Below, in pieces: positions 1 through 64,000 of a stretch of DNA of 64,000 nucleotides. This DNA comes from a virus (lineage: Duplodnaviria > Heunggongvirae > Uroviricota > Caudoviricetes). A model generated the notes under the pieces. That model did not search any database and was not told the origin of the DNA. It saw only the letters and a program-made list of their open reading frames with translations. How positions within the stretch are numbered: the first letter of the stretch is position 1; each line of letters opens with the position of its first letter. Both the position numbers and the translations under genes were made by a program. The DNA lies in the IMG/VR virus record IMGVR_UViG_3300021407_000008; one strand, given 5' to 3'.

Positions 1-24
1 GCAGGATCGGCAACAGACGGTTCC
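1..24 (-). CDS. Putative downstream exon (exon 3) of the major capsid gene; continues beyond the window start
   Basis: Follows the predicted 3' splice site ...AAACTG^ at plus position 25. Intron 1 ends the same way (...TTAACTG^ at position 983). Confidence 0.3.
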
Positions 25-226
25 CAGTTTCTTCGCTTTGTTACGCGATTGCTCGCGGTTAGGTCGTTTCCGCCTAACTCTACATGTCGCCATGCAGGCC
101 GGACTATATCTTCTCCGTTGTCTAGAGTCTCGCGTGTAGTCTCTACGGACTCGCCGCTTTCGCGGATTGCCTCGGTATTGTCCACTTGGGATGTCCACCG
201 ATATAGCGAGATTTTATAATCGCAAG
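25..226 (-). mobile_element. Group I intron 2 (3' portion, P7-P9) in the major capsid gene; 5' splice site probably lies inside the 3' end of ORF 227..970
   Basis: The minus strand carries the R element GTAGAGACTACA (plus about 139-150) and the S element GAAGATATAGTCCGG (plus 100-115), matching the consensus R CAGAGACTA and S AAGATATAGTC. P9-like hairpins follow (GTTAGGCGGAAACGACCTAAC and CGCGAGCAATCGCG). A terminal G sits at position 25. Confidence 0.55.
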
Positions 227-982
227 TCATGCTGCTTTCACGATTAGCTGATAGTTACGTTGCTCTGGGATTTCTGTAGCTCCAAGAGAAACGCTAAATA
301 CAGCGTCTTGTCCGACAACATAGGTTCCGTAGCCGGTTTTGGTGCCGGATGGGAAGGCTGCGAAAGTTGATGCAGTGGTAGTCTCAATGAAACGAGCACC
401 CGCAACATCAATTACTCGATAGCCCTGTACGCCGCGCATCAATTCCTCGCTGCCTTCTTTGTGGTATTTCAAAATGTCAATAACGCCACCGGCGGTATTA
501 TCATTTAGTAAATCAAAGGCGGCAAAGGGGTGAATGATCCCGGCGAACAACCCATCCGTCTGCGGTCTAACGTCTGCGCCACGAAGGCTCATAACGGCCT
601 GACGTGTCAACGAAGCGCTAAGGAATTCGTTGTCGGTACAGGAAATTACGATGGTGGAATCGGCGGTAGCCTCAGCTTCAAACTCGGTACGGGCTAGGGT
701 GTTTGCTGTTAGAGCAGCACGGTAGCCCATCTCGGCAGCGGTATTTTCGACGATAGGATCAATTGCGGTTTCAACGAGAATGTCAGAGAACGAAGCGAAG
801 TCAAAATATTGGTTGACAGCGACGTTTCTGATAGAAGTCGTTGGGTTGATACCAGTTCCAACGGTACCTTCGGTACCGGGAGTGGTATTAGCCGCAAATA
901 GATCGTAACCGTACAACTGAATAACGCGACCGTTACGGTCTGGAAGCTTACGACGGCTGGTTACGGCCACGAACGGGAGATT
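227..982 (-). CDS. Major capsid protein, internal exon (HK97-fold-like). The exon begins at position 982 directly after the intron's terminal G. The frame stays open to the stop at 227, which probably lies inside intron 2.
   Basis: 247-aa ORF with an HK97-family-like ...IIHPFAAFDLL... motif. It is too short for a complete major capsid protein. It is flanked by group I intron cores. An in-frame stop lies 5 codons upstream of the GTG, consistent with an intron 3' end. Confidence 0.5.
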   Translation of the reverse strand, partial: NLPFVAVTSRRKLPDRNGRVIQLYGYDLFAANTTPGTEGTVGTGINPTTSIRNVAVNQYFDFASFSDILVETAIDPIVENTAAEMGYRAALTANTLARTEFEAEATADSTIVISCTDNEFLSASLTRQAVMSLRGADVRPQTDGLFAGIIHPFAAFDLLNDNTAGGVIDILKYHKEGSEELMRGVQGYRVIDVAGARFIETTTASTFAAFPSGTKTGYGTYVVGQDAVFSVSLGATEIPEQRNYQLIVKAA

Positions 983-1581
983 CAGTTAATCCCAACGGTT
1001 TCCCGATGGGCTGGACTATATCTTCCAAGACTTCTAATCTCGGCCAAGCTCTTAGTCTCTGAGGACTCGCCAAATCGTTCCTTCTCTGCCACGATAGCTA
1101 AATCTTCTTCGGTATATCGCCTCGCCTCGTTACCGCCTTTCGTATATTTCATACGATTGACGATAAACCTGCGAAGGATCGCCGCTTCTGCTATCTTGCG
1201 ACCTATTAGATTCTTTTCTACTAGGTCAAGGAGTTTGAGCATGTCTTCGTGGTGATGAACTACTACTTGGAAACATCCATTGGAGTTTTCGCGGATATGG
1301 TTTCTTATTCCGTTCTCGTCTTGAATGTTTACCACGTACCAGATTAAAGCTGGATCGCTATTACTGAATCCAATCTCTGATCTGAGTTCAAATTTGCCAT
1401 TTTTTCTTGGATTTCTCCAAAGACTAAAATGGCCCTCACCACTATACAAACCGCCCAACATAATTCGGATTGCCTGCTGATTGTCTAATTCCACAGATTT
1501 TCCCTTTTTAGGACTGTAGACTCTAAAGATGTTCCAGCATACCGCTTGGTTTATATTAAGGCCAATTCCTGTTCGGTTCAA
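982..1581 (-). CDS. LAGLIDADG homing endonuclease (intron-encoded; C-terminus overlaps the intron P7-P9 core)
   Basis: Motif ...IMLGGLYSGEGHFSL... matches LAGLIDADG. TTG start. The stop TGA overlaps the intron's terminal G. Confidence 0.7.
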   Translation of the reverse strand: MNRTGIGLNINQAVCWNIFRVYSPKKGKSVELDNQQAIRIMLGGLYSGEGHFSLWRNPRKNGKFELRSEIGFSNSDPALIWYVVNIQDENGIRNHIRENSNGCFQVVVHHHEDMLKLLDLVEKNLIGRKIAEAAILRRFIVNRMKYTKGGNEARRYTEEDLAIVAEKERFGESSETKSLAEIRSLGRYSPAHRETVGIN

Positions 1582-1700
1582 GCCTTAAGATTCTCGACTG
1601 CGACCCGCAAAACGTGGGTCAAGAATCAATCTACGACCGGGTCAATTAATCGTAGTAAATGCTAGCTAAATGCGTTAGTCCTGCTGTAGTCGTTAAAACT
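983..1700 (-). mobile_element. Group I intron 1 in the major capsid gene, carrying a LAGLIDADG homing endonuclease ORF (5' boundary uncertain, somewhere in 1582..1917)
   Basis: Minus strand has R TCAGAGACTAAG (plus about 1041-1052), S GAAGATATAGTCCAGCC (plus 1008-1024), then a P9-like GNRA hairpin and a terminal G at 983. There is a 336-nt ORF-free region 5' of the homing endonuclease gene. The segment is homologous to the intron 2 core. Confidence 0.55.
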
Positions 1701-1917
1701 GAAGCTGGCTGATACGACATTTAGTTCACCTATTGCTGATGAGATGACAAGCTCCTATAGCCGCGCTATCTTGTGTTGCGGGATCGCCGCTCAAAGTAAG
1801 ATTGGCCAATGTGCTTGCACTAACACTCCCAACGGGCTATTGCTTCATATACTGGGCAATTTTGGTTTGGTCGGCCAAAATGCCTAATAAACTAGGCAAC
1901 CTATCCGTGTTCTGGAG

Positions 1918-3084
1918 TTACCGACTGGCAGCAGAACCGCGCTTCAACGAGGACGCAATACGCGCCCGCATTTCGTGAAGTGGCAGGTTTTGCCATCCAG
2001 TGACATCGACCCCTCCCTCGGGTTCAGGCGCAGGAGGCCGCTGACCAGAGCGGTCTGAGAGCATGACGGGTGGAGGCGGTGCTGGCGGTGCGGGAGGCAC
2101 CGGAACTGGTGTAGGAACTGGCGCGACTACAACTGGCGCTGGCGCTGGAGCAGGCGTACTCACAATAGGAACGGTTGTACTCGTAACGGGTACAGGTTCC
2201 GGCTGTTTGGTAGTGAACTTCGTGCCTTGCTCCGATAAAGTCTCAAAAGCGTATTCCAAGTTATTCTTTGTGGTCTGCATTGGTTCATCGTGAATCTTGC
2301 CGCAACGCTTGCAATTAAATCCGCCAACGGTTACGGGCCTAGAACATCCAGCCAAGAAAGAATAAATGGCATTGCCGCTTTGTGGGGTACAGTCAAAATC
2401 TTCTAAGTGGTCTGCGATGAATTCGGCTTCGGCTCTTTGGGCAGCTTCTTTTTGGCCAATAAGTTGTGTTTCATAGACTGTTCTGGCCACTGCGTCTGGC
2501 TTCGTGCCCGTAGACGCTTCGTAAACTTGCCGCCACGCTTCGTATGGGTTGGTTTTAAAGAGTTCGTTGATTTGGGCAACTTCGGTGTCATTTAATGTAC
2601 GTGGCTGAAAAGCTAGCGCTTCTGGTGCTTTGGAATTGTCTGGCTTAGCTTTAGCCTTTTCTTTCAGTTGACGGATACGCAAGGTAGCGTTCTTTTGGGC
2701 CTCTACTAACTTATCAATAACCCCTTGCTGGCTATCTGCCTTAAAAACTTGTGGTCCAGTCCCATCCCCAAGGTCAACCGTAGCCGTAAACTCTTTAGGC
2801 GGCTCCGGTGTAGCGTTAGGAGCGGCTACAGGAGCAGGCGCAGGGGTTGGGGTGGGTTCGGGAGCGGGAACAGGTGGAACGACCGCTGGCGGGGCTGTAA
2901 TAGGCGCGGGCGCTAGTTCTGGTGGCGCTGGCGGCATGAAGTCGTCCGATAACTGCATAGCGCGGGAAATTGGCGGTTTACCTTGTTTCGCCTCAACGGA
3001 TGGCGTGCCGTACAAGGTATCCAAAACTGGATCAGTTTGCAGAATGCTAGGAACTGCTGGGGGTGCTTCGGAAGTTGTTGGCAT
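1918..3084 (-). CDS. Pro/Ala-rich protein with a central coiled-coil-like region (possible scaffolding or head-associated protein)
   Basis: 388-aa ORF with PAPAPEP low-complexity tracts. It lies between the putative portal/protease genes and the capsid gene. Confidence 0.4.
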   Translation of the reverse strand: MPTTSEAPPAVPSILQTDPVLDTLYGTPSVEAKQGKPPISRAMQLSDDFMPPAPPELAPAPITAPPAVVPPVPAPEPTPTPAPAPVAAPNATPEPPKEFTATVDLGDGTGPQVFKADSQQGVIDKLVEAQKNATLRIRQLKEKAKAKPDNSKAPEALAFQPRTLNDTEVAQINELFKTNPYEAWRQVYEASTGTKPDAVARTVYETQLIGQKEAAQRAEAEFIADHLEDFDCTPQSGNAIYSFLAGCSRPVTVGGFNCKRCGKIHDEPMQTTKNNLEYAFETLSEQGTKFTTKQPEPVPVTSTTVPIVSTPAPAPAPVVVAPVPTPVPVPPAPPAPPPPVMLSDRSGQRPPAPEPEGGVDVTGWQNLPLHEMRARIASSLKRGSAASR

Positions 3085-3146
3085 TAATTAGGCCGTGTAA
3101 ATAATATGGCTAAGGTGGCAGAGACAATGCAACCACTAGGCTTAAA

Positions 3147-3725
3147 TTGTCATCTGATATGATAGCTGGGAGGATAAAAATGAAAGCATTGAATGTGGTT
3201 TTAGCTTGTGTTCTTTTCGCGGTATCGGCCCTTGCTCAACAACAAAACCAAGACGAAATGGTTACGGTAACCGTTCCTAAGTCTAGCCTGTCCGTACAAC
3301 AGCAAGCCTCAATCCAACAAGAGCACGCCAAGACTTGGATTGGTATCGGAAAAGAATTTGGCGATGCAGTTAATTCTGGCTTAGCTGCGGTTACTACTCA
3401 GTCCAACAATTTTGCACAAACCCCAGTGGGCAAAATAACCGTTTTCCTGATTGCATGGAAGATACTAGGCGACCAAATCACCCACTTTATCGGCGGAACA
3501 CTTGAAATACTTATATTTCTACCACTGTGGATTTGGTCGTATCGCCGCATTTGCCTACCAAAGACATTGTTGGTCAGGGAAACAATTGGACAAGATAAAC
3601 AGAAAATCAAGGAATGGAAAGTGGTCAACGATGATGACCGCGATACGGAAGGATGGCGGCAAGGTCATTGGGCAATTGCCGTGGCGATGTTGGTGGTTAT
3701 TCTAGTGACGGTGTTTTCTTACTAA
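3147..3725 (+). CDS. Plus-strand membrane protein with an N-terminal signal peptide (moron-like)
   Basis: Signal peptide MKALNVVLACVLFAVSALA and hydrophobic C-terminal segments. Opposite orientation to the surrounding operon. Confidence 0.45.
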   Translation: MSSDMIAGRIKMKALNVVLACVLFAVSALAQQQNQDEMVTVTVPKSSLSVQQQASIQQEHAKTWIGIGKEFGDAVNSGLAAVTTQSNNFAQTPVGKITVFLIAWKILGDQITHFIGGTLEILIFLPLWIWSYRRICLPKTLLVRETIGQDKQKIKEWKVVNDDDRDTEGWRQGHWAIAVAMLVVILVTVFSY

Positions 3726-4060
3726 TCCACGCCCGTAAACGCAACCACAACCCAATCGTTCTCGACTACGCCCGTTTGCATGTTGAAATGAACGTTCTTT
3801 CCGTTTAACGTGGCACTACCGCCAGAGTTTGAGTTAGCCACTGGCGGCTGAAACCAGTAGTCGCCAGTTTTGGTGTTGGTCATCACAAAAAGGCCAGCAT
3901 CTACGTCGTAAGTAAGCGCCCATAGTATCCTGCCCTTTTGTTCGCAGTACACCGTAGTGGTCGGGTACGTTAAATGTACTTGGCCACTCGCGGAGCATGT
4001 GCGACCAAAGGAAAATGTTGAGGCGAAAATAACGGCGGCTGCTATTAGCGTTTTAATCAT
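3722..4060 (-). CDS. Small secreted protein
   Basis: True start is probably MIKTLIAAAVIFAS... (signal peptide). ATGA overlap with the upstream gene. Confidence 0.45.
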   Translation of the reverse strand: MIKTLIAAAVIFASTFSFGRTCSASGQVHLTYPTTTVYCEQKGRILWALTYDVDAGLFVMTNTKTGDYWFQPPVANSNSGGSATLNGKNVHFNMQTGVVENDWVVVAFTGVD

Positions 4061-4407
4061 CCAATTATCCCCACGTAATCTCCGTCTGTGTCGGCGGGAT
4101 TTAGCTGCACGTTTTCTAGAATTCTCTGTACCGATTCCGGCTCCAGTGTTTCTACGGCATTCATTATTCCTTCGTGCCACGTCTCGGCAAATGAAACGAT
4201 GCCAGAAAGTCTAATCTGTGCGGCCCATAGCGCATCCTTTTCCATGGGTGTGCTCATAAATTGTTCTTTAAGCTGGGCTATGCGATGGTTCCGGAGGTCT
4301 AGGTAAACGGCCCATCCCGGAGAACGAATCAAGTCTGCTAAATGTCTAGCTTTTTCAAACTCACGGATTATCGCTAATTCTGTTTCGCTTAGTTGCGTGT
4401 CTGACAT
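4057..4407 (-). CDS. Hypothetical protein
   Basis: 116-aa ORF translationally coupled to its neighbour. Confidence 0.45.
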   Translation of the reverse strand: MSDTQLSETELAIIREFEKARHLADLIRSPGWAVYLDLRNHRIAQLKEQFMSTPMEKDALWAAQIRLSGIVSFAETWHEGIMNAVETLEPESVQRILENVQLNPADTDGDYVGIIG

Positions 4408-4421
4408 TGGACTATTTTAAC

Positions 4422-5345
4422 CTATTGGCTATTTGGTTTGTGGCCGGTTTCTAGAGCTAGACGCAAACCGTTCGGGCCTACGTGTTGAGCGTATTCTGGA
4501 TGCTTGTGCAAAAGTGCGGCTATAACTTTTCCGTCAGACACGCCGCGATAGGCCGGAAATTTAGTTCTAAGATTTTCCAGAACTACGTTATGGTCGCCAG
4601 ATTTAGACATGCTAGGTTTAAGTATATTGCCTTCCCTCCATCCGGTTGGCGTACTTGAATCCACTACAGAGAAAGCACCCTTGCGAAACATGGAATTAAG
4701 TTTGGCTGGATCATTCGTATTGTCTTTTACAGCATCGCGGCTATAACGACTACGAACAGAATCAAGAAAGGCCATATCGCCAGCGGGCGGTCTACTGCCA
4801 GCATGGCTCTGTACAAACGCCCTAGCGGAGTCTTCGTTGTTCTTGACCATCTCCGCTTGCTGTTCGGTTCCATATGCAGTGAATGGTTTCGTGCTCCCTT
4901 TGTCGTAAGAATATTGTGCTGGTCTGTTGGGGTCTAGCGATTTAGCCGGAACGCCGCTTCCAGTAAATTTATCATTTGTCAGGTTTTGCCAAACGTGCGT
5001 GGCTTCATGTAGTTCGTTTTCAGAAAGTTCTTTTGTGCTGGAATCGGTTGCTAGGAAAACTACGGTTGGAAGGTGTTTTGACAAGACATATCCGCGAAGA
5101 TTGGTCCCGGAAGCACCGTTGTCGAAAGCAATTCTTATGTCGGATGGGCTGATGCTATCCCCAAATGTTTTCTTGATCGCGTTCGCTTCATTGTCTGTAA
5201 GCGGACGAGATTGAAGCGCGATACTCTTTATTGTTTCTGGACCAAGACGAGCAAGCGGAGAACCTATGTGTGGCGCAGTTGTGTCTATGGAATTATCGTC
5301 TGGCATTGTCACCGCCAGAATATACAAGGCTAAAGATTGGCTCAT
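4422..5345 (-). CDS. HExxH-motif protein (possible zinc metallopeptidase or head maturation protein)
   Basis: LHEATHVWQ contains HExxH. Located in the head module between the portal and scaffold-like genes. Confidence 0.4.
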   Translation of the reverse strand: MSQSLALYILAVTMPDDNSIDTTAPHIGSPLARLGPETIKSIALQSRPLTDNEANAIKKTFGDSISPSDIRIAFDNGASGTNLRGYVLSKHLPTVVFLATDSSTKELSENELHEATHVWQNLTNDKFTGSGVPAKSLDPNRPAQYSYDKGSTKPFTAYGTEQQAEMVKNNEDSARAFVQSHAGSRPPAGDMAFLDSVRSRYSRDAVKDNTNDPAKLNSMFRKGAFSVVDSSTPTGWREGNILKPSMSKSGDHNVVLENLRTKFPAYRGVSDGKVIAALLHKHPEYAQHVGPNGLRLALETGHKPNSQ

Positions 5346-6102
5346 CCCAGCCCGCAGCCGTATCGTTGAATTGCAGTAGATATTTTGGGTTGGAGTGCGC
5401 GTTTATTTTGGCAATTTGCAGCAAGAAATCTTCTCGTCTTAAATCAAGCTTCATTCTGTTGCATACTCCACAACACGGAACAACATTATCAGGCGTGTAT
5501 CCTTTGTCGGAGTCAATTCTATCTATTCCGTTGTACTTGAACTTATGAAAGGCTCCCTTAAAGAGATTCGACGGCGGGGAATCACAATAATAGCAATTCT
5601 TTTCTAGGAGGGAATGAAATAGCTCATCAGACAATTCCCAACACAAGTTTCTGTGTTTGGCTCCTTTTACGTAGTGGCGTTTGGCGGCTCTGCGACCACC
5701 CTCTTTAGGCGGAAGAAAGGTTTTGAATTTGTAACATCCGCAACTTCTAACGTTATCCATCACTAAATTGTTGCACGATACGGTTGTTTCTTTGCCGCAA
5801 ACACACATACAAAGCCACCTAGAATGGTGGGTTCTATCTAATCCGGCGTAGGCAATAACGGTCAAATCTCCGAATGTTTGTCCTGATAGGTTTTTAACGC
5901 GAGAAGGAATTTCTGGCAATGGAAACCTCTCCCACCGCTTTAATTTAATACGAAGGTTGTTGCACTCCTTGCAAAGTTGTCGCTGTCTATAGGAATAGAA
6001 ATACTTAATCGGCATCCACAGACCTTCGCCATTATTGTGAGCGGAACACCATTGCATTTCTCCACTCGGAGTTTTAAGTATTGGTATCGGGGGAGTTGGC
6101 AT
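5293..6102 (-). CDS. HNH homing endonuclease
   Basis: ...NGIDRIDSDKGYTPDNVVPCCGVCNRMK... matches the HNH motif, plus an N-terminal Cys cluster. Abuts the portal gene. Confidence 0.65.
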   Translation of the reverse strand: MPTPPIPILKTPSGEMQWCSAHNNGEGLWMPIKYFYSYRQRQLCKECNNLRIKLKRWERFPLPEIPSRVKNLSGQTFGDLTVIAYAGLDRTHHSRWLCMCVCGKETTVSCNNLVMDNVRSCGCYKFKTFLPPKEGGRRAAKRHYVKGAKHRNLCWELSDELFHSLLEKNCYYCDSPPSNLFKGAFHKFKYNGIDRIDSDKGYTPDNVVPCCGVCNRMKLDLRREDFLLQIAKINAHSNPKYLLQFNDTAAGWDEPIFSLVYSGGDNARR

Positions 6103-8234
6103 TATCCCTGCATTATACCAAGTGGATCGTTGTCTTGGCCTTGGTTTTGTTGCGACTGGCTACCACCCTGCGCATTTTGTTGTGCGTCCAGCAGTGTTTT
6201 CAATAAGTCGATTTTGTGGTCTGGTGTCATGCTGGTTTCTTCAAGCAGCGAGTGGATGATTTTTGTGCCCGATTGCGCCAAACCCTTAGCTTCAATCTCT
6301 CCAAGGTGGGCTTGGTGCTGCTGGTTAATTGTAGACATCTGTTGCGCGAATTCATTCTTCTGTGCCAAGCGTTGTTTATCCTCTGCGGTTAAGTCGGTAA
6401 TGATTTCTTGTTCTCCGGGCCATTCGGAAGCGTCAAATAACTGCTGCGCGAATTTGCCAAAGTTAACTTTTTTGCCTTGCTCTTGTAAAGATTCCAGAAC
6501 TGGCGACTGGCTCAAGAATTGCATAAGCGGCAGAGCTATTTGCATCATAGCTGACTTTGCCCGCATCTTGGTTCCGGCCTGCATACTAAACTTTACATTC
6601 GCGTTCTTAACTTCAATTGCATCCCCTTCGTAGGCTTTCTCTAGTTCTTCATCCAGAACTGCCCGCATGTCCTCAATCGGTAGCCAGCGAGAATTCATTT
6701 CGTGAACTAGTTCTAAGAATGGGACGATAAACAAGCGAGATACGAAATCTACAAAATAAGCCGACCTAGCACCTACGCCAGCGGCTAGAGTATTAATTCC
6801 TGACGCTGTTCTGCCGATAGACGACGGATGTGACATTGCTCCTTGTGTAACAATTTCATTTGCGCCAGAACGTCTTTGCGCTCGCGAATCAGATGCTTCA
6901 ACTTCGGTAAACGCATCTATAATCGCGGGCGGATACTGAATCATTTGCACGCCCTTGTCATCGTCGGAATCAATGATTCCACCCGGACGTAGGCGCAACT
7001 GCTGAGTTGGAGTATTCGCGCCACGCTTGCGCAGGAACGTACCGGATAAACGTAGGGCTAAGTCATCTAAGCGGGAATTGATTACGCCTTGCTGTAGCCG
7101 CTGCTCGCCAGAAAGTAACTTGGTAATCCCAATTCCGTACCAGCTATCCAGAACATCTATTGGCGGAACGGAGAAGTAATTAATACACCCAAATTCATTG
7201 ATATCGTTTTTTAGGCAAAGCTTGCGATTTAGAACCACAATAGAACGAGTCGCGGTGGTGTATTCCAAAAGTTCTAATGGTTGCAAGTTTGGGTCTTCTG
7301 AAGGCGACTGCCAGCGCGGCATTGCCTTGAATTCCATGTTGATATCGAGAGATGACACGCCAGTATTAAGAACTGATGTTGTAGAGCGGCCCTCTAGTAC
7401 AGAACGTTCTGCGGATTCTTTTGGCGGAGTGAACAACGATTGCAGGAATTCGGTAGATGGAATGTTGTACCCCGGCTGGTTGCGCAACTGTTCCAAATCT
7501 TCCAATGTTGGGTACATGCGGTGAATCACAAACTTTGCCTTACGGATATCTGGAATACGCAGGTCGGGAGAAACCAGAAGGTGCCTAATATGTATCTTTT
7601 CCAGACAAGGCGCGTTAACTTCGTATTCTTCTAGTTCCTCAATAACTTTTCGCGACTCTTCCGTTGGCGTGATAATCGACATGCCCATACCAACGTTGCG
7701 TTGTTCGGGCTGGCCAGCATATTTATAAACTCTGCGAAACCTTTTTTCGCGCTTCCATCCGGCCTTCCAAACACCCATGCCATACTGCAAAGATTCTTTC
7801 AGGCCAAGCCGCAACTCTTCCTCGAAATTCATGTCTTTGAGTTGCTTGCTGATTAACTGGGTAACCGCACGGGCTGCATCTATTTTCGTTTGTGCTCTAG
7901 GCGTGCAGGAAAATGGCGGGTCGTCACCGTAGAGCGCTTGCATGTATTGCGGGAGCAGGGATTCGATATGCTCAAGTGTTAATGGAATACCTAGTGAGGA
8001 GCGCGGTACACTGGACCCCTCCCAAAACGCGGTTGGCATTCTAAAGAGATATAATCTGTCGTCTCTATCCCACTCTACAGTTAATCCCTTGGAAAGCGTG
8101 TACCACTCTGATCTTTGTAGGTCTTTTAGAACAAGGTTTAACGCAACTACATCTTCGGGTAATTGTGGTGCCAAGGGCATTTGCTCTGGCAATATTTCAT
8201 GGGCGAGGGAAATTGGACTTTGGAGTAATCCCAA
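6102..8234 (-). CDS. Putative portal protein
   Basis: 710-aa ORF immediately downstream of the terminase/homing-endonuclease genes in the canonical head-module position. No motif was verified. Confidence 0.45.
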   Translation of the reverse strand: MGLLQSPISLAHEILPEQMPLAPQLPEDVVALNLVLKDLQRSEWYTLSKGLTVEWDRDDRLYLFRMPTAFWEGSSVPRSSLGIPLTLEHIESLLPQYMQALYGDDPPFSCTPRAQTKIDAARAVTQLISKQLKDMNFEEELRLGLKESLQYGMGVWKAGWKREKRFRRVYKYAGQPEQRNVGMGMSIITPTEESRKVIEELEEYEVNAPCLEKIHIRHLLVSPDLRIPDIRKAKFVIHRMYPTLEDLEQLRNQPGYNIPSTEFLQSLFTPPKESAERSVLEGRSTTSVLNTGVSSLDINMEFKAMPRWQSPSEDPNLQPLELLEYTTATRSIVVLNRKLCLKNDINEFGCINYFSVPPIDVLDSWYGIGITKLLSGEQRLQQGVINSRLDDLALRLSGTFLRKRGANTPTQQLRLRPGGIIDSDDDKGVQMIQYPPAIIDAFTEVEASDSRAQRRSGANEIVTQGAMSHPSSIGRTASGINTLAAGVGARSAYFVDFVSRLFIVPFLELVHEMNSRWLPIEDMRAVLDEELEKAYEGDAIEVKNANVKFSMQAGTKMRAKSAMMQIALPLMQFLSQSPVLESLQEQGKKVNFGKFAQQLFDASEWPGEQEIITDLTAEDKQRLAQKNEFAQQMSTINQQHQAHLGEIEAKGLAQSGTKIIHSLLEETSMTPDHKIDLLKTLLDAQQNAQGGSQSQQNQGQDNDPLGIMQG

Positions 8235-8264
8235 ACTAGTTCACGCTCGTTGTATTTTGGGCAG

Positions 8265-8291
8265 AAAAAAGCCGTGAGTGCTTCACGGCTT
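8265..8291 (-). terminator. Rho-independent terminator (minus strand)
   Basis: Hairpin AAGCCGTGA-AGCAC-TCACGGCTT followed by TTTTTT on the minus strand. Confidence 0.45.
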
Positions 8292-8315
8292 AAATTGTAG
8301 GGGAGTTGTAATTAA

Positions 8316-9053
8316 CTAAGCGACTTGGGTTCGCTTTTCTGCTGCCTTAACGCGCTTATATTCTAGGTGACAGTCCTTGCATCTGGTAGCGTAATGCCAG
8401 CGGCCCAGTTCTGGGAAGCGTTTGCTTTTAACCCACGATCTAACCATCTGGTCAATTGGTTTTGTAGCTCCACAAAAGGTACATGTTTTTTCTTCTGGTT
8501 GCGGCTTGGGAACATATGGCCCCATCTTGGCCAGTGCTGCATCACTGCCAATCTTGGCCAATGCCGACCTTTCCTCTGGAGACAGTTTTTCTTGACGCTT
8601 TTGGTTAGCCAATGCTGACAGCGCTGATTTATATTCTGGGGTTCTAGCGGCAGCAGCTTCGCGCATTCTCTGTTTGGTTTCCTCTGGCTTTGGTTTTCCC
8701 TTGGAAATGTTTCTAAGTTTTTCTTTTGTTGCTTCGCTGGTTACTCGCCCGAGTTGTCCGTCGCCGCCGATGGTTGCGTTGTATCCAAATTCTTTCATGC
8801 TGGATTTGTAGATAGCGACATAGTGTTTCTCTAATCTATTAAGGTCTTTCCTGTCTGCTACCCTTACTAGCGACTTAATCGTAAAGGCGCTCCTGCCGTA
8901 TTTCTTTATGGCAAGAAAAAGAGGAGCATGTATACCGGCATAGTGTTCAGCCTTCCAGAACTTATTCATCAAGTAATGATTGAGGTTTTCCTTTACAGTT
9001 TGGCCAACGTAGACCTTGCCGCTTACGGTACAGGTAATGAGATATATGTGCAT
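8316..9053 (-). CDS. GIY-YIG homing endonuclease (free-standing, between the terminase and portal genes)
   Basis: IYLITCTVSGKVYVGQT matches the GIY-YIG motif. NUMOD-like K-rich repeats and a C-terminal zinc ribbon are present. Confidence 0.75.
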   Translation of the reverse strand: MHIYLITCTVSGKVYVGQTVKENLNHYLMNKFWKAEHYAGIHAPLFLAIKKYGRSAFTIKSLVRVADRKDLNRLEKHYVAIYKSSMKEFGYNATIGGDGQLGRVTSEATKEKLRNISKGKPKPEETKQRMREAAAARTPEYKSALSALANQKRQEKLSPEERSALAKIGSDAALAKMGPYVPKPQPEEKTCTFCGATKPIDQMVRSWVKSKRFPELGRWHYATRCKDCHLEYKRVKAAEKRTQVA

Positions 9054-9151
9054 ATTTAGAAGTATAACATGGTTCCGCCTTATGGGAAGGAAAATCTGAT
9101 CCGTAATGCTCTCCGTGCAACTTTTGGTAATGGCGGAGCATCCAAATCAGC

Positions 9152-9727
9152 ATGGAAAATCAATCAGCAGAAAATCACATCATAGTTTGCGGCCAAGTGT
9201 TTCCGTGGAAAGCGAAAGCGCCATATGTAATGAGCGGCCATTCCATCCTTGGAGCGCTTGAGTACAACCAAGAACAAGAAGTAGTAAAGTGTCACGAATG
9301 CGGCGACTGGTTTAAGGAATTGGGGGTTCACGTATTCCGCGCTCATGGGATTAAAGCCGCAACCTACAAGGCGGAGCGCGGCATTTCTTTTGGTAGTTCA
9401 CTTTCTGCAATAGGATCACGCAAACTACGCGCTAAAAACCTACGTCGTCGTGGGTTAGTCGGCAAGCATACTTTCAAGAAGGGCCATCAACCGCACGGCA
9501 ATGGCAGCTTTTCGCCAGAAGTCAGGAACCTGCACATGACGTGCAAGGCTCAGCTAATGCAGAAAGCGAGAGATTTAGCTATGCAATTGGGGAGGACTCC
9601 AACGGCAGACGAACTACGCGCTGCCGGAATGCACCATGGGGTTATCAGAAAGATGTTCGGGTTAAGTATTCGCGATTATTTGCTTAGCCTTGGAATCAAG
9701 CCAAGGCCAAAAGGTGTACGGAAATGA
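9152..9727 (+). CDS. Ros/MucR-like C2H2 zinc-finger protein (plus-strand moron)
   Basis: VKCHECGDWFKELGVHVFRAHGI resembles the Ros/MucR CxxC...HxxxxH finger. Confidence 0.4.
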   Translation: MENQSAENHIIVCGQVFPWKAKAPYVMSGHSILGALEYNQEQEVVKCHECGDWFKELGVHVFRAHGIKAATYKAERGISFGSSLSAIGSRKLRAKNLRRRGLVGKHTFKKGHQPHGNGSFSPEVRNLHMTCKAQLMQKARDLAMQLGRTPTADELRAAGMHHGVIRKMFGLSIRDYLLSLGIKPRPKGVRK

Positions 9728-9879
9728 CCGATATAGACCATTGCCCAAGATGCGGAGAATATCTGTCAGATGAAATGGGCCATATGTGTCCTAGCGACAA
9801 ATTTGAGTCAGACAAATTCGCCTCGTTGCAAGAATGTTTAGAAACAATACGCGCCGCACTCGATTTCGCACTTCCATAA
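9724..9879 (+). CDS. Small zinc-ribbon protein
   Basis: MTDIDHCPRCGEY...HMCP. ATGA overlap with the upstream plus-strand gene. Confidence 0.3.
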   Translation: MTDIDHCPRCGEYLSDEMGHMCPSDKFESDKFASLQECLETIRAALDFALP

Positions 9880-9913
9880 ACCGACAATTATTAACAACGA
9901 CAAAGATTTTTCT

Positions 9914-10027
9914 ATGGGCAATAATCCGATTGTAATATGTGACCAATGCGTAGAAAGAATGAGGAAAGCATTGGGACTAGGTAAAGACGAATCGGTTCCT
10001 ACGTCGTTCCAGTTGTGGGGCCATTAA
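9914..10027 (+). CDS. Small zinc-ribbon protein
   Basis: MGNNPIVICDQCVERM...; 37 aa. Confidence 0.25.
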   Translation: MGNNPIVICDQCVERMRKALGLGKDESVPTSFQLWGH

Positions 10028-11748
10028 CCCACCAAGCCAGCGGAAAGCCCGTACTCATCCCCATACATCTGCGCTCCGCCAATCTCAACAGGGCCGTAGT
10101 TGTTGACTGTGGTTGTTACGCCCATGCCGTGGTATCTAAGCAGTAAACTGACAGCCCGAGGTATGTCGTCGTGTCCATACCCGCCGCCAAATCGCGAGAA
10201 CTCCGTGTACAGTTCCGCTAAAAATGGCAAATCTTGACAAAAGAATAGTTTTCCCATGGGCGGCAACGGTTGGTCGTGTTGCTGCAAATTGATAAGCGCC
10301 TGCTGCTGCGCTTGTAAACTGTTTTGTATAACTGGTGCTTGTACTTGCGGCTTACCCAACAGCGTAGCCAAAGACAGAATCTCGTTAACCGTAGCATCCT
10401 TTTTGTTGGATACTTTCAGCCAGTCAATCGGAATCATTAACCCCAACTCGCGTTGGCGCATGTTTAATCCCGGCCCTAACAGTGTAGCCCCTACCGCCTG
10501 CTCAATTCCCATACGCTGTATTGGCCACTTTTTCCATGCAGAAATGATGTTGTCTATGATCTGCGGCGGATTCCAGCGGCCACGGAATAAGTCAATGATG
10601 TAGATATTCTTAAGTTCGTCAAACGCCCCGATGGCACCTACCGTGTAATCATTCCTACTAGATTGCTTGTAAGCTAAGTCCCAGACACCAAAGATAACCG
10701 AGTTTAGTGGAACTTTCTGGCGCGGGATAGTTTGCTTCTGTAGTAACTCTATCGGGAAGTAATCGCGCTCTGTCCCGATAGGGTGGTTCATATATTGTGC
10801 ATTGAAGTGGGTAGGATTTTCTTCCCATGCGTCTTGCAGGTTAAACTTATCCGCGTTCTTTATTGCTTCTTCTGGGGTGTCAGAGTTAATGCAGAATTTT
10901 TCGGGAAATAGGATTCCATCTTTGTTAAATAGTTTACCGTTTCCATCGGGCATTACGGCTGGATAAACGGCGATCTTCCACCCTTTAATGACTTCATGTA
11001 ATTGCTGGCCAAAGCGCATCTGTTCTGACAGTCCTAGTCGATCCAAAATCTTTCCATAGAGACACGCGAAGTTGTAGAACGTGCCGATTATTTGCGTGTA
11101 TCCTCCGGGATTAAGCAATGGTCTAGTCGCCTGCCAATCGTCCGCAACTCTGTCATTTTGGTCTACCCGTTGATTTGGGTTAATGCGGCTGTTGACTTCT
11201 GTAATTACGTCGTCGCCAATTCGGATGTCGTAGTGCGTCGAAGCCTTCACGCTATCTAGGGTAGAAATGCTTAGCGTCGGTTCTCTGCGGATTCTTGTAC
11301 GCACGTTGCGCGGTAGCCAGAATTCACCCTTGGCTCCAAACTCTCTAACGTTATCGTTTGGGATGTAGTCGGGGTAGAGTGCGCGGAAATCTGTGCAGGA
11401 AAGAAATATCTGCTTCAATTCTTCCACCATTCTAGTTGCAACATCTTGCGAACCAGAAAGCATGAGAATGGTTACGTTGGGGAAATTCAACATCCACGAA
11501 ATGCAATCCACCAGATCAAGGCTAGTTTTAAAATGGCCGCGTGGAGCCATTAACAACCGATTTTTGATAATGTCTTGCTGTGAAAATGGCTTGTTGAAAT
11601 TCTTTTGGACGAAGAAATCGCAGAACGGCCTATGGGTACGTTCGGTTAAATCGGGATAAACCGCACCTAGGATTTGCGATGCGAGAAAGAAGTTGTCACG
11701 CTTGCCGCGTAAGGCTACATCGGAAAGGACAAGACCCACACTACTCAC
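10024..11748 (-). CDS. terL: Terminase large subunit
   Basis: Walker A-like APRGHFKTS. 574 aa. Sits at the head-module start. Confidence 0.8.
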   Translation of the reverse strand: MSSVGLVLSDVALRGKRDNFFLASQILGAVYPDLTERTHRPFCDFFVQKNFNKPFSQQDIIKNRLLMAPRGHFKTSLDLVDCISWMLNFPNVTILMLSGSQDVATRMVEELKQIFLSCTDFRALYPDYIPNDNVREFGAKGEFWLPRNVRTRIRREPTLSISTLDSVKASTHYDIRIGDDVITEVNSRINPNQRVDQNDRVADDWQATRPLLNPGGYTQIIGTFYNFACLYGKILDRLGLSEQMRFGQQLHEVIKGWKIAVYPAVMPDGNGKLFNKDGILFPEKFCINSDTPEEAIKNADKFNLQDAWEENPTHFNAQYMNHPIGTERDYFPIELLQKQTIPRQKVPLNSVIFGVWDLAYKQSSRNDYTVGAIGAFDELKNIYIIDLFRGRWNPPQIIDNIISAWKKWPIQRMGIEQAVGATLLGPGLNMRQRELGLMIPIDWLKVSNKKDATVNEILSLATLLGKPQVQAPVIQNSLQAQQQALINLQQHDQPLPPMGKLFFCQDLPFLAELYTEFSRFGGGYGHDDIPRAVSLLLRYHGMGVTTTVNNYGPVEIGGAQMYGDEYGLSAGLVG

Positions 11749-11913
11749 CTATCGCTTTTTTAGCTTCGGAGAGGGCTATAACTAGACGTTGGCTTTTCTT
11801 GGCTAGTGGCCCCTTCTTGGAGCCAGAATGAAGCTTGCCAGCCTTTCCCTCCCGCATCACCTTGGCGATTTTAGCCTTAGCTTTGGGGCTAGATAAAAGA
11901 CTGGCCATAATCT

Positions 11914-12195
11914 CTAACGATCAGAAACCTTCTGTGTATATTTCTGGGATTCAGGAAACCCGTCGCGGTAACTCTCTTGCAGAGTTTTTCCCGCCAAGGT
12001 AGCCATATCCGATAGTGATTGCTCCTTAGGGCCGCCGCCGTGCGAGTCGAAGTTTTCCAGAGAAATAACCGGACCAGAAGGAAATGCCAAATCCTTGGTC
12101 TTGTTGATTACTTCCTCTTGAACTCCGCCGCCAGCAGGACCGCCACCGGGGCCAAACAAGTTGTCTTTATTTCCTTCGTGATACATCGTAGCCAT
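11914..12195 (-). CDS. Hypothetical Gly-rich protein
   Basis: ORF in a co-directional array. Confidence 0.35.
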   Translation of the reverse strand: MATMYHEGNKDNLFGPGGGPAGGGVQEEVINKTKDLAFPSGPVISLENFDSHGGGPKEQSLSDMATLAGKTLQESYRDGFPESQKYTQKVSDR

Positions 12196-12210
12196 AGTAT
12201 TACTCCTTTG

Positions 12211-12600
12211 TTAAACGATTGGGCCTTTGCCCGCATTCTTAGCTGGATTCTTGCCGACCATCTTTGGTGCAATCATTTTTGAAGCCGTAGGCGCATTCTC
12301 GCGATGCGCGTTTTTGCTGCCTAGTGGATGCACGTAACTGCCGTTTTCCATTCCCATTGGGCTGGCTGCTGGCACTTTGTAAGACTGATTAAGTGCATGA
12401 CCACCAAGAAATGCCGCGTCTTGCGGATTATTTACATGGCTGGCAACTTCTTCTATGTTGCCGCCCTTGGTCATCTTGCGAGCGTAACCGTACTGGGCCT
12501 TCACATAAAGATTGTAGGGATTGTTTAGGAAGGGTGTAAAACCATGCAAGCGATTGCTATCGTGAATCGCTTGCAGCCGTTCATCGTTTGCGATTGACAC
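12211..12600 (-). CDS. Hypothetical protein
   Basis: ORF in a co-directional array. Confidence 0.35.
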   Translation of the reverse strand: MSIANDERLQAIHDSNRLHGFTPFLNNPYNLYVKAQYGYARKMTKGGNIEEVASHVNNPQDAAFLGGHALNQSYKVPAASPMGMENGSYVHPLGSKNAHRENAPTASKMIAPKMVGKNPAKNAGKGPIV

Positions 12601-12789
12601 ATCCTCGCGAAAGCCATCTGAGGCTGGAATTCCCGTTTCGCCTGAATCAACCCGATAGCCGGTTAACGATTCAGTGTCGGCACCCTTTACCCTCAGCCGC
12701 CTCGGGTGCGAAATCTCCGTTGATGCCTTCGCTCAGTCCTGCGTGTCTTTCTGTTGGGTGGAATGTATCTCTACGTTCCGTAGATACCG

Positions 12790-13080
12790 TTAACCAATGA
12801 GTTCATTTAATTCTTCCATGAAGCCTTCAAGTCGGCAAAGTTCAGAATTGGCGGAACCTAAATGTGCTAGTAGCGATGGTTCCGATGTCAACTTATCATT
12901 GCATCCATTTGGCGGCGCTGGCTGTACTCCGCGAATGCGATTCAAAACTTTAACTAATCGTTCATTGGCGCTGGCAATTCTGCACACAACTTGATTGGCG
13001 GTGTTATGTACACCATTGGGAACGGCTTGTGGAGCCGGACAAGATGCTTGCACTGACTGCATTCCAGCGGTGCCGTACAT
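12790..13080 (-). CDS. Hypothetical protein
   Basis: ORF; ATGA-type junction with the next gene. Confidence 0.35.
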   Translation of the reverse strand: MYGTAGMQSVQASCPAPQAVPNGVHNTANQVVCRIASANERLVKVLNRIRGVQPAPPNGCNDKLTSEPSLLAHLGSANSELCRLEGFMEELNELIG

Positions 13081-13580
13081 TACTTTTTCTCCTTGCTATC
13101 AGATGCCGGTTTGGCCGCTGGCGTTTCGTGAACTCTTTCCCAAATATAACCAACGCCTAAACGCCACTTAGTTTGGTCTACGCCTTTGTATATGGCGGTT
13201 AGCGAAGCCGAATAGTCGTCTGCTGCCTTAACGTATTCCTTGCCCTCTGGCGAGGCTAGAATCTTATTCTTGGCTATGTCTAAAGCGGCATCGGCCTTAC
13301 TTTTGGCGTTAAGCGCGTCCGAGTATTCCTTCCAAATTGGTTGCGCCTGAAGTTTGTTCAAGCTAGGATCAATCGCGTCACGCTGCGCGTAGAGCACTAG
13401 CTTTTGGTCGCGGCTAAGCGGTGCTGGAGTGTCTGATACCGCTTTGTTGGTTGGCAAGGTTAGGTCGCCAGCGGGAACCGTGGTTGAACCATTTTGGGCC
13501 AAGCAAGCTAAAGAAAAAAGCAGAACAAAGATTATATTTTTCATTGCGAGAATCCTAAACTGTGAGATTGGATTTGTCAA
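13080..13580 (-). CDS. Secreted protein (signal peptide)
   Basis: MKNIIFVLLFSLACLAQ signal peptide if the internal start is used. Confidence 0.4.
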   Translation of the reverse strand: MTNPISQFRILAMKNIIFVLLFSLACLAQNGSTTVPAGDLTLPTNKAVSDTPAPLSRDQKLVLYAQRDAIDPSLNKLQAQPIWKEYSDALNAKSKADAALDIAKNKILASPEGKEYVKAADDYSASLTAIYKGVDQTKWRLGVGYIWERVHETPAAKPASDSKEKK

Positions 13581-13581
13581 A

Positions 13582-13965
13582 CTAAATTGGGCATTCCTTA
13601 GTCGGCCCTACGTGTTGGTCGGCTCCGTAACCGCATTGTCTACATGGTGGACTAGCTACACGTTTACCGCGTATGTCCGCGTGCTGCTGCTTAAATTGCT
13701 GTTCGCTTACACAGATTTTACAGTTGGCTGCTGGCTGTATCTTGTGGTTTTTTTGGTGCCAATTGATATATTCCCAATTCTGTCTTTCGCTGGCAGTAGC
13801 GAATTCATCATTCGCGTCTACTGTAAATTCACGAAATATATTCCCTTTGCTATCGGCCCTTGTGCCCGAGAAGGAACTTTTCAAGCCCCTGATCGAGCCT
13901 GCTTGCCAAGCCTCTAGCTCTGCTTGTGTACACGGTCTAAGATTTTCAGTTTGATCGTCAGACAT
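13582..13965 (-). CDS. Cys-rich hypothetical protein
   Basis: C-terminal CxxC...CxxC cluster. Confidence 0.35.
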   Translation of the reverse strand: MSDDQTENLRPCTQAELEAWQAGSIRGLKSSFSGTRADSKGNIFREFTVDANDEFATASERQNWEYINWHQKNHKIQPAANCKICVSEQQFKQQHADIRGKRVASPPCRQCGYGADQHVGPTKECPI

Positions 13966-14096
13966 ACGTTAAACGTATTTTCATAAGAATAATCGGCGGG
14001 GCTGATTCATGGGGCCAAGAAAGAGGGAAACCACGTTTGCCCGTTTACGCATCTCGCGTAACACCACTTGCTCACCCGCCGAACGGTCAGTATAAA

Positions 14097-15365
14097 CTAC
14101 CAATCAACCAAAAGTCCACCGCTCGTTCCACCGCCGCCCGTTTGCGATGCACCAGTTTCGTTTCCGCCACCGCCGCCATCCCACCCGCTTTCTGGTTCCG
14201 AGTAGAGTATATTGCTTTTTGCCAACGCTTCCGTAACTGCATTTCCTTGCGACGTGGCGAGTCCCAATAGCCACGGAATATTCGGCGGCCCGCCCTCGCT
14301 AATCATCCCTTCCATGGCGGCTATCTCTTCATCTATGCCGGTAAATCCCGTGTGCCACCAGATCACGTCTGCCGTGGAATTACCGAAATCATTCTTACTG
14401 GTAGGCGGTGGGAGAGGTGCTGGCACTTCTACTATTTGGTTAATTGTTGGCGATGTGCTTGGGCCGTAGTTTGTATCGCCAGAATAAACACCAAAAACCG
14501 GATGTGTTCCAAGTCCCAAAATTGCGGTTGAATATTGCGCGGTTGCCATCCCTGCGCCAGCGGCGGATACGGCTACGGTTGTGACGTTAGAACCATCTAT
14601 GTTGAACGTAACCGTACCGGTGGGCGAACCAACGCCTCCGGGGCCGTTTACTGTAGCCGTAAATGTAACCAATTGCCCAAGGATTGACGGGTTGACGCTA
14701 CTAGTAATCGCAGTAGTAGTGGGGGTTATTACTGGCGCTGATTCATAAAAGAATATGCCTACGGCTGACAGGGTTTGCTGTGCGATACTTAGTGTGAATG
14801 TTGCTTGCTGTGTCCCGTTGCCTAGAAGGTAAGCGTTGCCACCACCATAGCTCCCAATAGGCGTGAATTTATCTAGCGTCCATCCAGAACTGACACTACA
14901 AACGGTTGCATTCGAAAAATTACCCCAACCCGGACCAGAAGCGTAAAAAGATGTTCCGGTTGCAGGCCCGACCAGAGATGGGCCAACCAAACTGCTAACG
15001 CTTCCACTGCTATTCGACGTTCCGTGAACTACGGTAAAAGCAAGATTGTTTCCACTTAACTCATAAACACCAGCGAAGAATAACTGGAGATTACCGCCTA
15101 CACTAGCAAACGTAATAGACGTACACGGCTTGGTGGTTTGCAGTATCCACCAAATTATCTCTATAGCTCCCGATGCTATCCCTGAAGGATTTTTAACCAA
15201 GACTTCGCCTTGGTCGGTAGTGAAGCTACCCTTCTGGCCGCCTTCTGCGCCAGTAGCTAGTAGCAACCAGTTACCAGCAGTAGAAGGCACAGAGAGATTA
15301 AACGTGCCAGAATTCGGCAAGCTAGCGTTTGTGTATATAGTTTTATTGACTAAGGAGACGGCCAT
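14097..15365 (-). CDS. Structural protein with a bacterial Ig-like domain and a Gly-rich C-terminus (tail fibre or virion-associated)
   Basis: The TVTFNIDGSNVTTVAV...YSGDTNYGPS segment is Ig-like. C-terminus carries GGGGNETGASQTGGGG. Confidence 0.4.
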   Translation of the reverse strand: MAVSLVNKTIYTNASLPNSGTFNLSVPSTAGNWLLLATGAEGGQKGSFTTDQGEVLVKNPSGIASGAIEIIWWILQTTKPCTSITFASVGGNLQLFFAGVYELSGNNLAFTVVHGTSNSSGSVSSLVGPSLVGPATGTSFYASGPGWGNFSNATVCSVSSGWTLDKFTPIGSYGGGNAYLLGNGTQQATFTLSIAQQTLSAVGIFFYESAPVITPTTTAITSSVNPSILGQLVTFTATVNGPGGVGSPTGTVTFNIDGSNVTTVAVSAAGAGMATAQYSTAILGLGTHPVFGVYSGDTNYGPSTSPTINQIVEVPAPLPPPTSKNDFGNSTADVIWWHTGFTGIDEEIAAMEGMISEGGPPNIPWLLGLATSQGNAVTEALAKSNILYSEPESGWDGGGGGNETGASQTGGGGTSGGLLVDW

Positions 15366-15750
15366 GCTGTGATTTTATGGGAAGTGTATTTGAAAGGATT
15401 TAGGCTGCGTCATTTCTGAGCAGGCTTCTCGCAAGGAGATGGCCGTAGCCGACCACCGTACCCGCCTAGTTTGCTCCTATTTCGGCAGCAGCCCTCGCAG
15501 CCTAAACTTGTTCGGCCTGTTTTATATCCCACAACGTTCTTGCGTGGAACTTGGCCGCCGCAATGCTCATCGGCGGCTCTGCTTTGCAAACCATTTCTAC
15601 GGCCTTACTGCGAATAAATTGCTGTCTGCCCGTTCGCTCACGTTTTCTCTTTGGAAGACAGCAAAACCTGCATGTCGGTTTTGCCGTTAAAAATGTGACG
15701 CTTGTATTGGACTCCATTGCGTAGGCACATTGACATGTAGCGATTATACT

Positions 15751-16029
15751 CTATCCCGAGTATCCGCTAGTCATTGTTTGCGGACCACCATCCATGGTTG
15801 GGTCTGTGCTTCCGGGAGCGGGAGATGATACTGATCCATTACCCATAGTTGCCGAGCGGCCTACTGTGTTGCCGCTACCTACGACCGCTTGTTGTGGTCG
15901 TGTGGCTGGTCTTTGGGCGGGACCAAAGAAACCAGGATTGCTAGAAAATACGTGAGGATTAGCTAGCGGCTCTAAACCCTTTGGGTTATCTGCCGATAAA
16001 TCGCTGAATTGCTTGTATGGTTCGCACAT
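15751..16029 (-). CDS. Hypothetical Gly/Pro-rich protein
   Basis: ORF in the array. Confidence 0.3.
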   Translation of the reverse strand: MCEPYKQFSDLSADNPKGLEPLANPHVFSSNPGFFGPAQRPATRPQQAVVGSGNTVGRSATMGNGSVSSPAPGSTDPTMDGGPQTMTSGYSG

Positions 16030-16031
16030 GA

Positions 16032-16229
16032 TTATGCTCCCTTGATTGGCTTAGTGGTATTCGGCACGCCGAATTTCAAATCTTCCTCGGTTTTTTCTGA
16101 TTCGATGTCGTTGTGCAACGCTTCCGCGCCATATTGCCAGTCGCAAGCCCGACGAAGATAGTTATCATATTGTGCAGCCGCATTACCCTGCCCACCCGGA
16201 GTGCCGCGTTTTTGTATAATATCCATCAC
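16032..16229 (-). CDS. Hypothetical small protein
   Basis: ORF in the array. Confidence 0.3.
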   Translation of the reverse strand: MMDIIQKRGTPGGQGNAAAQYDNYLRRACDWQYGAEALHNDIESEKTEEDLKFGVPNTTKPIKGA

Positions 16230-16546
16230 TTTTCTCCTAGCGAAGCTAAACGTTTTGCAAGTTCTGGCGTTATAACCGATTCTACCGCTTGCCCAGATTC
16301 CGCCTTAGCTTCGTGCTTTTTCTTTCTACGTTCGTTGACGGCTGCAAATCTTTGTTTCTTGCGAGCCAAATCTAGGTCCAGAAGGTATTTTACACTCATC
16401 TTACGTTCAACTTCAGAAGCTTCTACCTTGCCGGTAACAATGTCTTGGGCTAATTTCTCGCCAAACGTAATAGCAGAGCCACGTTCGCTGCGTGCGTCAT
16501 GTGCCTGTTTAATTCCTACTACTTTAGTTTCCGCCAATCTTAACAC
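16226..16546 (-). CDS. Hypothetical K/E-rich protein
   Basis: ORF; ATGA-type coupling. Confidence 0.35.
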   Translation of the reverse strand: MLRLAETKVVGIKQAHDARSERGSAITFGEKLAQDIVTGKVEASEVERKMSVKYLLDLDLARKKQRFAAVNERRKKKHEAKAESGQAVESVITPELAKRLASLGEK

Positions 16547-16796
16547 CGTCCTTGACTATATAATCAGCCGCTCCCATATAGAATCGCGACGGGTGATCGT
16601 AGACAAACAACTTTCTAACCACCGGAACCATGGGGTTGTGCCTAATACTGCCAGACTCGAATTCTTTTTGTCCTTGCGAGCATCCCGTATCACTACAGGA
16701 TGCCACGGAATCACCAAATCTATTATCCGCGCAAGCCATGGGTTTATTACATTCTCCGCAGTGTAATTGGCCATCTATGTAAATGGGATTCTTCAT
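16524..16796 (-). CDS. Cys-rich small protein
   Basis: CGECNKPMAC...CSDTGC. Confidence 0.3.
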   Translation of the reverse strand: MKNPIYIDGQLHCGECNKPMACADNRFGDSVASCSDTGCSQGQKEFESGSIRHNPMVPVVRKLFVYDHPSRFYMGAADYIVKDGVKIGGN

Positions 16797-17173
16797 AAAT
16801 TCTCTGTAGCTATAATTTTAATCCAGTAGTGTACGCCAACGCCAACCCACAGATATTGAGCGGTTACAAATTGGTCGCCAGTAGAAGGCGATTTTACTTT
16901 CCATAGTTGATGGCCGCTACCGCAGGTTGGACATTTTATACTCGTAAAAATTTCACCAGAATATAGCTTTGGAGCTTCTATTAAACATTGACCATTTACA
17001 GTGTGGTCGCATTTTATATCTAGTGTTATTACGTCGCCCTTATCTGCCCCTATGTTAATAAACAGCCCATAACCGCCATGGTTTTCGATATATATTTTGT
17101 TAGTGATAAGCGTGGATTGGGCTAAGCAAGTAGAAGCCAACAACACGAAGCTAGATAACCATTTCAATGGCAA
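16793..17173 (-). CDS. Secreted protein (signal peptide)
   Basis: Signal peptide MPLKWLSSFVLLASTCLAQS. Confidence 0.4.
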   Translation of the reverse strand: MPLKWLSSFVLLASTCLAQSTLITNKIYIENHGGYGLFINIGADKGDVITLDIKCDHTVNGQCLIEAPKLYSGEIFTSIKCPTCGSGHQLWKVKSPSTGDQFVTAQYLWVGVGVHYWIKIIATENL

Positions 17174-17541
17174 CCAGAACCGAATATCAATCCGGCATTT
17201 GTACCAGAACCAGATAAGACTGCGTTAGGGCAAGCGGTAAGCGCTGGTCCCGCTGGTCCTTGTGCGCCAGTGGCACCGGTTGGTCCTTGTGGACCGGCAA
17301 CAGCAAGTGCTACATAAGCCCCGCCAGCGAAACTGGTGTACCACTGATAGCTTGTTCCGCTACCAACCGCGCAGAGATATGCCTGATTCGATGGGCTGGG
17401 CGGGCACTGCGCTACCGTTGGGGCGATTGGACCAGAACCGATAGCGCCGAAGGACTGCGCCGAAACGGATGACACGCGGGAAATCCAGACCGCGAAGCCA
17501 ATTAAGATTACAACGAAACCGATTAACGACCGTTGCTTCAT
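17164..17541 (-). CDS. Collagen-like repeat protein with a signal peptide
   Basis: GPQGPTGATGAQGPAGP repeats in the GXY pattern. N-terminal signal peptide. Confidence 0.5.
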   Translation of the reverse strand: MKQRSLIGFVVILIGFAVWISRVSSVSAQSFGAIGSGPIAPTVAQCPPSPSNQAYLCAVGSGTSYQWYTSFAGGAYVALAVAGPQGPTGATGAQGPAGPALTACPNAVLSGSGTNAGLIFGSGCH

Positions 17542-19359
17542 TTAGTGAACTCCTACGTTTGCGCCTATGCCGATGTTGTTTCCGAAGGCTGCACCGGGGA
17601 ATACTACGGCTGAATACTGGTACGCTCCAATATCCCAGCACGGCAGACTACCTTGCGAAGTACAGGTTCCTGTAGCCGGACGAGCAATGGTGACCCGAGT
17701 GTTTCCTTTGGTCGTATCGTTGGCTAAGGTCGCCAGATTGCCGGTCGCAAAGCTACTAAGATCGGCCCCCTGAAGGATGATTGGAGAACCCGTCTGCGGC
17801 GATCCGTCTGAGTTCAACTGTATCGGCCACGATGAATAGACGTTCGCGGAAAATGATCCTCCAGCACTGGGGCTTACCGTGATAGAAGTTGGACTGTTGT
17901 AGGCCGTGACTGTGAATTCGTGGTAAGAACTAGTGAACAGGGAAAATGTATTCGTACCAACCATCGCAGGCACAAACTGTGGCCCAGAGGACCAAGTGAC
18001 GGCGGTGTTGTTTATGCTGGCCCTTCCCTCGTAGAGTGCACTGGAATGAGCATCACAGGAACACGCAGTCTGGAAGGCGGAGAAAGTTCCTTCCGAGGTT
18101 CCCTTCCAGTAGAAGCAATTGTTGCTGGCACCGCACGGTCCCCCGTAGATGTTGTAATCGAGTGTTGCCGTTGAACCGCCTGAGAATGTCCCGATATTAA
18201 TTCCCTGTGGACATTGCTGCTCCACATTATTCTCGAAAGTCAGGGCAGCGCCCTGCTGCTGGATCGACCAGCCAGCAGTGGTGTTGTCGAAAAAGTTAGG
18301 ACATAGCAAGGTGTTGTTGAATACTTGGGTCACTCCGCTCAGGCCGGAGAATAGTCCCACCCATCCGTTCGGATCAGCACCGTCTGCCTGGGAGGCATCG
18401 AATACGTTGTTCCACACGTAGGTATTACTGGCATTCGACATGGACGGCGAACCCTGCTCCATGAAGATGAACCCGGACGAACAAGCGCCGGACAGTAAAC
18501 CGTGAAACCAATTGTTGTAAATGTAGACGCCGTTCATGGTCGAACCTGCGACGCCGAAAGTGTGCAGACCATCGAGATGGTAGGTGCATCCCGAGGTTTC
18601 CCAATTCAGATTAGAGCCGAACTGGTTGTCATGCATGATGAAGCACGGAGCGGTGCAGGATATGGCGGAGCCGGTGGCGTATGCCGCCGCGTGATCCCAG
18701 TTCGTAATCACATTGTTAAAGATTTGGACGTTAGTGTCGCCGGAGCCGTAATTCGTATAAACGCACCATCCGCAGTCATGGATGACGTTGCCGGAAATTG
18801 TATTATTTTGCCCACTGTAGACGATGGCGTTCATTTGCGTTGCAGCCCCGCCGAGCGGGGAACCAAAGTTCTGAATGGCCACGTAGATGTTGGCAATCGT
18901 TAGGTTCTCAACAATGCAACTGGTGCATGGAGCCTCGAACACACCGATGGAAATATGTTGATTCGCCAACCCGTCGCCGTTAGCCGTGTTCTGAATCGTC
19001 CCCGTATTTTGCCCGTTGACAGTGATCCAACTTTGTCCGTGGATGTCCAGGCATCCGTTTGACCCGTTGCAGTAAGGGGCTTGAAGGATAGCTCCAGTGT
19101 CGAACAGTATCGTAATCGGACTGCCCGATGTGCCGCTGGCGTTCACGGTGACAATCGTTGCTCCCGCCGAGCCGGTGAACGTGCCGCATAGGTAATAGGT
19201 ATTGCCTGCCGTCCAAGTGACTGAACCCGGAGTGACGGCTGTCTGGCCGTTGCAGGCCGTGCCTCCGGTAAAGGTGCCAGCCGTGGCTGCGATGTAGACG
19301 GTCGCAGCGTGCCCGAGTGAGCATAGCAGCAGAACCGCGATGAGGTAGCGTCTTACCAT
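17542..19359 (-). CDS. Right-handed beta-helix protein (pectate-lyase fold; tailspike or depolymerase-like) with a signal peptide
   Basis: Repeating NNxI/GNVIHD parallel beta-helix rungs. N-terminal signal peptide MVRRYLIAVLLLCSLGHA. Confidence 0.5.
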   Translation of the reverse strand: MVRRYLIAVLLLCSLGHAATVYIAATAGTFTGGTACNGQTAVTPGSVTWTAGNTYYLCGTFTGSAGATIVTVNASGTSGSPITILFDTGAILQAPYCNGSNGCLDIHGQSWITVNGQNTGTIQNTANGDGLANQHISIGVFEAPCTSCIVENLTIANIYVAIQNFGSPLGGAATQMNAIVYSGQNNTISGNVIHDCGWCVYTNYGSGDTNVQIFNNVITNWDHAAAYATGSAISCTAPCFIMHDNQFGSNLNWETSGCTYHLDGLHTFGVAGSTMNGVYIYNNWFHGLLSGACSSGFIFMEQGSPSMSNASNTYVWNNVFDASQADGADPNGWVGLFSGLSGVTQVFNNTLLCPNFFDNTTAGWSIQQQGAALTFENNVEQQCPQGINIGTFSGGSTATLDYNIYGGPCGASNNCFYWKGTSEGTFSAFQTACSCDAHSSALYEGRASINNTAVTWSSGPQFVPAMVGTNTFSLFTSSYHEFTVTAYNSPTSITVSPSAGGSFSANVYSSWPIQLNSDGSPQTGSPIILQGADLSSFATGNLATLANDTTKGNTRVTIARPATGTCTSQGSLPCWDIGAYQYSAVVFPGAAFGNNIGIGANVGVH

Positions 19360-22300
19360 CCGAACACCGGAGTCAAAAGTTTTTCCTGCGCGAAGGCTCC
19401 CGCAGAACCGTAGCCGGAATTGTTCCGCAACTGTCCCGCGATGTCGTAAGGCAAAACGTTCGTCCCCGTGGGGAACATATTGATAGCTGGCGAATTGGAG
19501 AGCAGATCATAGTCTCCCCCGCCGCTGTTTCCGCTTGTCCCGTCGTAGGCTTTGCGATTCTTATAACTGGGAAGATTGATGGTCGTGTTCACGTTGCACG
19601 CTGGCGGCTGACCTCCGGTGAGCGTGGTGTCGGAAGTGTAGACGCCTGTGAACTCGGGGCAAAAGGTTCCCGTTGCTGGCCACCCAGTCGAACCTCCGCT
19701 GGCCTCGACAAAGAAATTCGACCGCATACCTGAGTTGTAAAGGCAGGCCCAAGCTCCGACACGTGCTCCGCTGGCTGTAGGGCCAGCGTATGTATCCTGC
19801 TTCGTCGCACGTTGGTCTATGATATTTCCGATGTAGCCGTGAGTCTGCCGGAAGGCGATTTGGTTCGTGACGTTCTGTCCGGAGTTATAGCACCAGTTCA
19901 TACGAGAGCCGACCATGTCGTTGTCCCACATCATCACGTTGTTAACCGGGGTCACGTTGTCGGTGTCGTCTGCGGAATTGATGACTATCGGGTTCGTGAT
20001 TGAAGTGAAGTCGTTCTCGAAAACATTTTGAACGACTGCAATCCCGATGGGGTTAGAGTTTGATTCACCCACGCTCACAGCATTGTTTGATGACTGATTC
20101 GCAAAATAAAGGGTGTTGAAGGCAAAAATCGGCATGATCGAAGCAGGGTTGCCCTGCGAGGCGAAAGCGTCTGCGAATGCGACGTTGGTATTTGACTTTA
20201 CCGTGTTGCCTACAGTCGTATATATGTTGGATAGCCCGGCACCAGTTACCGTGGTGACATCGTTGCCTCGAATGAGATAAAACCCCATGTTCGTCGTCGA
20301 GAATGCGCGGAGGCCGTTGCCAGCGAGTGTGCTGGGGATTACCGATTCCGTCAGATAAACATCGGTGACGTTAAAGATTGGAGCCGTCCCACCCGACGAG
20401 AGCGAGACGTTATCGAACCATAAGTATGTGCTCGAACTGAAGATGCTGGTCGGCGCGGTTGCCACGTTGATCGTGATATTCCGCATCCGAAACGGCGTGC
20501 CGCAGTTGGTCGAACCCGAGGTACAGCGTGACCCAAATCCCTGCGTATCCGAACCGTTGTACTGGTCAATAACGACCGATGATTGCGCCCCGCCGTTAAT
20601 CGGCGTGAAAGTCAGCCAGCACTTCCCGGTTGTATTCGAGTATGAAGTCGTTGATCCGGTGAAGTTGTAATACCCTGCTGCACCATAAACCCATCCACAG
20701 CCATCGGCGTGCGTCGGAGTTGCGCTGGCCGCATTGTAGGCTTCCACCTTGATCGCCGCGCCATTCAACGTGCGGCAAGCTGGCGGCGGGGAACTCTGAC
20801 TGAAGGATGAAGTCGCCACAGCGCAAGCGGCAGTGTCCACGCCTGCAAACGTCTGCGTCGTTGTCTGGGTGAATACCGCCCCGCTGGTCCCGCCCGTCAA
20901 GGTCAATCCAGTCGTAGTTGACCACGCTCCGCTAACGACCTGCCCTAGGTGAATTGGCCCTGCACCATTCGCTCCGGTCACGTCAATCAGGTAAGCGATT
21001 GCCCCGGAAGTCTGCTGCGTGACTTTCTCCCCGGCTTGAAATGTTCCTGACGTGTGGGAACCGCTCATCGTGAAGGAACTGTCCACGTAGGCTGAAGCCG
21101 TGTAAGCGTTGGTTGAGTCATAGAGATAGTATTGCGGCGAAGCCAAAGGCGAAGGTTGCGGATACACCAGGACCGGCGCGGCAGTCGGAGTAAACACGGC
21201 CCCGCTGGTCTGTCCAGTCCACGTATGCGAGGAGTCGGCAGCGGAGGACTGGCTTATGATCGAGCCGATAATCATGCTGGGCGCGTTGGTCCCCAAGGGC
21301 AGGTTATCGAGATAGGCGACTACGTTCGTGGTTCCCTGCTTCACCTGTTCATTTGCCACAAACGTTCCACTAGTCACCGATCCAGTTACCGTCTGGTCAC
21401 AGCTATCCATGACTGCCGTCTCGTCCCCAATCCACGGATAGGCCCGGTAGCACAGGGTCAACTGATCGTGGTTCGTGAACGTCGAAGTCGAAACATTTCC
21501 CACGTACTCAATGATCGGTGCCTGGTCCGTCGTGACCGTCTGGCCTCCGACAGTCACATCAATCGTCGGAAATCCCTGCGTTGAAGTCGCTACATTGCTA
21601 TGCGCGTCCTGTCCACTGAAGATTACGCAAGCAATCGGCAGCGAATATTGCGGAAGCTGAGAGAATCCCGTCCCGCGCACGTTCACCGAACTGCCGGTAA
21701 CTAACTGCCATCCAGGGTAAGTCCAGTTGAATATCGTTCTGGCGTTGGCATAAGTCAGCGTGGAATTGTTCGTTACCGAGGTTCCCGCCGCGACCGTACC
21801 AACCGTGTTGCTTGAGCCGTCTGTATAGAAACTGTTAGCCACTTGGACGGTGACAGTCTCACCGGCAAAGATTGCCACCATGCCATTGCTGCCGAGCGCC
21901 AGCCGGAAGGTCGTCGTCCCGCCATTGCTTACCGCGTCATAGGTGCTGGCGTTCGGATAAGGATCGCGTAGCGTATGCGTTGCCCAGAGCGTGCGTGTAT
22001 AGGTTGTCGTCGAGCCGCACGTGCCTCCATTCGCCGTTCCTTGGAATCCGGTGGAGGTCACAGTCAGAATCACCGATGGACTGGTGGGCTTGTTGTTGCT
22101 CGCCTGACTGAATCCAAAGTTGCCAAACGTCCCGCCTGTGTTGCCGATGGTCGGAACGTCGATCTCCAAGACCCAGCCGTTGCAGGCTTGCGTCACATAA
22201 CAGGCTGAGGAAATTACCGTGTAAGACTGAGACGTTGCCGCCGTGCAAGTCGGCGTTGAAGCCACGGTCACAGTCGTAGAATTGGTGAATGCTGAAATCG

Positions 22301-22523
22301 TGCAAACCTGGCCGTTGAATAGCACGCCCTCTTGAACCATGCCGGACGCGAAGCAATTGCCCGATGAAGATGTAAGCGTAGTGCCGCTCAGGGTTGCTGT
22401 TCCCGTACATGGGGCCGTCACAGTGCTCACGCCCATGATGCGAAAAGCTGTCGGAGTGTAGACTGTCGCGTGCGCCATGCTCGCGGCTCCGAGAAGTAGG
22501 AACCAGATCAGGCGTTTCATTGG
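19353..22523 (-). CDS. Large beta-helix/tailspike-like structural protein with a signal peptide
   Basis: Probable start MKRLIWFLLLGAASMAHA. C-terminal beta-helix-like NN repeats. About 1050 aa. Confidence 0.45.
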   Translation of the reverse strand, partial: PMKRLIWFLLLGAASMAHATVYTPTAFRIMGVSTVTAPCTGTATLSGTTLTSSSGNCFASGMVQEGVLFNGQVCTISAFTNSTTVTVASTPTCTAATSQSYTVISSACYVTQACNGWVLEIDVPTIGNTGGTFGNFGFSQASNNKPTSPSVILTVTSTGFQGTANGGTCGSTTTYTRTLWATHTLRDPYPNASTYDAVSNGGTTTFRLALGSNGMVAIFAGETVTVQVANSFYTDGSSNTVGTVAAGTSVTNNSTLTYANARTIFNWTYPGWQLVTGSSVNVRGTGFSQLPQYSLPIACVIFSGQDAHSNVATSTQGFPTIDVTVGGQTVTTDQAPIIEYVGNVSTSTFTNHDQLTLCYRAYPWIGDETAVMDSCDQTVTGSVTSGTFVANEQVKQGTTNVVAYLDNLPLGTNAPSMIIGSIISQSSAADSSHTWTGQTSGAVFTPTAAPVLVYPQPSPLASPQYYLYDSTNAYTASAYVDSSFTMSGSHTSGTFQAGEKVTQQTSGAIAYLIDVTGANGAGPIHLGQVVSGAWSTTTGLTLTGGTSGAVFTQTTTQTFAGVDTAACAVATSSFSQSSPPPACRTLNGAAIKVEAYNAASATPTHADGCGWVYGAAGYYNFTGSTTSYSNTTGKCWLTFTPINGGAQSSVVIDQYNGSDTQGFGSRCTSGSTNCGTPFRMRNITINVATAPTSIFSSSTYLWFDNVSLSSGGTAPIFNVTDVYLTESVIPSTLAGNGLRAFSTTNMGFYLIRGNDVTTVTGAGLSNIYTTVGNTVKSNTNVAFADAFASQGNPASIMPIFAFNTLYFANQSSNNAVSVGESNSNPIGIAVVQNVFENDFTSITNPIVINSADDTDNVTPVNNVMMWDNDMVGSRMNWCYNSGQNVTNQIAFRQTHGYIGNIIDQRATKQDTYAGPTASGARVGAWACLYNSGMRSNFFVEASGGSTGWPATGTFCPEFTGVYTSDTTLTGGQPPACNVNTTINLPSYKNRKAYDGTSGNSGGGDYDLLSNSPAINMFPTGTNVLPYDIAGQLRNNSGYGSAGAFAQEKLLTPVFGW

Positions 22524-25500
22524 AAGTTCTGCCCCGCCGTGCAGTAAGTGTTCGTGCCATCCAGTTTGCAGGAGTACCAATCCACGGCATTCGCCGCTGC
22601 GGTCATCACCGGAGCGATTCCACCGGGCCACTTCACCGAGGTCCAAGTCACCGTATCGCTGCCTCCCGCCGCCTGCGTGATCTTCAGATAGATCGTCGTG
22701 ATAAGACTAGTCGGCTGCGCAAAGGCAATGGTCAGGTTACCAGTCAGCGTAATCGACTGATACATCCCATTCGCAGGCGTAACCGTAATCGAGCCGGTTG
22801 TGGCGTTGCCAGTATTGTAGGTTGCATCGTAGACTTCTCCGCTCTTGTCCACGGCTAACTGGGTCGTGTTTCCGACTGCCAGATTCAAGAGGTTAGAAAA
22901 TGCCGCCGATGATGTATTAGTTACGTTCTCGTAGATTCCTTGACCCACAAGGCTGGAGTTGTTCCATGTACTTTCAAGCTGCAAAAGCGGCGGTCCGGTG
23001 GTTCCGGTTACTCCCGCTTGCTGAATTTCTATTGGCGTTGCCGTGGAACCAGAAGCCGTTCCGATTTGCACTACGGACTGATTAGCCAATTTATTCGTCA
23101 GGGTACCGCCAGTAGCAGCAGACGTTTCTCCGAAGCTCATCGCGTCTTGTGCATCGGTAGTTTGTGCCCAGTTCCAAAGAATCGGATTGTTCCCATTGGC
23201 AATAGTAGTAGTAGTAGTAGCTGCCGCAACTTGATCTAGTCTAACTGTAGAAGAACCCCCAAATTGAACATAGGTTAAGGAACTACCAGATGAACCAATA
23301 CTGGTAACCTGTGATGTCAACAGCCATCCGGTATCGGAGTTTGCCGTTCCTGACTGTACCGGTATTATCCCCGTATTATTAACATCCGAAGGTGTATCGT
23401 AGTCGAGCGCCCTTGTGAATACAGCCGAAACCCCGGTCGTACCAACTACTGTAGCGGTGTAGACTCCGTTCTGAGATGCGGTTGATTGGTTTTTAAATAA
23501 AACCCGTTGACCGATTGTGTTAATAGTTATTCCGTCGAGCGTAAACGTTCCAGTAGCAGTGATTGTAAAGGTGTCTCCAACGCCGCCGCCTACCTGAACA
23601 TAAGTTCCGGTTAGGTTGGCCGTGGATGCCGCGAGGACGGCTACTGCGGGATTGACACCAGCCAAAGCGTTAGCAACAGCTAGGTCTGTATAGGCAGTAG
23701 TGGCTACCTTTGTAGAATTATTGTTTTGTGATTGGGTAACAGCAACAACGTTTGTTCCCAGTGCCCCAGTGGTAATTGTTCCAGAAGAACTAACGGCGAA
23801 CTCAAGCGTTCCCCCAGATAACGTACCGTTAGTATTCGTGGCTCCAAGGTAAGCATCAAGCAAGTCCCCGGTATTTGTCCCTGATCCATCTTCGGCAATT
23901 ACTAATGGAACTTGGCTAGTACCAGTTCCGGTTGTAGCCACCAGTAAAGCTCCAGATGTGTTGTTTGAGTTAGAAGCATTTGTAAAGTAAAACGGGTAAT
24001 GTAGAGTTCCTGTTTCTACACCACCGAAACCATAGTTATTGCCTGCAGTAGTCTCCGTCCTCTGTACCTGCGAGGCAGAGCCGGTAACTTGATCCAGCGA
24101 TGGAGCAGAGCCAGAAGCGGTTAACGTGCTAGCTGAGTTCATGTCAATCAATGGCAGAGTTGTACTTATGGTTGCCGTAGAACCGTCGCCTAGGGTAAAC
24201 GTCCCAGAAACGGCTACAACTACTCCAACCGTGGCACCTTGAGAATTTGTGCAAGAAGAAGTTCCGCCGCTGTCGGTTACTTGCCCTGCCGTGCTACCAG
24301 CGCAAACCGTATCGCCTACCGTCACGGCAGCAGAAGCATTAATTGGTGATTGGCTTGGCGGAGAAAGAATTATATCCGTGTTCGAGTTGGCTGTTTCTAT
24401 AATCCCTAGCCAGTTTTGCGGAGAAGCGCCGCAATTCTTTACGGTCATAGCAGTAGTTGAAGAAATGCAGGCTAAATCCCACTGAGTAGAGGTTGCGGCT
24501 TTAATGTATTGTTTGCCGAAGCCAAGTATTCCCTGTAGTCCCTGCGTTGCTCCCGTACTTGCTCCGGGTTCGATTAGGACAGAACCAGCGGTAGATGAAG
24601 CATTGGTCGCAGCGTTTGAGCCTCCAGTGATTAATACTGGACCACCAGCGGAAGATGCACCGCCAGCGCCAGTCTCATTAGCTCCACGGAGAGTCAATCC
24701 ACCAAGAGCAGAGTTAGCGGAGGCGTCTTTTCCGCCAGTGATTGTTAATAGTTGTGTAGTAGTCGCATCGCTTAGCAAGTTGCTGGATTCTAGCAAGTCG
24801 GAAACAACCGTATTGCCATTGGAGTCGAACTTTATCAGGGCATTGGTTGTAGGGCTACCGGTAGATAGTTGCAACAAAGCACCATTGCCTTGTTCTCCAG
24901 TTACCCCCGAAATGGACAACGTATTGGTACTTAAAATTATTGGAGACGTGAATGTAGCGGTTAAGTCGCTAATCGCTGGCTGTGTCTGCGTAAGAACACC
25001 ATTGGTCCCAAGAGAGTTCAACCACTTGTGGGAAGAGTTAGCGAGAGCTACAACCGTAGTACCAATAGTTCCAGCGTTGCCAATTTCGTGAACTCTTAAA
25101 TCTGCTGAGTCGAACCAAATCAACGTACCAGAAGCAGGGGCACTAGGTGCCGCCGAAGAAGGTAAGGAAATTTCCCCCGTTCCTGGAACGGTTGCAGACC
25201 CAGAAGCGAATCCAGCGGCAAATATATTGCCGGTAGCCGCGCATGAACCGCCAGAGCTAACATCAACTTGCCCTGCTGCCCCACGGCACAACCCAGTATC
25301 GGCAACATTTCCAGAAGTGGTCCAGATTAAGCTTCCGCCTAGATATTCGTTTCTGAATCTAAGTGCTGCGGAACCAAGGTCGATAGCATTATCGGACGCT
25401 GGAATCAACGAGCTATTAAGCGCCACGGCAGACAAGTTAGAAAGTTGTTGGTTAGCTCCCGATGCACCAGAATTCAATTGTTGAGTAAACACGTTTGTAG

Positions 25501-28500
25501 TAGTGCAGAAATATAGATTCTGGCCAGCGGTAGCATCGGTTGCAAAATAAACATCGCCAACCGTACACGTAGCAGGTTTTGCTGCCGTCAGTCCGGTAGT
25601 TGCTGGCGAACTATGAGCAGTGCTACGGAAGTTAACGCTTGCCGTGCTGGTTAGTCCGGTAAAGGTTCCTAATCCAGCGGTGCTTACACTATAAACGGAA
25701 GAACCACCTACCATCATGGTGATATATCCACCATAATTAGATATGCCGTTTGAGATACCGCCAGCAACCGCCGCTGGGCCTGCTGCTGGTGGGCAGTCAG
25801 TAGTTACGCTTCCATTGCCATCTAGACGGTAATAACCAATATGCGGACACGCTGCTTGGGTAACAACATTGGAGTTTCCGTCATCTACAATTACGTTTAC
25901 AGGAACGTTTGATCCTAGGCCACCATACCCACCAGCGGTTTCATCGTCGCTGTGCAGAATTTCTATTCCCACTGGAGTACCAAAACGGTTGCAGATATGG
26001 TATGCAGTAGAGTGGTTATTGCCAGTCGCGCCAGCGCTGATTCCGGTAGCGTTGCCACCTGTAGGTTGTCCGTTTTGCGTCCATCCAATATTTGAGTTAA
26101 TCCACAGATCATTGAATGTCCAGTTAGCCGTGGGACCATTACAACCGATTTCTACCGCCGCTAGTTTTGTAGACTCCAAGTGAGAATGCTCAAACGTCCC
26201 ACCCCAGCCGTTAGCAACGAAGTCATGTGCGGGGTACTCCGATCCAGCGGATTCCTTCAAGTTGGTGTTCGTAATAGTAAACTGCCGCCACGGCCTGAAA
26301 CCGGCAATTGTGTTAATTACGACTTCGTTTCCATAGGTGATTACCGTACCACCTGAACCAGCACTATCCCCTGCTCCGCCAAATCCATTTGTGGAAACTG
26401 CGTATTGGTTGGCGGCGGTGAATGGCGTACCAGCATAAGTCCATGGGTCAATTGTGTTGGCATAAGCAAGAGAACAAGTTGTTAATGTCGCAGATGTATG
26501 CCCGGCCGTAGAAGTGTTCAACCATCCGGTGATGGAACTGCTGCTAGATGAGTAGACCGTGAGAATCTTTCCGTTAGCAAAAGCATCTCCACCAGTACAA
26601 CCGCTGATGTAGACGAGTGCATTCATGGCGCATTTAGAAAAGCCAGCACCAGCAGCGGTTGTACAATTTGGACTACCAGTTTGTACCGTGTCTTGTGGAA
26701 AATCGTTAGTTGCCGTGATCGTAACTACGGCAGTGTTAGCTGCACCAGAAGCTATGGTTGCGCCAGTTACGGTCCCAGACATATCAGACATAGCCCCAAC
26801 CGTATATGTCCCAGAAATTGCTAGTCCGGTAATCCCGTTGGTTCCGTTGGCTGGGGTAGACAAACAACCATTGCCAGCGCACGGCGGAGTCCCGCCAGCG
26901 GTATGTGCAATACCTGAATCTGTTCCAATCAATACTTCTAACCCTGGATACGGAGAACATGTTGTGGTACCTGCTGCGCTGCAAGCTCCGCCGCTTACCG
27001 TAAAAATCATCACACAAGGAACGGTAGCGTTAGCACCGCACCCTTGCTGATTGAAGGCTGGAACTGACCAAGATGCCAGTGTAAATGGGGCCGCTCCGTC
27101 GCCAGCATTTGGATCGTTCGCAATTCCAGATGTTGCATTGCTGTGAACAATGTAAGCGCCTTCCCACGCTGTTCCGTTCTGTGTGGCACGAGAACCAGCA
27201 ACAATGCCAACAGGACAATCGTTGATCCCGATATAAGAAATCTTTGTATTATCTTGGCCAGACATGACGCTTGCGGCATAAGTAGGCCAGCTAGAAGCGC
27301 ACCCCAACTGCATTAGGCCAGCGTGAGTGTTATATGGACCGTAAACTCCAGCACCGTTAGCGGCTCCAGTTTGGCTTAGAGGCTGCCCCCAAGAAAATAA
27401 AGCGGGAGCGAATGTCGCGCCAGAACCAGCATTAAACGATACCGGCTTTAGTCCAGTAGGACCGTTGACGTTGTTGTTGCCAATAGCCGTTCCCCACATT
27501 TCGGCAGAGTTTTGCGGGTTAAAGTTTCCCGATGCAGCGAGTGGGATAATTCCAGCAGGAAGATATAGGGTACCGCTATTACCGGCGTCGGTAGATATTA
27601 CAAATGGGTTAGAAGAACACGAGATGTTGCCAGCACCTTGGATTTCTCCTCTGGCATCTGTAACTCCACCAGTATTGCTGTTGACCAAAGAAGTTGAAGC
27701 AGTATGGATAGCCGCGCAACGGTCTGCTCCAGAAAAAGCTACTGTCCATATTGGGTTAGCATTAGCTACGGGAGCGCTCGCACCATTGCCAACTGCTAGC
27801 TGTCCTTGTGGAACGGTGAGTCCGGCGATGTTGGTTGCGGTTGTAAAATAGGCAAACTGACTAGCCGTTGGTGGACCTGTGCTTGTAACCGTTCCCGTCC
27901 CAGAAGCATTGCAACTAACAGTAGTGGCACCGTTAGAAGCGTCTATGCAAAGCAGCGTTCCTGCTGCGCCAGTAATTGTTCCAGAAGTCAATATATTCGC
28001 ATCTGTACCCTGAAGCGGAACCGTGCTAGGTGTTCCGGTACCGGTTGCGATCTTAAGCATTCCAGTGGACAATCCGGCAAGATTGACTCCGTTGATGCCG
28101 GAATTGGTCATCACGCCGCCAGCGGTCATAGAAGAGTCGCCGCTAATAGCTGTTGCTACTGGAAGGTTTGAGGCGCTTCCAATCCAAATATCCGTGTTAG
28201 TCAAAGACGCTGCCGTAAGCTGATTGCTGGAATTTGTCGCGGCTACGGTTGCCGAAGTTGGGAAAGACCCGCCATTAACCTTGCTTGTGGTTGTTGAGCA
28301 GTTCCCGGCAGATGTAGTCGTGTCACCAGTAAGTGCTGGGGTTTGCGTACACGATAAAGAACCCGTCAAATCGCCAAACCCCGGCTGCGATTGTGTAAAC
28401 ACGCCCGTAGTATTGGTATAGCTTGTTAACCAATTGTGAGCCGAAGAAGCTATTGTTGATGGCCAAGTTAGCGTGCTTCCATTAGAACCGAATACGGGAA

Positions 28501-28906
28501 GATGGTTGGTTGTATTGAAAGCTATGACTGCATCGGTTGTAGGCGCTGCGCCCGCACCGTTGGGGAGAACTACGCCAGCCGTTACCGAAGCAGCAGACAT
28601 GTTAAATATGCCGGTAGAGCCAAGCGTTAGAGTATGGCTGGAATAAGACAAGTCAGTAAGCGTGGTTCCGCCGAATACCGCCGAACTGTTGTACTGAATA
28701 GCCCCGCTAGAACCTCCTGGACTTGAACCTGTACCGCCGCAAGTTCCGCCCGCATCTTCGATAACTGTTGCCGAAGCAAACGCTACGCAATGGCCTACGG
28801 TAATCGCTCCGGTAGTAGTAACTCCGCCACCGCCGCTAATCTGGGCGGACATGGCACACTGAAATGCCAGTAAGGCCAAAAATACTTTTAATGTATGTCT
28901 TAGCAT
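22517..28906 (-). CDS. Giant (2129 aa) Thr/Ser/Gly/Ala/Asn-rich fibre or adhesin-like protein with a signal peptide
   Basis: Uninterrupted 6.4-kb ORF. Signal peptide MLRHTLKVFLALLAFQCAMSA. Low-complexity repetitive composition. Confidence 0.55.
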   Translation of the reverse strand: MLRHTLKVFLALLAFQCAMSAQISGGGGVTTTGAITVGHCVAFASATVIEDAGGTCGGTGSSPGGSSGAIQYNSSAVFGGTTLTDLSYSSHTLTLGSTGIFNMSAASVTAGVVLPNGAGAAPTTDAVIAFNTTNHLPVFGSNGSTLTWPSTIASSAHNWLTSYTNTTGVFTQSQPGFGDLTGSLSCTQTPALTGDTTTSAGNCSTTTSKVNGGSFPTSATVAATNSSNQLTAASLTNTDIWIGSASNLPVATAISGDSSMTAGGVMTNSGINGVNLAGLSTGMLKIATGTGTPSTVPLQGTDANILTSGTITGAAGTLLCIDASNGATTVSCNASGTGTVTSTGPPTASQFAYFTTATNIAGLTVPQGQLAVGNGASAPVANANPIWTVAFSGADRCAAIHTASTSLVNSNTGGVTDARGEIQGAGNISCSSNPFVISTDAGNSGTLYLPAGIIPLAASGNFNPQNSAEMWGTAIGNNNVNGPTGLKPVSFNAGSGATFAPALFSWGQPLSQTGAANGAGVYGPYNTHAGLMQLGCASSWPTYAASVMSGQDNTKISYIGINDCPVGIVAGSRATQNGTAWEGAYIVHSNATSGIANDPNAGDGAAPFTLASWSVPAFNQQGCGANATVPCVMIFTVSGGACSAAGTTTCSPYPGLEVLIGTDSGIAHTAGGTPPCAGNGCLSTPANGTNGITGLAISGTYTVGAMSDMSGTVTGATIASGAANTAVVTITATNDFPQDTVQTGSPNCTTAAGAGFSKCAMNALVYISGCTGGDAFANGKILTVYSSSSSSITGWLNTSTAGHTSATLTTCSLAYANTIDPWTYAGTPFTAANQYAVSTNGFGGAGDSAGSGGTVITYGNEVVINTIAGFRPWRQFTITNTNLKESAGSEYPAHDFVANGWGGTFEHSHLESTKLAAVEIGCNGPTANWTFNDLWINSNIGWTQNGQPTGGNATGISAGATGNNHSTAYHICNRFGTPVGIEILHSDDETAGGYGGLGSNVPVNVIVDDGNSNVVTQAACPHIGYYRLDGNGSVTTDCPPAAGPAAVAGGISNGISNYGGYITMMVGGSSVYSVSTAGLGTFTGLTSTASVNFRSTAHSSPATTGLTAAKPATCTVGDVYFATDATAGQNLYFCTTTNVFTQQLNSGASGANQQLSNLSAVALNSSLIPASDNAIDLGSAALRFRNEYLGGSLIWTTSGNVADTGLCRGAAGQVDVSSGGSCAATGNIFAAGFASGSATVPGTGEISLPSSAAPSAPASGTLIWFDSADLRVHEIGNAGTIGTTVVALANSSHKWLNSLGTNGVLTQTQPAISDLTATFTSPIILSTNTLSISGVTGEQGNGALLQLSTGSPTTNALIKFDSNGNTVVSDLLESSNLLSDATTTQLLTITGGKDASANSALGGLTLRGANETGAGGASSAGGPVLITGGSNAATNASSTAGSVLIEPGASTGATQGLQGILGFGKQYIKAATSTQWDLACISSTTAMTVKNCGASPQNWLGIIETANSNTDIILSPPSQSPINASAAVTVGDTVCAGSTAGQVTDSGGTSSCTNSQGATVGVVVAVSGTFTLGDGSTATISTTLPLIDMNSASTLTASGSAPSLDQVTGSASQVQRTETTAGNNYGFGGVETGTLHYPFYFTNASNSNNTSGALLVATTGTGTSQVPLVIAEDGSGTNTGDLLDAYLGATNTNGTLSGGTLEFAVSSSGTITTGALGTNVVAVTQSQNNNSTKVATTAYTDLAVANALAGVNPAVAVLAASTANLTGTYVQVGGGVGDTFTITATGTFTLDGITINTIGQRVLFKNQSTASQNGVYTATVVGTTGVSAVFTRALDYDTPSDVNNTGIIPVQSGTANSDTGWLLTSQVTSIGSSGSSLTYVQFGGSSTVRLDQVAAATTTTTIANGNNPILWNWAQTTDAQDAMSFGETSAATGGTLTNKLANQSVVQIGTASGSTATPIEIQQAGVTGTTGPPLLQLESTWNNSSLVGQGIYENVTNTSSAAFSNLLNLAVGNTTQLAVDKSGEVYDATYNTGNATTGSITVTPANGMYQSITLTGNLTIAFAQPTSLITTIYLKITQAAGGSDTVTWTSVKWPGGIAPVMTAAANAVDWYSCKLDGTNTYCTAGQNFQ

Positions 28907-29304
28907 TATCCTGCCACCCTACCCGGTGCCCATGTTACTGAATATTCAACAAATACTTGGCAAGTTTGTGCTGCATTTAGGTTTAACGTCAGATCAAAAC
29001 CAAGGTTGCTGCTTGTATTTCTGGTTGTCTCAAACAAGAATCCCGGAGGGCTGGCACGTTCCGTCCAATTACCCGGAACGGCTGGAATGTAGAACGGTCC
29101 AGCTAGATTGCTAAAATTTGAATCCTGCCAAGTAACCAGCAGTGGATTTGTGGCGTTCTGATTTTGAACGTTGTAACTGTGGACGCGGACTACCGCCCCG
29201 CGCTGGTTACCGTGGGCCGGACCAGTCTTATAGGGATTCGTAACTACGGTCGTGGAATTAGCCGAACTGACAGTAACGTTCGCCGTTTGCACAAAAGGGG
29301 CCAT
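28906..29304 (-). CDS. Hypothetical structural protein
   Basis: 132-aa ORF directly upstream of the giant gene, with an ATGA-like junction. Confidence 0.35.
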   Translation of the reverse strand: MAPFVQTANVTVSSANSTTVVTNPYKTGPAHGNQRGAVVRVHSYNVQNQNATNPLLVTWQDSNFSNLAGPFYIPAVPGNWTERASPPGFLFETTRNTSSNLGFDLTLNLNAAQTCQVFVEYSVTWAPGRVAG

Positions 29305-29387
29305 AATTTATATTTCTCCGCGCTTACAGACCAAGACATTCTTCAACGTCAAAATTAATATCCCTTACAAGGGAATCATCAATGTAG

Positions 29388-29783
29388 TCACCGGCATGAT
29401 TCCTCTTTCCCTTCCCCGTTTTCATAATCGCGCTGAATGGTCAGAGTAAGCAGGCTGACCGCAAGCATTAGCTTGCCAAATTTTTCTTCCACGTTGCCGC
29501 GAAACTCGGCTGAATCTTTTTGCAAGTCTGGTAATCGGAAGCTTTCGTCGAACACGGTCAACCGCTTCAGGACTTCAAACATTTCATCTACGTGGTTTCC
29601 GGTCCATGCCGCATTCCACGATTCTTGCGCCAAGTCTTTTTGTTCCTTGGTTAACTCACGCTTTTCTGCCCAACGATTAAACGATCCAACGCGAGATAGT
29701 TGCATCTTCGCTAAGCGGCGAAAGCGCTCAAGCCTATCCTCTGTGGGCAATGCTTCTGCTGTAACCGTTTCTAATACTTGCAA
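29388..29783 (-). CDS. Hypothetical protein
   Basis: ORF in the array. Confidence 0.35.
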   Translation of the reverse strand: MQVLETVTAEALPTEDRLERFRRLAKMQLSRVGSFNRWAEKRELTKEQKDLAQESWNAAWTGNHVDEMFEVLKRLTVFDESFRLPDLQKDSAEFRGNVEEKFGKLMLAVSLLTLTIQRDYENGEGKEESCR

Positions 29784-30167
29784 TTAATTAACTCCTAGGT
29801 AATCAGCCATGGCATTCGACACTGGCTTCATTAGACTTTCCTGTGCGTTCTCGTCGAACCAATGAGTGCGGCAGCGATTTTCTTTGTAGCTAGGAAATGG
29901 ACAGGCTTTTACGCAACAATACCCGTCTACGATTATTTCTACGCGGCGCTTAGGTCCGAACTGGTTGCGAAATGAGCAGGTTCCAGAGTGTCCGAATGGA
30001 CGCTTACATGGACAGTCTGGAAGTTTCATCTTGCCAACCGATTTTCGGATAGACTCGGCGCATAGGTTGAAATGGATGGAAGCATCAGCGAATGTGTTGC
30101 CGGGGATAGCTACGAAGGCACGTATAGCTTCTCTTTGAGAATCTTGTAAGGCGTGAGCCATTCTCAA
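29784..30167 (-). CDS. Cys-rich hypothetical protein
   Basis: Multiple CxxC pairs. Confidence 0.35.
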   Translation of the reverse strand: MRMAHALQDSQREAIRAFVAIPGNTFADASIHFNLCAESIRKSVGKMKLPDCPCKRPFGHSGTCSFRNQFGPKRRVEIIVDGYCCVKACPFPSYKENRCRTHWFDENAQESLMKPVSNAMADYLGVN

Positions 30168-30368
30168 ACGACTATATCTTTTTTGTTGGATGATTTACTA
30201 CGGGCAGGAGTTAGGAGGCTATGCCAATGCGTGCTTTGGCTATGTGTACTTTGCGGAAATGCTCTTCTAGTTCTTCCAATGTCAAAAAAGGCTTCCCGCC
30301 GCCCTCGCAAAGATGACAGTATGCGCGATATGGCGGCGGGATTATGAAATCAAGTTTTGGTTCTTTAC

Positions 30369-40443: not shown

Positions 40444-40551
40444 GCCTGTGCATCGCTAGCCAATGTACATCTCGCCAGTCAATGTTTTCTCCTTCCCAAA
40501 AATTGAGAATAGTAGTCGCAATCCATGCGAGTATTTTGTGGAAAGTAATAT

Positions 40552-41385
40552 TCACAGTATCCTCCGTTTATTCTCTACCAATGGGCGACCGTACTCGTTT
40601 AAAGGACCACCTCGGTAGCTGGTTAAGTGGGCAATTATCTTTCTTGGTCGATCTGCGGGGTTTATATTCTCGGAATAAGCATAATTCAATAACCATTCGC
40701 GGAACTGTTCTACGGTTGGTTTAATGTTGCTATCTAGGAATTTAGATAGTACAGCAGAATCGCTAGCATCCCAATTTGGCTCTACATCTGGAGCTAGATA
40801 CTTACAGCAATTAAGTAAGATTTCCTTACACCGAGAGAACTTACTCCTTACGTCGTCTAATGGTATTAAAACTAAATTCTCCGCCGAAGGCGTAGGATTA
40901 TTACTTAGTCTTGTTAATTGAGTCTTGTTAGTAGGCATCTGAGAAGGGATTAACCCGTCTGTGGGAAGGGATTCCAATCCCGTCTGTGGGAATGGATTCC
41001 CCGTAGAAGGGGTTTTTTTTACTGGTAAAACGGTGTAAATAGTCTTGGCCGTACATCCCACTCCATCTCTTTTGAAGCTTATCAATCCAGTATCTAGTAA
41101 AGCCTTAACGCTTCGCCGTATGCTACTTATTGAAATACCTAGTTTTTCAGCCATCAAGGATTGAGAAGGAAAACAGTTTCCGGTTTTATTGTCGGCATGA
41201 CGACAAAGAACAGCGTAAACCGCCAAGGCTATAGCTCCCACCTTTTTTGCGTGTTGGTCAACAACCTCGTTGTCAATCCAAAGGAAATTTCCGCGTACAT
41301 CCCTAACTTCAAATACTTCATCTTGTTTTTCTTTCACCCACAGACACCATCCCATGCGCTCAAAAGAGCTACGAATTTTAACCAA
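40552..41385 (-). CDS. Replication initiator-like HTH protein with internal iterons
   Basis: HTH segment MAEKLGISISSIRRSVKALLDTGLI. Direct repeats lie inside the coding region. Confidence 0.45.
   Translation of the reverse strand: MVKIRSSFERMGWCLWVKEKQDEVFEVRDVRGNFLWIDNEVVDQHAKKVGAIALAVYAVLCRHADNKTGNCFPSQSLMAEKLGISISSIRRSVKALLDTGLISFKRDGVGCTAKTIYTVLPVKKTPSTGNPFPQTGLESLPTDGLIPSQMPTNKTQLTRLSNNPTPSAENLVLIPLDDVRSKFSRCKEILLNCCKYLAPDVEPNWDASDSAVLSKFLDSNIKPTVEQFREWLLNYAYSENINPADRPRKIIAHLTSYRGGPLNEYGRPLVENKRRIL
40941..41030. repeat. Iteron-like direct repeats (putative replication origin) followed by an A/T tract
   Basis: gaaGGGATTaaCCCGTCTGTGGGAAgGGATTccaatCCCGTCTGTGGGAAtGGATTcccc then ggggtttttttt. 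Confidence 0.45.
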
Positions 41386-41514
41386 ATAATCAGCGATTAT
41401 CCCCTATTAGAAGTATAGACGGGGCGGGTTCGGAATAGGGGTACCGAGAAACCCGCCACGCATCTAAATACTTCAGAGAAAACTATAAGCCCACGCCAAA
41501 AGAAATTGCAAGCA

Positions 41515-43089
41515 CTAAAACACCCCTTCTTGCGACTCGTCCTCTACTGCAATAGATTCTATGCTCTGCCACACTCTGCCATTAGCGTCGGTTGAAACCG
41601 AGTAATCCCACGATAACTTGTTACCAACGCCTGCTTTCAGTGAAGTAAATAACGCTTCTTTGAAGCACTGAAAAGTCGAATGTGGATCGTGTTTTGGGTC
41701 GGATTCCAGATGTTTTACCTTAACTGTGCAAAAAGGTTTACCGCTCTTGGTTTTAAGCGGCGCACCGTCCACTGAATCCTTGTCGTTGTAACTGGCTATT
41801 TCAGCGGAAATTGAACGCATGTTAGCCCCCAACGGAAAAGCGGTTTGCGTAAATGCTGGCACCATGGTTTGTGATGGCGTTTCCTGCGTATTAGAAGCCG
41901 CTGGCTGCGCGTTTATAACCTTTTCCGTGCTGGCCAATAGGTCGGCTGGTATAGCCTCTTTGGTGATGGGGTCGCGGGCAAACTTATTCCCGTCTATATG
42001 GACGATTTCTTTGATGCTCAACAATCCTTTCGCGCCCCGCTGGACCATGAAACCAGCCTTTTTCTTACCTTTGGACATTAGCACGGCGCGGAATAAATGC
42101 TGATCGTAGAGGTAAAGCGTGGTATCTCCGATACATTTGACGCGAAAGAATTGCGCTCCTAGATGCTTCTTTTCCTCTGGAAGTGACTTGTTTTCTTCTA
42201 TTTGCTTTGGAGATAGGCGCGTCATACCAGTAACGTCTACATCCAAAACGGCAGTTTCCAGTGGAGTAAGTTCTGGAGATGGTTTGTCCGACTTCGGGCG
42301 GGCACGCTCGGCTTCGCGTTCATTGAATTCCGGCGTGCTTGCTTGCGCTACCCTGTCGTCTACACTTTGTAACAAAACCCCCTCTTTCGGGGAGTTTTGT
42401 GCAACTTCCGCGTCGATAAAAGCACGATCATGCCCGCGATTTGGCTCTTTGCTGACTTCCAGTGTGGCGCGTTCTACCTCGCGGCGAGATTGGCGCAGCG
42501 ATTCACGCACATTATCGTCCACTGTAGGCGGAATATCGGCAGCCTCTTCTGCTGTAATCAAACCACGCAAAGCATCGGAAAACTTGTCGCGCATTCCGAA
42601 TCCACGGGCGCGTTGTTGCAACATGCGATCTGGGTAGGTTTGCCATGGCCCTTCCTTACCCCAAAGCCTAGCTTTCTTGGCATCCGAAACGCTGAATCTG
42701 GTTTCGTGCCACTCTTGTCCTTTACGCTTAATCTGGAATACAGCCACACGCCCATCGCCAGAGCCCTCAAAGAATTCTTTATGGCTTTCATAGGATGGGT
42801 GGGACTGGACCACGCCTAGGGCCGCATCACCCCACAAGCACGGCCTGCCGTTGATTACGGCGATGTTCTGCAATGCCTGTAGTGGGGATAAACCGACTTC
42901 TGCCCCCATTTGCATAGCAATAAGAACATTTCCCGGCTTACCCTTGAAATCTCGCGGGGCAAGGTCGGACTTGGCAATCATGTCTGCAAAGGCGATTGCT
43001 TCGGTTAGGTTGGTTGGTGCGAATGTTTGCGCCTTTGGTACGATCATGTGGCGCGGTTCGGCTTTTACTACGGCGAGTTCTTCTGACAT
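41515..43089 (-). CDS. RecT-family single-strand annealing protein with an extended C-terminal domain
   Basis: GNVLIAMQMGAEVGLSPLQALQNIAVINGRPCLWGDA is RecT-like. Confidence 0.6.
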   Translation of the reverse strand: MSEELAVVKAEPRHMIVPKAQTFAPTNLTEAIAFADMIAKSDLAPRDFKGKPGNVLIAMQMGAEVGLSPLQALQNIAVINGRPCLWGDAALGVVQSHPSYESHKEFFEGSGDGRVAVFQIKRKGQEWHETRFSVSDAKKARLWGKEGPWQTYPDRMLQQRARGFGMRDKFSDALRGLITAEEAADIPPTVDDNVRESLRQSRREVERATLEVSKEPNRGHDRAFIDAEVAQNSPKEGVLLQSVDDRVAQASTPEFNEREAERARPKSDKPSPELTPLETAVLDVDVTGMTRLSPKQIEENKSLPEEKKHLGAQFFRVKCIGDTTLYLYDQHLFRAVLMSKGKKKAGFMVQRGAKGLLSIKEIVHIDGNKFARDPITKEAIPADLLASTEKVINAQPAASNTQETPSQTMVPAFTQTAFPLGANMRSISAEIASYNDKDSVDGAPLKTKSGKPFCTVKVKHLESDPKHDPHSTFQCFKEALFTSLKAGVGNKLSWDYSVSTDANGRVWQSIESIAVEDESQEGVF

Positions 43090-44078
43090 TTAGCTCCCTC
43101 AATTTGGATTAGAGATTTTTCAATCGTGCCCGTTAGATCAGACGGCAACGATATATCCGTTCTGCCGCGTCCACGCGCATATGGGCAGGTATTCCAGAAC
43201 GAACAATATTTTTCCGCGCAATACCATGCAACGTCCGGCGCTGGCACAAACATGCCACTGCGTATCGTGGCGATTCCATTCGCTAGGCGACTAAGGTAAT
43301 TGTCTATGTCGTCTAGATTGCGGACACTCTCAAGCGTAGTTGTGTTAACACCGCGCTTTAGATCAATGGTGTAGTCTAATTTAACCGCGTCTGGCAGTTT
43401 CCCATCTAGAACCTTAGATGCAAGACTGTACGCCGTGAGTTGGCTGCTTTCGTGCGCGATATCTGCGCTGGGGGTTTTCTTTGAGCTTTTTGTGTCCCTA
43501 ATGACCAGCCTTTCCCCAACAGATTCCACGATATCCTGCTCACCAACGAAATCGTAGCCCTCTCTAGCGGCTGCGTTCATTTGCGTGGCCTGATAATGCA
43601 GCACCTTGCGGGCATGGCTCAGCGTTTCCATTTCCGCTTGTTGGTGTAAAAACTTAGCCCTTGATCGTAAGAACTTGTCAAGATTTATGGAAAATTTACG
43701 GGCTACTTTAAACGGCTCAATATCTGGCGCAATTTCACAATGATGGGCCTTGGTTAAGCGCACCGCCTTATCTGCAACCGAATCGCGAATCTGTTCGATA
43801 GACTGGCCCTTTTCTTCATCCTCTGGCTCCAAATCGGTATAGTCGGCTTTTTGTGCCGAATCTCTGGCAACATCTAAAACTACCGACTCTTTCTCTAGGT
43901 CGCCCGTATCAATCTTGTGGTTAAGGTCTGTGCCAACGCCAGCATCTATGGCTGTACCGCTAATCAGGAAAGTTTTAGGACGGCGGCGCTTGTGCAGCAG
44001 GTAAATATTGGAAAATTGGATTCCACATTTACTCAGCGTTTCCATGCCGGATTGGTGAATCTGCTTACGCCACCCCAT
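43068..44078 (-). CDS. PD-(D/E)XK exonuclease (Cas4/RecB-like) partner of RecT
   Basis: C-terminal CxxxxC...C cluster (EKYCSFWNTCPY) and an IRDTK motif. Confidence 0.45.
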   Translation of the reverse strand: MGWRKQIHQSGMETLSKCGIQFSNIYLLHKRRRPKTFLISGTAIDAGVGTDLNHKIDTGDLEKESVVLDVARDSAQKADYTDLEPEDEEKGQSIEQIRDSVADKAVRLTKAHHCEIAPDIEPFKVARKFSINLDKFLRSRAKFLHQQAEMETLSHARKVLHYQATQMNAAAREGYDFVGEQDIVESVGERLVIRDTKSSKKTPSADIAHESSQLTAYSLASKVLDGKLPDAVKLDYTIDLKRGVNTTTLESVRNLDDIDNYLSRLANGIATIRSGMFVPAPDVAWYCAEKYCSFWNTCPYARGRGRTDISLPSDLTGTIEKSLIQIEGAKCQKNSP

Positions 44079-44578
44079 TAAAGTCCCGTTTCAATGTAAT
44101 AGTCGATGCGTTTACACGCTCGCTCTACTTGGCGTTTGGGGGTTAACTCCTCGAAACCATCGGAAAACCGATCCGGCCATTGGTCAACGAAGAATAGTAA
44201 ATTGTTGTCGCCTTCTGGTAATCCTAGATATTTAGTAGCGTTATCCTCGGTTTCATCCCCAAAGTCATAGACTGCCACTTGTTCCTCTCCCAAGGTTTTT
44301 ACAAAACGGGGCTTGATTTTTCCTGCCATCATTAGTGCGGAGCCAGCTAGGCAGGCCACCGTGCCACATGGGGGTTTTTGTGCCAAAAATGTCCGTACCG
44401 ACAAATCAAAATTTACATCTTGGTGCTGGTCGATTAGAACGGCAAGTGGGTTCGCGGCCAATTTTAGTGGTTCCTTGACGGCTGTTCCCCACCACGACAT
44501 ATCAAATCTGCGTGGTTCTTTACGAATAAATTCTTGTAGCTTGCGAAGCTTTTTAACTGTAGCTTTAGACGGTTTCAT
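44078..44578 (-). CDS. Hypothetical protein
   Basis: ORF. Confidence 0.35.
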   Translation of the reverse strand: MKPSKATVKKLRKLQEFIRKEPRRFDMSWWGTAVKEPLKLAANPLAVLIDQHQDVNFDLSVRTFLAQKPPCGTVACLAGSALMMAGKIKPRFVKTLGEEQVAVYDFGDETEDNATKYLGLPEGDNNLLFFVDQWPDRFSDGFEELTPKRQVERACKRIDYYIETGL

Positions 44579-44847
44579 TATGCGCTCCTTTTTTCGTTCG
44601 CAATATGTTCTGCCCGACTAATAAATATCGTGTTCTTGCGGCGCACGGCAGACCACTTGGAACCGTAGACATTGTTGCGGTTGAGGACTTGAAATACCCA
44701 CAACTGCAACTTCATGGCAGCTTTTGTGTCGTCACACTCTACCGGTAAAGCGTGCCCCGGATTTAGCGTAGACAGTTTCGCTAAAATTGGCGAGTAGTCT
44801 GCCTTGTAAGTAATTTCGGTTTTATTAACTGGCTTTAAGATTTTCAT
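44578..44847 (-). CDS. Hypothetical small protein
   Basis: ORF. Confidence 0.3.
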   Translation of the reverse strand: MKILKPVNKTEITYKADYSPILAKLSTLNPGHALPVECDDTKAAMKLQLWVFQVLNRNNVYGSKWSAVRRKNTIFISRAEHIANEKRSA

Positions 44848-45397
44848 GCTTCCCCTTTTCTAGTTGGTCCCATGCGTTGAGATAATTGAGATAGTCGTGA
44901 CGTGTGCTATATGACCCAGGTCGATTCATGCGGTTCTTTGGCTCTAATGAACAAACAGTTTGTAGCGGCATTAAAGCGTGCGGCATAATTAAAAACCCTT
45001 TTGGGTTTACGCCGATACAGAAATCGCATTCCACTTGCGGTGCCCGTATCACAAAATAAACGTGGTTACCAATCTTGTGCGGCGACATTTTAAAGATGTA
45101 GCACAAATATCCGTTGACGTAAACTTTGCGAGTAGACTTCCGAAAGCAATCGCTAACCAAGCTTTCTACCTTGAATCCTCGGGCAATGGCCGCTTTTACG
45201 AATGGATGGTCTGGCGGAGCAGCCAATCGCTCAATCCTTCGCGCTGTTTGTCTATCGTGGCCCGTGGTGCCAAAATACTTTGTCTCTAGTTGCCGCACCC
45301 TTTCCCGCGTGCAACCAACCCTGTCCGCAATGTGCGCTTGCGGTAAGTCTAATTGGATTAACCGCTTGATTTCTTCATGGTCAAAGCGTGGTTTCAA
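44825..45397 (-). CDS. HTH (sigma region-4-like) putative transcriptional regulator
   Basis: IADRVGCTRERVRQLETK. Confidence 0.35.
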   Translation of the reverse strand: MKPRFDHEEIKRLIQLDLPQAHIADRVGCTRERVRQLETKYFGTTGHDRQTARRIERLAAPPDHPFVKAAIARGFKVESLVSDCFRKSTRKVYVNGYLCYIFKMSPHKIGNHVYFVIRAPQVECDFCIGVNPKGFLIMPHALMPLQTVCSLEPKNRMNRPGSYSTRHDYLNYLNAWDQLEKGKHENLKAS

Positions 45398-45849
45398 AAT
45401 GCCTCCTCTTCCAAAAGCGGGTAGAAATTGACTCTGCCGTGTTCCAACTTGGCCTCAAAAACAAATACTTCCCAGAGTTTACGCTTACCGCGCTCTCCAA
45501 CTTGACCCCAGCCATGAACGTGAATACGATTTCCTGCCTGCAAGATGTTGGCTGCATCTGGCGAAGCCAGAATCTTATTACGCCTCGCTGACTGATTCCC
45601 GCGAGACGTTGTTTGCACGTAAAGAGTGCCTACCACGTCCGACTTCACGGCTACAAGATCAGCAAATCCAAAGCAATCTTGCCGCATTCGGATTATTTTG
45701 TTCCCGTTGGCCCTGTCTGGGAAGGAAATCCACTTTTCCACATTGGAAACACTGTAACCTCTATCCCTTAACCATTTGGTTGAACGAGTGGTTGTTGTTA
45801 CAGAATGTTTTTTGGGTGTCTCGATTGTAGGCATCAATGTTTTCCGCAA
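45394..45849 (-). CDS. Putative PD-(D/E)XK nuclease (Hjc/RecU-like resolvase)
   Basis: Spacing E...FADLVAV...LYVQTTS is Hjc-like. Weak call. Confidence 0.3.
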   Translation of the reverse strand: MRKTLMPTIETPKKHSVTTTTRSTKWLRDRGYSVSNVEKWISFPDRANGNKIIRMRQDCFGFADLVAVKSDVVGTLYVQTTSRGNQSARRNKILASPDAANILQAGNRIHVHGWGQVGERGKRKLWEVFVFEAKLEHGRVNFYPLLEEEAF

Positions 45850-46089
45850 ATCATAATTTCTTTTTTAATAGCTAGGCCAACGCCACCGGGGTCGTCTTTA
45901 ATCTTCCGCGCCCCTTCTTTGTCTTGATAATGATGAGCATTTGGAATGCGCGGATAGACAACTTCGTGCCGTTCGGTTGTGACGCGCCGCGCCTTTTCGC
46001 CAGCCTTGCTTGACCGCTTGCAAATACCGCAGATGAACATTGTTCCCCTCTGTTTAAAAATAGGGACGGCGTTGCACCGTCCCGCAGGT
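45834..46089 (-). CDS. Small zinc-ribbon protein
   Basis: MFICGICKRS... from an internal start. Confidence 0.3.
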
Positions 46090-46530
46090 TTAGGCAACTG
46101 TCGCGTAAGGCGACTGTACTTCTGGAACTGCTTCTGGTGCGAACGTGGAACGATATCGCTGCAAAAGTAGAACGGCATTCTTGAGTGTAGAAATTTGCTC
46201 GTAAAGTGAATTGATTTCGCCGTTCTTTTCGGAAATCATGCTATCAAGAACGGAAACAAATTCGGTTGGATTGTTGAGCATTGCCATGAGTGGGCTGACT
46301 TGCGGAGTACGTTTAATGTACTTGCGGGTGGTTGTGGCCGTCTTGTGAGATAACTTTCCGGTCTTATAAGCACGAGAACCGGTACTGGTGCCGCTAACTT
46401 CGTGAACCGAAAAGCGATGACTTCCTAATGCGCCACGTCCGTTAAACGTTGTTCGCGTACCTTCTGCTGCACATTCAGGACAGCCAAACGGCGGCCCTTG
46501 AATGTCTTTGTTTTGAATCGTTGTACTCAT
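46090..46530 (-). CDS. C2H2-like zinc-finger protein
   Basis: FGCPECAAEG...GSHRFSVH. Confidence 0.35.
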   Translation of the reverse strand: MSTTIQNKDIQGPPFGCPECAAEGTRTTFNGRGALGSHRFSVHEVSGTSTGSRAYKTGKLSHKTATTTRKYIKRTPQVSPLMAMLNNPTEFVSVLDSMISEKNGEINSLYEQISTLKNAVLLLQRYRSTFAPEAVPEVQSPYATVA

Positions 46531-46619
46531 TTTGGTTTCTCTCTCCTGTGTGAGTGTACTGCTTTCTCTAACTCAGATGACAAGAGTTTATAAAAGGATG
46601 CAAGGTGTGTCAAGAAATT

Positions 46620-46702
46620 TGGTGCCGCTGGGGAGATTTGAACTCCCATGCCCGAAGGCGCTGCATTCTAAATGCAGTATGTATGCGTTCCATCACAGCG
46701 GC
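46620..46702 (-). tRNA. tRNA-Leu(TAG), class II
   Basis: 7-bp acceptor GCCGCTG/CAGCGGC. Anticodon loop TTTAGAA. Long variable arm, T-loop TTCAAAT, CCA encoded. Confidence 0.55.
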
Positions 46703-46704
46703 AT

Positions 46705-46787
46705 TGGTGCCAATGGAGAGACTTGCACTCTCACGCCTTGCGGCAACGGGGCTTAAATCCGTCGCGTATTCATTCCGCCACATTGGC
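46705..46787 (-). tRNA. tRNA-Leu(TAA), class II
   Basis: Acceptor GCCAATG/CATTGGC. Anticodon loop TTTAAGC. GNRA variable arm. CCA encoded. Confidence 0.55.
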
Positions 46788-46793
46788 AAAACT

Positions 46794-46884
46794 TGGTGGG
46801 TGCGGATCGAATTGAACGACCGAGGCTCACATGGAAGCCACTGGTTTACAGCCAGTCCGAGATTCCCAACATCTCAACGCACCC
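46794..46884 (-). tRNA. tRNA-Tyr(GTA), class II
   Basis: Acceptor GGGTGCG/CGCACCC. Anticodon loop CTGTAAA. Long variable hairpin. CCA encoded. Confidence 0.5.
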
Positions 46885-46889
46885 AAAAA

Positions 46890-46978
46890 TGGCAGAGGGT
46901 GGAGCATCGAAGCCCTAGCCCATCCCTGAGCTACCCACGGGTTCAAACCGCGTCGCCAGCCACTCTAGCGGCACCCTC
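46890..46978 (-). tRNA. Class II tRNA, possibly Ser(TGA); fold partly unresolved
   Basis: Acceptor AGAGGGT/ACCCTCT plus CCA. Candidate anticodon loop TTTGAAC. T-arm is ambiguous. Confidence 0.35.
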
Positions 46979-46979
46979 T

Positions 46980-47070
46980 GTGGCGGAGAGAGCGTGTGCT
47001 GACCACGCGTGCCCCATTTCTGGAAGCTCATCTTTAGCAAAGATGCGGTTTTACCGTTCACCCATCTCTC
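46980..47070 (-). tRNA. tRNA-Ser(GCT), class II
   Basis: Acceptor GGAGAGA/TCTCTCC. Anticodon loop TTGCTAA. CCA encoded. Confidence 0.5.
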
Positions 47071-47100
47071 CGTTTTAAAATTGTCAAAGACCTTAAACTT

Positions 47101-47185
47101 TGGTAGGCCAGAACGGACTTGAACCGTTACGCCTCGCGGCAGCGCATTTTGAGTGCGCCGTGTCTGCCATTCCAACCACTGGCCT
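47101..47185 (-). tRNA. tRNA-Leu(CAA), class II
   Basis: Acceptor AGGCCAG/CTGGCCT. Anticodon loop CTCAAAA. GNRA variable arm. T-arm ACGG-TTCAAGT-CCGT. Confidence 0.55.
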
Positions 47186-47271
47186 AAATTTTTACAGGGA
47201 TAAATAATACGAGCGCAGCGCGTATAGGCTGCTACTGAGTCGCAATGAGAGTGATAGAGTCATTGAAGTTT

Positions 47272-47347
47272 TGGGAGCAAGCCTTGGAGTCGAACCAAGT
47301 ATCCTTGCGTTATGAGCGCAAGATGAATTCCGTTTCACCCTCTTGCT
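47272..47347 (-). tRNA. tRNA-Met(CAT) (or Ile2/fMet)
   Basis: T-arm CTTGG-TTCGACT-CCAAG. Anticodon loop CTCATAA. CCA encoded. Confidence 0.5.
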
Positions 47348-47354
47348 TTGATGA

Positions 47355-47543
47355 TTAGAGCACGGGCACTGAAGTTGTGTCAAGTTTTTTAGCAATAAAA
47401 CCTCTCTTGGCTACTAAATATTGTTGCAGTAATTCTCTATAGTGAACTTGGCTTCTGGCGGTTCCGTACTTTTTCTTGCAACCAAGAATATAGCGACGAT
47501 AGGCTAACATTACATGTTCTCGGTTTGGGTGTGGATGGCTCAT
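47355..47543 (-). CDS. Small basic protein
   Basis: 62-aa ORF between tRNA genes. Confidence 0.3.
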   Translation of the reverse strand: MSHPHPNREHVMLAYRRYILGCKKKYGTARSQVHYRELLQQYLVAKRGFIAKKLDTTSVPVL

Positions 47544-47708
47544 TAGTATTTGGCGGTTGGCGGCTTATTCCACGCTCTTGTGGGCGGTACCGCTGCCCGA
47601 ATTACCGGCTGCAACTAGTGGTCGATCTACCGGTAGGGTCATCCCGTTTTGTTCCCTTTAACGACCCATGCCACTATCGGTGAAACCCGCCGCCAAGAAG
47701 ATTAGATT

Positions 47709-47886
47709 ACTCTGGCCACTCTCGCGGTGCAAGTTCTATGTTGGATTGTTCTAGCCATTGGGCATATGGTAACGGTTCTTTTACGGTGCGACAATAACGC
47801 TTGTAGCGTCCAATGGCAATACGTTCTCGCAGAACTACCTTGCCTAGCTTCTTGCGCCATTCTTGCTGAATTGGACGTGCTCTCAT
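47709..47886 (-). CDS. Small basic protein (about 59 aa)
   Basis: Manual translation gives MRARPIQQEWRKKLGKVVLRERIAIGRYKRYCRTVKEP... Confidence 0.25.
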
Positions 47887-47907
47887 AAAGTTAAACGGGA
47901 TAGCTTT

Positions 47908-47975
47908 CTGGCATACGCGGAATCGAACCGCGAACTCGGGTATCTCCGAATGTTGCCATTAACACTATGCGCCCT
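47908..47975 (-). pseudogene. tRNA-like element, possibly a degenerate tRNA
   Basis: Canonical T-arm CGCGG-TTCGATT-CCGCG, but the acceptor is imperfect and the anticodon loop has 6 nt. Confidence 0.3.
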
Positions 47976-48014
47976 ACTCGCTATCCCTATCGCGATTCTA
48001 TAGCATCGCGAATA

Positions 48015-48088
48015 CTGGTCCGGGTGGACGGAATTAAACCGTCATCTTCTGATCCCAAATCAGAGGCTCGATCTTCCAGCTACACCCG
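48015..48088 (-). tRNA. tRNA-Pro(GGG)
   Basis: Acceptor CCGGGTG/CACCCGG. Anticodon loop TTTGGGA. T-arm GACGG-TTTAATT-CCGTC. CCA encoded. Confidence 0.5.
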
Positions 48089-48193
48089 GAAACTTTTCTA
48101 ACGGAAACGTCGCGGGCCGAATCCGCGCTTTTGTAAATCCAACTTCATGGCCAGCAAGCATACCGCGTCCGGTTTCTCGTTGTCCGTTAGTAT

Positions 48194-48271
48194 TGGTGAG
48201 CAGTCTCCGAGTCGAACGGAATTCTGGTCGGCTTCAGCGACCCGCTAAATGACCCCACTAGCTCACTGCTC
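48194..48271 (-). tRNA. tRNA-Phe(GAA)
   Basis: Acceptor GAGCAGT/ACTGCTC. Anticodon loop CTGAAGC. T-loop TTCGACT. CCA encoded. Confidence 0.55.
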
Positions 48272-48353
48272 AAATTTGGTGGACCTGGACGGTTATCCTC
48301 CGTCTGCCTCCGCATTGCAAGTGCGGCGCTCTCGTAAGTGAGCTACAGGCCCA

Positions 48354-48433
48354 TGGGGTGGACGGTCGAAGTTGCATCGACAAAAGCACGGTTCCACAGA
48401 CCGGCCCGACATTCTGATAGTCGGCACGTCCAC
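48354..48433 (-). tRNA. tRNA-His(GTG)
   Basis: Acceptor GTGGACG/CGTCCAC with discriminator C. Anticodon loop CTGTGGA. CCA encoded. Confidence 0.45.
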
Positions 48434-48436
48434 AAC

Positions 48437-48508
48437 TGGAGCCGACTGTGCGTGATGATCGCACTCCGCAATGGGTACAAGCCGCTGCGCCCTCCCGAGG
48501 GAGTCGGC
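48437..48508 (-). pseudogene. tRNA-like element with no resolvable anticodon arm
   Basis: Perfect acceptor GCCGACT/AGTCGGC plus CCA. T-arm GTGCG-ATCATCA-CGCAC. The middle region does not fold canonically. Confidence 0.3.
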
Positions 48509-48513
48509 AAAAC

Positions 48514-48588
48514 TGGAGCCGCGAGAATGAATCCAACATTCGTAGGTTGCTTACCGAGCAACTGAACTAAGCACTGTTCTATCGCGGC
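48514..48588 (-). tRNA. tRNA-Thr(GGT)
   Basis: Acceptor GCCGCGA/TCGCGGC. D-stem GAAC/GTTC. Anticodon loop TCGGTAA. CCA encoded. Confidence 0.55.
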
Positions 48589-48590
48589 GG

Positions 48591-48662
48591 AGCCGGTACG
48601 GCGAATTGAGCGCCGATAACGAGTTTACGAATCTCGCATTCTTCCACTTGAATTATACCGGC
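48591..48662 (-). tRNA. tRNA-Thr(CGT) (no CCA encoded)
   Basis: Acceptor GCCGGTA/TACCGGC. D-stem ATTC/GAAT. Anticodon loop TTCGTAA. Confidence 0.45.
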
Positions 48663-48669
48663 CAAAAAC

Positions 48670-48744
48670 TGGAGAGCCGTGAGTGAATTCAACACTCGTA
48701 TAAGGTTTTGCAGACCTCAGCCTAAAGCACTCGGCCAACGGCTC
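48670..48744 (-). tRNA. tRNA-Cys(GCA)
   Basis: Acceptor GAGCCGT/ACGGCTC. Anticodon loop CTGCAAA. CCA encoded. Confidence 0.5.
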
Positions 48745-48748
48745 AATA

Positions 48749-48823
48749 TGGAGCGGTCGGCGGGAATTGCACCCGCGACGTTCTGTCTGGCAGACAGACA
48801 TTCTCGCTGCTGAATTACGACCG
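48749..48823 (-). tRNA. tRNA-Gly(GCC)
   Basis: Acceptor GCGGTCG/CGACCGC. D-stem ATTC/GAAT. Anticodon loop CTGCCAG. CCA encoded. Confidence 0.55.
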
Positions 48824-48993
48824 CAATTCTTCCTGCGCTTGTTTGCGTGTTGCGCCCTCCTTAATTCTGCGCTGAATATATATCTCGCGCATATATTTCA
48901 TTGTTTGCGCATTGTCTATGGAGCGAACATCCGAATCTGCCTCGGAACCAAGAGAGTGGAAATCTCTGATGCTGCTAATTACACCATGCTCGC

Positions 48994-49338
48994 TCATTCG
49001 CAACAAACTCCTTCCCTGTTAGTCGCCGTGCATTCCAAGCAATATTCCACGGCATGTTTTATGCACGGATAACCTTTCCAACCCTCGCGAGCCATATATT
49101 TATCCCAATGGCTTGCTACCCAATAACGCGGGCGAGACAATGAACCACAACGGTCATCCCAGCATTCCTTGCAACGCGCAGAACCAGCACCTTGCTTTGT
49201 TTCCTGGCCGCAATCGATACAGTAAGTGGCGGGAGTGGACGGTAATGATCCGCCTTCGCGAGATTTGGAGGCTCGCCGCTCACCTTTTGCATCTTCACTC
49301 CCGAATACTAACTTTCTTGCGAATTCAAGATACTTAAA
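48994..49338 (-). CDS. Cys-rich zinc-finger small protein
   Basis: CIDCGQETKQGAGSARCKEC...CLECT. Confidence 0.35.
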   Translation of the reverse strand, partial: FKYLEFARKLVFGSEDAKGERRASKSREGGSLPSTPATYCIDCGQETKQGAGSARCKECWDDRCGSLSRPRYWVASHWDKYMAREGWKGYPCIKHAVEYCLECTATNREGVCCE

Positions 49339-49357
49339 CATTGTTTTCCTTTCAAAA

Positions 49358-49434
49358 TGGCGCTCCGTGCGGGAGTCCAACCCGCTGTTTCCGTCGTGAC
49401 AGGACGGCGGCTATAAGCGTTCGCCCAACGGAGC
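49358..49434 (-). tRNA. tRNA-Asp(GTC)
   Basis: Acceptor GCTCCGT/ACGGAGC. Anticodon loop CTGTCAC. T-arm GCGGG-TTGGACT-CCCGC. CCA encoded. Confidence 0.5.
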
Positions 49435-49439
49435 AAACT

Positions 49440-49514
49440 TGGCGAGCGGTGGATGAATCCAACATCCGTTACTGCTTTCAGAGAGCAGCGCCTAAAGCAC
49501 TCGGCCAACCGCCC
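49440..49514 (-). tRNA. tRNA-Gln(CTG)
   Basis: Acceptor GGGCGGT/ACCGCTC (one G-U pair). Anticodon loop CTCTGAA. CCA encoded. Confidence 0.5.
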
Positions 49515-49520
49515 AAAAAC

Positions 49521-49594
49521 TGGAACCCGGTGGATGAGTTGAACATCCATTGCTTGAGTCAAAGTCAAGTGCCTCAGCCGTTCGGCCAACCGGG
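49521..49594 (-). tRNA. tRNA-Gln(TTG)
   Basis: Acceptor GCCCGGT/ACCGGGT. Anticodon loop CTTTGAC. T-loop TTCAACT. CCA encoded. Confidence 0.45.
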
Positions 49595-49777
49595 CTAAAC
49601 CTTCAACGGTATCGCACGCACACATCTCGCGCAGATTACCGAACTTGAATCTATATCCTTTTCTAGCTTGCGCCGCGCTTCGCATGCTTCTTCCACAAGG
49701 GCATAATGGTCGGTTCCCCTAGCACAGTAATCTATCGTGCCATTCAAAACAATCGCGCCAAATAATTCGTGCTTCAT
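49595..49777 (-). CDS. Small Cys-containing protein
   Basis: ORF from the internal start MKHELFGAIVLNG... Confidence 0.25.
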   Translation of the reverse strand: MKHELFGAIVLNGTIDYCARGTDHYALVEEACEARRKLEKDIDSSSVICARCVRAIPLKV

Positions 49778-49784
49778 AAATCCT

Positions 49785-49861
49785 TGGTGGCGGCAGCGAG
49801 AATTGAACTCGCATTCTGTCTGTGAAAGAGACATGTCCTAAATCAATTAGACGATACCGCC
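49785..49861 (-). tRNA. tRNA-Glu(TTC)
   Basis: Acceptor GGCGGTA/TGCCGCC. Anticodon loop CTTTCAC. T-arm GCGAG-TTCAATT-CTCGC. CCA encoded. Confidence 0.5.
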
Positions 49862-50067
49862 CTTAGTTCTGCCATTCTTTTGTCGGATGCAACCTTACTC
49901 CATCCATAGCCGTCCCATATTTGCTTTGGTCTATTTGTGGCTCGGTTTTCGTAATGTTTGCGAGCTTTTTCTTCTGCCACGAAATCACGCGGTATTCCGT
50001 GTCGCGGCGATGATGAAACTAGTCTGTTTCCCATTGCTTGCCTCCTAAAAACGTTTAAGCCCCGCAT
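49843..50067 (-). CDS. Small basic protein
   Basis: 74-aa ORF, partly overlapping the tRNA-Glu 5' end. Confidence 0.25.
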   Translation of the reverse strand: MRGLNVFRRQAMGNRLVSSSPRHGIPRDFVAEEKARKHYENRATNRPKQIWDGYGWSKVASDKRMAELRAVSSN

Positions 50068-50070
50068 TGT

Positions 50071-50098
50071 TTTTCGGGGCTTAGTTGAACTACGTTAA
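50071..50098 (-). terminator. Rho-independent terminator (minus strand)
   Basis: AAGCCCCG-AAAAACAATG-CGGGGCTT followed by a T-run on the minus strand. Confidence 0.45.
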
Positions 50099-50260
50099 AT
50101 GTATTTCCCCGATTGTTTAAGGCGTACCAGTTTCTTGCCACGGTTGTGTGGCTGCTGGGAAACAATCGGCATGGAACAATGTATACATTTGGTTAATGGA
50201 GTAATACTAAACTAATGTTTTACAAAATGCAAGTTTGAATCCAAGCCGAGAGCCAGAGTT

Positions 50261-50593
50261 TCAGGGATATATCCTATTGAAGTACGCGTAGAACTCTTCT
50301 TGCGTCATACCTTTTACCTTATGGCAGTAGTTATAAACGCCCACCAGTTGATGATAACCAATGCCCAAGCCACTATAGGGGCGCACGGCTGGACGCCAGA
50401 AATGCTTGCACCGGAGTTGCTTCCACTTTTGTCCGCTTTCCAGTTCCTTGTCGCTTACGGTCATTTCTCCGTGCCCTCCTTGGGACTGATCTACGGCGCT
50501 GCCACAGTGATAAATAGTGCTATAGATGCTAAGTCGAATACGATTACGACCGGAACCCATAGCGCGTGACCACAGTTGTCCAACCAGTAGCAC
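50261..50593 (-). CDS. Hypothetical protein
   Basis: 110-aa ORF. Confidence 0.3.
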   Translation of the reverse strand: MLLVGQLWSRAMGSGRNRIRLSIYSTIYHCGSAVDQSQGGHGEMTVSDKELESGQKWKQLRCKHFWRPAVRPYSGLGIGYHQLVGVYNYCHKVKGMTQEEFYAYFNRIYP

Positions 50594-50680
50594 ACTCCAC
50601 CTGTCGCGAAGAAACTAAAAAGCCACAGAAGTTTTCCAAACCAACTCAACCAAGTTTTGATCACTGTCCATCCTTGGGCC

Positions 50681-50884
50681 TCAATGATTGCCAGCGTTTC
50701 TCAAGGCTCGTTCAAGATCGGCGATGGATACCGTTATGGAATGTCCTCGCCAGTCGAGAATCGCGAAATAGTTAAATATGCGGTGCGCCTTCACAATCAG
50801 GGCATCCGCCTCGTTAGGCAGTCCTTTGCGCTCGTTGCCGTCGATTTCGTAAGGGTCAAGACTAGTTTCTACAGTCTTAGCCAT
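50681..50884 (-). CDS. Hypothetical small protein
   Basis: 67-aa ORF adjacent to the next gene. Confidence 0.3.
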   Translation of the reverse strand: MAKTVETSLDPYEIDGNERKGLPNEADALIVKAHRIFNYFAILDWRGHSITVSIADLERALRNAGNH

Positions 50885-50885
50885 C

Positions 50886-52040
50886 TTACTTCTCCTTCTT
50901 CCCGGCGTCAGCCCCGAGAGCTTTCGCTGCTTCGATTTCCCATGCGTAGTGCTCCTTCATCCATCTCTCCTTGTTTCGGCCGCAGTTTTGGATGCTGGGA
51001 GCCGATTGGATGAGGACCTTGAGCTTGGCAATCTCGGCCTCTTTCTCCGCGACTCGGGCAGCGGCGTATCGGCGCATGGATTCCTGTGAGACTTTCATTA
51101 TCGTCAAACCGTCAAGCAGTCGGCAGGTTGTGCAGAATAACGATTCGTTGCCTCCAGTTAACTCAGCGGTCACAGCGGATAGCAACTGGCCTTCGGGAGT
51201 ACTGGCTAGTTCACGTTCTTGTCGAGTCAATACTGCATCTTGATTGTCTCGCTCGGGGAGCGATAAGCCGTCTCCAGCTTCGGAGGGATTGACCTCGGGA
51301 AAGGTAGACCGCTCCGGCTCCCCGAACTTTATTAGCGGCTCCGTACCCGCTGACCCGCCAGCATTCGTTTCCGCTCGCTTGTCGTCGAGAAGTTTAGTGC
51401 AGACTTCTACGCACTGGTCGCAGATGTAGGCACGCTCCTTAAAATCGTTGGGTGTAACAATAAGCCAGTTCACCTCGGCCTGTGTTTTGTGACAAAAGTA
51501 GCATATCGGCCCTCCGACTACTTGAGCGTGCTGATGCACGCCGATTTGACTTGATAAAGCCTTTCGTGATGACTGCGGACAGTTCCCACACTGTAAGCCC
51601 TGGAATGGCACACGCCGACCGCAACCGTGGATACAAAACGATTGTCCAGAGGAAGATAACTGCATGGGAGCGGACTGCCGTTCGCTGGGCAAGGCTGCAT
51701 CGGATTCTTTGCTAAATAGGTCGTCACAATTGGGACACTTACCTCGATTATTTTCCCATGATGCCAGATAGTTCTCGCGCTTACATTGAGGACATTTCTT
51801 GAATTCAGGTTCTACTCCGGGACAGTATCGCATCGGTCGGCCTCCAAATGTGTGCGCCGAATGAGGCGCTTCATAACAGCATCGCTCGCCCTGCGCTGGT
51901 GCTGGAAGTTGATGCGCAACCCATCCTCGACATGCAGACGTTTTCTGGTGCAAATATCCGCCCGCATAAGGGTGCCCTTGATCGAACGCTGTTTCACAAA
52001 GTCCGACCTCGCCCTGCGCTGGTGCTTCCTTCTCGCTCAC
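50886..52040 (-). CDS. Multi-zinc-ribbon protein with a ClpX-type C4 zinc finger
   Basis: ICYFCHKTQAEVNWLIVTPNDFKERAYICDQCVEVCTKLL resembles the ClpX N-terminal zinc finger. Several CPxC motifs. GTG start after AAGCG. Confidence 0.4.
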   Translation of the reverse strand: MSEKEAPAQGEVGLCETAFDQGHPYAGGYLHQKTSACRGWVAHQLPAPAQGERCCYEAPHSAHTFGGRPMRYCPGVEPEFKKCPQCKRENYLASWENNRGKCPNCDDLFSKESDAALPSERQSAPMQLSSSGQSFCIHGCGRRVPFQGLQCGNCPQSSRKALSSQIGVHQHAQVVGGPICYFCHKTQAEVNWLIVTPNDFKERAYICDQCVEVCTKLLDDKRAETNAGGSAGTEPLIKFGEPERSTFPEVNPSEAGDGLSLPERDNQDAVLTRQERELASTPEGQLLSAVTAELTGGNESLFCTTCRLLDGLTIMKVSQESMRRYAAARVAEKEAEIAKLKVLIQSAPSIQNCGRNKERWMKEHYAWEIEAAKALGADAGKKEK

Positions 52041-52044
52041 AGAA

Positions 52045-52419
52045 TTACCTCCCGTATGCGGACAATTGGACTACCCAACTGTTCGTGGATTTGTTCCATT
52101 CTTCCGCGACCCATCCAAGTGTGCCTTCTGCCCAGTCTGGGCCAATATCTACACACTTTCCAGCGGCTACCTTGCTCGGCGCAACCGCGTCACCGATCTT
52201 GGCCGTGGTACCTTCAAACGTACATATAGCTAGTACGTTGAGATTAGCTTCCTTGCTGGCCCGAAGCGGTTTGGTGTTCGGTACTGTGTCCGATTGGACA
52301 CCAATAAAGACGCCGAAAAACAGAGCGCCCATACACGTGAATATCCAAGTAAACGGCACCCACGAAGGTAGCTTTGGCTCAGTAGTTTCAGTTTCTATTG
52401 TGGCTTCCTTCTCGCTCAT
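52045..52419 (-). CDS. Membrane protein (paralogous MSEKEA N-terminus)
   Basis: Transmembrane segment FTWIFTCMGALFFGVFIGV. Shared start cassette. Confidence 0.4.
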   Translation of the reverse strand: MSEKEATIETETTEPKLPSWVPFTWIFTCMGALFFGVFIGVQSDTVPNTKPLRASKEANLNVLAICTFEGTTAKIGDAVAPSKVAAGKCVDIGPDWAEGTLGWVAEEWNKSTNSWVVQLSAYGR

Positions 52420-52703
52420 GGCTTCTTAGCTCCTAACTGAAAGTGGTTGCGAATTTCGGATGCCCGACAATGGACGGCCACATCACGTCCCAAATCATGT
52501 AGCCATTTGCCCTCTGGCCGCTGGAATATAGGTTCCCCACCTTCGCAATCCGCACAAAGCACTTTACAGCACTGCTCCGCGATCTCGCGGCCGAAGTCCG
52601 CCACGCGCTGATCCGCCCAGCCAACCTCTCCGCTTTGCTCTCGAAAGTGACCCGCTGCCTGCGCCAGTTTGGCCGGCGGTGCTTCCTTTCTGTCTCCGCT
52701 CAT
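52416..52703 (-). CDS. Cys-containing small protein (MSGDRKEA N-terminus)
   Basis: Shared start cassette. CCKVLCADCEGG. Confidence 0.35.
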   Translation of the reverse strand: MSGDRKEAPPAKLAQAAGHFREQSGEVGWADQRVADFGREIAEQCCKVLCADCEGGEPIFQRPEGKWLHDLGRDVAVHCRASEIRNHFQLGAKKP

Positions 52704-52886
52704 CGCTTCGGCTTCTCCAATCTGAAATGCTTAGGGCATAGATGGACGATTACCTTGTCAGGAACCTTCAGAATCGTTCCTTGTTGAGTTGTCAAAGCGC
52801 AGGATGTCAACTGAGCCGTTGCCTTACATTGTTGACCATCCCACGCACCGCATCTAAACCTTGGCTTCCTGTCTCCGCTCACAAGT
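52700..52886 (-). CDS. Small protein (VSGDRKPR N-terminus, GTG start)
   Basis: Shared start cassette GTGAGCGGAGACAGGAAG. Confidence 0.3.
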
Positions 52887-53115
52887 CCTCCGTCGCCTTC
52901 TTGGCTCCGAGAATCCGCTTCATCTCCGCCGCGATGCAACGCTTGGCAAGACCGTCAAATGGCCTGCCCAGAAACATCTCAACTGCCTCGACCGTAACAT
53001 GGATGGCACGCTCAATCGTTCCCTTTGGATGGATGATCATTGCGCCATTCTTGCAAAAGTGCTCGGCAATTGATCGGAACGGTGATTCCTCTTTCGTCTC
53101 AGCCCCCGCACTCAT
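52879..53115 (-). CDS. Small protein (MSAGAETKEE N-terminus)
   Basis: Shared AAGCG-ATGAG start context. Confidence 0.35.
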   Translation of the reverse strand: MSAGAETKEESPFRSIAEHFCKNGAMIIHPKGTIERAIHVTVEAVEMFLGRPFDGLAKRCIAAEMKRILGAKKATEDL

Positions 53116-53171
53116 CGCTTCTGTCCTCTCTGATTAAGAGATTATATAGCACGGGAAAAGATTCAAGAAAA

Positions 53172-53247
53172 TGGTGCCAGCACCGAGAATCCAACTCGGA
53201 TTTGCTCTTTAGGGGAGAGCCGTGTTCGTGCGTTACACTATGCCAGC
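53172..53247 (-). tRNA. Possible tRNA-Arg(CCT) (acceptor has two G-U pairs)
   Basis: T-arm CCGAG-TTGGATT-CTCGG plus CCA. Anticodon arm GCTCT-CCCCTAA-AGAGC. Confidence 0.35.
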
Positions 53248-53555
53248 AAAATCGGCCATCAGGAGAAACCGCAAACCTTCGCCAGCTACTTCGTCCTTCT
53301 GTGTTGGGTCACTCGAAACGATTAAGCTTAATCTATCCCAACCTTCTGCCCGCGCTTTCCACGGGATTAGGAGCGTTTCCTTCCAGACTTTTTGCCAACT
53401 TCGGTTGTTCCACTAGAACCATTACTGGACTGCATCTAACTTCGCAACCGCGACTCTAGATCGACTTTTCGGCTTCGGTCCAAGCGAACAGCCCAAGCAA
53501 GTCGTCCAACTTGTGCGTCAGTTTTTTCGTGGCCAAAATAAATATAGCATGAAAA

Positions 53556-53631
53556 TGGTAGGGCCATGAGGACTTGAACCCCAATCGCTCGTTCCGTAGA
53601 CGAGTGCCTTAATCCGGTTAGACGATGGCCC
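53556..53631 (-). tRNA. tRNA-Arg(ACG)
   Basis: Acceptor GGGCCAT/ATGGCCC. Anticodon loop CTACGGA. T-arm TGGGG-TTCAAGT-CCTCA. CCA encoded. Confidence 0.5.
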
Positions 53632-53634
53632 CGT

Positions 53635-53709
53635 TGGGACTCGCTGGCAGGCTCGAACTGCCGTTCCACGGGTAGAAGCCGTGATCCTTTCCTGTTGGAC
53701 GAAGCGAGC
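53635..53709 (-). tRNA. tRNA-Arg(TCT)
   Basis: Acceptor GCTCGCT/AGCGAGT. Anticodon loop CTTCTAC. T-arm GGCAG-TTCGAGC-CTGCC. CCA encoded. Confidence 0.5.
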
Positions 53710-53716
53710 ATAAAAT

Positions 53717-53792
53717 TGGTCGGGGCCAAGGGATTCCCACCCTTATCGGCTCGCTTAAAAGGCGAGGGTACTCAGTGTTGTACTAGACCCCG
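53717..53792 (-). tRNA. tRNA-Lys(TTT)
   Basis: D-stem GTAC/GTAC. Anticodon loop CTTTTAA. CCA encoded. Confidence 0.55.
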
Positions 53793-53793
53793 T

Positions 53794-53872
53794 TGGTGGG
53801 TGCGGCCCGAGTCGAACGGGCATGATCCAAATTAAGAGTTTGGAGCGCTTTCCATTACTCCGCCACGCACCC
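53794..53872 (-). tRNA. tRNA-Lys(CTT)
   Basis: Acceptor GGGTGCG/CGCACCC. Anticodon loop CTCTTAA. T-arm GCCCG-TTCGACT-CGGGC. CCA encoded. Confidence 0.45.
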
Positions 53873-53873
53873 A

Positions 53874-53947
53874 TGGTTCTCCGAGAAAGAGTCGAACTTT
53901 CGTAACGTGCTTATCAGACACGCGAACTACCGTTGTTCTATCGGAGA
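53874..53947 (-). tRNA. tRNA-Ile(GAT)
   Basis: Acceptor TCTCCGA/TCGGAGA. D-stem GAAC/GTTC. Anticodon loop CTGATAA. CCA encoded. Confidence 0.55.
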
Positions 53948-53953
53948 AAAATC

Positions 53954-54027
53954 TGGTACCGGATGATTGAGTCGAACAATCGTAAGTGGTGTGTAGGACC
54001 ACGGCTTTACCCTTAAGCTAATCCGGC
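53954..54027 (-). tRNA. tRNA-Val(TAC)
   Basis: D-stem GCTT/AAGC. Anticodon loop CCTACAC. T-arm GATTG-TTCGACT-CAATC. CCA encoded. Confidence 0.55.
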
Positions 54028-54029
54028 GC

Positions 54030-54104
54030 TGGTGGGCGATGGACGAATCGAACGTCCGACCAGAAGTTTATAAGACTTCCCATCTGCCACTGATGTAATC
54101 GCCC
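54030..54104 (-). tRNA. tRNA-Ile(TAT) (AUA-reading)
   Basis: Acceptor GGGCGAT/ATCGCCC. D-stem CATC/GATG. Anticodon loop CTTATAA. CCA encoded. Confidence 0.5.
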
Positions 54105-54111
54105 TAAAAAT

Positions 54112-54185
54112 TGGTCGCTCATTTCCGAGTCGAACGGAAGTAGGTGGGATATGAAGCCACTGCACTGCCCTTGTGCTAATGAGCG
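54112..54185 (-). tRNA. tRNA-Met(CAT) (second copy; possible initiator or Ile2)
   Basis: Acceptor CGCTCAT/ATGAGCG. D-stem GCAC/GTGC. Anticodon loop TTCATAT. CCA encoded. Confidence 0.45.
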
Positions 54186-54187
54186 GG

Positions 54188-54262
54188 CTGGCCGAGTAGG
54201 AATCGAACCTACGCATGGCGAAATTAACAGTTTCGTGCCTTACCAACTTGGCTACCGGCCAA
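54188..54262 (-). tRNA. tRNA-Asn(GTT) (no CCA encoded)
   Basis: Anticodon arm CGAAA-CTGTTAA-TTTCG. T-arm GTAGG-TTCGATT-CCTAC. Confidence 0.45.
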
Positions 54263-54275
54263 TCTCTCCGCCAAA

Positions 54276-54298
54276 CAAAAATGCCAGCGATTTTATTT
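54276..54298 (-). terminator. Rho-independent terminator upstream of the tRNA array (minus strand)
   Basis: GCCAGCGA-AAATAAAA-TCGCTGGC followed by a T-run on the minus strand. Confidence 0.45.
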
Positions 54299-54707
54299 TC
54301 GCTGGCATCTCTGGAAAGGAGGAGGTATGAAGTGAACTTATTCCAGACGCACGCCAGCGATTCGCATAATGCGATTTCGTCTTATGGCGCCGCGTTTGGT
54401 AATGAAGCTCATTGGTGAAATACTACAGCAGCACAAGTGGAATTGCAAGTTTTTATTTATCCCAAAGACGCCGCACAGTAACTCACGGATTGATTGGTTG
54501 GCTGCGACGTTGTGTAGACCATTCCGTAAGCGTTACCAGAAGCAACGAGTTTGTTCTGTTGATACTCCCAAAACGGATTAGTTTGCACGTTAGAACCGCC
54601 AGCGTTTGCGGCGCGGATAAATGCACCAAGCTGGGTTAGCGATACATCATCTAATTTGGCATTGATTGTCCCTTGTTTCGCCCGCTCCTGCTTCTCGGCT
54701 GGAGGGG

Positions 54708-54932
54708 CTAGAAAGGGCGGATAACGATCTCCACGTCGTCTAGTTTATCGGAATATTCCTCGGGGATAGATTTTGCTGCTAACATTCCAACTTCTTTATC
54801 GCTAACCGCAAGAACGCGGGTTACGTCGGTTACGACGATGGATTTCTTGTGTTCAAGAGGATTTCCGGCAGCGTCTTTCTTTTCCTTTGGATGGAAAATA
54901 ACCGCGTACTCAAACAGTTTTCCTTTGGCCAT
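54708..54932 (-). CDS. Hypothetical small protein
   Basis: 74-aa ORF. Confidence 0.35.
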   Translation of the reverse strand: MAKGKLFEYAVIFHPKEKKDAAGNPLEHKKSIVVTDVTRVLAVSDKEVGMLAAKSIPEEYSDKLDDVEIVIRPF

Positions 54933-54993
54933 TTGTTTCTCTCTTTTGTGTGGATTTTGTACAACGAGGTAATTATAACATGCGTGTCAAGTT

Positions 54994-55728
54994 TTAGAGA
55001 AGTTTTATATCGGCTTCAAGCGTGGCTAGATCAATTCCGCTAGGGGTTTTCTGTGTAGCTTGGTTAAACCAGTCTTGGGTGATAATAACGAATTCTTCGT
55101 CTATGTATTGGGCGCTCCAAGCGGCAGACGCTTTTTGGTCCCATTTGGCCCACGTAACGTAATCATCGCCCAACGAACCATATCCGGGATGCAAGATTGC
55201 ATGGCCACCATCGATGCCGGTAGGTACAACTTCCCAAGATTCGCTATTCGCGAATTGCGATTGGGCGCTGGCTGGTAACTGAACACCAACAAGCGTGGCA
55301 CCAAATAAATCAACACCCAATTGGCGATGAACTAAATTCGTATGGTCAATCTTGGCCCAAGCCAGAATCTTGTGGCCAGCCATTCCGGTGTTGTGTAGGT
55401 AGTCTAGCGCGTCCGTGATGGCTGTTCCGTTATCGTTGGCTCCCGTGACAGGATTGAAGCCAGTAACCGCGCTGTATGCGCCAAGAACGTCTTGCGGTGT
55501 GGGAATAACTACGGTGCCAGTGTGGCAAGTTGCAAGTATTAAAGCATTAGCCGCCATGGCCCAAACGCAACAACCGTATTGATCGTTGCCGTACATAAGT
55601 TTTGCATTGTCTGGGGTGGCGTACTCGCGATAAACCTTAGTAGCAGGAGACGGCAACTCTCCAGTGAGATATTTGCTCAACTGGAGAGTGCGCGGGTGAG
55701 ACTTTGGGGCTAGTTTGCCAAGTTTCAA
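54994..55728 (-). CDS. Papain-like (C1 family) cysteine peptidase
   Basis: QYGCCVWAMA matches the Gln...Cys-Trp-Ala active-site block. GGHAILHPGYG matches the His block. DDYVTWAKW follows. Confidence 0.5.
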   Translation of the reverse strand: MKLGKLAPKSHPRTLQLSKYLTGELPSPATKVYREYATPDNAKLMYGNDQYGCCVWAMAANALILATCHTGTVVIPTPQDVLGAYSAVTGFNPVTGANDNGTAITDALDYLHNTGMAGHKILAWAKIDHTNLVHRQLGVDLFGATLVGVQLPASAQSQFANSESWEVVPTGIDGGHAILHPGYGSLGDDYVTWAKWDQKASAAWSAQYIDEEFVIITQDWFNQATQKTPSGIDLATLEADIKLL

Positions 55729-55729
55729 G

Positions 55730-56329
55730 TTATTTCAAGATTCCCAAACTGGCGTAATGGGCCAACTTGCCATGCTTGTGATAAACAACCAAGCCAGAAC
55801 ACTTCTTCTCGCCTTGGCATACTTCGGCCACCCATCGCGCCTGTAAACCTTCTGGCGTAAGCGCTACGGGAGACGCAGCCGCGAGCTTTGCAGCCTTGGC
55901 ATCGGTTGCACTGGTTACTTGCGGTAGCAGGGCTAGAATCGCTTCTGTGGTTGATGTAAGCACGGCATCCCACTTGGTTACGGTTTGAACCGCAACGGGG
56001 CTAGATATGTGTGCAGCTTTCATTTCTGCCGCTAGATTGCTGTTAAATGTCGCAATGGCAGCTTGCAGCTTTTGCAAGTCAGTTGTTGCGCCAGAAGCCT
56101 TCCACTGGTCGTAGTCAGCCTTGATTACATTGATCCCCTCGGAGCCAACAGAAACCAACACGCCGACCGCAGCCGCGTCAGGTGGGCTAACCAATGCAAC
56201 CGCTGGTGCCAGCGCGTTGACCATTTGCAAGATAACGTTAATATCAGCCAGCACTTGATCGACACTGCACGCGATCATAGAGAAGCAAAGCGCGAAAACG
56301 AGAGTGAAAGAAAAAAGTTTTTTAAGCAT
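55730..56329 (-). CDS. Lipoprotein (possible outer spanin or lysis-associated)
   Basis: Lipoprotein signal MLKKLFSFTLVFALCFSMIAC. Ala-rich. Confidence 0.4.
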   Translation of the reverse strand: MLKKLFSFTLVFALCFSMIACSVDQVLADINVILQMVNALAPAVALVSPPDAAAVGVLVSVGSEGINVIKADYDQWKASGATTDLQKLQAAIATFNSNLAAEMKAAHISSPVAVQTVTKWDAVLTSTTEAILALLPQVTSATDAKAAKLAAASPVALTPEGLQARWVAEVCQGEKKCSGLVVYHKHGKLAHYASLGILK

Positions 56330-56331
56330 GG

Positions 56332-56607
56332 TTAGATTTTACCTACGTTATCGGATTTTGTGTTGGGATTTTCGCTAACCGGTGAAACTACGGCACTTTT
56401 TGATGGCTGCATGTAGAATGCTCTCAATGCAACCGCTGCCGTGATAACCGCAGTCCTCGCATAATGGCGCAGACAAAGTGTTGTAAAACACCCGCCTTCG
56501 TCTACCGCATGAGCAAATGTAGCCACAAACGTTGCGGCAAAAGTTGTGATAGCGGCCTGCCAGCCAGCGGGAAGCGAAGCCCAGAACTTCTTAAGTTTAG
56601 CGACCAT
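56332..56607 (-). CDS. Small membrane protein (holin-like)
   Basis: Two hydrophobic segments. Lies within the lysis cassette. Confidence 0.35.
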   Translation of the reverse strand: MVAKLKKFWASLPAGWQAAITTFAATFVATFAHAVDEGGCFTTLCLRHYARTAVITAAVALRAFYMQPSKSAVVSPVSENPNTKSDNVGKI

Positions 56608-56657
56608 TCGCGCCTCCTAGAATCAGATTAGATACTAGCGAAGTTGCGGAATGGTTT

Positions 56658-56882
56658 TCAGAGAAATGACTGAATTCGTTGATTACACGCTGGTTGCCAG
56701 CGGTCGTATTCCCACGGAGAACAGTTGTTGTTTGGCGAGGTTTCTAGCCGTTCGTTTGGGGAGTCGTATGGTTCAAAAATAATATCTTCACCCTCGAACA
56801 TGTTTATCTCTTGAACGGGAGTTAGCTTTATTAGCAGGAGAGAGAATAACGCGATAATGAGCGTCCCGCACAGCAACCGCAT
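56658..56882 (-). CDS. Small protein with an N-terminal transmembrane segment (spanin or holin-like)
   Basis: MRLLCGTLIIALFSLLLIKL. Confidence 0.35.
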   Translation of the reverse strand: MRLLCGTLIIALFSLLLIKLTPVQEINMFEGEDIIFEPYDSPNERLETSPNNNCSPWEYDRWQPACNQRIQSFL

Positions 56883-56973
56883 AAATTAGAGGGCTGGCGA
56901 TGGAGGATTTTTAGAGAGAGTCGCCAGCCCGTGCCTTGTCGGCTATGTTGATGGAAAGAGTATGGCACAAACG

Positions 56974-57435
56974 CTAGTAATATTTGGGCATTAAATCTTT
57001 AACTAAGTCTGGGTAGGACGCATCGCCGCCGCCATTGTATCGCAACATCGCCTTTGTGGAGTCGCCGCCCGATTCGGTTAAGCAGTTGCCAAACTTCTTG
57101 CAACCCAAATCCAACCCTACGTCTGGGTCGCAAAGCTCACTGAGATATTTTCCGGTGAACCCCAATTCTCTAGCCGTCTGCCCCATGATCTGCATCAACC
57201 CCCACGATGTTGCTCGGGCATTGGCTTCACTCATGGTGTGAACTACGCCCGTGTTGACTAACGGTTGCACGTACTTGTCAAAGAAAAGCGGTTCATATCT
57301 CGTGGCCCACGGTATCCATCCACCCGATTCATGGTCGGCAATGGCGCACACCAGCGCCGTATCGAGCAGATACTTGGTTGCATACTTGCGAGCTAGTGTT
57401 ACGCGGGCTTCGATAGTGGAGAAGTCGTAACCCAA
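56974..57435 (-). CDS. Endolysin, lytic transglycosylase (SLT domain)
   Basis: AIADHESGGW...SWGLMQIMGQTA is the SLT catalytic signature. TTG start with a strong SD. Confidence 0.7.
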   Translation of the reverse strand: MGYDFSTIEARVTLARKYATKYLLDTALVCAIADHESGGWIPWATRYEPLFFDKYVQPLVNTGVVHTMSEANARATSWGLMQIMGQTARELGFTGKYLSELCDPDVGLDLGCKKFGNCLTESGGDSTKAMLRYNGGGDASYPDLVKDLMPKYY

Positions 57436-57462
57436 TTTTCCCTCCTTTTAGGTTGGCATGGT

Positions 57463-57648
57463 TTATCGCAAATTGGTTCTGCCCAATCGTTGATTTGATA
57501 CATTTGTTGTTTTTTGATTACCGCGCCGCAGTTGGCGCAGCGTTGGTTGCTTACCGCTATTAGAGACGGCCCATTTACAAACATGCAGGAAATACTCCCG
57601 ACAAGATAACTCGTCAATTTCGTCAATTTCGTTCAAGGGGAGAAACAT
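57463..57648 (-). CDS. Small protein
   Basis: GGAGG SD sits 5 nt upstream of the ATG. Contains an EIDEIDE tract from a 9-bp tandem repeat. Confidence 0.35.
   Translation of the reverse strand: MFLPLNEIDEIDELSCREYFLHVCKWAVSNSGKQPTLRQLRRGNQKTTNVSNQRLGRTNLR

Positions 57649-64000: not shown

What the first reader, a model, noticed from the sequence alone, without database searches (positions are those of the whole stretch)
46620..54262. Two large tRNA arrays (about 29 genes) with non-canonical architecture, including a block of class II tRNAs only
Manual folding finds the following tRNA genes:
- Array 1 class II block at 46620-47185: Leu(TAG), Leu(TAA), Tyr(GTA), Ser(TGA?), Ser(GCT), Leu(CAA).
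- Array 1 remainder: Met, Pro, Phe, His, Thr x2, Cys, Gly, Asp, Gln x2, Glu.
- Array 2: Arg x3, Lys x2, Ile(GAT), Val, Ile(TAT), Met, Asn.

Many have 3-bp D-stems with GAAYGNNTA-type D-loops lacking GG, 4-nt variable loops, and divergent T-loops (TTGGATT, TGCAATT, TTGAATT). Compensatory changes in the T-stems (GAATG/CATTC, GAGTG/CACTC, GGATG/CATCC) argue that these are functional.

An AUA-decoding tRNA-Ile(TAT) and two CAT tRNAs are present. Several copies look degenerate (47908-47975, 48437-48508). Small ORFs are interleaved with the tRNA genes.
Basis: seen in the sequence. Interest (0 to 1): 0.6.

Follow-up and report, generated by a model that had tools for sequence, protein, structure and literature searches.

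The report
Phage tRNA cluster with rewired tRNAs
A roughly 100-kb soil phage carries 31 tRNA genes covering all 20 amino acids, and nearly half have unusual but internally consistent folds, which makes this a structurally odd variant of the familiar phage tRNA cluster.

Summary
All genes lie on the minus strand.

Detection:
- A relaxed threshold adds Ser(UGA), His and a compact Thr(UGU).
- Homology plus covariation adds Trp(CCA) at 49227-49302.
- The total is 31 genes for all 20 amino acids, and 29 encode CCA.

Context: the window is part of a 103-kb metagenomic phage contig. Two related ~100-kb phages keep almost the same anticodon order, although most positional counterparts are no more alike than unrelated tRNAs.

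The non-canonical features are real. Twelve D-loops lack GG and 15 T-loops are not TTCRA, but the tertiary partners co-vary:
- 19:56 changes from G:C to C:G or A:U.
- 18:55 changes from G:U to A:G.
- 54:58 changes from U:A to A:U.

So the L-shape is kept. In T5, 24 of 25 tRNAs are canonical.

Ser(UGA) is an 8/4 tRNA, a type already described in phages.

The "degenerate" 48437-48508 is a compact tRNA that is 97% identical in a relative. Element 47907-47989 is probably a relic.

I read this as a functional, near-autonomous decoding set. It is a new variant of a known kind.

Side findings are a tRNA nested in an ORF, an unclassified ~300-nt RNA, and a Ro60/Y-RNA module.

The parts
54185..54262 (-). 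tRNA-Asn(GUU). Its 3' end is GCC and abuts the next tRNA, so the final A of CCA is not encoded.
   Evidence: ARAGORN; Rfam 59.6 bits; flanks
54112..54185 (-). tRNA with CAU anticodon (Met or Ile2, undecided). 1:72 is C-G and there is a 31:39 C.C mismatch.
   Evidence: ARAGORN; Rfam 47.0 bits
54030..54104 (-). tRNA-Ile(UAU), which decodes AUA.
   Evidence: ARAGORN; Rfam 62.3 bits; AUA is 20% of the phage's Ile codons
53954..54027 (-). tRNA-Val(UAC)
   Evidence: ARAGORN; Rfam 55.6 bits
53874..53947 (-). tRNA-Ile(GAU)
   Evidence: ARAGORN; Rfam 62.4 bits
53794..53872 (-). tRNA-Lys(CUU)
   Evidence: ARAGORN; Rfam 49.9 bits
53717..53792 (-). tRNA-Lys(UUU) with a rewired elbow: D-loop AACACTGA (A18 C19) and T-loop TGGGAAT (G55 G56). 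It is 100% identical in relative L035.
   Evidence: ARAGORN; Rfam 47.6 bits; MFE cloverleaf
53635..53709 (-). tRNA-Arg(UCU)
   Evidence: ARAGORN; Rfam 38.6 bits
53556..53632 (-). tRNA-Arg(ACG)
   Evidence: ARAGORN; Rfam 47.7 bits
53248..53555 (-). Conserved ORF-free structured RNA candidate of about 300 nt, embedded in the array, belonging to no known family.
   Evidence: 84% column identity across 3 phages, stop codons in all frames, 13 of 78 predicted pairs compensatory; no Rfam match
53172..53247 (-). tRNA-Arg(CCU) with a C19:G56 elbow (D-loop AACGCACGA, T-loop TTGGATT).
   Evidence: ARAGORN; not found by Rfam
50261..53115 (-). Lineage-specific block of small, mostly Cys-rich ORFs that splits the cluster in two. 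One ORF carries a ClpX-type zinc finger.
   Evidence: ORFs; Pfam zf-C4_ClpX; no homologues in L035 or L039; no PHROG
49785..49861 (-). tRNA-Glu(UUC)
   Evidence: ARAGORN; Rfam 57.9 bits
49595..49777 (-). Conserved 60-aa ORF (MKHELF...) packed between Glu and Gln(UUG). Its ribosome-binding site directly follows the Glu CCA, and its stop codon overlaps the first base of the next tRNA.
   Evidence: 79-81% aa identity in L035 and L039; sequence
49521..49595 (-). tRNA-Gln(UUG)
   Evidence: ARAGORN; Rfam 55.6 bits
49440..49514 (-). tRNA-Gln(CUG) with a C19:G56 elbow. It is 75% identical to the window's Cys(GCA), so it looks like a paralogue with a shifted anticodon.
   Evidence: ARAGORN; Rfam 51.3 bits
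49358..49434 (-). tRNA-Asp(GUC) with a C19:G56 elbow.
   Evidence: ARAGORN; Rfam 46.9 bits
49227..49302 (-). tRNA-Trp(CCA), missed by every predictor. It has T-loop ATCATTA (A54:U58), a 31:39 mismatch and an offset 3-bp D-stem, and it lies inside an ORF.
   Evidence: Homology to Trp of L035 and L039; 12 of 20 pairs compensatory, 0 broken; coordinates; MFE cloverleaf
48994..49341 (-). Conserved 115-aa Cys-rich ORF whose 5' part contains the whole tRNA-Trp gene in frame.
   Evidence: 73% and 50% aa identity in L035 and L039. Substitutions by codon position are 7/7/30 after the tRNA and 7/9/8 within it. The same ORFs are called in public data.
48914..48989 (-). Possible decayed Gly(UCC), at the position where L035 and L039 carry Gly(UCC).
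   Evidence: ARAGORN only at -ps80; positional correspondence
48749..48824 (-). tRNA-Gly(GCC), T-loop TGCAATT (G55) with AG in the D-loop.
   Evidence: ARAGORN; Rfam 57.9 bits
48670..48744 (-). tRNA-Cys(GCA) with a C19:G56 elbow.
   Evidence: ARAGORN; Rfam 51.4 bits
48589..48662 (-). tRNA-Thr(CGU). Its 3' end is UCC and abuts the next tRNA. It is 93% identical in L039.
   Evidence: ARAGORN; Rfam 48.6 bits
48514..48588 (-). tRNA-Thr(GGU) with a C19:G56 elbow.
   Evidence: ARAGORN; Rfam 51.1 bits
48437..48508 (-). Compact 72-nt tRNA-Thr(UGU). It has no 8/9 connector, a 4-bp D-stem with a 4-nt loop, an 8-layer anticodon stem, a 2-nt variable region and T-loop AUCAUCA.
   Evidence: ARAGORN -ps90; MFE fold; 96-97% identical in L035 while its neighbours are unalignable
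48354..48433 (-). tRNA-His(GUG) with C73. G-1 is not encoded (the -1 base is T). The D-loop is 11 nt and the T-loop is TGCAACT.
   Evidence: ARAGORN -ps90; MFE cloverleaf; flanks
48277..48352 (-). tRNA-Ala(UGC) with G3:U70 and T-loop AGGATAA (A54:U58).
   Evidence: ARAGORN; Rfam 46.0 bits
48194..48271 (-). tRNA-Phe(GAA)
   Evidence: ARAGORN; not found by Rfam
48016..48089 (-). tRNA-Pro(UGG) with an A19:U56 elbow (T-loop TTTAATT).
   Evidence: ARAGORN; Rfam 52.4 bits
47907..47989 (-). tRNA-like relic, probably a pseudogene. It has a 6-nt anticodon loop and no CCA, and is closed by an outer stem GGGAUAGC/GCUAUCCC.
   Evidence: Only ARAGORN at -ps85 or lower; folds; Rfam matches only the T-arm; not conserved in L035
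47272..47347 (-). Second CAU tRNA, with discriminator C73 in all three phages. Its identity is undecided.
   Evidence: ARAGORN; MFE cloverleaf
47101..47185 (-). tRNA-Leu(CAA), the first gene of the class II block. It is 99% identical in L035.
   Evidence: ARAGORN; Rfam 42.5 bits
46981..47071 (-). tRNA-Ser(GCU)
   Evidence: ARAGORN; not found by Rfam
46890..46979 (-). 8/4 tRNA-Ser(UGA). It has an 8-bp acceptor stem, a 6-bp D-stem, a long variable arm, a 4-bp T-stem with a 6-nt loop, G73 and an encoded CCA.
   Evidence: ARAGORN -ps90; folds; covariation in 3 and 4 orthologues, where pair 8:79 is G-C twice and A-U twice
46794..46884 (-). tRNA-Tyr(GUA)
   Evidence: ARAGORN; not found by Rfam
46705..46787 (-). 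tRNA-Leu(UAA), T-loop TGCAAGT. It is 83-90% identical among the three phages.
   Evidence: ARAGORN; Rfam 45.8 bits
46620..46702 (-). tRNA-Leu(UAG), the last gene of the cluster.
   Evidence: ARAGORN; Rfam 52.0 bits

Best explanation
This is one ancestral phage tRNA gene cluster. It holds 31 genes for all 20 amino acids and is split in two by about 3.3 kb of lineage-specific ORFs. It lies on the same strand as every phage gene of a roughly 103-kb tailed phage.

Shown here
- The genes are real tRNA genes that keep cloverleaf pairing, amino-acid identity marks and the L-shape-forming tertiary pairs.
- They keep these features even though about half depart from the universal G18-G19 / T54-Psi55-C56 motifs.
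- One is an 8/4 tRNA-Ser and one is a compact tRNA-Thr.
- Spacers are 0-9 nt, and CCA is encoded in 29 of 31.

Inferred
- The cluster is transcribed as a few polycistronic precursors together with the interleaved small ORFs and a roughly 300-nt RNA.
- The precursors are cut by host RNase P and 3'-end nucleases, and the tRNAs are charged by host synthetases.
- The set supplies a nearly self-sufficient decoding capacity. It has one U34 tRNA per four-codon box plus the split-box tRNAs, and reads about 89% of phage codons under standard wobble.
- This keeps phage translation running whatever the state of the host tRNA pool, whether the problem is codon mismatch, host shut-off or cleavage by tRNA-targeting defence nucleases.
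- The rewritten elbows and the rapid replacement of individual genes at fixed positions are most simply read as diversification of the tRNA body under that pressure. The flat 19:56 pair, which RNase P and the ribosome stack on, is preserved throughout.
For: Detection
- 27 ARAGORN and 22 Rfam predictions are confined to 7.6 kb of one strand.
- Three more appear at a relaxed threshold with no extra hits outside the arrays.
- Trp is supported by covariation, with 12 of 20 pairs compensatory and none broken.

Phage context
- Portal, large terminase, primase/helicase and RecT are present.
- The source is a 103,165-bp contig.

Synteny
- 29 of the 31 anticodons appear in the same order in L039, and 27 of 31 in L035.
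- A fourth contig repeats the class II block.

Constraint on structure
- 307 of 635 predicted pairs in positional orthologues have compensatory changes.
- Discriminator bases are conserved per isoacceptor: Gly, Cys and Thr have U73, His has C73, and Asp, Ser, Trp and Asn have G73.
- G3:U70 is conserved in Ala of all three phages.

Elbow covariation
- All 19 tRNAs with N56 other than C carry a purine followed by the complement of N56 in the D-loop. Random pairing of loops gives a mean of 13.3, and 8 of 10,000 permutations reach 19.
- 31 of 33 non-UC T-loops have the matching 18-19 dinucleotide, against 0 of 10,000 permutations.
- A54 always occurs with U58, in 6 of 6 cases.

Strong conservation of odd tRNAs
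- Lys(UUU) is 100%, Leu(CAA) 99% and compact Thr(UGU) 97% identical between the window and L035. They sit within DNA that is otherwise 66-78% identical or unalignable.

Codon coverage
- The set reads 89% of 12,604 phage codons. AUA, CUA, UUA and AGA are each 16-20% of their families.

Precedents
- T5 has the same layout.
- Phage tRNAs rescue infection from PARIS, a retron and anticodon nucleases (PMC11464382, PMC11555353, PMC10264068).
Against: - There is no expression, processing, charging or modification data.
- The host is unknown, so codon compensation cannot be measured.
- The promoter and terminator scan is not enriched over shuffles.
- Five ARAGORN genes and all four extra genes are invisible to the Rfam model.
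- His lacks an encoded G-1 in two of the three phages, although C73 is kept.
- GGA, GGG and CGG have no reader in this phage.
- No initiator-type CAU tRNA could be recognised.
- Published evasion of nucleases by phage tRNAs maps to the anticodon stem-loop, not the elbow (PMC10264068, PMC11464382). A defence-driven reading of the elbow changes is therefore conjecture.
- The 18:55 rule (A18 with G55) was derived from these same data.
Confidence: 0.85

Rival explanations
1. The function is pure codon compensation. The tRNAs exist only to supply codons that the roughly 49% GC3 phage uses often and a higher-GC host reads poorly. The odd structures are neutral drift tolerated during a short infection.
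For: - The set is biased to U34 anticodons that read A-ending codons.
- AUA, CUA, UUA and AGA are each 16-20% of their codon families in the phage.
- This is the classical explanation (Bailly-Bechet et al. 2007, cited in PMC11924767).
Against: - The set covers all 20 amino acids, including codons no host lacks such as Trp, Met, Asp and Phe.
- Tertiary pairs co-vary rather than decay.
- Some of the oddest tRNAs are the most conserved sequences in the region. That is the opposite of drift.
- The host is unknown, so the key comparison is missing.
Confidence: 0.3
2. Much of the cluster is decaying. Only the canonical-looking half is functional, and the non-canonical genes are pseudogenes or tRNA-like debris.
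For: - Nine of the 31 genes are not seen by the Rfam tRNA model.
- One clear relic lies at 47907-47989 and a possible Gly(UCC) relic at 48914-48989.
- His lacks G-1.
- T5 is annotated with a pseudo-tRNA and tRNA-like RNAs.
Against: - The non-canonical genes keep all stems.
- Their D-loop and T-loop partners co-vary.
- They keep isoacceptor-specific discriminators.
- They are the only genes for Lys(UUU), Cys, Asp, Trp, His, Ala and Ser(UCN) in the set.
- They include the most conserved genes of the cluster.
Confidence: 0.1
3. The cluster is not primarily translational. The tRNAs would act as decoys or sponges for host tRNA-binding nucleases or enzymes, as processing punctuation for the interleaved mRNAs, or as recombination hot spots.
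For: - ORFs are packed flush against tRNA ends, and one ORF contains a tRNA.
- The array holds a non-tRNA structured RNA.
- The phage also encodes Ro60 and Y RNAs.
Against: - A complete, non-redundant anticodon set with conserved identity elements and an encoded CCA is what decoding requires, and decoys do not need it.
- A punctuation role can coexist with decoding.
Confidence: 0.05

Closest known systems
tRNA gene region of coliphage T5 (Demerecviridae) and similar arrays of T4-like, KVP40-like and jumbo phages
   Same: - Two dozen or more co-oriented tRNA genes cover nearly all amino acids.
- Spacers are short and CCA is encoded.
- Small ORFs, promoters and stable or tRNA-like RNAs of unknown function are interleaved, and a pseudo-tRNA is present.
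- The proposed roles are codon supply and escape from tRNA-cleaving defences (PMC11464382, PMC11555353, PMC10264068).
   Different: - There is no sequence relationship.
- In T5, 24 of 25 tRNAs keep GG and TTCRA. Here 12 of 31 lack GG and 15 of 31 lack TTCRA.
- All class II tRNAs form one block.
- One tRNA sits inside an ORF.
8/4 tRNA-Ser and allo-tRNAs (Mukai et al. 2017, Nucleic Acids Res 45:2776, PMC5389517)
   Same: Ser(UGA) has an 8-bp acceptor stem, a 4-bp T-stem, a long D-stem with a short loop, a long variable arm, G73 or U73 and a serine anticodon. That paper reports 8/4 tRNA-Ser in phage tRNA clusters and irregular tRNA polycistrons in acidobacterial soil sequences.
   Different: - The D-loop is 5 nt rather than a tetraloop, and the T-loop is 6 nt in two of the four orthologues.
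- The 8/4 tRNA-His that accompanies it in alpha-proteobacterial phages is not present. His here is 7/5 with C73.
Compact tRNAs such as tRNA-Pyl and mitochondrial type I tRNA-Ser(UCN) (review PMC7609411)
   Same: Thr(UGU) at 48437-48508 has a reduced acceptor/D connector, a very small D-loop, an elongated anticodon stem, a 2-nt variable region and no G18G19 or T-Psi-C motif.
   Different: - It carries a threonine anticodon and the G1-C72, C2-G71 and U73 shared by the other Thr genes of the cluster.
- It is more extreme, with no connector and an 8-layer anticodon stem.
- It is phage-encoded. Relative L039 has a normal cloverleaf at the same position.
Bacterial and phage Ro60 (Rsr) with YrlA-type Y RNAs (Chen et al. 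2014, PMC4201824)
   Same: The phage encodes a TROVE + vWA Ro60 homologue. A YrlA-like RNA with tRNA-like T and D arms lies directly upstream on the same strand.
   Different: - This module lies 12 kb from the arrays and is not part of them.
- The Rfam score of 35.6 bits is below the gathering score of 69.
- The tRNA-like relic inside the array (47907-47989) does not match YrlA.

Membership tests
Phage-encoded tRNA gene cluster (T5 type) | Located in a phage genome | tested here: met
   Portal, large terminase, primase/helicase and RecT are present. The source is a 103-kb contig, and the relatives are ~100-kb IMG/VR viral contigs.
Phage-encoded tRNA gene cluster (T5 type) | Many co-oriented tRNA genes with short spacers, recognised by independent predictors | tested here: met
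   27 by ARAGORN; 22 by Rfam at or above the gathering score; spacers mostly 0-9 nt.
Phage-encoded tRNA gene cluster (T5 type) | Interleaved small ORFs and non-tRNA or tRNA-like RNAs | tested here: met
   Conserved small ORFs, a ~300-nt RNA candidate and a tRNA-like relic. The T5 annotation shows the same layout.
Phage-encoded tRNA gene cluster (T5 type) | The tRNAs are expressed, processed, charged and used | not testable with these tools
   Only indirect evidence is available: covariation and identity elements.
Canonical bacterial tRNA (Rfam RF00005 consensus) | G18-G19 in the D-loop and T54-Psi55-C56-R57-A58 in the T-loop | tested here: not met
   12 of 31 lack GG and 15 of 31 lack TTCRA. 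The partners co-vary instead.
Canonical bacterial tRNA (Rfam RF00005 consensus) | 7-bp acceptor stem plus 5-bp T-stem, a two-nucleotide 8/9 connector and a 5-bp anticodon stem | tested here: not met
   Met by most genes. Not met by Ser(UGA), which is 8/4, by compact Thr(UGU), or by Trp, which has a 4-nt connector.
8/4 tRNA-Ser / allo-tRNA (Mukai et al. 2017) | 12-bp acceptor branch made of an 8-bp acceptor stem and a 4-bp T-stem | tested here: met
   Consensus fold of 3 orthologues. In 4 orthologues the eighth pair is G-C twice and A-U twice, never broken.
8/4 tRNA-Ser / allo-tRNA (Mukai et al. 2017) | Long variable arm, G73 or U73 discriminator, and a long D-stem with a very short loop | tested here: met
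   6-bp variable arm, G73 (U73 in L035 and L039), and a 6-bp D-stem with a 5-nt loop. The loop is one nucleotide longer than the published tetraloop.
8/4 tRNA-Ser / allo-tRNA (Mukai et al. 2017) | Serylation by SerRS and use in translation | not testable with these tools
   -
tRNA-Sec (considered for 46890-46979) | UCA anticodon and a 13-bp acceptor branch (8/5 or 9/4) | tested here: not met
   The anticodon is UGA in loop UUUGAAC, and the branch is 8 + 4 = 12 bp.
YrlA-type Y RNA (considered for the tRNA-like element 47907-47989) | Within about 4 kb of the Ro60 gene on the same strand, and matching the YrlA model | tested here: not met
   The element is 13.5 kb from Ro60 (32981-34387) and has no YrlA match even with lax filters. 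A separate YrlA-like RNA sits next to Ro60.
Suppressor or recoding tRNA set | Anticodons complementary to stop codons | tested here: not met
   None of the 31 anticodons is CUA, UUA or UCA.

The most novel reading that the evidence does not exclude
This phage lineage keeps a fixed "slot order" of about 30 tRNA specificities but continually replaces or rewrites the tRNA bodies. It swaps the elbow pairs (C19:G56, A19:U56, A18:G55, A54:U58) and adopts 8/4 and compact folds. The resulting tRNAs still fit RNase P, synthetases and the ribosome but no longer look like host tRNAs to host tRNA-directed nucleases or T-loop-reading enzymes. That would be an arms-race signature extending beyond the anticodon loop. 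In addition, the tRNA-Trp nested in a conserved ORF would act as a processing-versus-translation switch.
Probability: 0.2. Interest if true: 0.8.

Novelty: new variant of a known kind. Interest (0 to 1): 0.5.

Why it matters
Large phage tRNA clusters are well known, and their purpose is under active debate between codon supply and escape from tRNA-cleaving immunity.

This cluster is a natural experiment in how far a tRNA body can be rewritten while still working in a bacterial cell:
- About half of the genes have exchanged the near-universal elbow nucleotides for covarying alternatives.
- One is an 8/4 tRNA and one is a compact tRNA.
- Some of the strangest are the most conserved.

If they are shown to be active, they give ready-made test substrates. 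These would show which host enzymes and defence nucleases read the elbow by base identity rather than by shape. They would also be candidate scaffolds for orthogonal tRNAs.

If they are inactive, the cluster is simply another phage tRNA array from an uncultured soil phage.

Tried and rejected
1. **Nucleotide search against cultured phages.** There was no near match. The distant mode found only isolated Leu-tRNA similarities of 77-79%.

2. **Closest cultured phage by large terminase.** The best hit is Tunturiibacter phage Tunturi_3 at 25.5% identity. It has 3 tRNAs and is a podovirus. This is too distant for host inference.

3. **Gene 54994-55728 as a probe for relatives.** It hit nine viral contigs with 29-69% identity, but none shares any neighbour or has an array. 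This gene moves independently.

4. **Other probes that found nothing useful.**
   - The 50886-52040 and 43068-44078 proteins found no relatives.
   - The D-arm pattern TTGGCCGAGTGCTTTAGGC found nothing.
   - The Lys(UUU) T-arm pattern in metagenomes only re-found the L035 phage.

5. **The idea that 47907-47989 is the phage's Y RNA.** Rejected, because a YrlA-like RNA sits next to Ro60 instead and the element matches nothing.

6. **The GC-rich stretch 47545-47710.** It is not a convincing structured RNA: the z-score is -1.06, there is no Rfam hit, and it is not conserved.

7. **The ~300-nt RNA.** It has no Rfam family. A motif scan of 185,579 genomes gave six chance hits only.

8. **Promoters.** The consensus scan is not enriched. 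Promoter-like sites seen by eye are therefore reported only as impressions.

9. **tRNA-Sec and suppressor readings.** Both were rejected on the anticodons.

10. **tRNA-processing or tRNA-modifying enzymes.** None was found among 30 larger ORFs scanned. No family was found for ten small ORFs.

11. **Deciding which CAU tRNA is the initiator.** Neither has C1xA72 or the GGG/CCC anticodon stem.

Full report

ARAGORN on the whole 64-kb window reports 27 tRNA genes. All lie between 46620 and 54262, all on the minus strand, and there are none elsewhere.

The Rfam tRNA covariance model scores 18 above its gathering score on the whole window. It scores 22 when the 9-kb region is searched alone. The five ARAGORN genes it misses are Tyr, Ser(GCU), the CAU gene at 47272, Phe and Arg(CCU).

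Lowering the ARAGORN threshold to 90% adds exactly three genes. Each fills an otherwise empty slot between neighbours:
- Ser(UGA) at 46891-46980
- His(GUG) at 48354-48433
- Thr(UGU) at 48437-48508

Lower thresholds add only antisense images of real genes and scattered noise.

A 31st gene, Trp(CCA) at 49227-49302, escaped every predictor. I found it by homology to the Trp genes of two related phages. In the three-way alignment, 12 of 20 pairs show compensatory changes and none is broken.

The set therefore covers all 20 amino acids.

Everything else in the list is right.

**2. Context**

The window is phage DNA. It has a portal protein, a large terminase, a 2129-aa tape-measure-sized ORF, a primase/helicase, RecT and a PD-(D/E)XK nuclease, all on the minus strand. 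It comes from a 103,165-bp metagenome contig, ENA ERZ27253762.

No cultured phage is close:
- There is no nucleotide match.
- The best large-terminase match is an Acidobacteriota podovirus at 25.5% identity.

Three IMG/VR contigs of 100-103 kb have terminases 65-79% identical. From two of them I recovered the homologous region, as loci L015/L035/L038 and L039.

**3. Comparative anatomy**

The relatives carry 28 (29 with a manually found Ser(UGA)) and 32 tRNA genes. Their anticodon order is almost the same as in the window:

Asn, CAU, Ile(UAU), Val, Ile(GAU), Lys, Lys, Arg x3-4, [gap], Glu, Gln, Gln, Asp, Trp, Gly, Cys, Thr x2-3, His, Ala, Phe, Pro, CAU, then Leu(CAA), Ser(GCU), Ser(UGA), Tyr, Leu(UAA), Leu(UAG).

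Of the 31 window anticodons, 29 recur in order in L039 and 27 in L035. A fourth, short contig repeats the six-gene class II block in the same order.

The gap between the "two arrays" is 3.3 kb here, 3.0 kb in L035 and only 557 nt in L039. The ORFs that fill it in the window have no homologues in the relatives. It is therefore one ancestral cluster split by cargo.

All six class II tRNAs being contiguous would have a chance of about 3.5e-5 in a random order (my own arithmetic). Together with the grouping of Arg, Thr, Gln, Lys and Ile/Val genes, this suggests growth by local duplication.

**4. Are the genes functional?**

Four lines of sequence evidence say yes.

(a) *Stems.* Over the positional orthologues, 307 of 635 consensus pairs carry compensatory double changes.

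(b) *Identity marks.* The discriminator base is constant per isoacceptor in all three phages:
- U73 for Gly, Cys and all Thr
- C73 for His
- G73 for Asp, Ser, Trp, Asn and Gln(CUG)
- A73 for Ala, Leu, Tyr, Val, Ile, Lys and Phe

Ala keeps G3:U70 while the rest of its acceptor stem varies. These are the marks bacterial synthetases use, which is established knowledge reviewed in PMC9976931.

(c) *3' ends and spacing.* CCA is encoded in 29 of 31 genes. The two exceptions, Asn and Thr(CGU), abut the next gene. Spacers are mostly 0-9 nt and U-rich.

(d) *Tertiary pairs.* See section 5.

**5. The non-canonical architecture**

In the window, 12 of 31 D-loops lack GG and 15 of 31 T-loops are not TTCRA. 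The changes are not random.

*The 19:56 pair.* Among 87 distinct tRNAs of the three phages, all 19 with N56 other than C have a purine followed by the Watson-Crick complement of N56 in the D-loop. Examples are GC with G56, GA with U56 and AC with G55-G56. Random pairing of loops gives a mean of 13.3, and only 8 of 10,000 permutations reach 19. GG is present in 4 of these 19, against 60 of the 68 with C56.

*The 18:55 pair.* Adding the empirical rule that G55 goes with A18, 31 of 33 non-canonical T-loops have the matching dinucleotide, and 0 of 10,000 permutations reach this. This second rule was derived from the same data.

*The 54:58 pair.* The reverse-Hoogsteen pair also co-varies. A54 always occurs with U58, in 6 of 6 cases.

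The elbow that makes the L-shape is thus preserved with different bases.

For comparison, T5 has 24 of 25 tRNAs canonical. Its single exception, Ile(GAU) with GA and TTTAAAT, obeys the same rule. The frequency of rewired elbows here, about 45%, is therefore unusual for a phage array, as far as this one control shows.

**6. Special cases**

*Ser(UGA), 46890-46979, is an 8/4 tRNA.* It has an 8-bp acceptor stem, a one-base connector, a 6-bp D-stem with a 5-nt loop, a long variable arm, a 4-bp T-stem, G73 and CCA. In four orthologues the eighth acceptor pair is G-C twice and A-U twice. This is the 8/4 tRNA-Ser that Mukai et al. described in phage tRNA clusters (PMC5389517). It is not tRNA-Sec, because the anticodon is UGA and the acceptor branch is 12 bp.

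*Thr(UGU), 48437-48508, is a compact 72-nt tRNA.* It has no 8/9 connector, a mini D-arm, an 8-layer anticodon stem with one C.A mismatch, a 2-nt variable region and T-loop AUCAUCA. This recalls tRNA-Pyl and mitochondrial type I tRNAs (PMC7609411). It is 96-97% identical in L035, while its neighbours there cannot be aligned. It is therefore under strong constraint and is not degenerate. L039 has an ordinary cloverleaf at that slot.

*His* keeps C73, but the -1 base is T here, C in L035 and G in L039. How it would be charged is open.

*47907-47989* has a 6-nt anticodon loop and no CCA. Its fold is no better than shuffles, and it has no counterpart in L035. It is probably a relic.

*48914-48989* may be a decayed Gly(UCC).

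Neither CAU tRNA looks like an initiator.

**7. Evolutionary pattern**

Unrelated tRNA pairs in these arrays are 52.8 +/- 4.0% identical. Most positional orthologues are 41-64% identical, which is at or near that background. Flanking ORFs are 57-82% identical in protein, and aligned coding DNA is 66-78% identical.

A few genes stand out as far more conserved:
- Lys(UUU), which has the elbow A18-C19 / G55-G56, is 100% identical between the window and L035.
- Leu(CAA) is 99% and compact Thr(UGU) 97% identical between the window and L035.
- Thr(CGU) is 93% identical between the window and L039.
- Leu(UAA) is 83-90% identical in all pairs.

In the window, Gln(CUG) is 75% identical to Cys(GCA), which is 5.6 sd above background, and shares its D-arm. 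L035 and L039 share a different, canonical Gln(CUG) that is 97% identical between them. This points to slot-wise replacement, including anticodon shifts of paralogues, on top of strong purifying selection on particular genes.

**8. What it does**

Phage codon usage is even, with GC3 of 0.49. AUA, CUA, UUA and AGA each make up 16-20% of their families.

The anticodon set is essentially one U34 tRNA per four-codon box plus the split-box tRNAs. It reads 89% of 12,604 codons under standard wobble. Without superwobble, eight codons have no reader: CCC, CGG, CUC, GCC, GGA, GGG, GUC and UCC.

*Shown:* a complete, non-redundant and structurally constrained decoding set.

*Inferred:*
- co-transcription with the interleaved ORFs
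- processing by host RNase P and 3' nucleases
- charging by host synthetases
- use to keep phage translation independent of the host tRNA pool

The published precedents are T5 tRNA-Lys against PARIS, T5 tRNA-Tyr against a retron effector, and anticodon-loop variants against anticodon nucleases (PMC11464382, PMC11555353, PMC10264068).

Those cases involve the anticodon stem-loop. A defensive meaning for the elbow changes is therefore my conjecture. A preserved flat 19:56 pair fits the known stacking recognition of the elbow by RNase P and the ribosome, which is established knowledge. Changed base identities would be expected to abolish T-loop modification by TruB and TrmA.

The consensus promoter and terminator scan is not enriched over shuffles.

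**9. Things found on the way**

(a) *A tRNA inside an ORF.* tRNA-Trp lies inside a conserved 115-aa ORF on the same strand, 48994-49341.
- In all three phages a start codon lies 13-20 codons upstream, and the frame stays open through the tRNA.
- No in-frame start exists between the tRNA and the conserved Cys-rich part.
- Substitutions by codon position are 7/7/30 after the tRNA and 7/9/8 within it.
- Processing of the tRNA and translation of this ORF should exclude each other on one transcript.

(b) *An unclassified RNA.* A roughly 300-nt ORF-free element between Arg(ACG) and Arg(CCU), at 53248-53555, has 84% column identity in three phages. It has 13 compensatory pairs and no Rfam family. A motif scan of representative genomes gave only chance hits.

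(c) *A Ro60/Y-RNA module.* The phage encodes a Ro60 homologue at 32981-34387 (TROVE + vWA). A YrlA-like RNA precedes it at 34425-34534 (35.6 bits, E = 7e-5, below the gathering score). Two further hairpin modules share the same terminal stem.

**10. Verdict**

The finding is real and its interpretation is essentially right. The closest known system is the T5-type phage tRNA cluster. The 8/4 tRNA-Ser is a published type.

What has not been described, as far as my literature searches show, is the combination seen here:
- a near-complete set in a ~100-kb phage with almost half the elbows rewritten by covariation
- a strongly conserved compact tRNA
- slot-conserved but sequence-replaced genes
- a tRNA nested in an ORF

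I rate this a new variant of a known kind, of moderate interest.

Noticed in passing
window 48994-49341 (-), containing tRNA-Trp 49227-49302: A conserved 115-aa Cys-rich ORF reads in frame straight through the whole tRNA-Trp gene in all three related phages. There is no alternative start codon downstream. Substitutions show a coding pattern after the tRNA (7/7/30) and an RNA-type pattern inside it (7/9/8). tRNA processing and translation of this ORF should be mutually exclusive.
   Followed up: partly
window 53248-53555 (-): A roughly 300-nt ORF-free element between Arg(ACG) and Arg(CCU) is better conserved than the flanking tRNAs, at 84% column identity in 3 phages. It has 13 compensatory pairs, an extended -10-like TGCTATATT at its 5' end and a GGCCAC/GTGGCC closing stem. 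It has no Rfam family and was not found elsewhere.
   Followed up: partly
window 32981-34387 (-) and 34408-34716 (-): A Ro60/Rsr homologue (TROVE + Ro60 vWA) is preceded by a YrlA-like Y RNA at 34425-34534 (Rfam 35.6 bits, E = 7e-5, below the gathering score). Two more hairpin modules share the same GUGGCGU(U)AG ... CUUGUUCCC terminal stem, so there may be three Y RNAs.
   Followed up: partly
window 49595-49777 (-): A 60-aa ORF (79-81% identical in relatives) is packed flush between two tRNAs. Its ribosome-binding site directly follows the CCA of Glu, and its stop codon overlaps the first base of Gln(UUG). This suggests tRNA-punctuated mRNA release.
   Followed up: partly
window 48433/48434; L035 and L039 His genes: tRNA-His keeps C73 in all three phages, but the genome-encoded -1 base is T, C and G respectively. 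Two of the three therefore lack the G-1 that bacterial HisRS normally needs.
   Followed up: partly
window 49440-49514 vs 48670-48744: Gln(CUG) is 75% identical to Cys(GCA) of the same phage and shares its D-arm TTGGCCGAGTGCTTTAGGC. The relatives carry an unrelated canonical Gln(CUG) in that slot. This looks like replacement by a paralogue with a shifted anticodon.
   Followed up: partly
window 50261-53115 (-): The block of small ORFs between the arrays has no homologues in the relatives. Four consecutive ORFs start with overlapping stop/start ATGA or GTGA followed by near-identical GAGCG(G)AGA..GGAAGC (repeats D2 and D3). Several are Cys-rich, and one (50886-52040) has a ClpX-type zinc finger.
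   Followed up: partly
window 54994-55728 (-): The 244-aa gene just upstream of the cluster has homologues (29-69% identity) in nine otherwise unrelated viral contigs that share no neighbouring genes. It appears to move independently.
   Followed up: partly
window 54275-54306 (-): A strong hairpin followed by a T-run (GCCAGCGA-AAATAAAA-TCGCTGGC-ATTTTTGTTT), seen by eye, lies about 20 nt upstream of the first tRNA, Asn. It was not reported by the terminator scan. How array transcription starts or reads through here is unclear.
   Followed up: no
window 59694-60263 (-) and 30369-30833 (-): HNH endonuclease genes are present in the phage: HNH_3 with a sub-threshold AP2 match at 59694-60263, and a 154-aa HNH_3 product matching the 154-aa ORF at 30369-30833. 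None is inside the tRNA cluster, unlike in T5.
   Followed up: no
window 47545-47710 (-): A GC-rich stretch bounded by GGCGGCGG ... CCGCCAACCGCCA looks like a structured RNA by eye. Its fold is no better than shuffles (z = -1.06), it has no Rfam hit, and it is not conserved in L035.
   Followed up: yes

Follow-up and report, generated by a model that had tools for sequence, protein, structure and literature searches.

The window, by which we mean the whole stretch of 64,000 nucleotides analysed here, is a tailed-phage genome with genes for a large terminase, portal, primase/helicase, RecT-like protein and exonuclease, together with 27 tRNA genes. On its minus strand, positions 54994..55728 encode a protein of 244 aa, a C1-like papain-fold cysteine peptidase, which starts with TTG and lacks a signal peptide; the ORF exists as the earlier note had described it. 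The start codon is supported by the family alignment: homologues align with the phage peptidase from residue 1 and Gly4 is found in 99 of 102 sequences, indicating that the TTG start is correct. In a public gene call (P0001, 228 aa), the identical protein begins 16 codons too late. The gene lies amid tRNA arrays and replication/recombination genes and not beside the tail genes, and the terminase and portal genes are about 40 kb away from it.

Read along the minus strand, the order of genes begins with an exonuclease (57730-58764), followed by a 75-aa Cys-rich ORF and an SLT-domain lytic transglycosylase (56974..57435; Pfam SLT E 2.4e-11), a probable endolysin that also matches PHROG transglycosylase and endolysin families and has neither a hydrophobic segment nor a signal peptide. 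These are succeeded by two small proteins: one of 74 aa (56658..56882) with an N-terminal TM or signal-anchor segment (19-residue Kyte-Doolittle value of 2.34 for residues 3-21), and a moderately hydrophobic one of 91 aa (56332..56607; maximum 19-residue Kyte-Doolittle value of 1.28), a tentative holin that has no match in Pfam or PHROG. Directly before the peptidase is a lipoprotein of 199 aa (55730..56329; lipobox SMIAC), and downstream of it are a 74-aa ORF and then a tRNA array. A single nucleotide separates the TAA stop of the lipoprotein from the TTG start of the peptidase, a spacing which suggests that the two are translationally coupled. Thus, among the neighbors named in the earlier note, the lipoprotein, with its lipobox ...SMIAC, and the SLT endolysin stand as stated, whereas the "holin-like" label can be retained only tentatively. 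The 199-aa protein is the only credible lipoprotein ORF of the cassette: a search there for a second, embedded o-spanin-like lipoprotein ORF yielded only an unconvincing 46-aa ORF in an alternative frame. Neither the peptidase nor the lipoprotein nor the three neighboring ORFs examined matched a PADLOC model at E<=0.1, and an anti-phage defence reading was rejected on this ground.

The peptidase contains two motifs previously read as the papain active-site blocks, QYGCCVWAMA (residues 50-59; 55552..55581) and GGHAILHPGYG (residues 174-184; 55177..55209), whose joint presence is far beyond chance. The proposed Cys-His pair is borne out: Cys54 (codon 55567-55569) and His176 (codon 55201-55203) are invariant in 44 close homologues and in 102 diverse ones, and hhalign aligns them with papain Cys25 and His159, respectively, the GYG of the second motif also falling on that of papain. 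Within the first block, two assignments had to be revised. The nucleophile is the second of the paired cysteines, Cys53 being replaced by Asp in 75 of the 102 sequences; and Gln50, which had been equated with papain Gln19, is variable, the true equivalent being Asn48 (codon 55585..55587), six residues upstream of Cys54 and invariant (102/102). Asn48 is aligned with the Gln19 of the papain oxyanion hole and, bearing an amide side chain one methylene shorter than that of Gln, is probably functionally equivalent to it. Across the 102 sequences only seven positions are invariant family-wide, namely N48, C54, Y85, D99, G101, H176 and W193. By eye, the T192-W193-G/A194 of the family resembles papain S176-W177-G178; the preceding position, 191, where Asn175 is expected, is Val/Ile in 76 of the 102 sequences, and the hhalign register puts papain Asn175 on the variable position 202 of the phage peptidase, which is also not Asn. 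The near-invariant Glu211 (101/102; codon 55096..55098), selected on account of an intein insertion site at the D-E211 motif described below, is a candidate for the missing third catalytic residue, in place of Asn175. As papain residue 1 is aligned with residue 28 of the phage peptidase, the latter has an N-terminal extension of 27 residues (55648..55728) with the conserved pattern KLGKLxPKxHPxTLxLxxYL, which is modelled by AlphaFold2 with a pLDDT of ~95 though it is mostly coil, and which could possibly act as a short pro-region.

The AlphaFold2 model of the peptidase, built on 44 homologues (pLDDT 92.9, pTM 0.91), displays a two-domain papain fold, with Cys54 at the N-terminus of the helix formed by residues 54-67 and His176 in the beta-strand formed by residues 172-184. 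Both structure comparison and profile-profile alignment recover C1 enzymes as the nearest relatives, with the xylellain type (Xylella fastidiosa; PDB 3OIS) as the closest structural neighbor; like it, the phage peptidase is compact and lacks an I29 prodomain. The reference for the hhalign comparisons was made from five canonical C1A mature domains and validated against the PDB; its profile recovers cathepsin K/L, actinidin and papain from the PDB at E-values of 1e-90 to 1e-105. The diverse profile of 102 sequences aligns with this reference over 177 columns with a probability of 95 % (E 3.8e-8), and a narrower profile of close homologues does so with a probability of 58 % (E 9.6e-5). The register makes chemical sense, with the P-x-x-x-D-W of the family consensus opposite papain P2-E-Y-V-D-W, D99-N-G101 opposite C63-N-G65, and the G-Y-G opposite G165-Y-G167. 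Hence, we conclude that the phage protein is truly, if remotely, homologous to the papain family.

This relationship lies below the reach of the standard sequence models. The window peptidase has no match in Pfam even at E<=10, Peptidase_C1 (PF00112) and Inhibitor_I29 included, and PF00112 is touched by only two of the 102 relatives, at sub-threshold levels (best E 0.022). NCBIfam offers one chance-level match; among the PDB sequences phmmer finds nothing usable and the family profile finds none at E<=10. The sole family match is PHROG 19005 (phrog_19005), annotated as "unknown function". A look for a propeptide or signal peptide, as proposed in the earlier note, turned up neither a signal peptide nor an I29 propeptide, and a hydrophobic N-terminus is absent. 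With Cys53, Cys54 and Cys68 as its only cysteines, the phage peptidase can form none of the three conserved disulfides of papain, one of whose disulfide partners, Cys63, aligns with the invariant Asp99 of the family. The assignment to the C1 family therefore holds in part: the protein is a papain-fold cysteine peptidase with C1 enzymes as its nearest relatives, but it is not a canonical member, being without a PF00112 match and the C1 disulfide set, with Asn in place of Gln19 and Val/Ile in place of Asn175. Given that it departs from canonical C1 enzymes in sequence model, in Gln19, in Asn175 and in zymogen organisation, we treat it as representing a divergent C1-like family, which is neither an ordinary part of C1 nor something categorically new. 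The fold ranking and the lack of Pfam matches rule out an identity as CHAP (PF05257) or NlpC/P60 (PF00877), the outcome that the earlier note had held against its own proposal; neither fold was assigned.

In contrast to papain and the cathepsins (MEROPS C1A; PF00112), the phage protein falls below every Pfam threshold, is predicted to be cytoplasmic and is phage-encoded. The family stands beside xylellain by structure with no sequence-level match to it, and differs from xylellain-type C1A enzymes in having Asn for Gln19 and no equivalent of Asn175. The N-terminal pro-region of xylellain, in the 2013 work of Leite and colleagues, is said to cover the active-site cleft, and we know of no lysis-cassette context or lipoprotein partner for that enzyme. 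The PeiW/PeiP/PeiR peptidases of archaeal viruses (MEROPS C71) show structural scores much lower than those of the C1 enzymes and, unlike the phage family, are transglutaminase-like and target archaeal pseudomurein.

The family is very large. We recovered 252 full-length relatives from a large protein collection, all labelled "hypothetical" and without Pfam domains, and an exhaustive profile search detected 5,243 cluster representatives (50 % identity) at E<=1e-3. Same-fold phage proteins in BFVD carry the annotations Peptidase_C1, "Peptidoglycan binding-like" and "N acetylmuramidase". Xylellain-type C1A peptidases have already been noted in Myoviridae and Siphoviridae without functional study, and no role has been assigned to the C1A peptidases found in giant viruses and in some phages (PMC10380794). 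The view that C1 peptidases are uncommon in phages thus needs qualifying, in light of those reports, the same-fold Peptidase_C1 proteins of phages in BFVD, and the more than 5,000 cluster representatives of the present family. Carriers found by genome scan include Acidobacteriota, Singulisphaera, Methylocella, Alphaproteobacteria, Binataceae and Verrucomicrobiota MAGs, with the Acidobacteriota relatives showing 49 % and 45 % identity on contigs of 1.36 Mb and 0.82 Mb. A homologue (PhiKX1_890 in phiKX1) is also carried by the Komagataeibacter phages phiKX1, phiKX2 and phiKM1, inducible prophages that were the sole cultured carriers encountered. One fused member comes from an Acidimicrobiales MAG (Actinomycetota) and is monoderm-associated. 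The host of the window phage is probably a soil diderm such as an acidobacterium.

Four relatives contain intein/LAGLIDADG matches; those to Intein_splicing are below the Pfam cut-off, and the intein calls rest on the junction sequences. In P0163 and P0158 the intein is lodged exactly between Asp53 and Cys54 (...GNDQLGD/CLGAG...ASHN/CTIAAAGH, with slashes at the junctions), so that the catalytic Cys doubles as the +1 nucleophile of the intein. P0212 and P0269 show a second site, between Y208 and C209-D/E210-E211. Inteins are typically inserted at the active sites of proteins of importance to the element carrying them, and, judged from these junctions, the two sites would independently flag Cys54 and the D-E211 motif.

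The domain architectures of the relatives point to the bacterial envelope. In P0251 the peptidase is fused to a Pesticin/T4-lysozyme-like domain and is encoded immediately behind RcGTA-type tail genes, at the position of an endolysin; in P0165 and P0223 it is fused to an Rv2525c glycoside-hydrolase-like domain (Rv2525c_GlyHyd-like), in P0240 to an r1t-type holin, and in P0161 to a lipoprotein signal via a linker. Additional partners are a PLD-like domain (P0175) and DUF4214 (P0215), and in several other members Pro-rich linkers lead into a conserved helical module of small size. Occurrence as a domain of multidomain lysins is thus a feature of the relatives and not of the window protein itself. 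The CHAP and NlpC/P60 endolysin domains are peptidoglycan amidases and endopeptidases of clan CA, Cys-His enzymes of the papain superfamily that occur in phage lysis modules and are often fused to muramidases and wall-binding domains; as some members of the present family show the same kinds of fusion, these domains are, by analogy, probably its closest functional counterpart.

The gene neighborhoods of the relatives concur. The only GenBank phage match to the window protein, MW202816 (31 % identity; annotated "cysteine protease and beta"), has a peptidase gene that overlaps the end of an N-acetylmuramoyl-L-alanine amidase gene, with a multi-TM protein and a lipoprotein encoded upstream. Loci L003 and L004 display the order VanY/M15-like enzyme, multi-TM protein, lipoprotein, small signal/TM protein and peptidase; L002 and L097 a DUF5675 protein, small TM proteins, lipoprotein and peptidase; L096 a Peptidase_M15_3 protein, TM protein, lipoprotein, small protein and peptidase; and L098 a Tlde1-like L,D-peptidase domain, lipoprotein and an overlapping peptidase. 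No further Pfam matches to cell-wall enzymes were found elsewhere in the 12-17 kb of L096-L098. In phiKX1, inspection by eye revealed, ~2.7 kb upstream of the peptidase, a Tat-lipoprotein, a TM protein and an ORF that is SLT-like, with a second lipoprotein overlapping the peptidase stop. A Pfam survey that covered 65 non-redundant viral loci, with 147 same-strand ORFs lying at most 2.7 kb upstream of the peptidase, found wall enzymes to be the commonest families: DUF5675 (5 of 147), Glyco_hydro_25 (4 of 147), Peptidase_M15_4/VanY (4 of 147), Amidase_2 (2 of 147), Hydrolase_2 (2 of 147), Rv2525c (1 of 147) and GH19 (1 of 147); two holin families were also encountered. This amounts to 19/147 (P ~1e-10 against a background of 2 %, which is an assumed value and not a measured control); leaving out DUF5675, which is a putative wall enzyme, it amounts to 14/147 (P ~2e-6 against the same assumed 2 %). 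Wall hydrolases, drawn from at least eight families, are recurrent companions of the peptidase over a range of 25-70 % identity, and co-location with endolysin and holin genes is conserved in the window, locus L001, L002-L004, L096-L098, the 147-ORF survey and phiKX1. Accordingly, the link to lysis, which had been drawn from the window alone, is strongly reinforced by these recurrent neighbors across divergent phages. Many distant relatives have neighbors without recognizable function.

The lipoprotein that precedes the peptidase likewise belongs to a conserved family. With an iteratively built HMM, we detected it immediately before the peptidase gene in 20 of 84 loci, which comprise most of the relatives with more than ~42 % identity and in which the two genes usually abut or overlap; it is also present in an Acidobacteriota chromosomal contig (L087) and in L096-L098. 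Its alignment shows an invariant lipobox Cys, His107 and Cys171/Cys177 pair, and AlphaFold2 predicts a four-helix bundle. The family has no relative in Pfam, PHROG or PADLOC, nor among PDB sequences, and a fusion of the lipoprotein to the peptidase is seen in none of 271 family proteins. The arrangement resembles the spanins (Rz/Rz1) in that a lipoprotein-containing module stays constant beside exchangeable endolysins in phages of diderm hosts, but there is no sequence or structural similarity, and the partner here is a 200-aa four-helix bundle and not a short Pro-rich o-spanin.

Taken together, these observations lead us to propose, with a probability of about 0.5, that the peptidase is an accessory envelope-cutting enzyme acting at lysis, most likely on the peptide stem or cross-link of peptidoglycan. 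It would be the last gene of a lysis-type operon that also encodes the SLT transglycosylase, two small membrane proteins and the lipoprotein, to whose gene its translation would be coupled. The folded peptidase is predicted to build up in the cytoplasm, with residues 1-27 possibly serving as a short pro-region, and, once a holin permeabilises the inner membrane, would reach the envelope together with the equally signal-less SLT enzyme. There, a Cys54 thiolate/His176 imidazolium pair would cut a peptide or amide bond, with Asn48 supplying the oxyanion hole, and Trp193 and Glu211 supporting His176. The substrate would most plausibly be a peptidoglycan peptide stem or cross-link, complementing the glycan-cutting SLT enzyme. 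We favor peptidoglycan peptide, at close to even odds, on account of the muramidase fusions and the presence of a member on a monoderm-associated contig. Several points weigh against this choice: the closest structural relatives are genuine proteases and not peptidoglycan hydrolases, and we know of no peptidoglycan peptidase that adopts the two-domain fold of C1-type enzymes; several relatives already have a peptidase (M15, Tlde1-like) as their upstream wall enzyme, beside which a second one would be partly redundant; the equivalent of Asn175 is missing, and the window protein has no cell-wall-binding domain; and the constant pairing with a lipoprotein beside a varying endolysin is more reminiscent of spanin genes than of a second endolysin.

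This last point keeps alive a role in the outer-membrane step, the third of Gram-negative lysis. Here the peptidase, once released by the holin, would form a module with the lipoprotein and cut the protein tethers that join the outer membrane to peptidoglycan, or else lipoproteins of the outer membrane, and thereby replace or assist spanins. Spanins work by membrane fusion and not by catalysis, and disruptins by membrane permeabilisation. The pair persists, often with overlapping genes, beside an upstream hydrolase that varies among SLT, M15_3, VanY, DUF5675 and Tlde1-like enzymes, some of them peptidases themselves; C1-type enzymes are protein-cleaving proteases; the carrier genomes are from diderms (Acidobacteriota, Planctomycetota, Alphaproteobacteria); and the window cassette has no canonical embedded o-spanin. 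However, the lipoprotein accompanies only 20 of the 84 loci and is missing in the broader family, one member is from an Actinomycetota MAG, lipoprotein-peptidase fusions number 0/271, the lysozyme fusions are more simply explained as bifunctional endolysins, and the lipoprotein could be an unrelated spanin-like or exclusion protein, leaving this reading unlikely. A specific version of it, in which, following holin and endolysin action, the lipoprotein docks or activates the released peptidase to form a proteolytic outer-membrane-disruption module in soil phages with Acidobacteriota-like hosts, is doubtful to a somewhat greater degree. The coupling to, and co-inheritance with, the lipoprotein gene could also be expected of a regulatory or processing protease that cleaves the lipoprotein, holin/antiholin or endolysin to time or trigger lysis, leaving the host envelope itself alone, as could a cytoplasmic location within a lysis operon and a conserved N-terminal segment open to auto-processing. 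We consider this improbable: the lipoprotein is exported and the peptidase is not, so that they would meet only after holin action; the fusions to a muramidase domain and to a lipoprotein signal point to direct action on the envelope; and distant relatives have no conserved partner that could be a substrate.

Two further explanations would detach the enzyme from lysis. It might be a host-directed protease, acting in takeover, anti-defence or nutrient scavenging, with the lysis genes nearby by chance. The lack of an assigned role for the C1A peptidases of giant viruses and some phages (PMC10380794), the setting of the window gene amid tRNA arrays and replication/recombination genes, and the functionally unrecognizable neighbors of many distant relatives would all accommodate this proposal, whereas the recurrent association with wall hydrolases, the lysozyme-like fusions and the absence of PADLOC matches speak against it, and we give it little credence. 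Alternatively, it might be associated with the virion or its morphogenesis, acting either as a prohead protease or, at entry, as a tail-tip lysin. This would be in keeping with a cluster located after tail-fibre genes in several relatives and with weak same-fold BFVD matches within tape-measure/morphogenesis proteins (ranks 29-30, E > 0.01), but it is highly improbable given that the terminase and portal genes lie some 40 kb off, that the protein is small, single-domain and free of fusions to structural proteins, and that co-occurrence with holin-like and lipoprotein genes fits exit and not entry. The prohead variant was rejected on both genome position and fold, the known prohead proteases, to our knowledge, having other folds.

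In phage lysis, the papain superfamily is well known only through its CHAP, NlpC/P60, Amidase_5 and C71 domains. PeiW/PeiP, CHAP and NlpC/P60, which the present enzyme would resemble in its mode of action, are wall peptidases of viruses from this superfamily (PMC10318531), and we found no description of a phage C1-type lysin in the open-access literature. A full two-domain C1-type enzyme in a lysis role is as yet uncharacterised. The inteins at the catalytic Cys independently mark the importance of the protein to the phages that carry it. This very large family lacks a Pfam model, and its members are nearly always labelled "hypothetical"; its definition would aid the annotation of thousands of soil-phage genomes. 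If the enzyme is a peptidoglycan peptidase, as we favor, it would provide a new class of catalytic domain for endolysin engineering. If, instead, it acts with the lipoprotein on the outer membrane, it would represent a third way in which Gram-negative lysis can accomplish its final step, and would bear on how spanin-less phages escape from their hosts.

The public JGI gene call for P0001, a protein identical to the peptidase of the window, is 228 aa long and begins 16 codons downstream of the TTG start used here (window 55713-55728). Because residues 1-16 are conserved among the homologues, with Gly4 present in 99 of the 102 aligned, the sequence comparison shows the TTG at 55726-55728 to be the true start of the gene. 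Two copies of the heptamer CTTGAAA, separated by 10 nt, are found at window 55719-55738 (minus strand), spanning the stop of the lipoprotein gene and the start of the peptidase gene: CTTGAAATAA CTTGAAACTT. This repeat may be relevant to a termination-reinitiation coupling of the two genes, and the available data suggest that they are translationally coupled.

The lipoprotein itself (window 55730-56329, minus strand) represents a conserved family of about 200 aa without a Pfam model, with homologues at loci L002-L004, L006-L009, L013-L020, L022, L024, L029, L039, L087, L088 and L096-L098. His107 is invariant in the family, which also has a Cys171/Cys177 pair; modeling predicts a four-helix bundle fold. 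Candidate roles include those of a docking factor, an inhibitor, a spanin-like protein or an exclusion protein. An alternative-frame ORF of 46 aa embedded in the gene (window 56125-56265, minus strand) contains a lipobox-like LTLSC, which is probably a chance match.

Several relatives of the peptidase (P0163, P0158, P0212 and P0269) are split by intein/LAGLIDADG elements at two sites: one lies between family positions 53 and 54 (window about 55567-55569), exactly before the catalytic Cys54, and the other between positions 208 and 209 (about 55102-55104), before C209-D/E210-E211. At the former site, Cys54 doubles as the +1 nucleophile of the intein.

Other relatives are elaborated by additional domains. 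In P0175, the peptidase is joined to a PLD-like (PLDc_2) domain (residues 326-450), and a domain of this type is also encoded by one upstream neighbor of another relative in the survey of 147 ORFs; it could be a lipid- or nucleic acid-cleaving partner of the peptidase. A helical module of about 35 aa, with the approximate consensus PW..ARH.G.N..AA.A...W....G and belonging to no known family, recurs in the C-terminal tails of P0166, P0193, P0201, P0208, P0224 and P0262, where it follows the peptidase domain and a proline-rich linker, and may act as a wall- or partner-binding tag.

The endolysin position of several cassettes is occupied by proteins with DUF5675 or Tlde1-like domains (L002 4098-4601; L097 5186-5665; L098 6982-7368). 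The DUF5675 sequence contains the motif H-x-G-N...D-G-C-I-L-V-G, which is reminiscent of the YkuD-type L,D-transpeptidases; thus, DUF5675 may constitute a hitherto unrecognized endolysin class.

In the window, the region with the lysis-type cassette is flanked by 27 tRNA genes, an unusually large number for a phage, in two arrays (46620-49861 and 53172-54262, minus strand) that share their strand with the protein-coding genes. Between the arrays lies the gene for a 384-aa cysteine-rich protein with a ClpX-type C4 zinc finger (50886-52040, minus strand; Pfam E 9e-11), and a very long ORF of 2,129 aa (22517-28906, minus strand) is situated between the terminase and replication genes.

The only cultured carriers of the peptidase family that we found are inducible Komagataeibacter prophages, among them phiKX1 (locus L005; LC644975), which encodes an SLT-like ORF, a TM protein, two lipoproteins and a peptidase homologue at 1810-6403, all annotated as 'hypothetical'. 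The inducible Komagataeibacter prophages would make a tractable test system.
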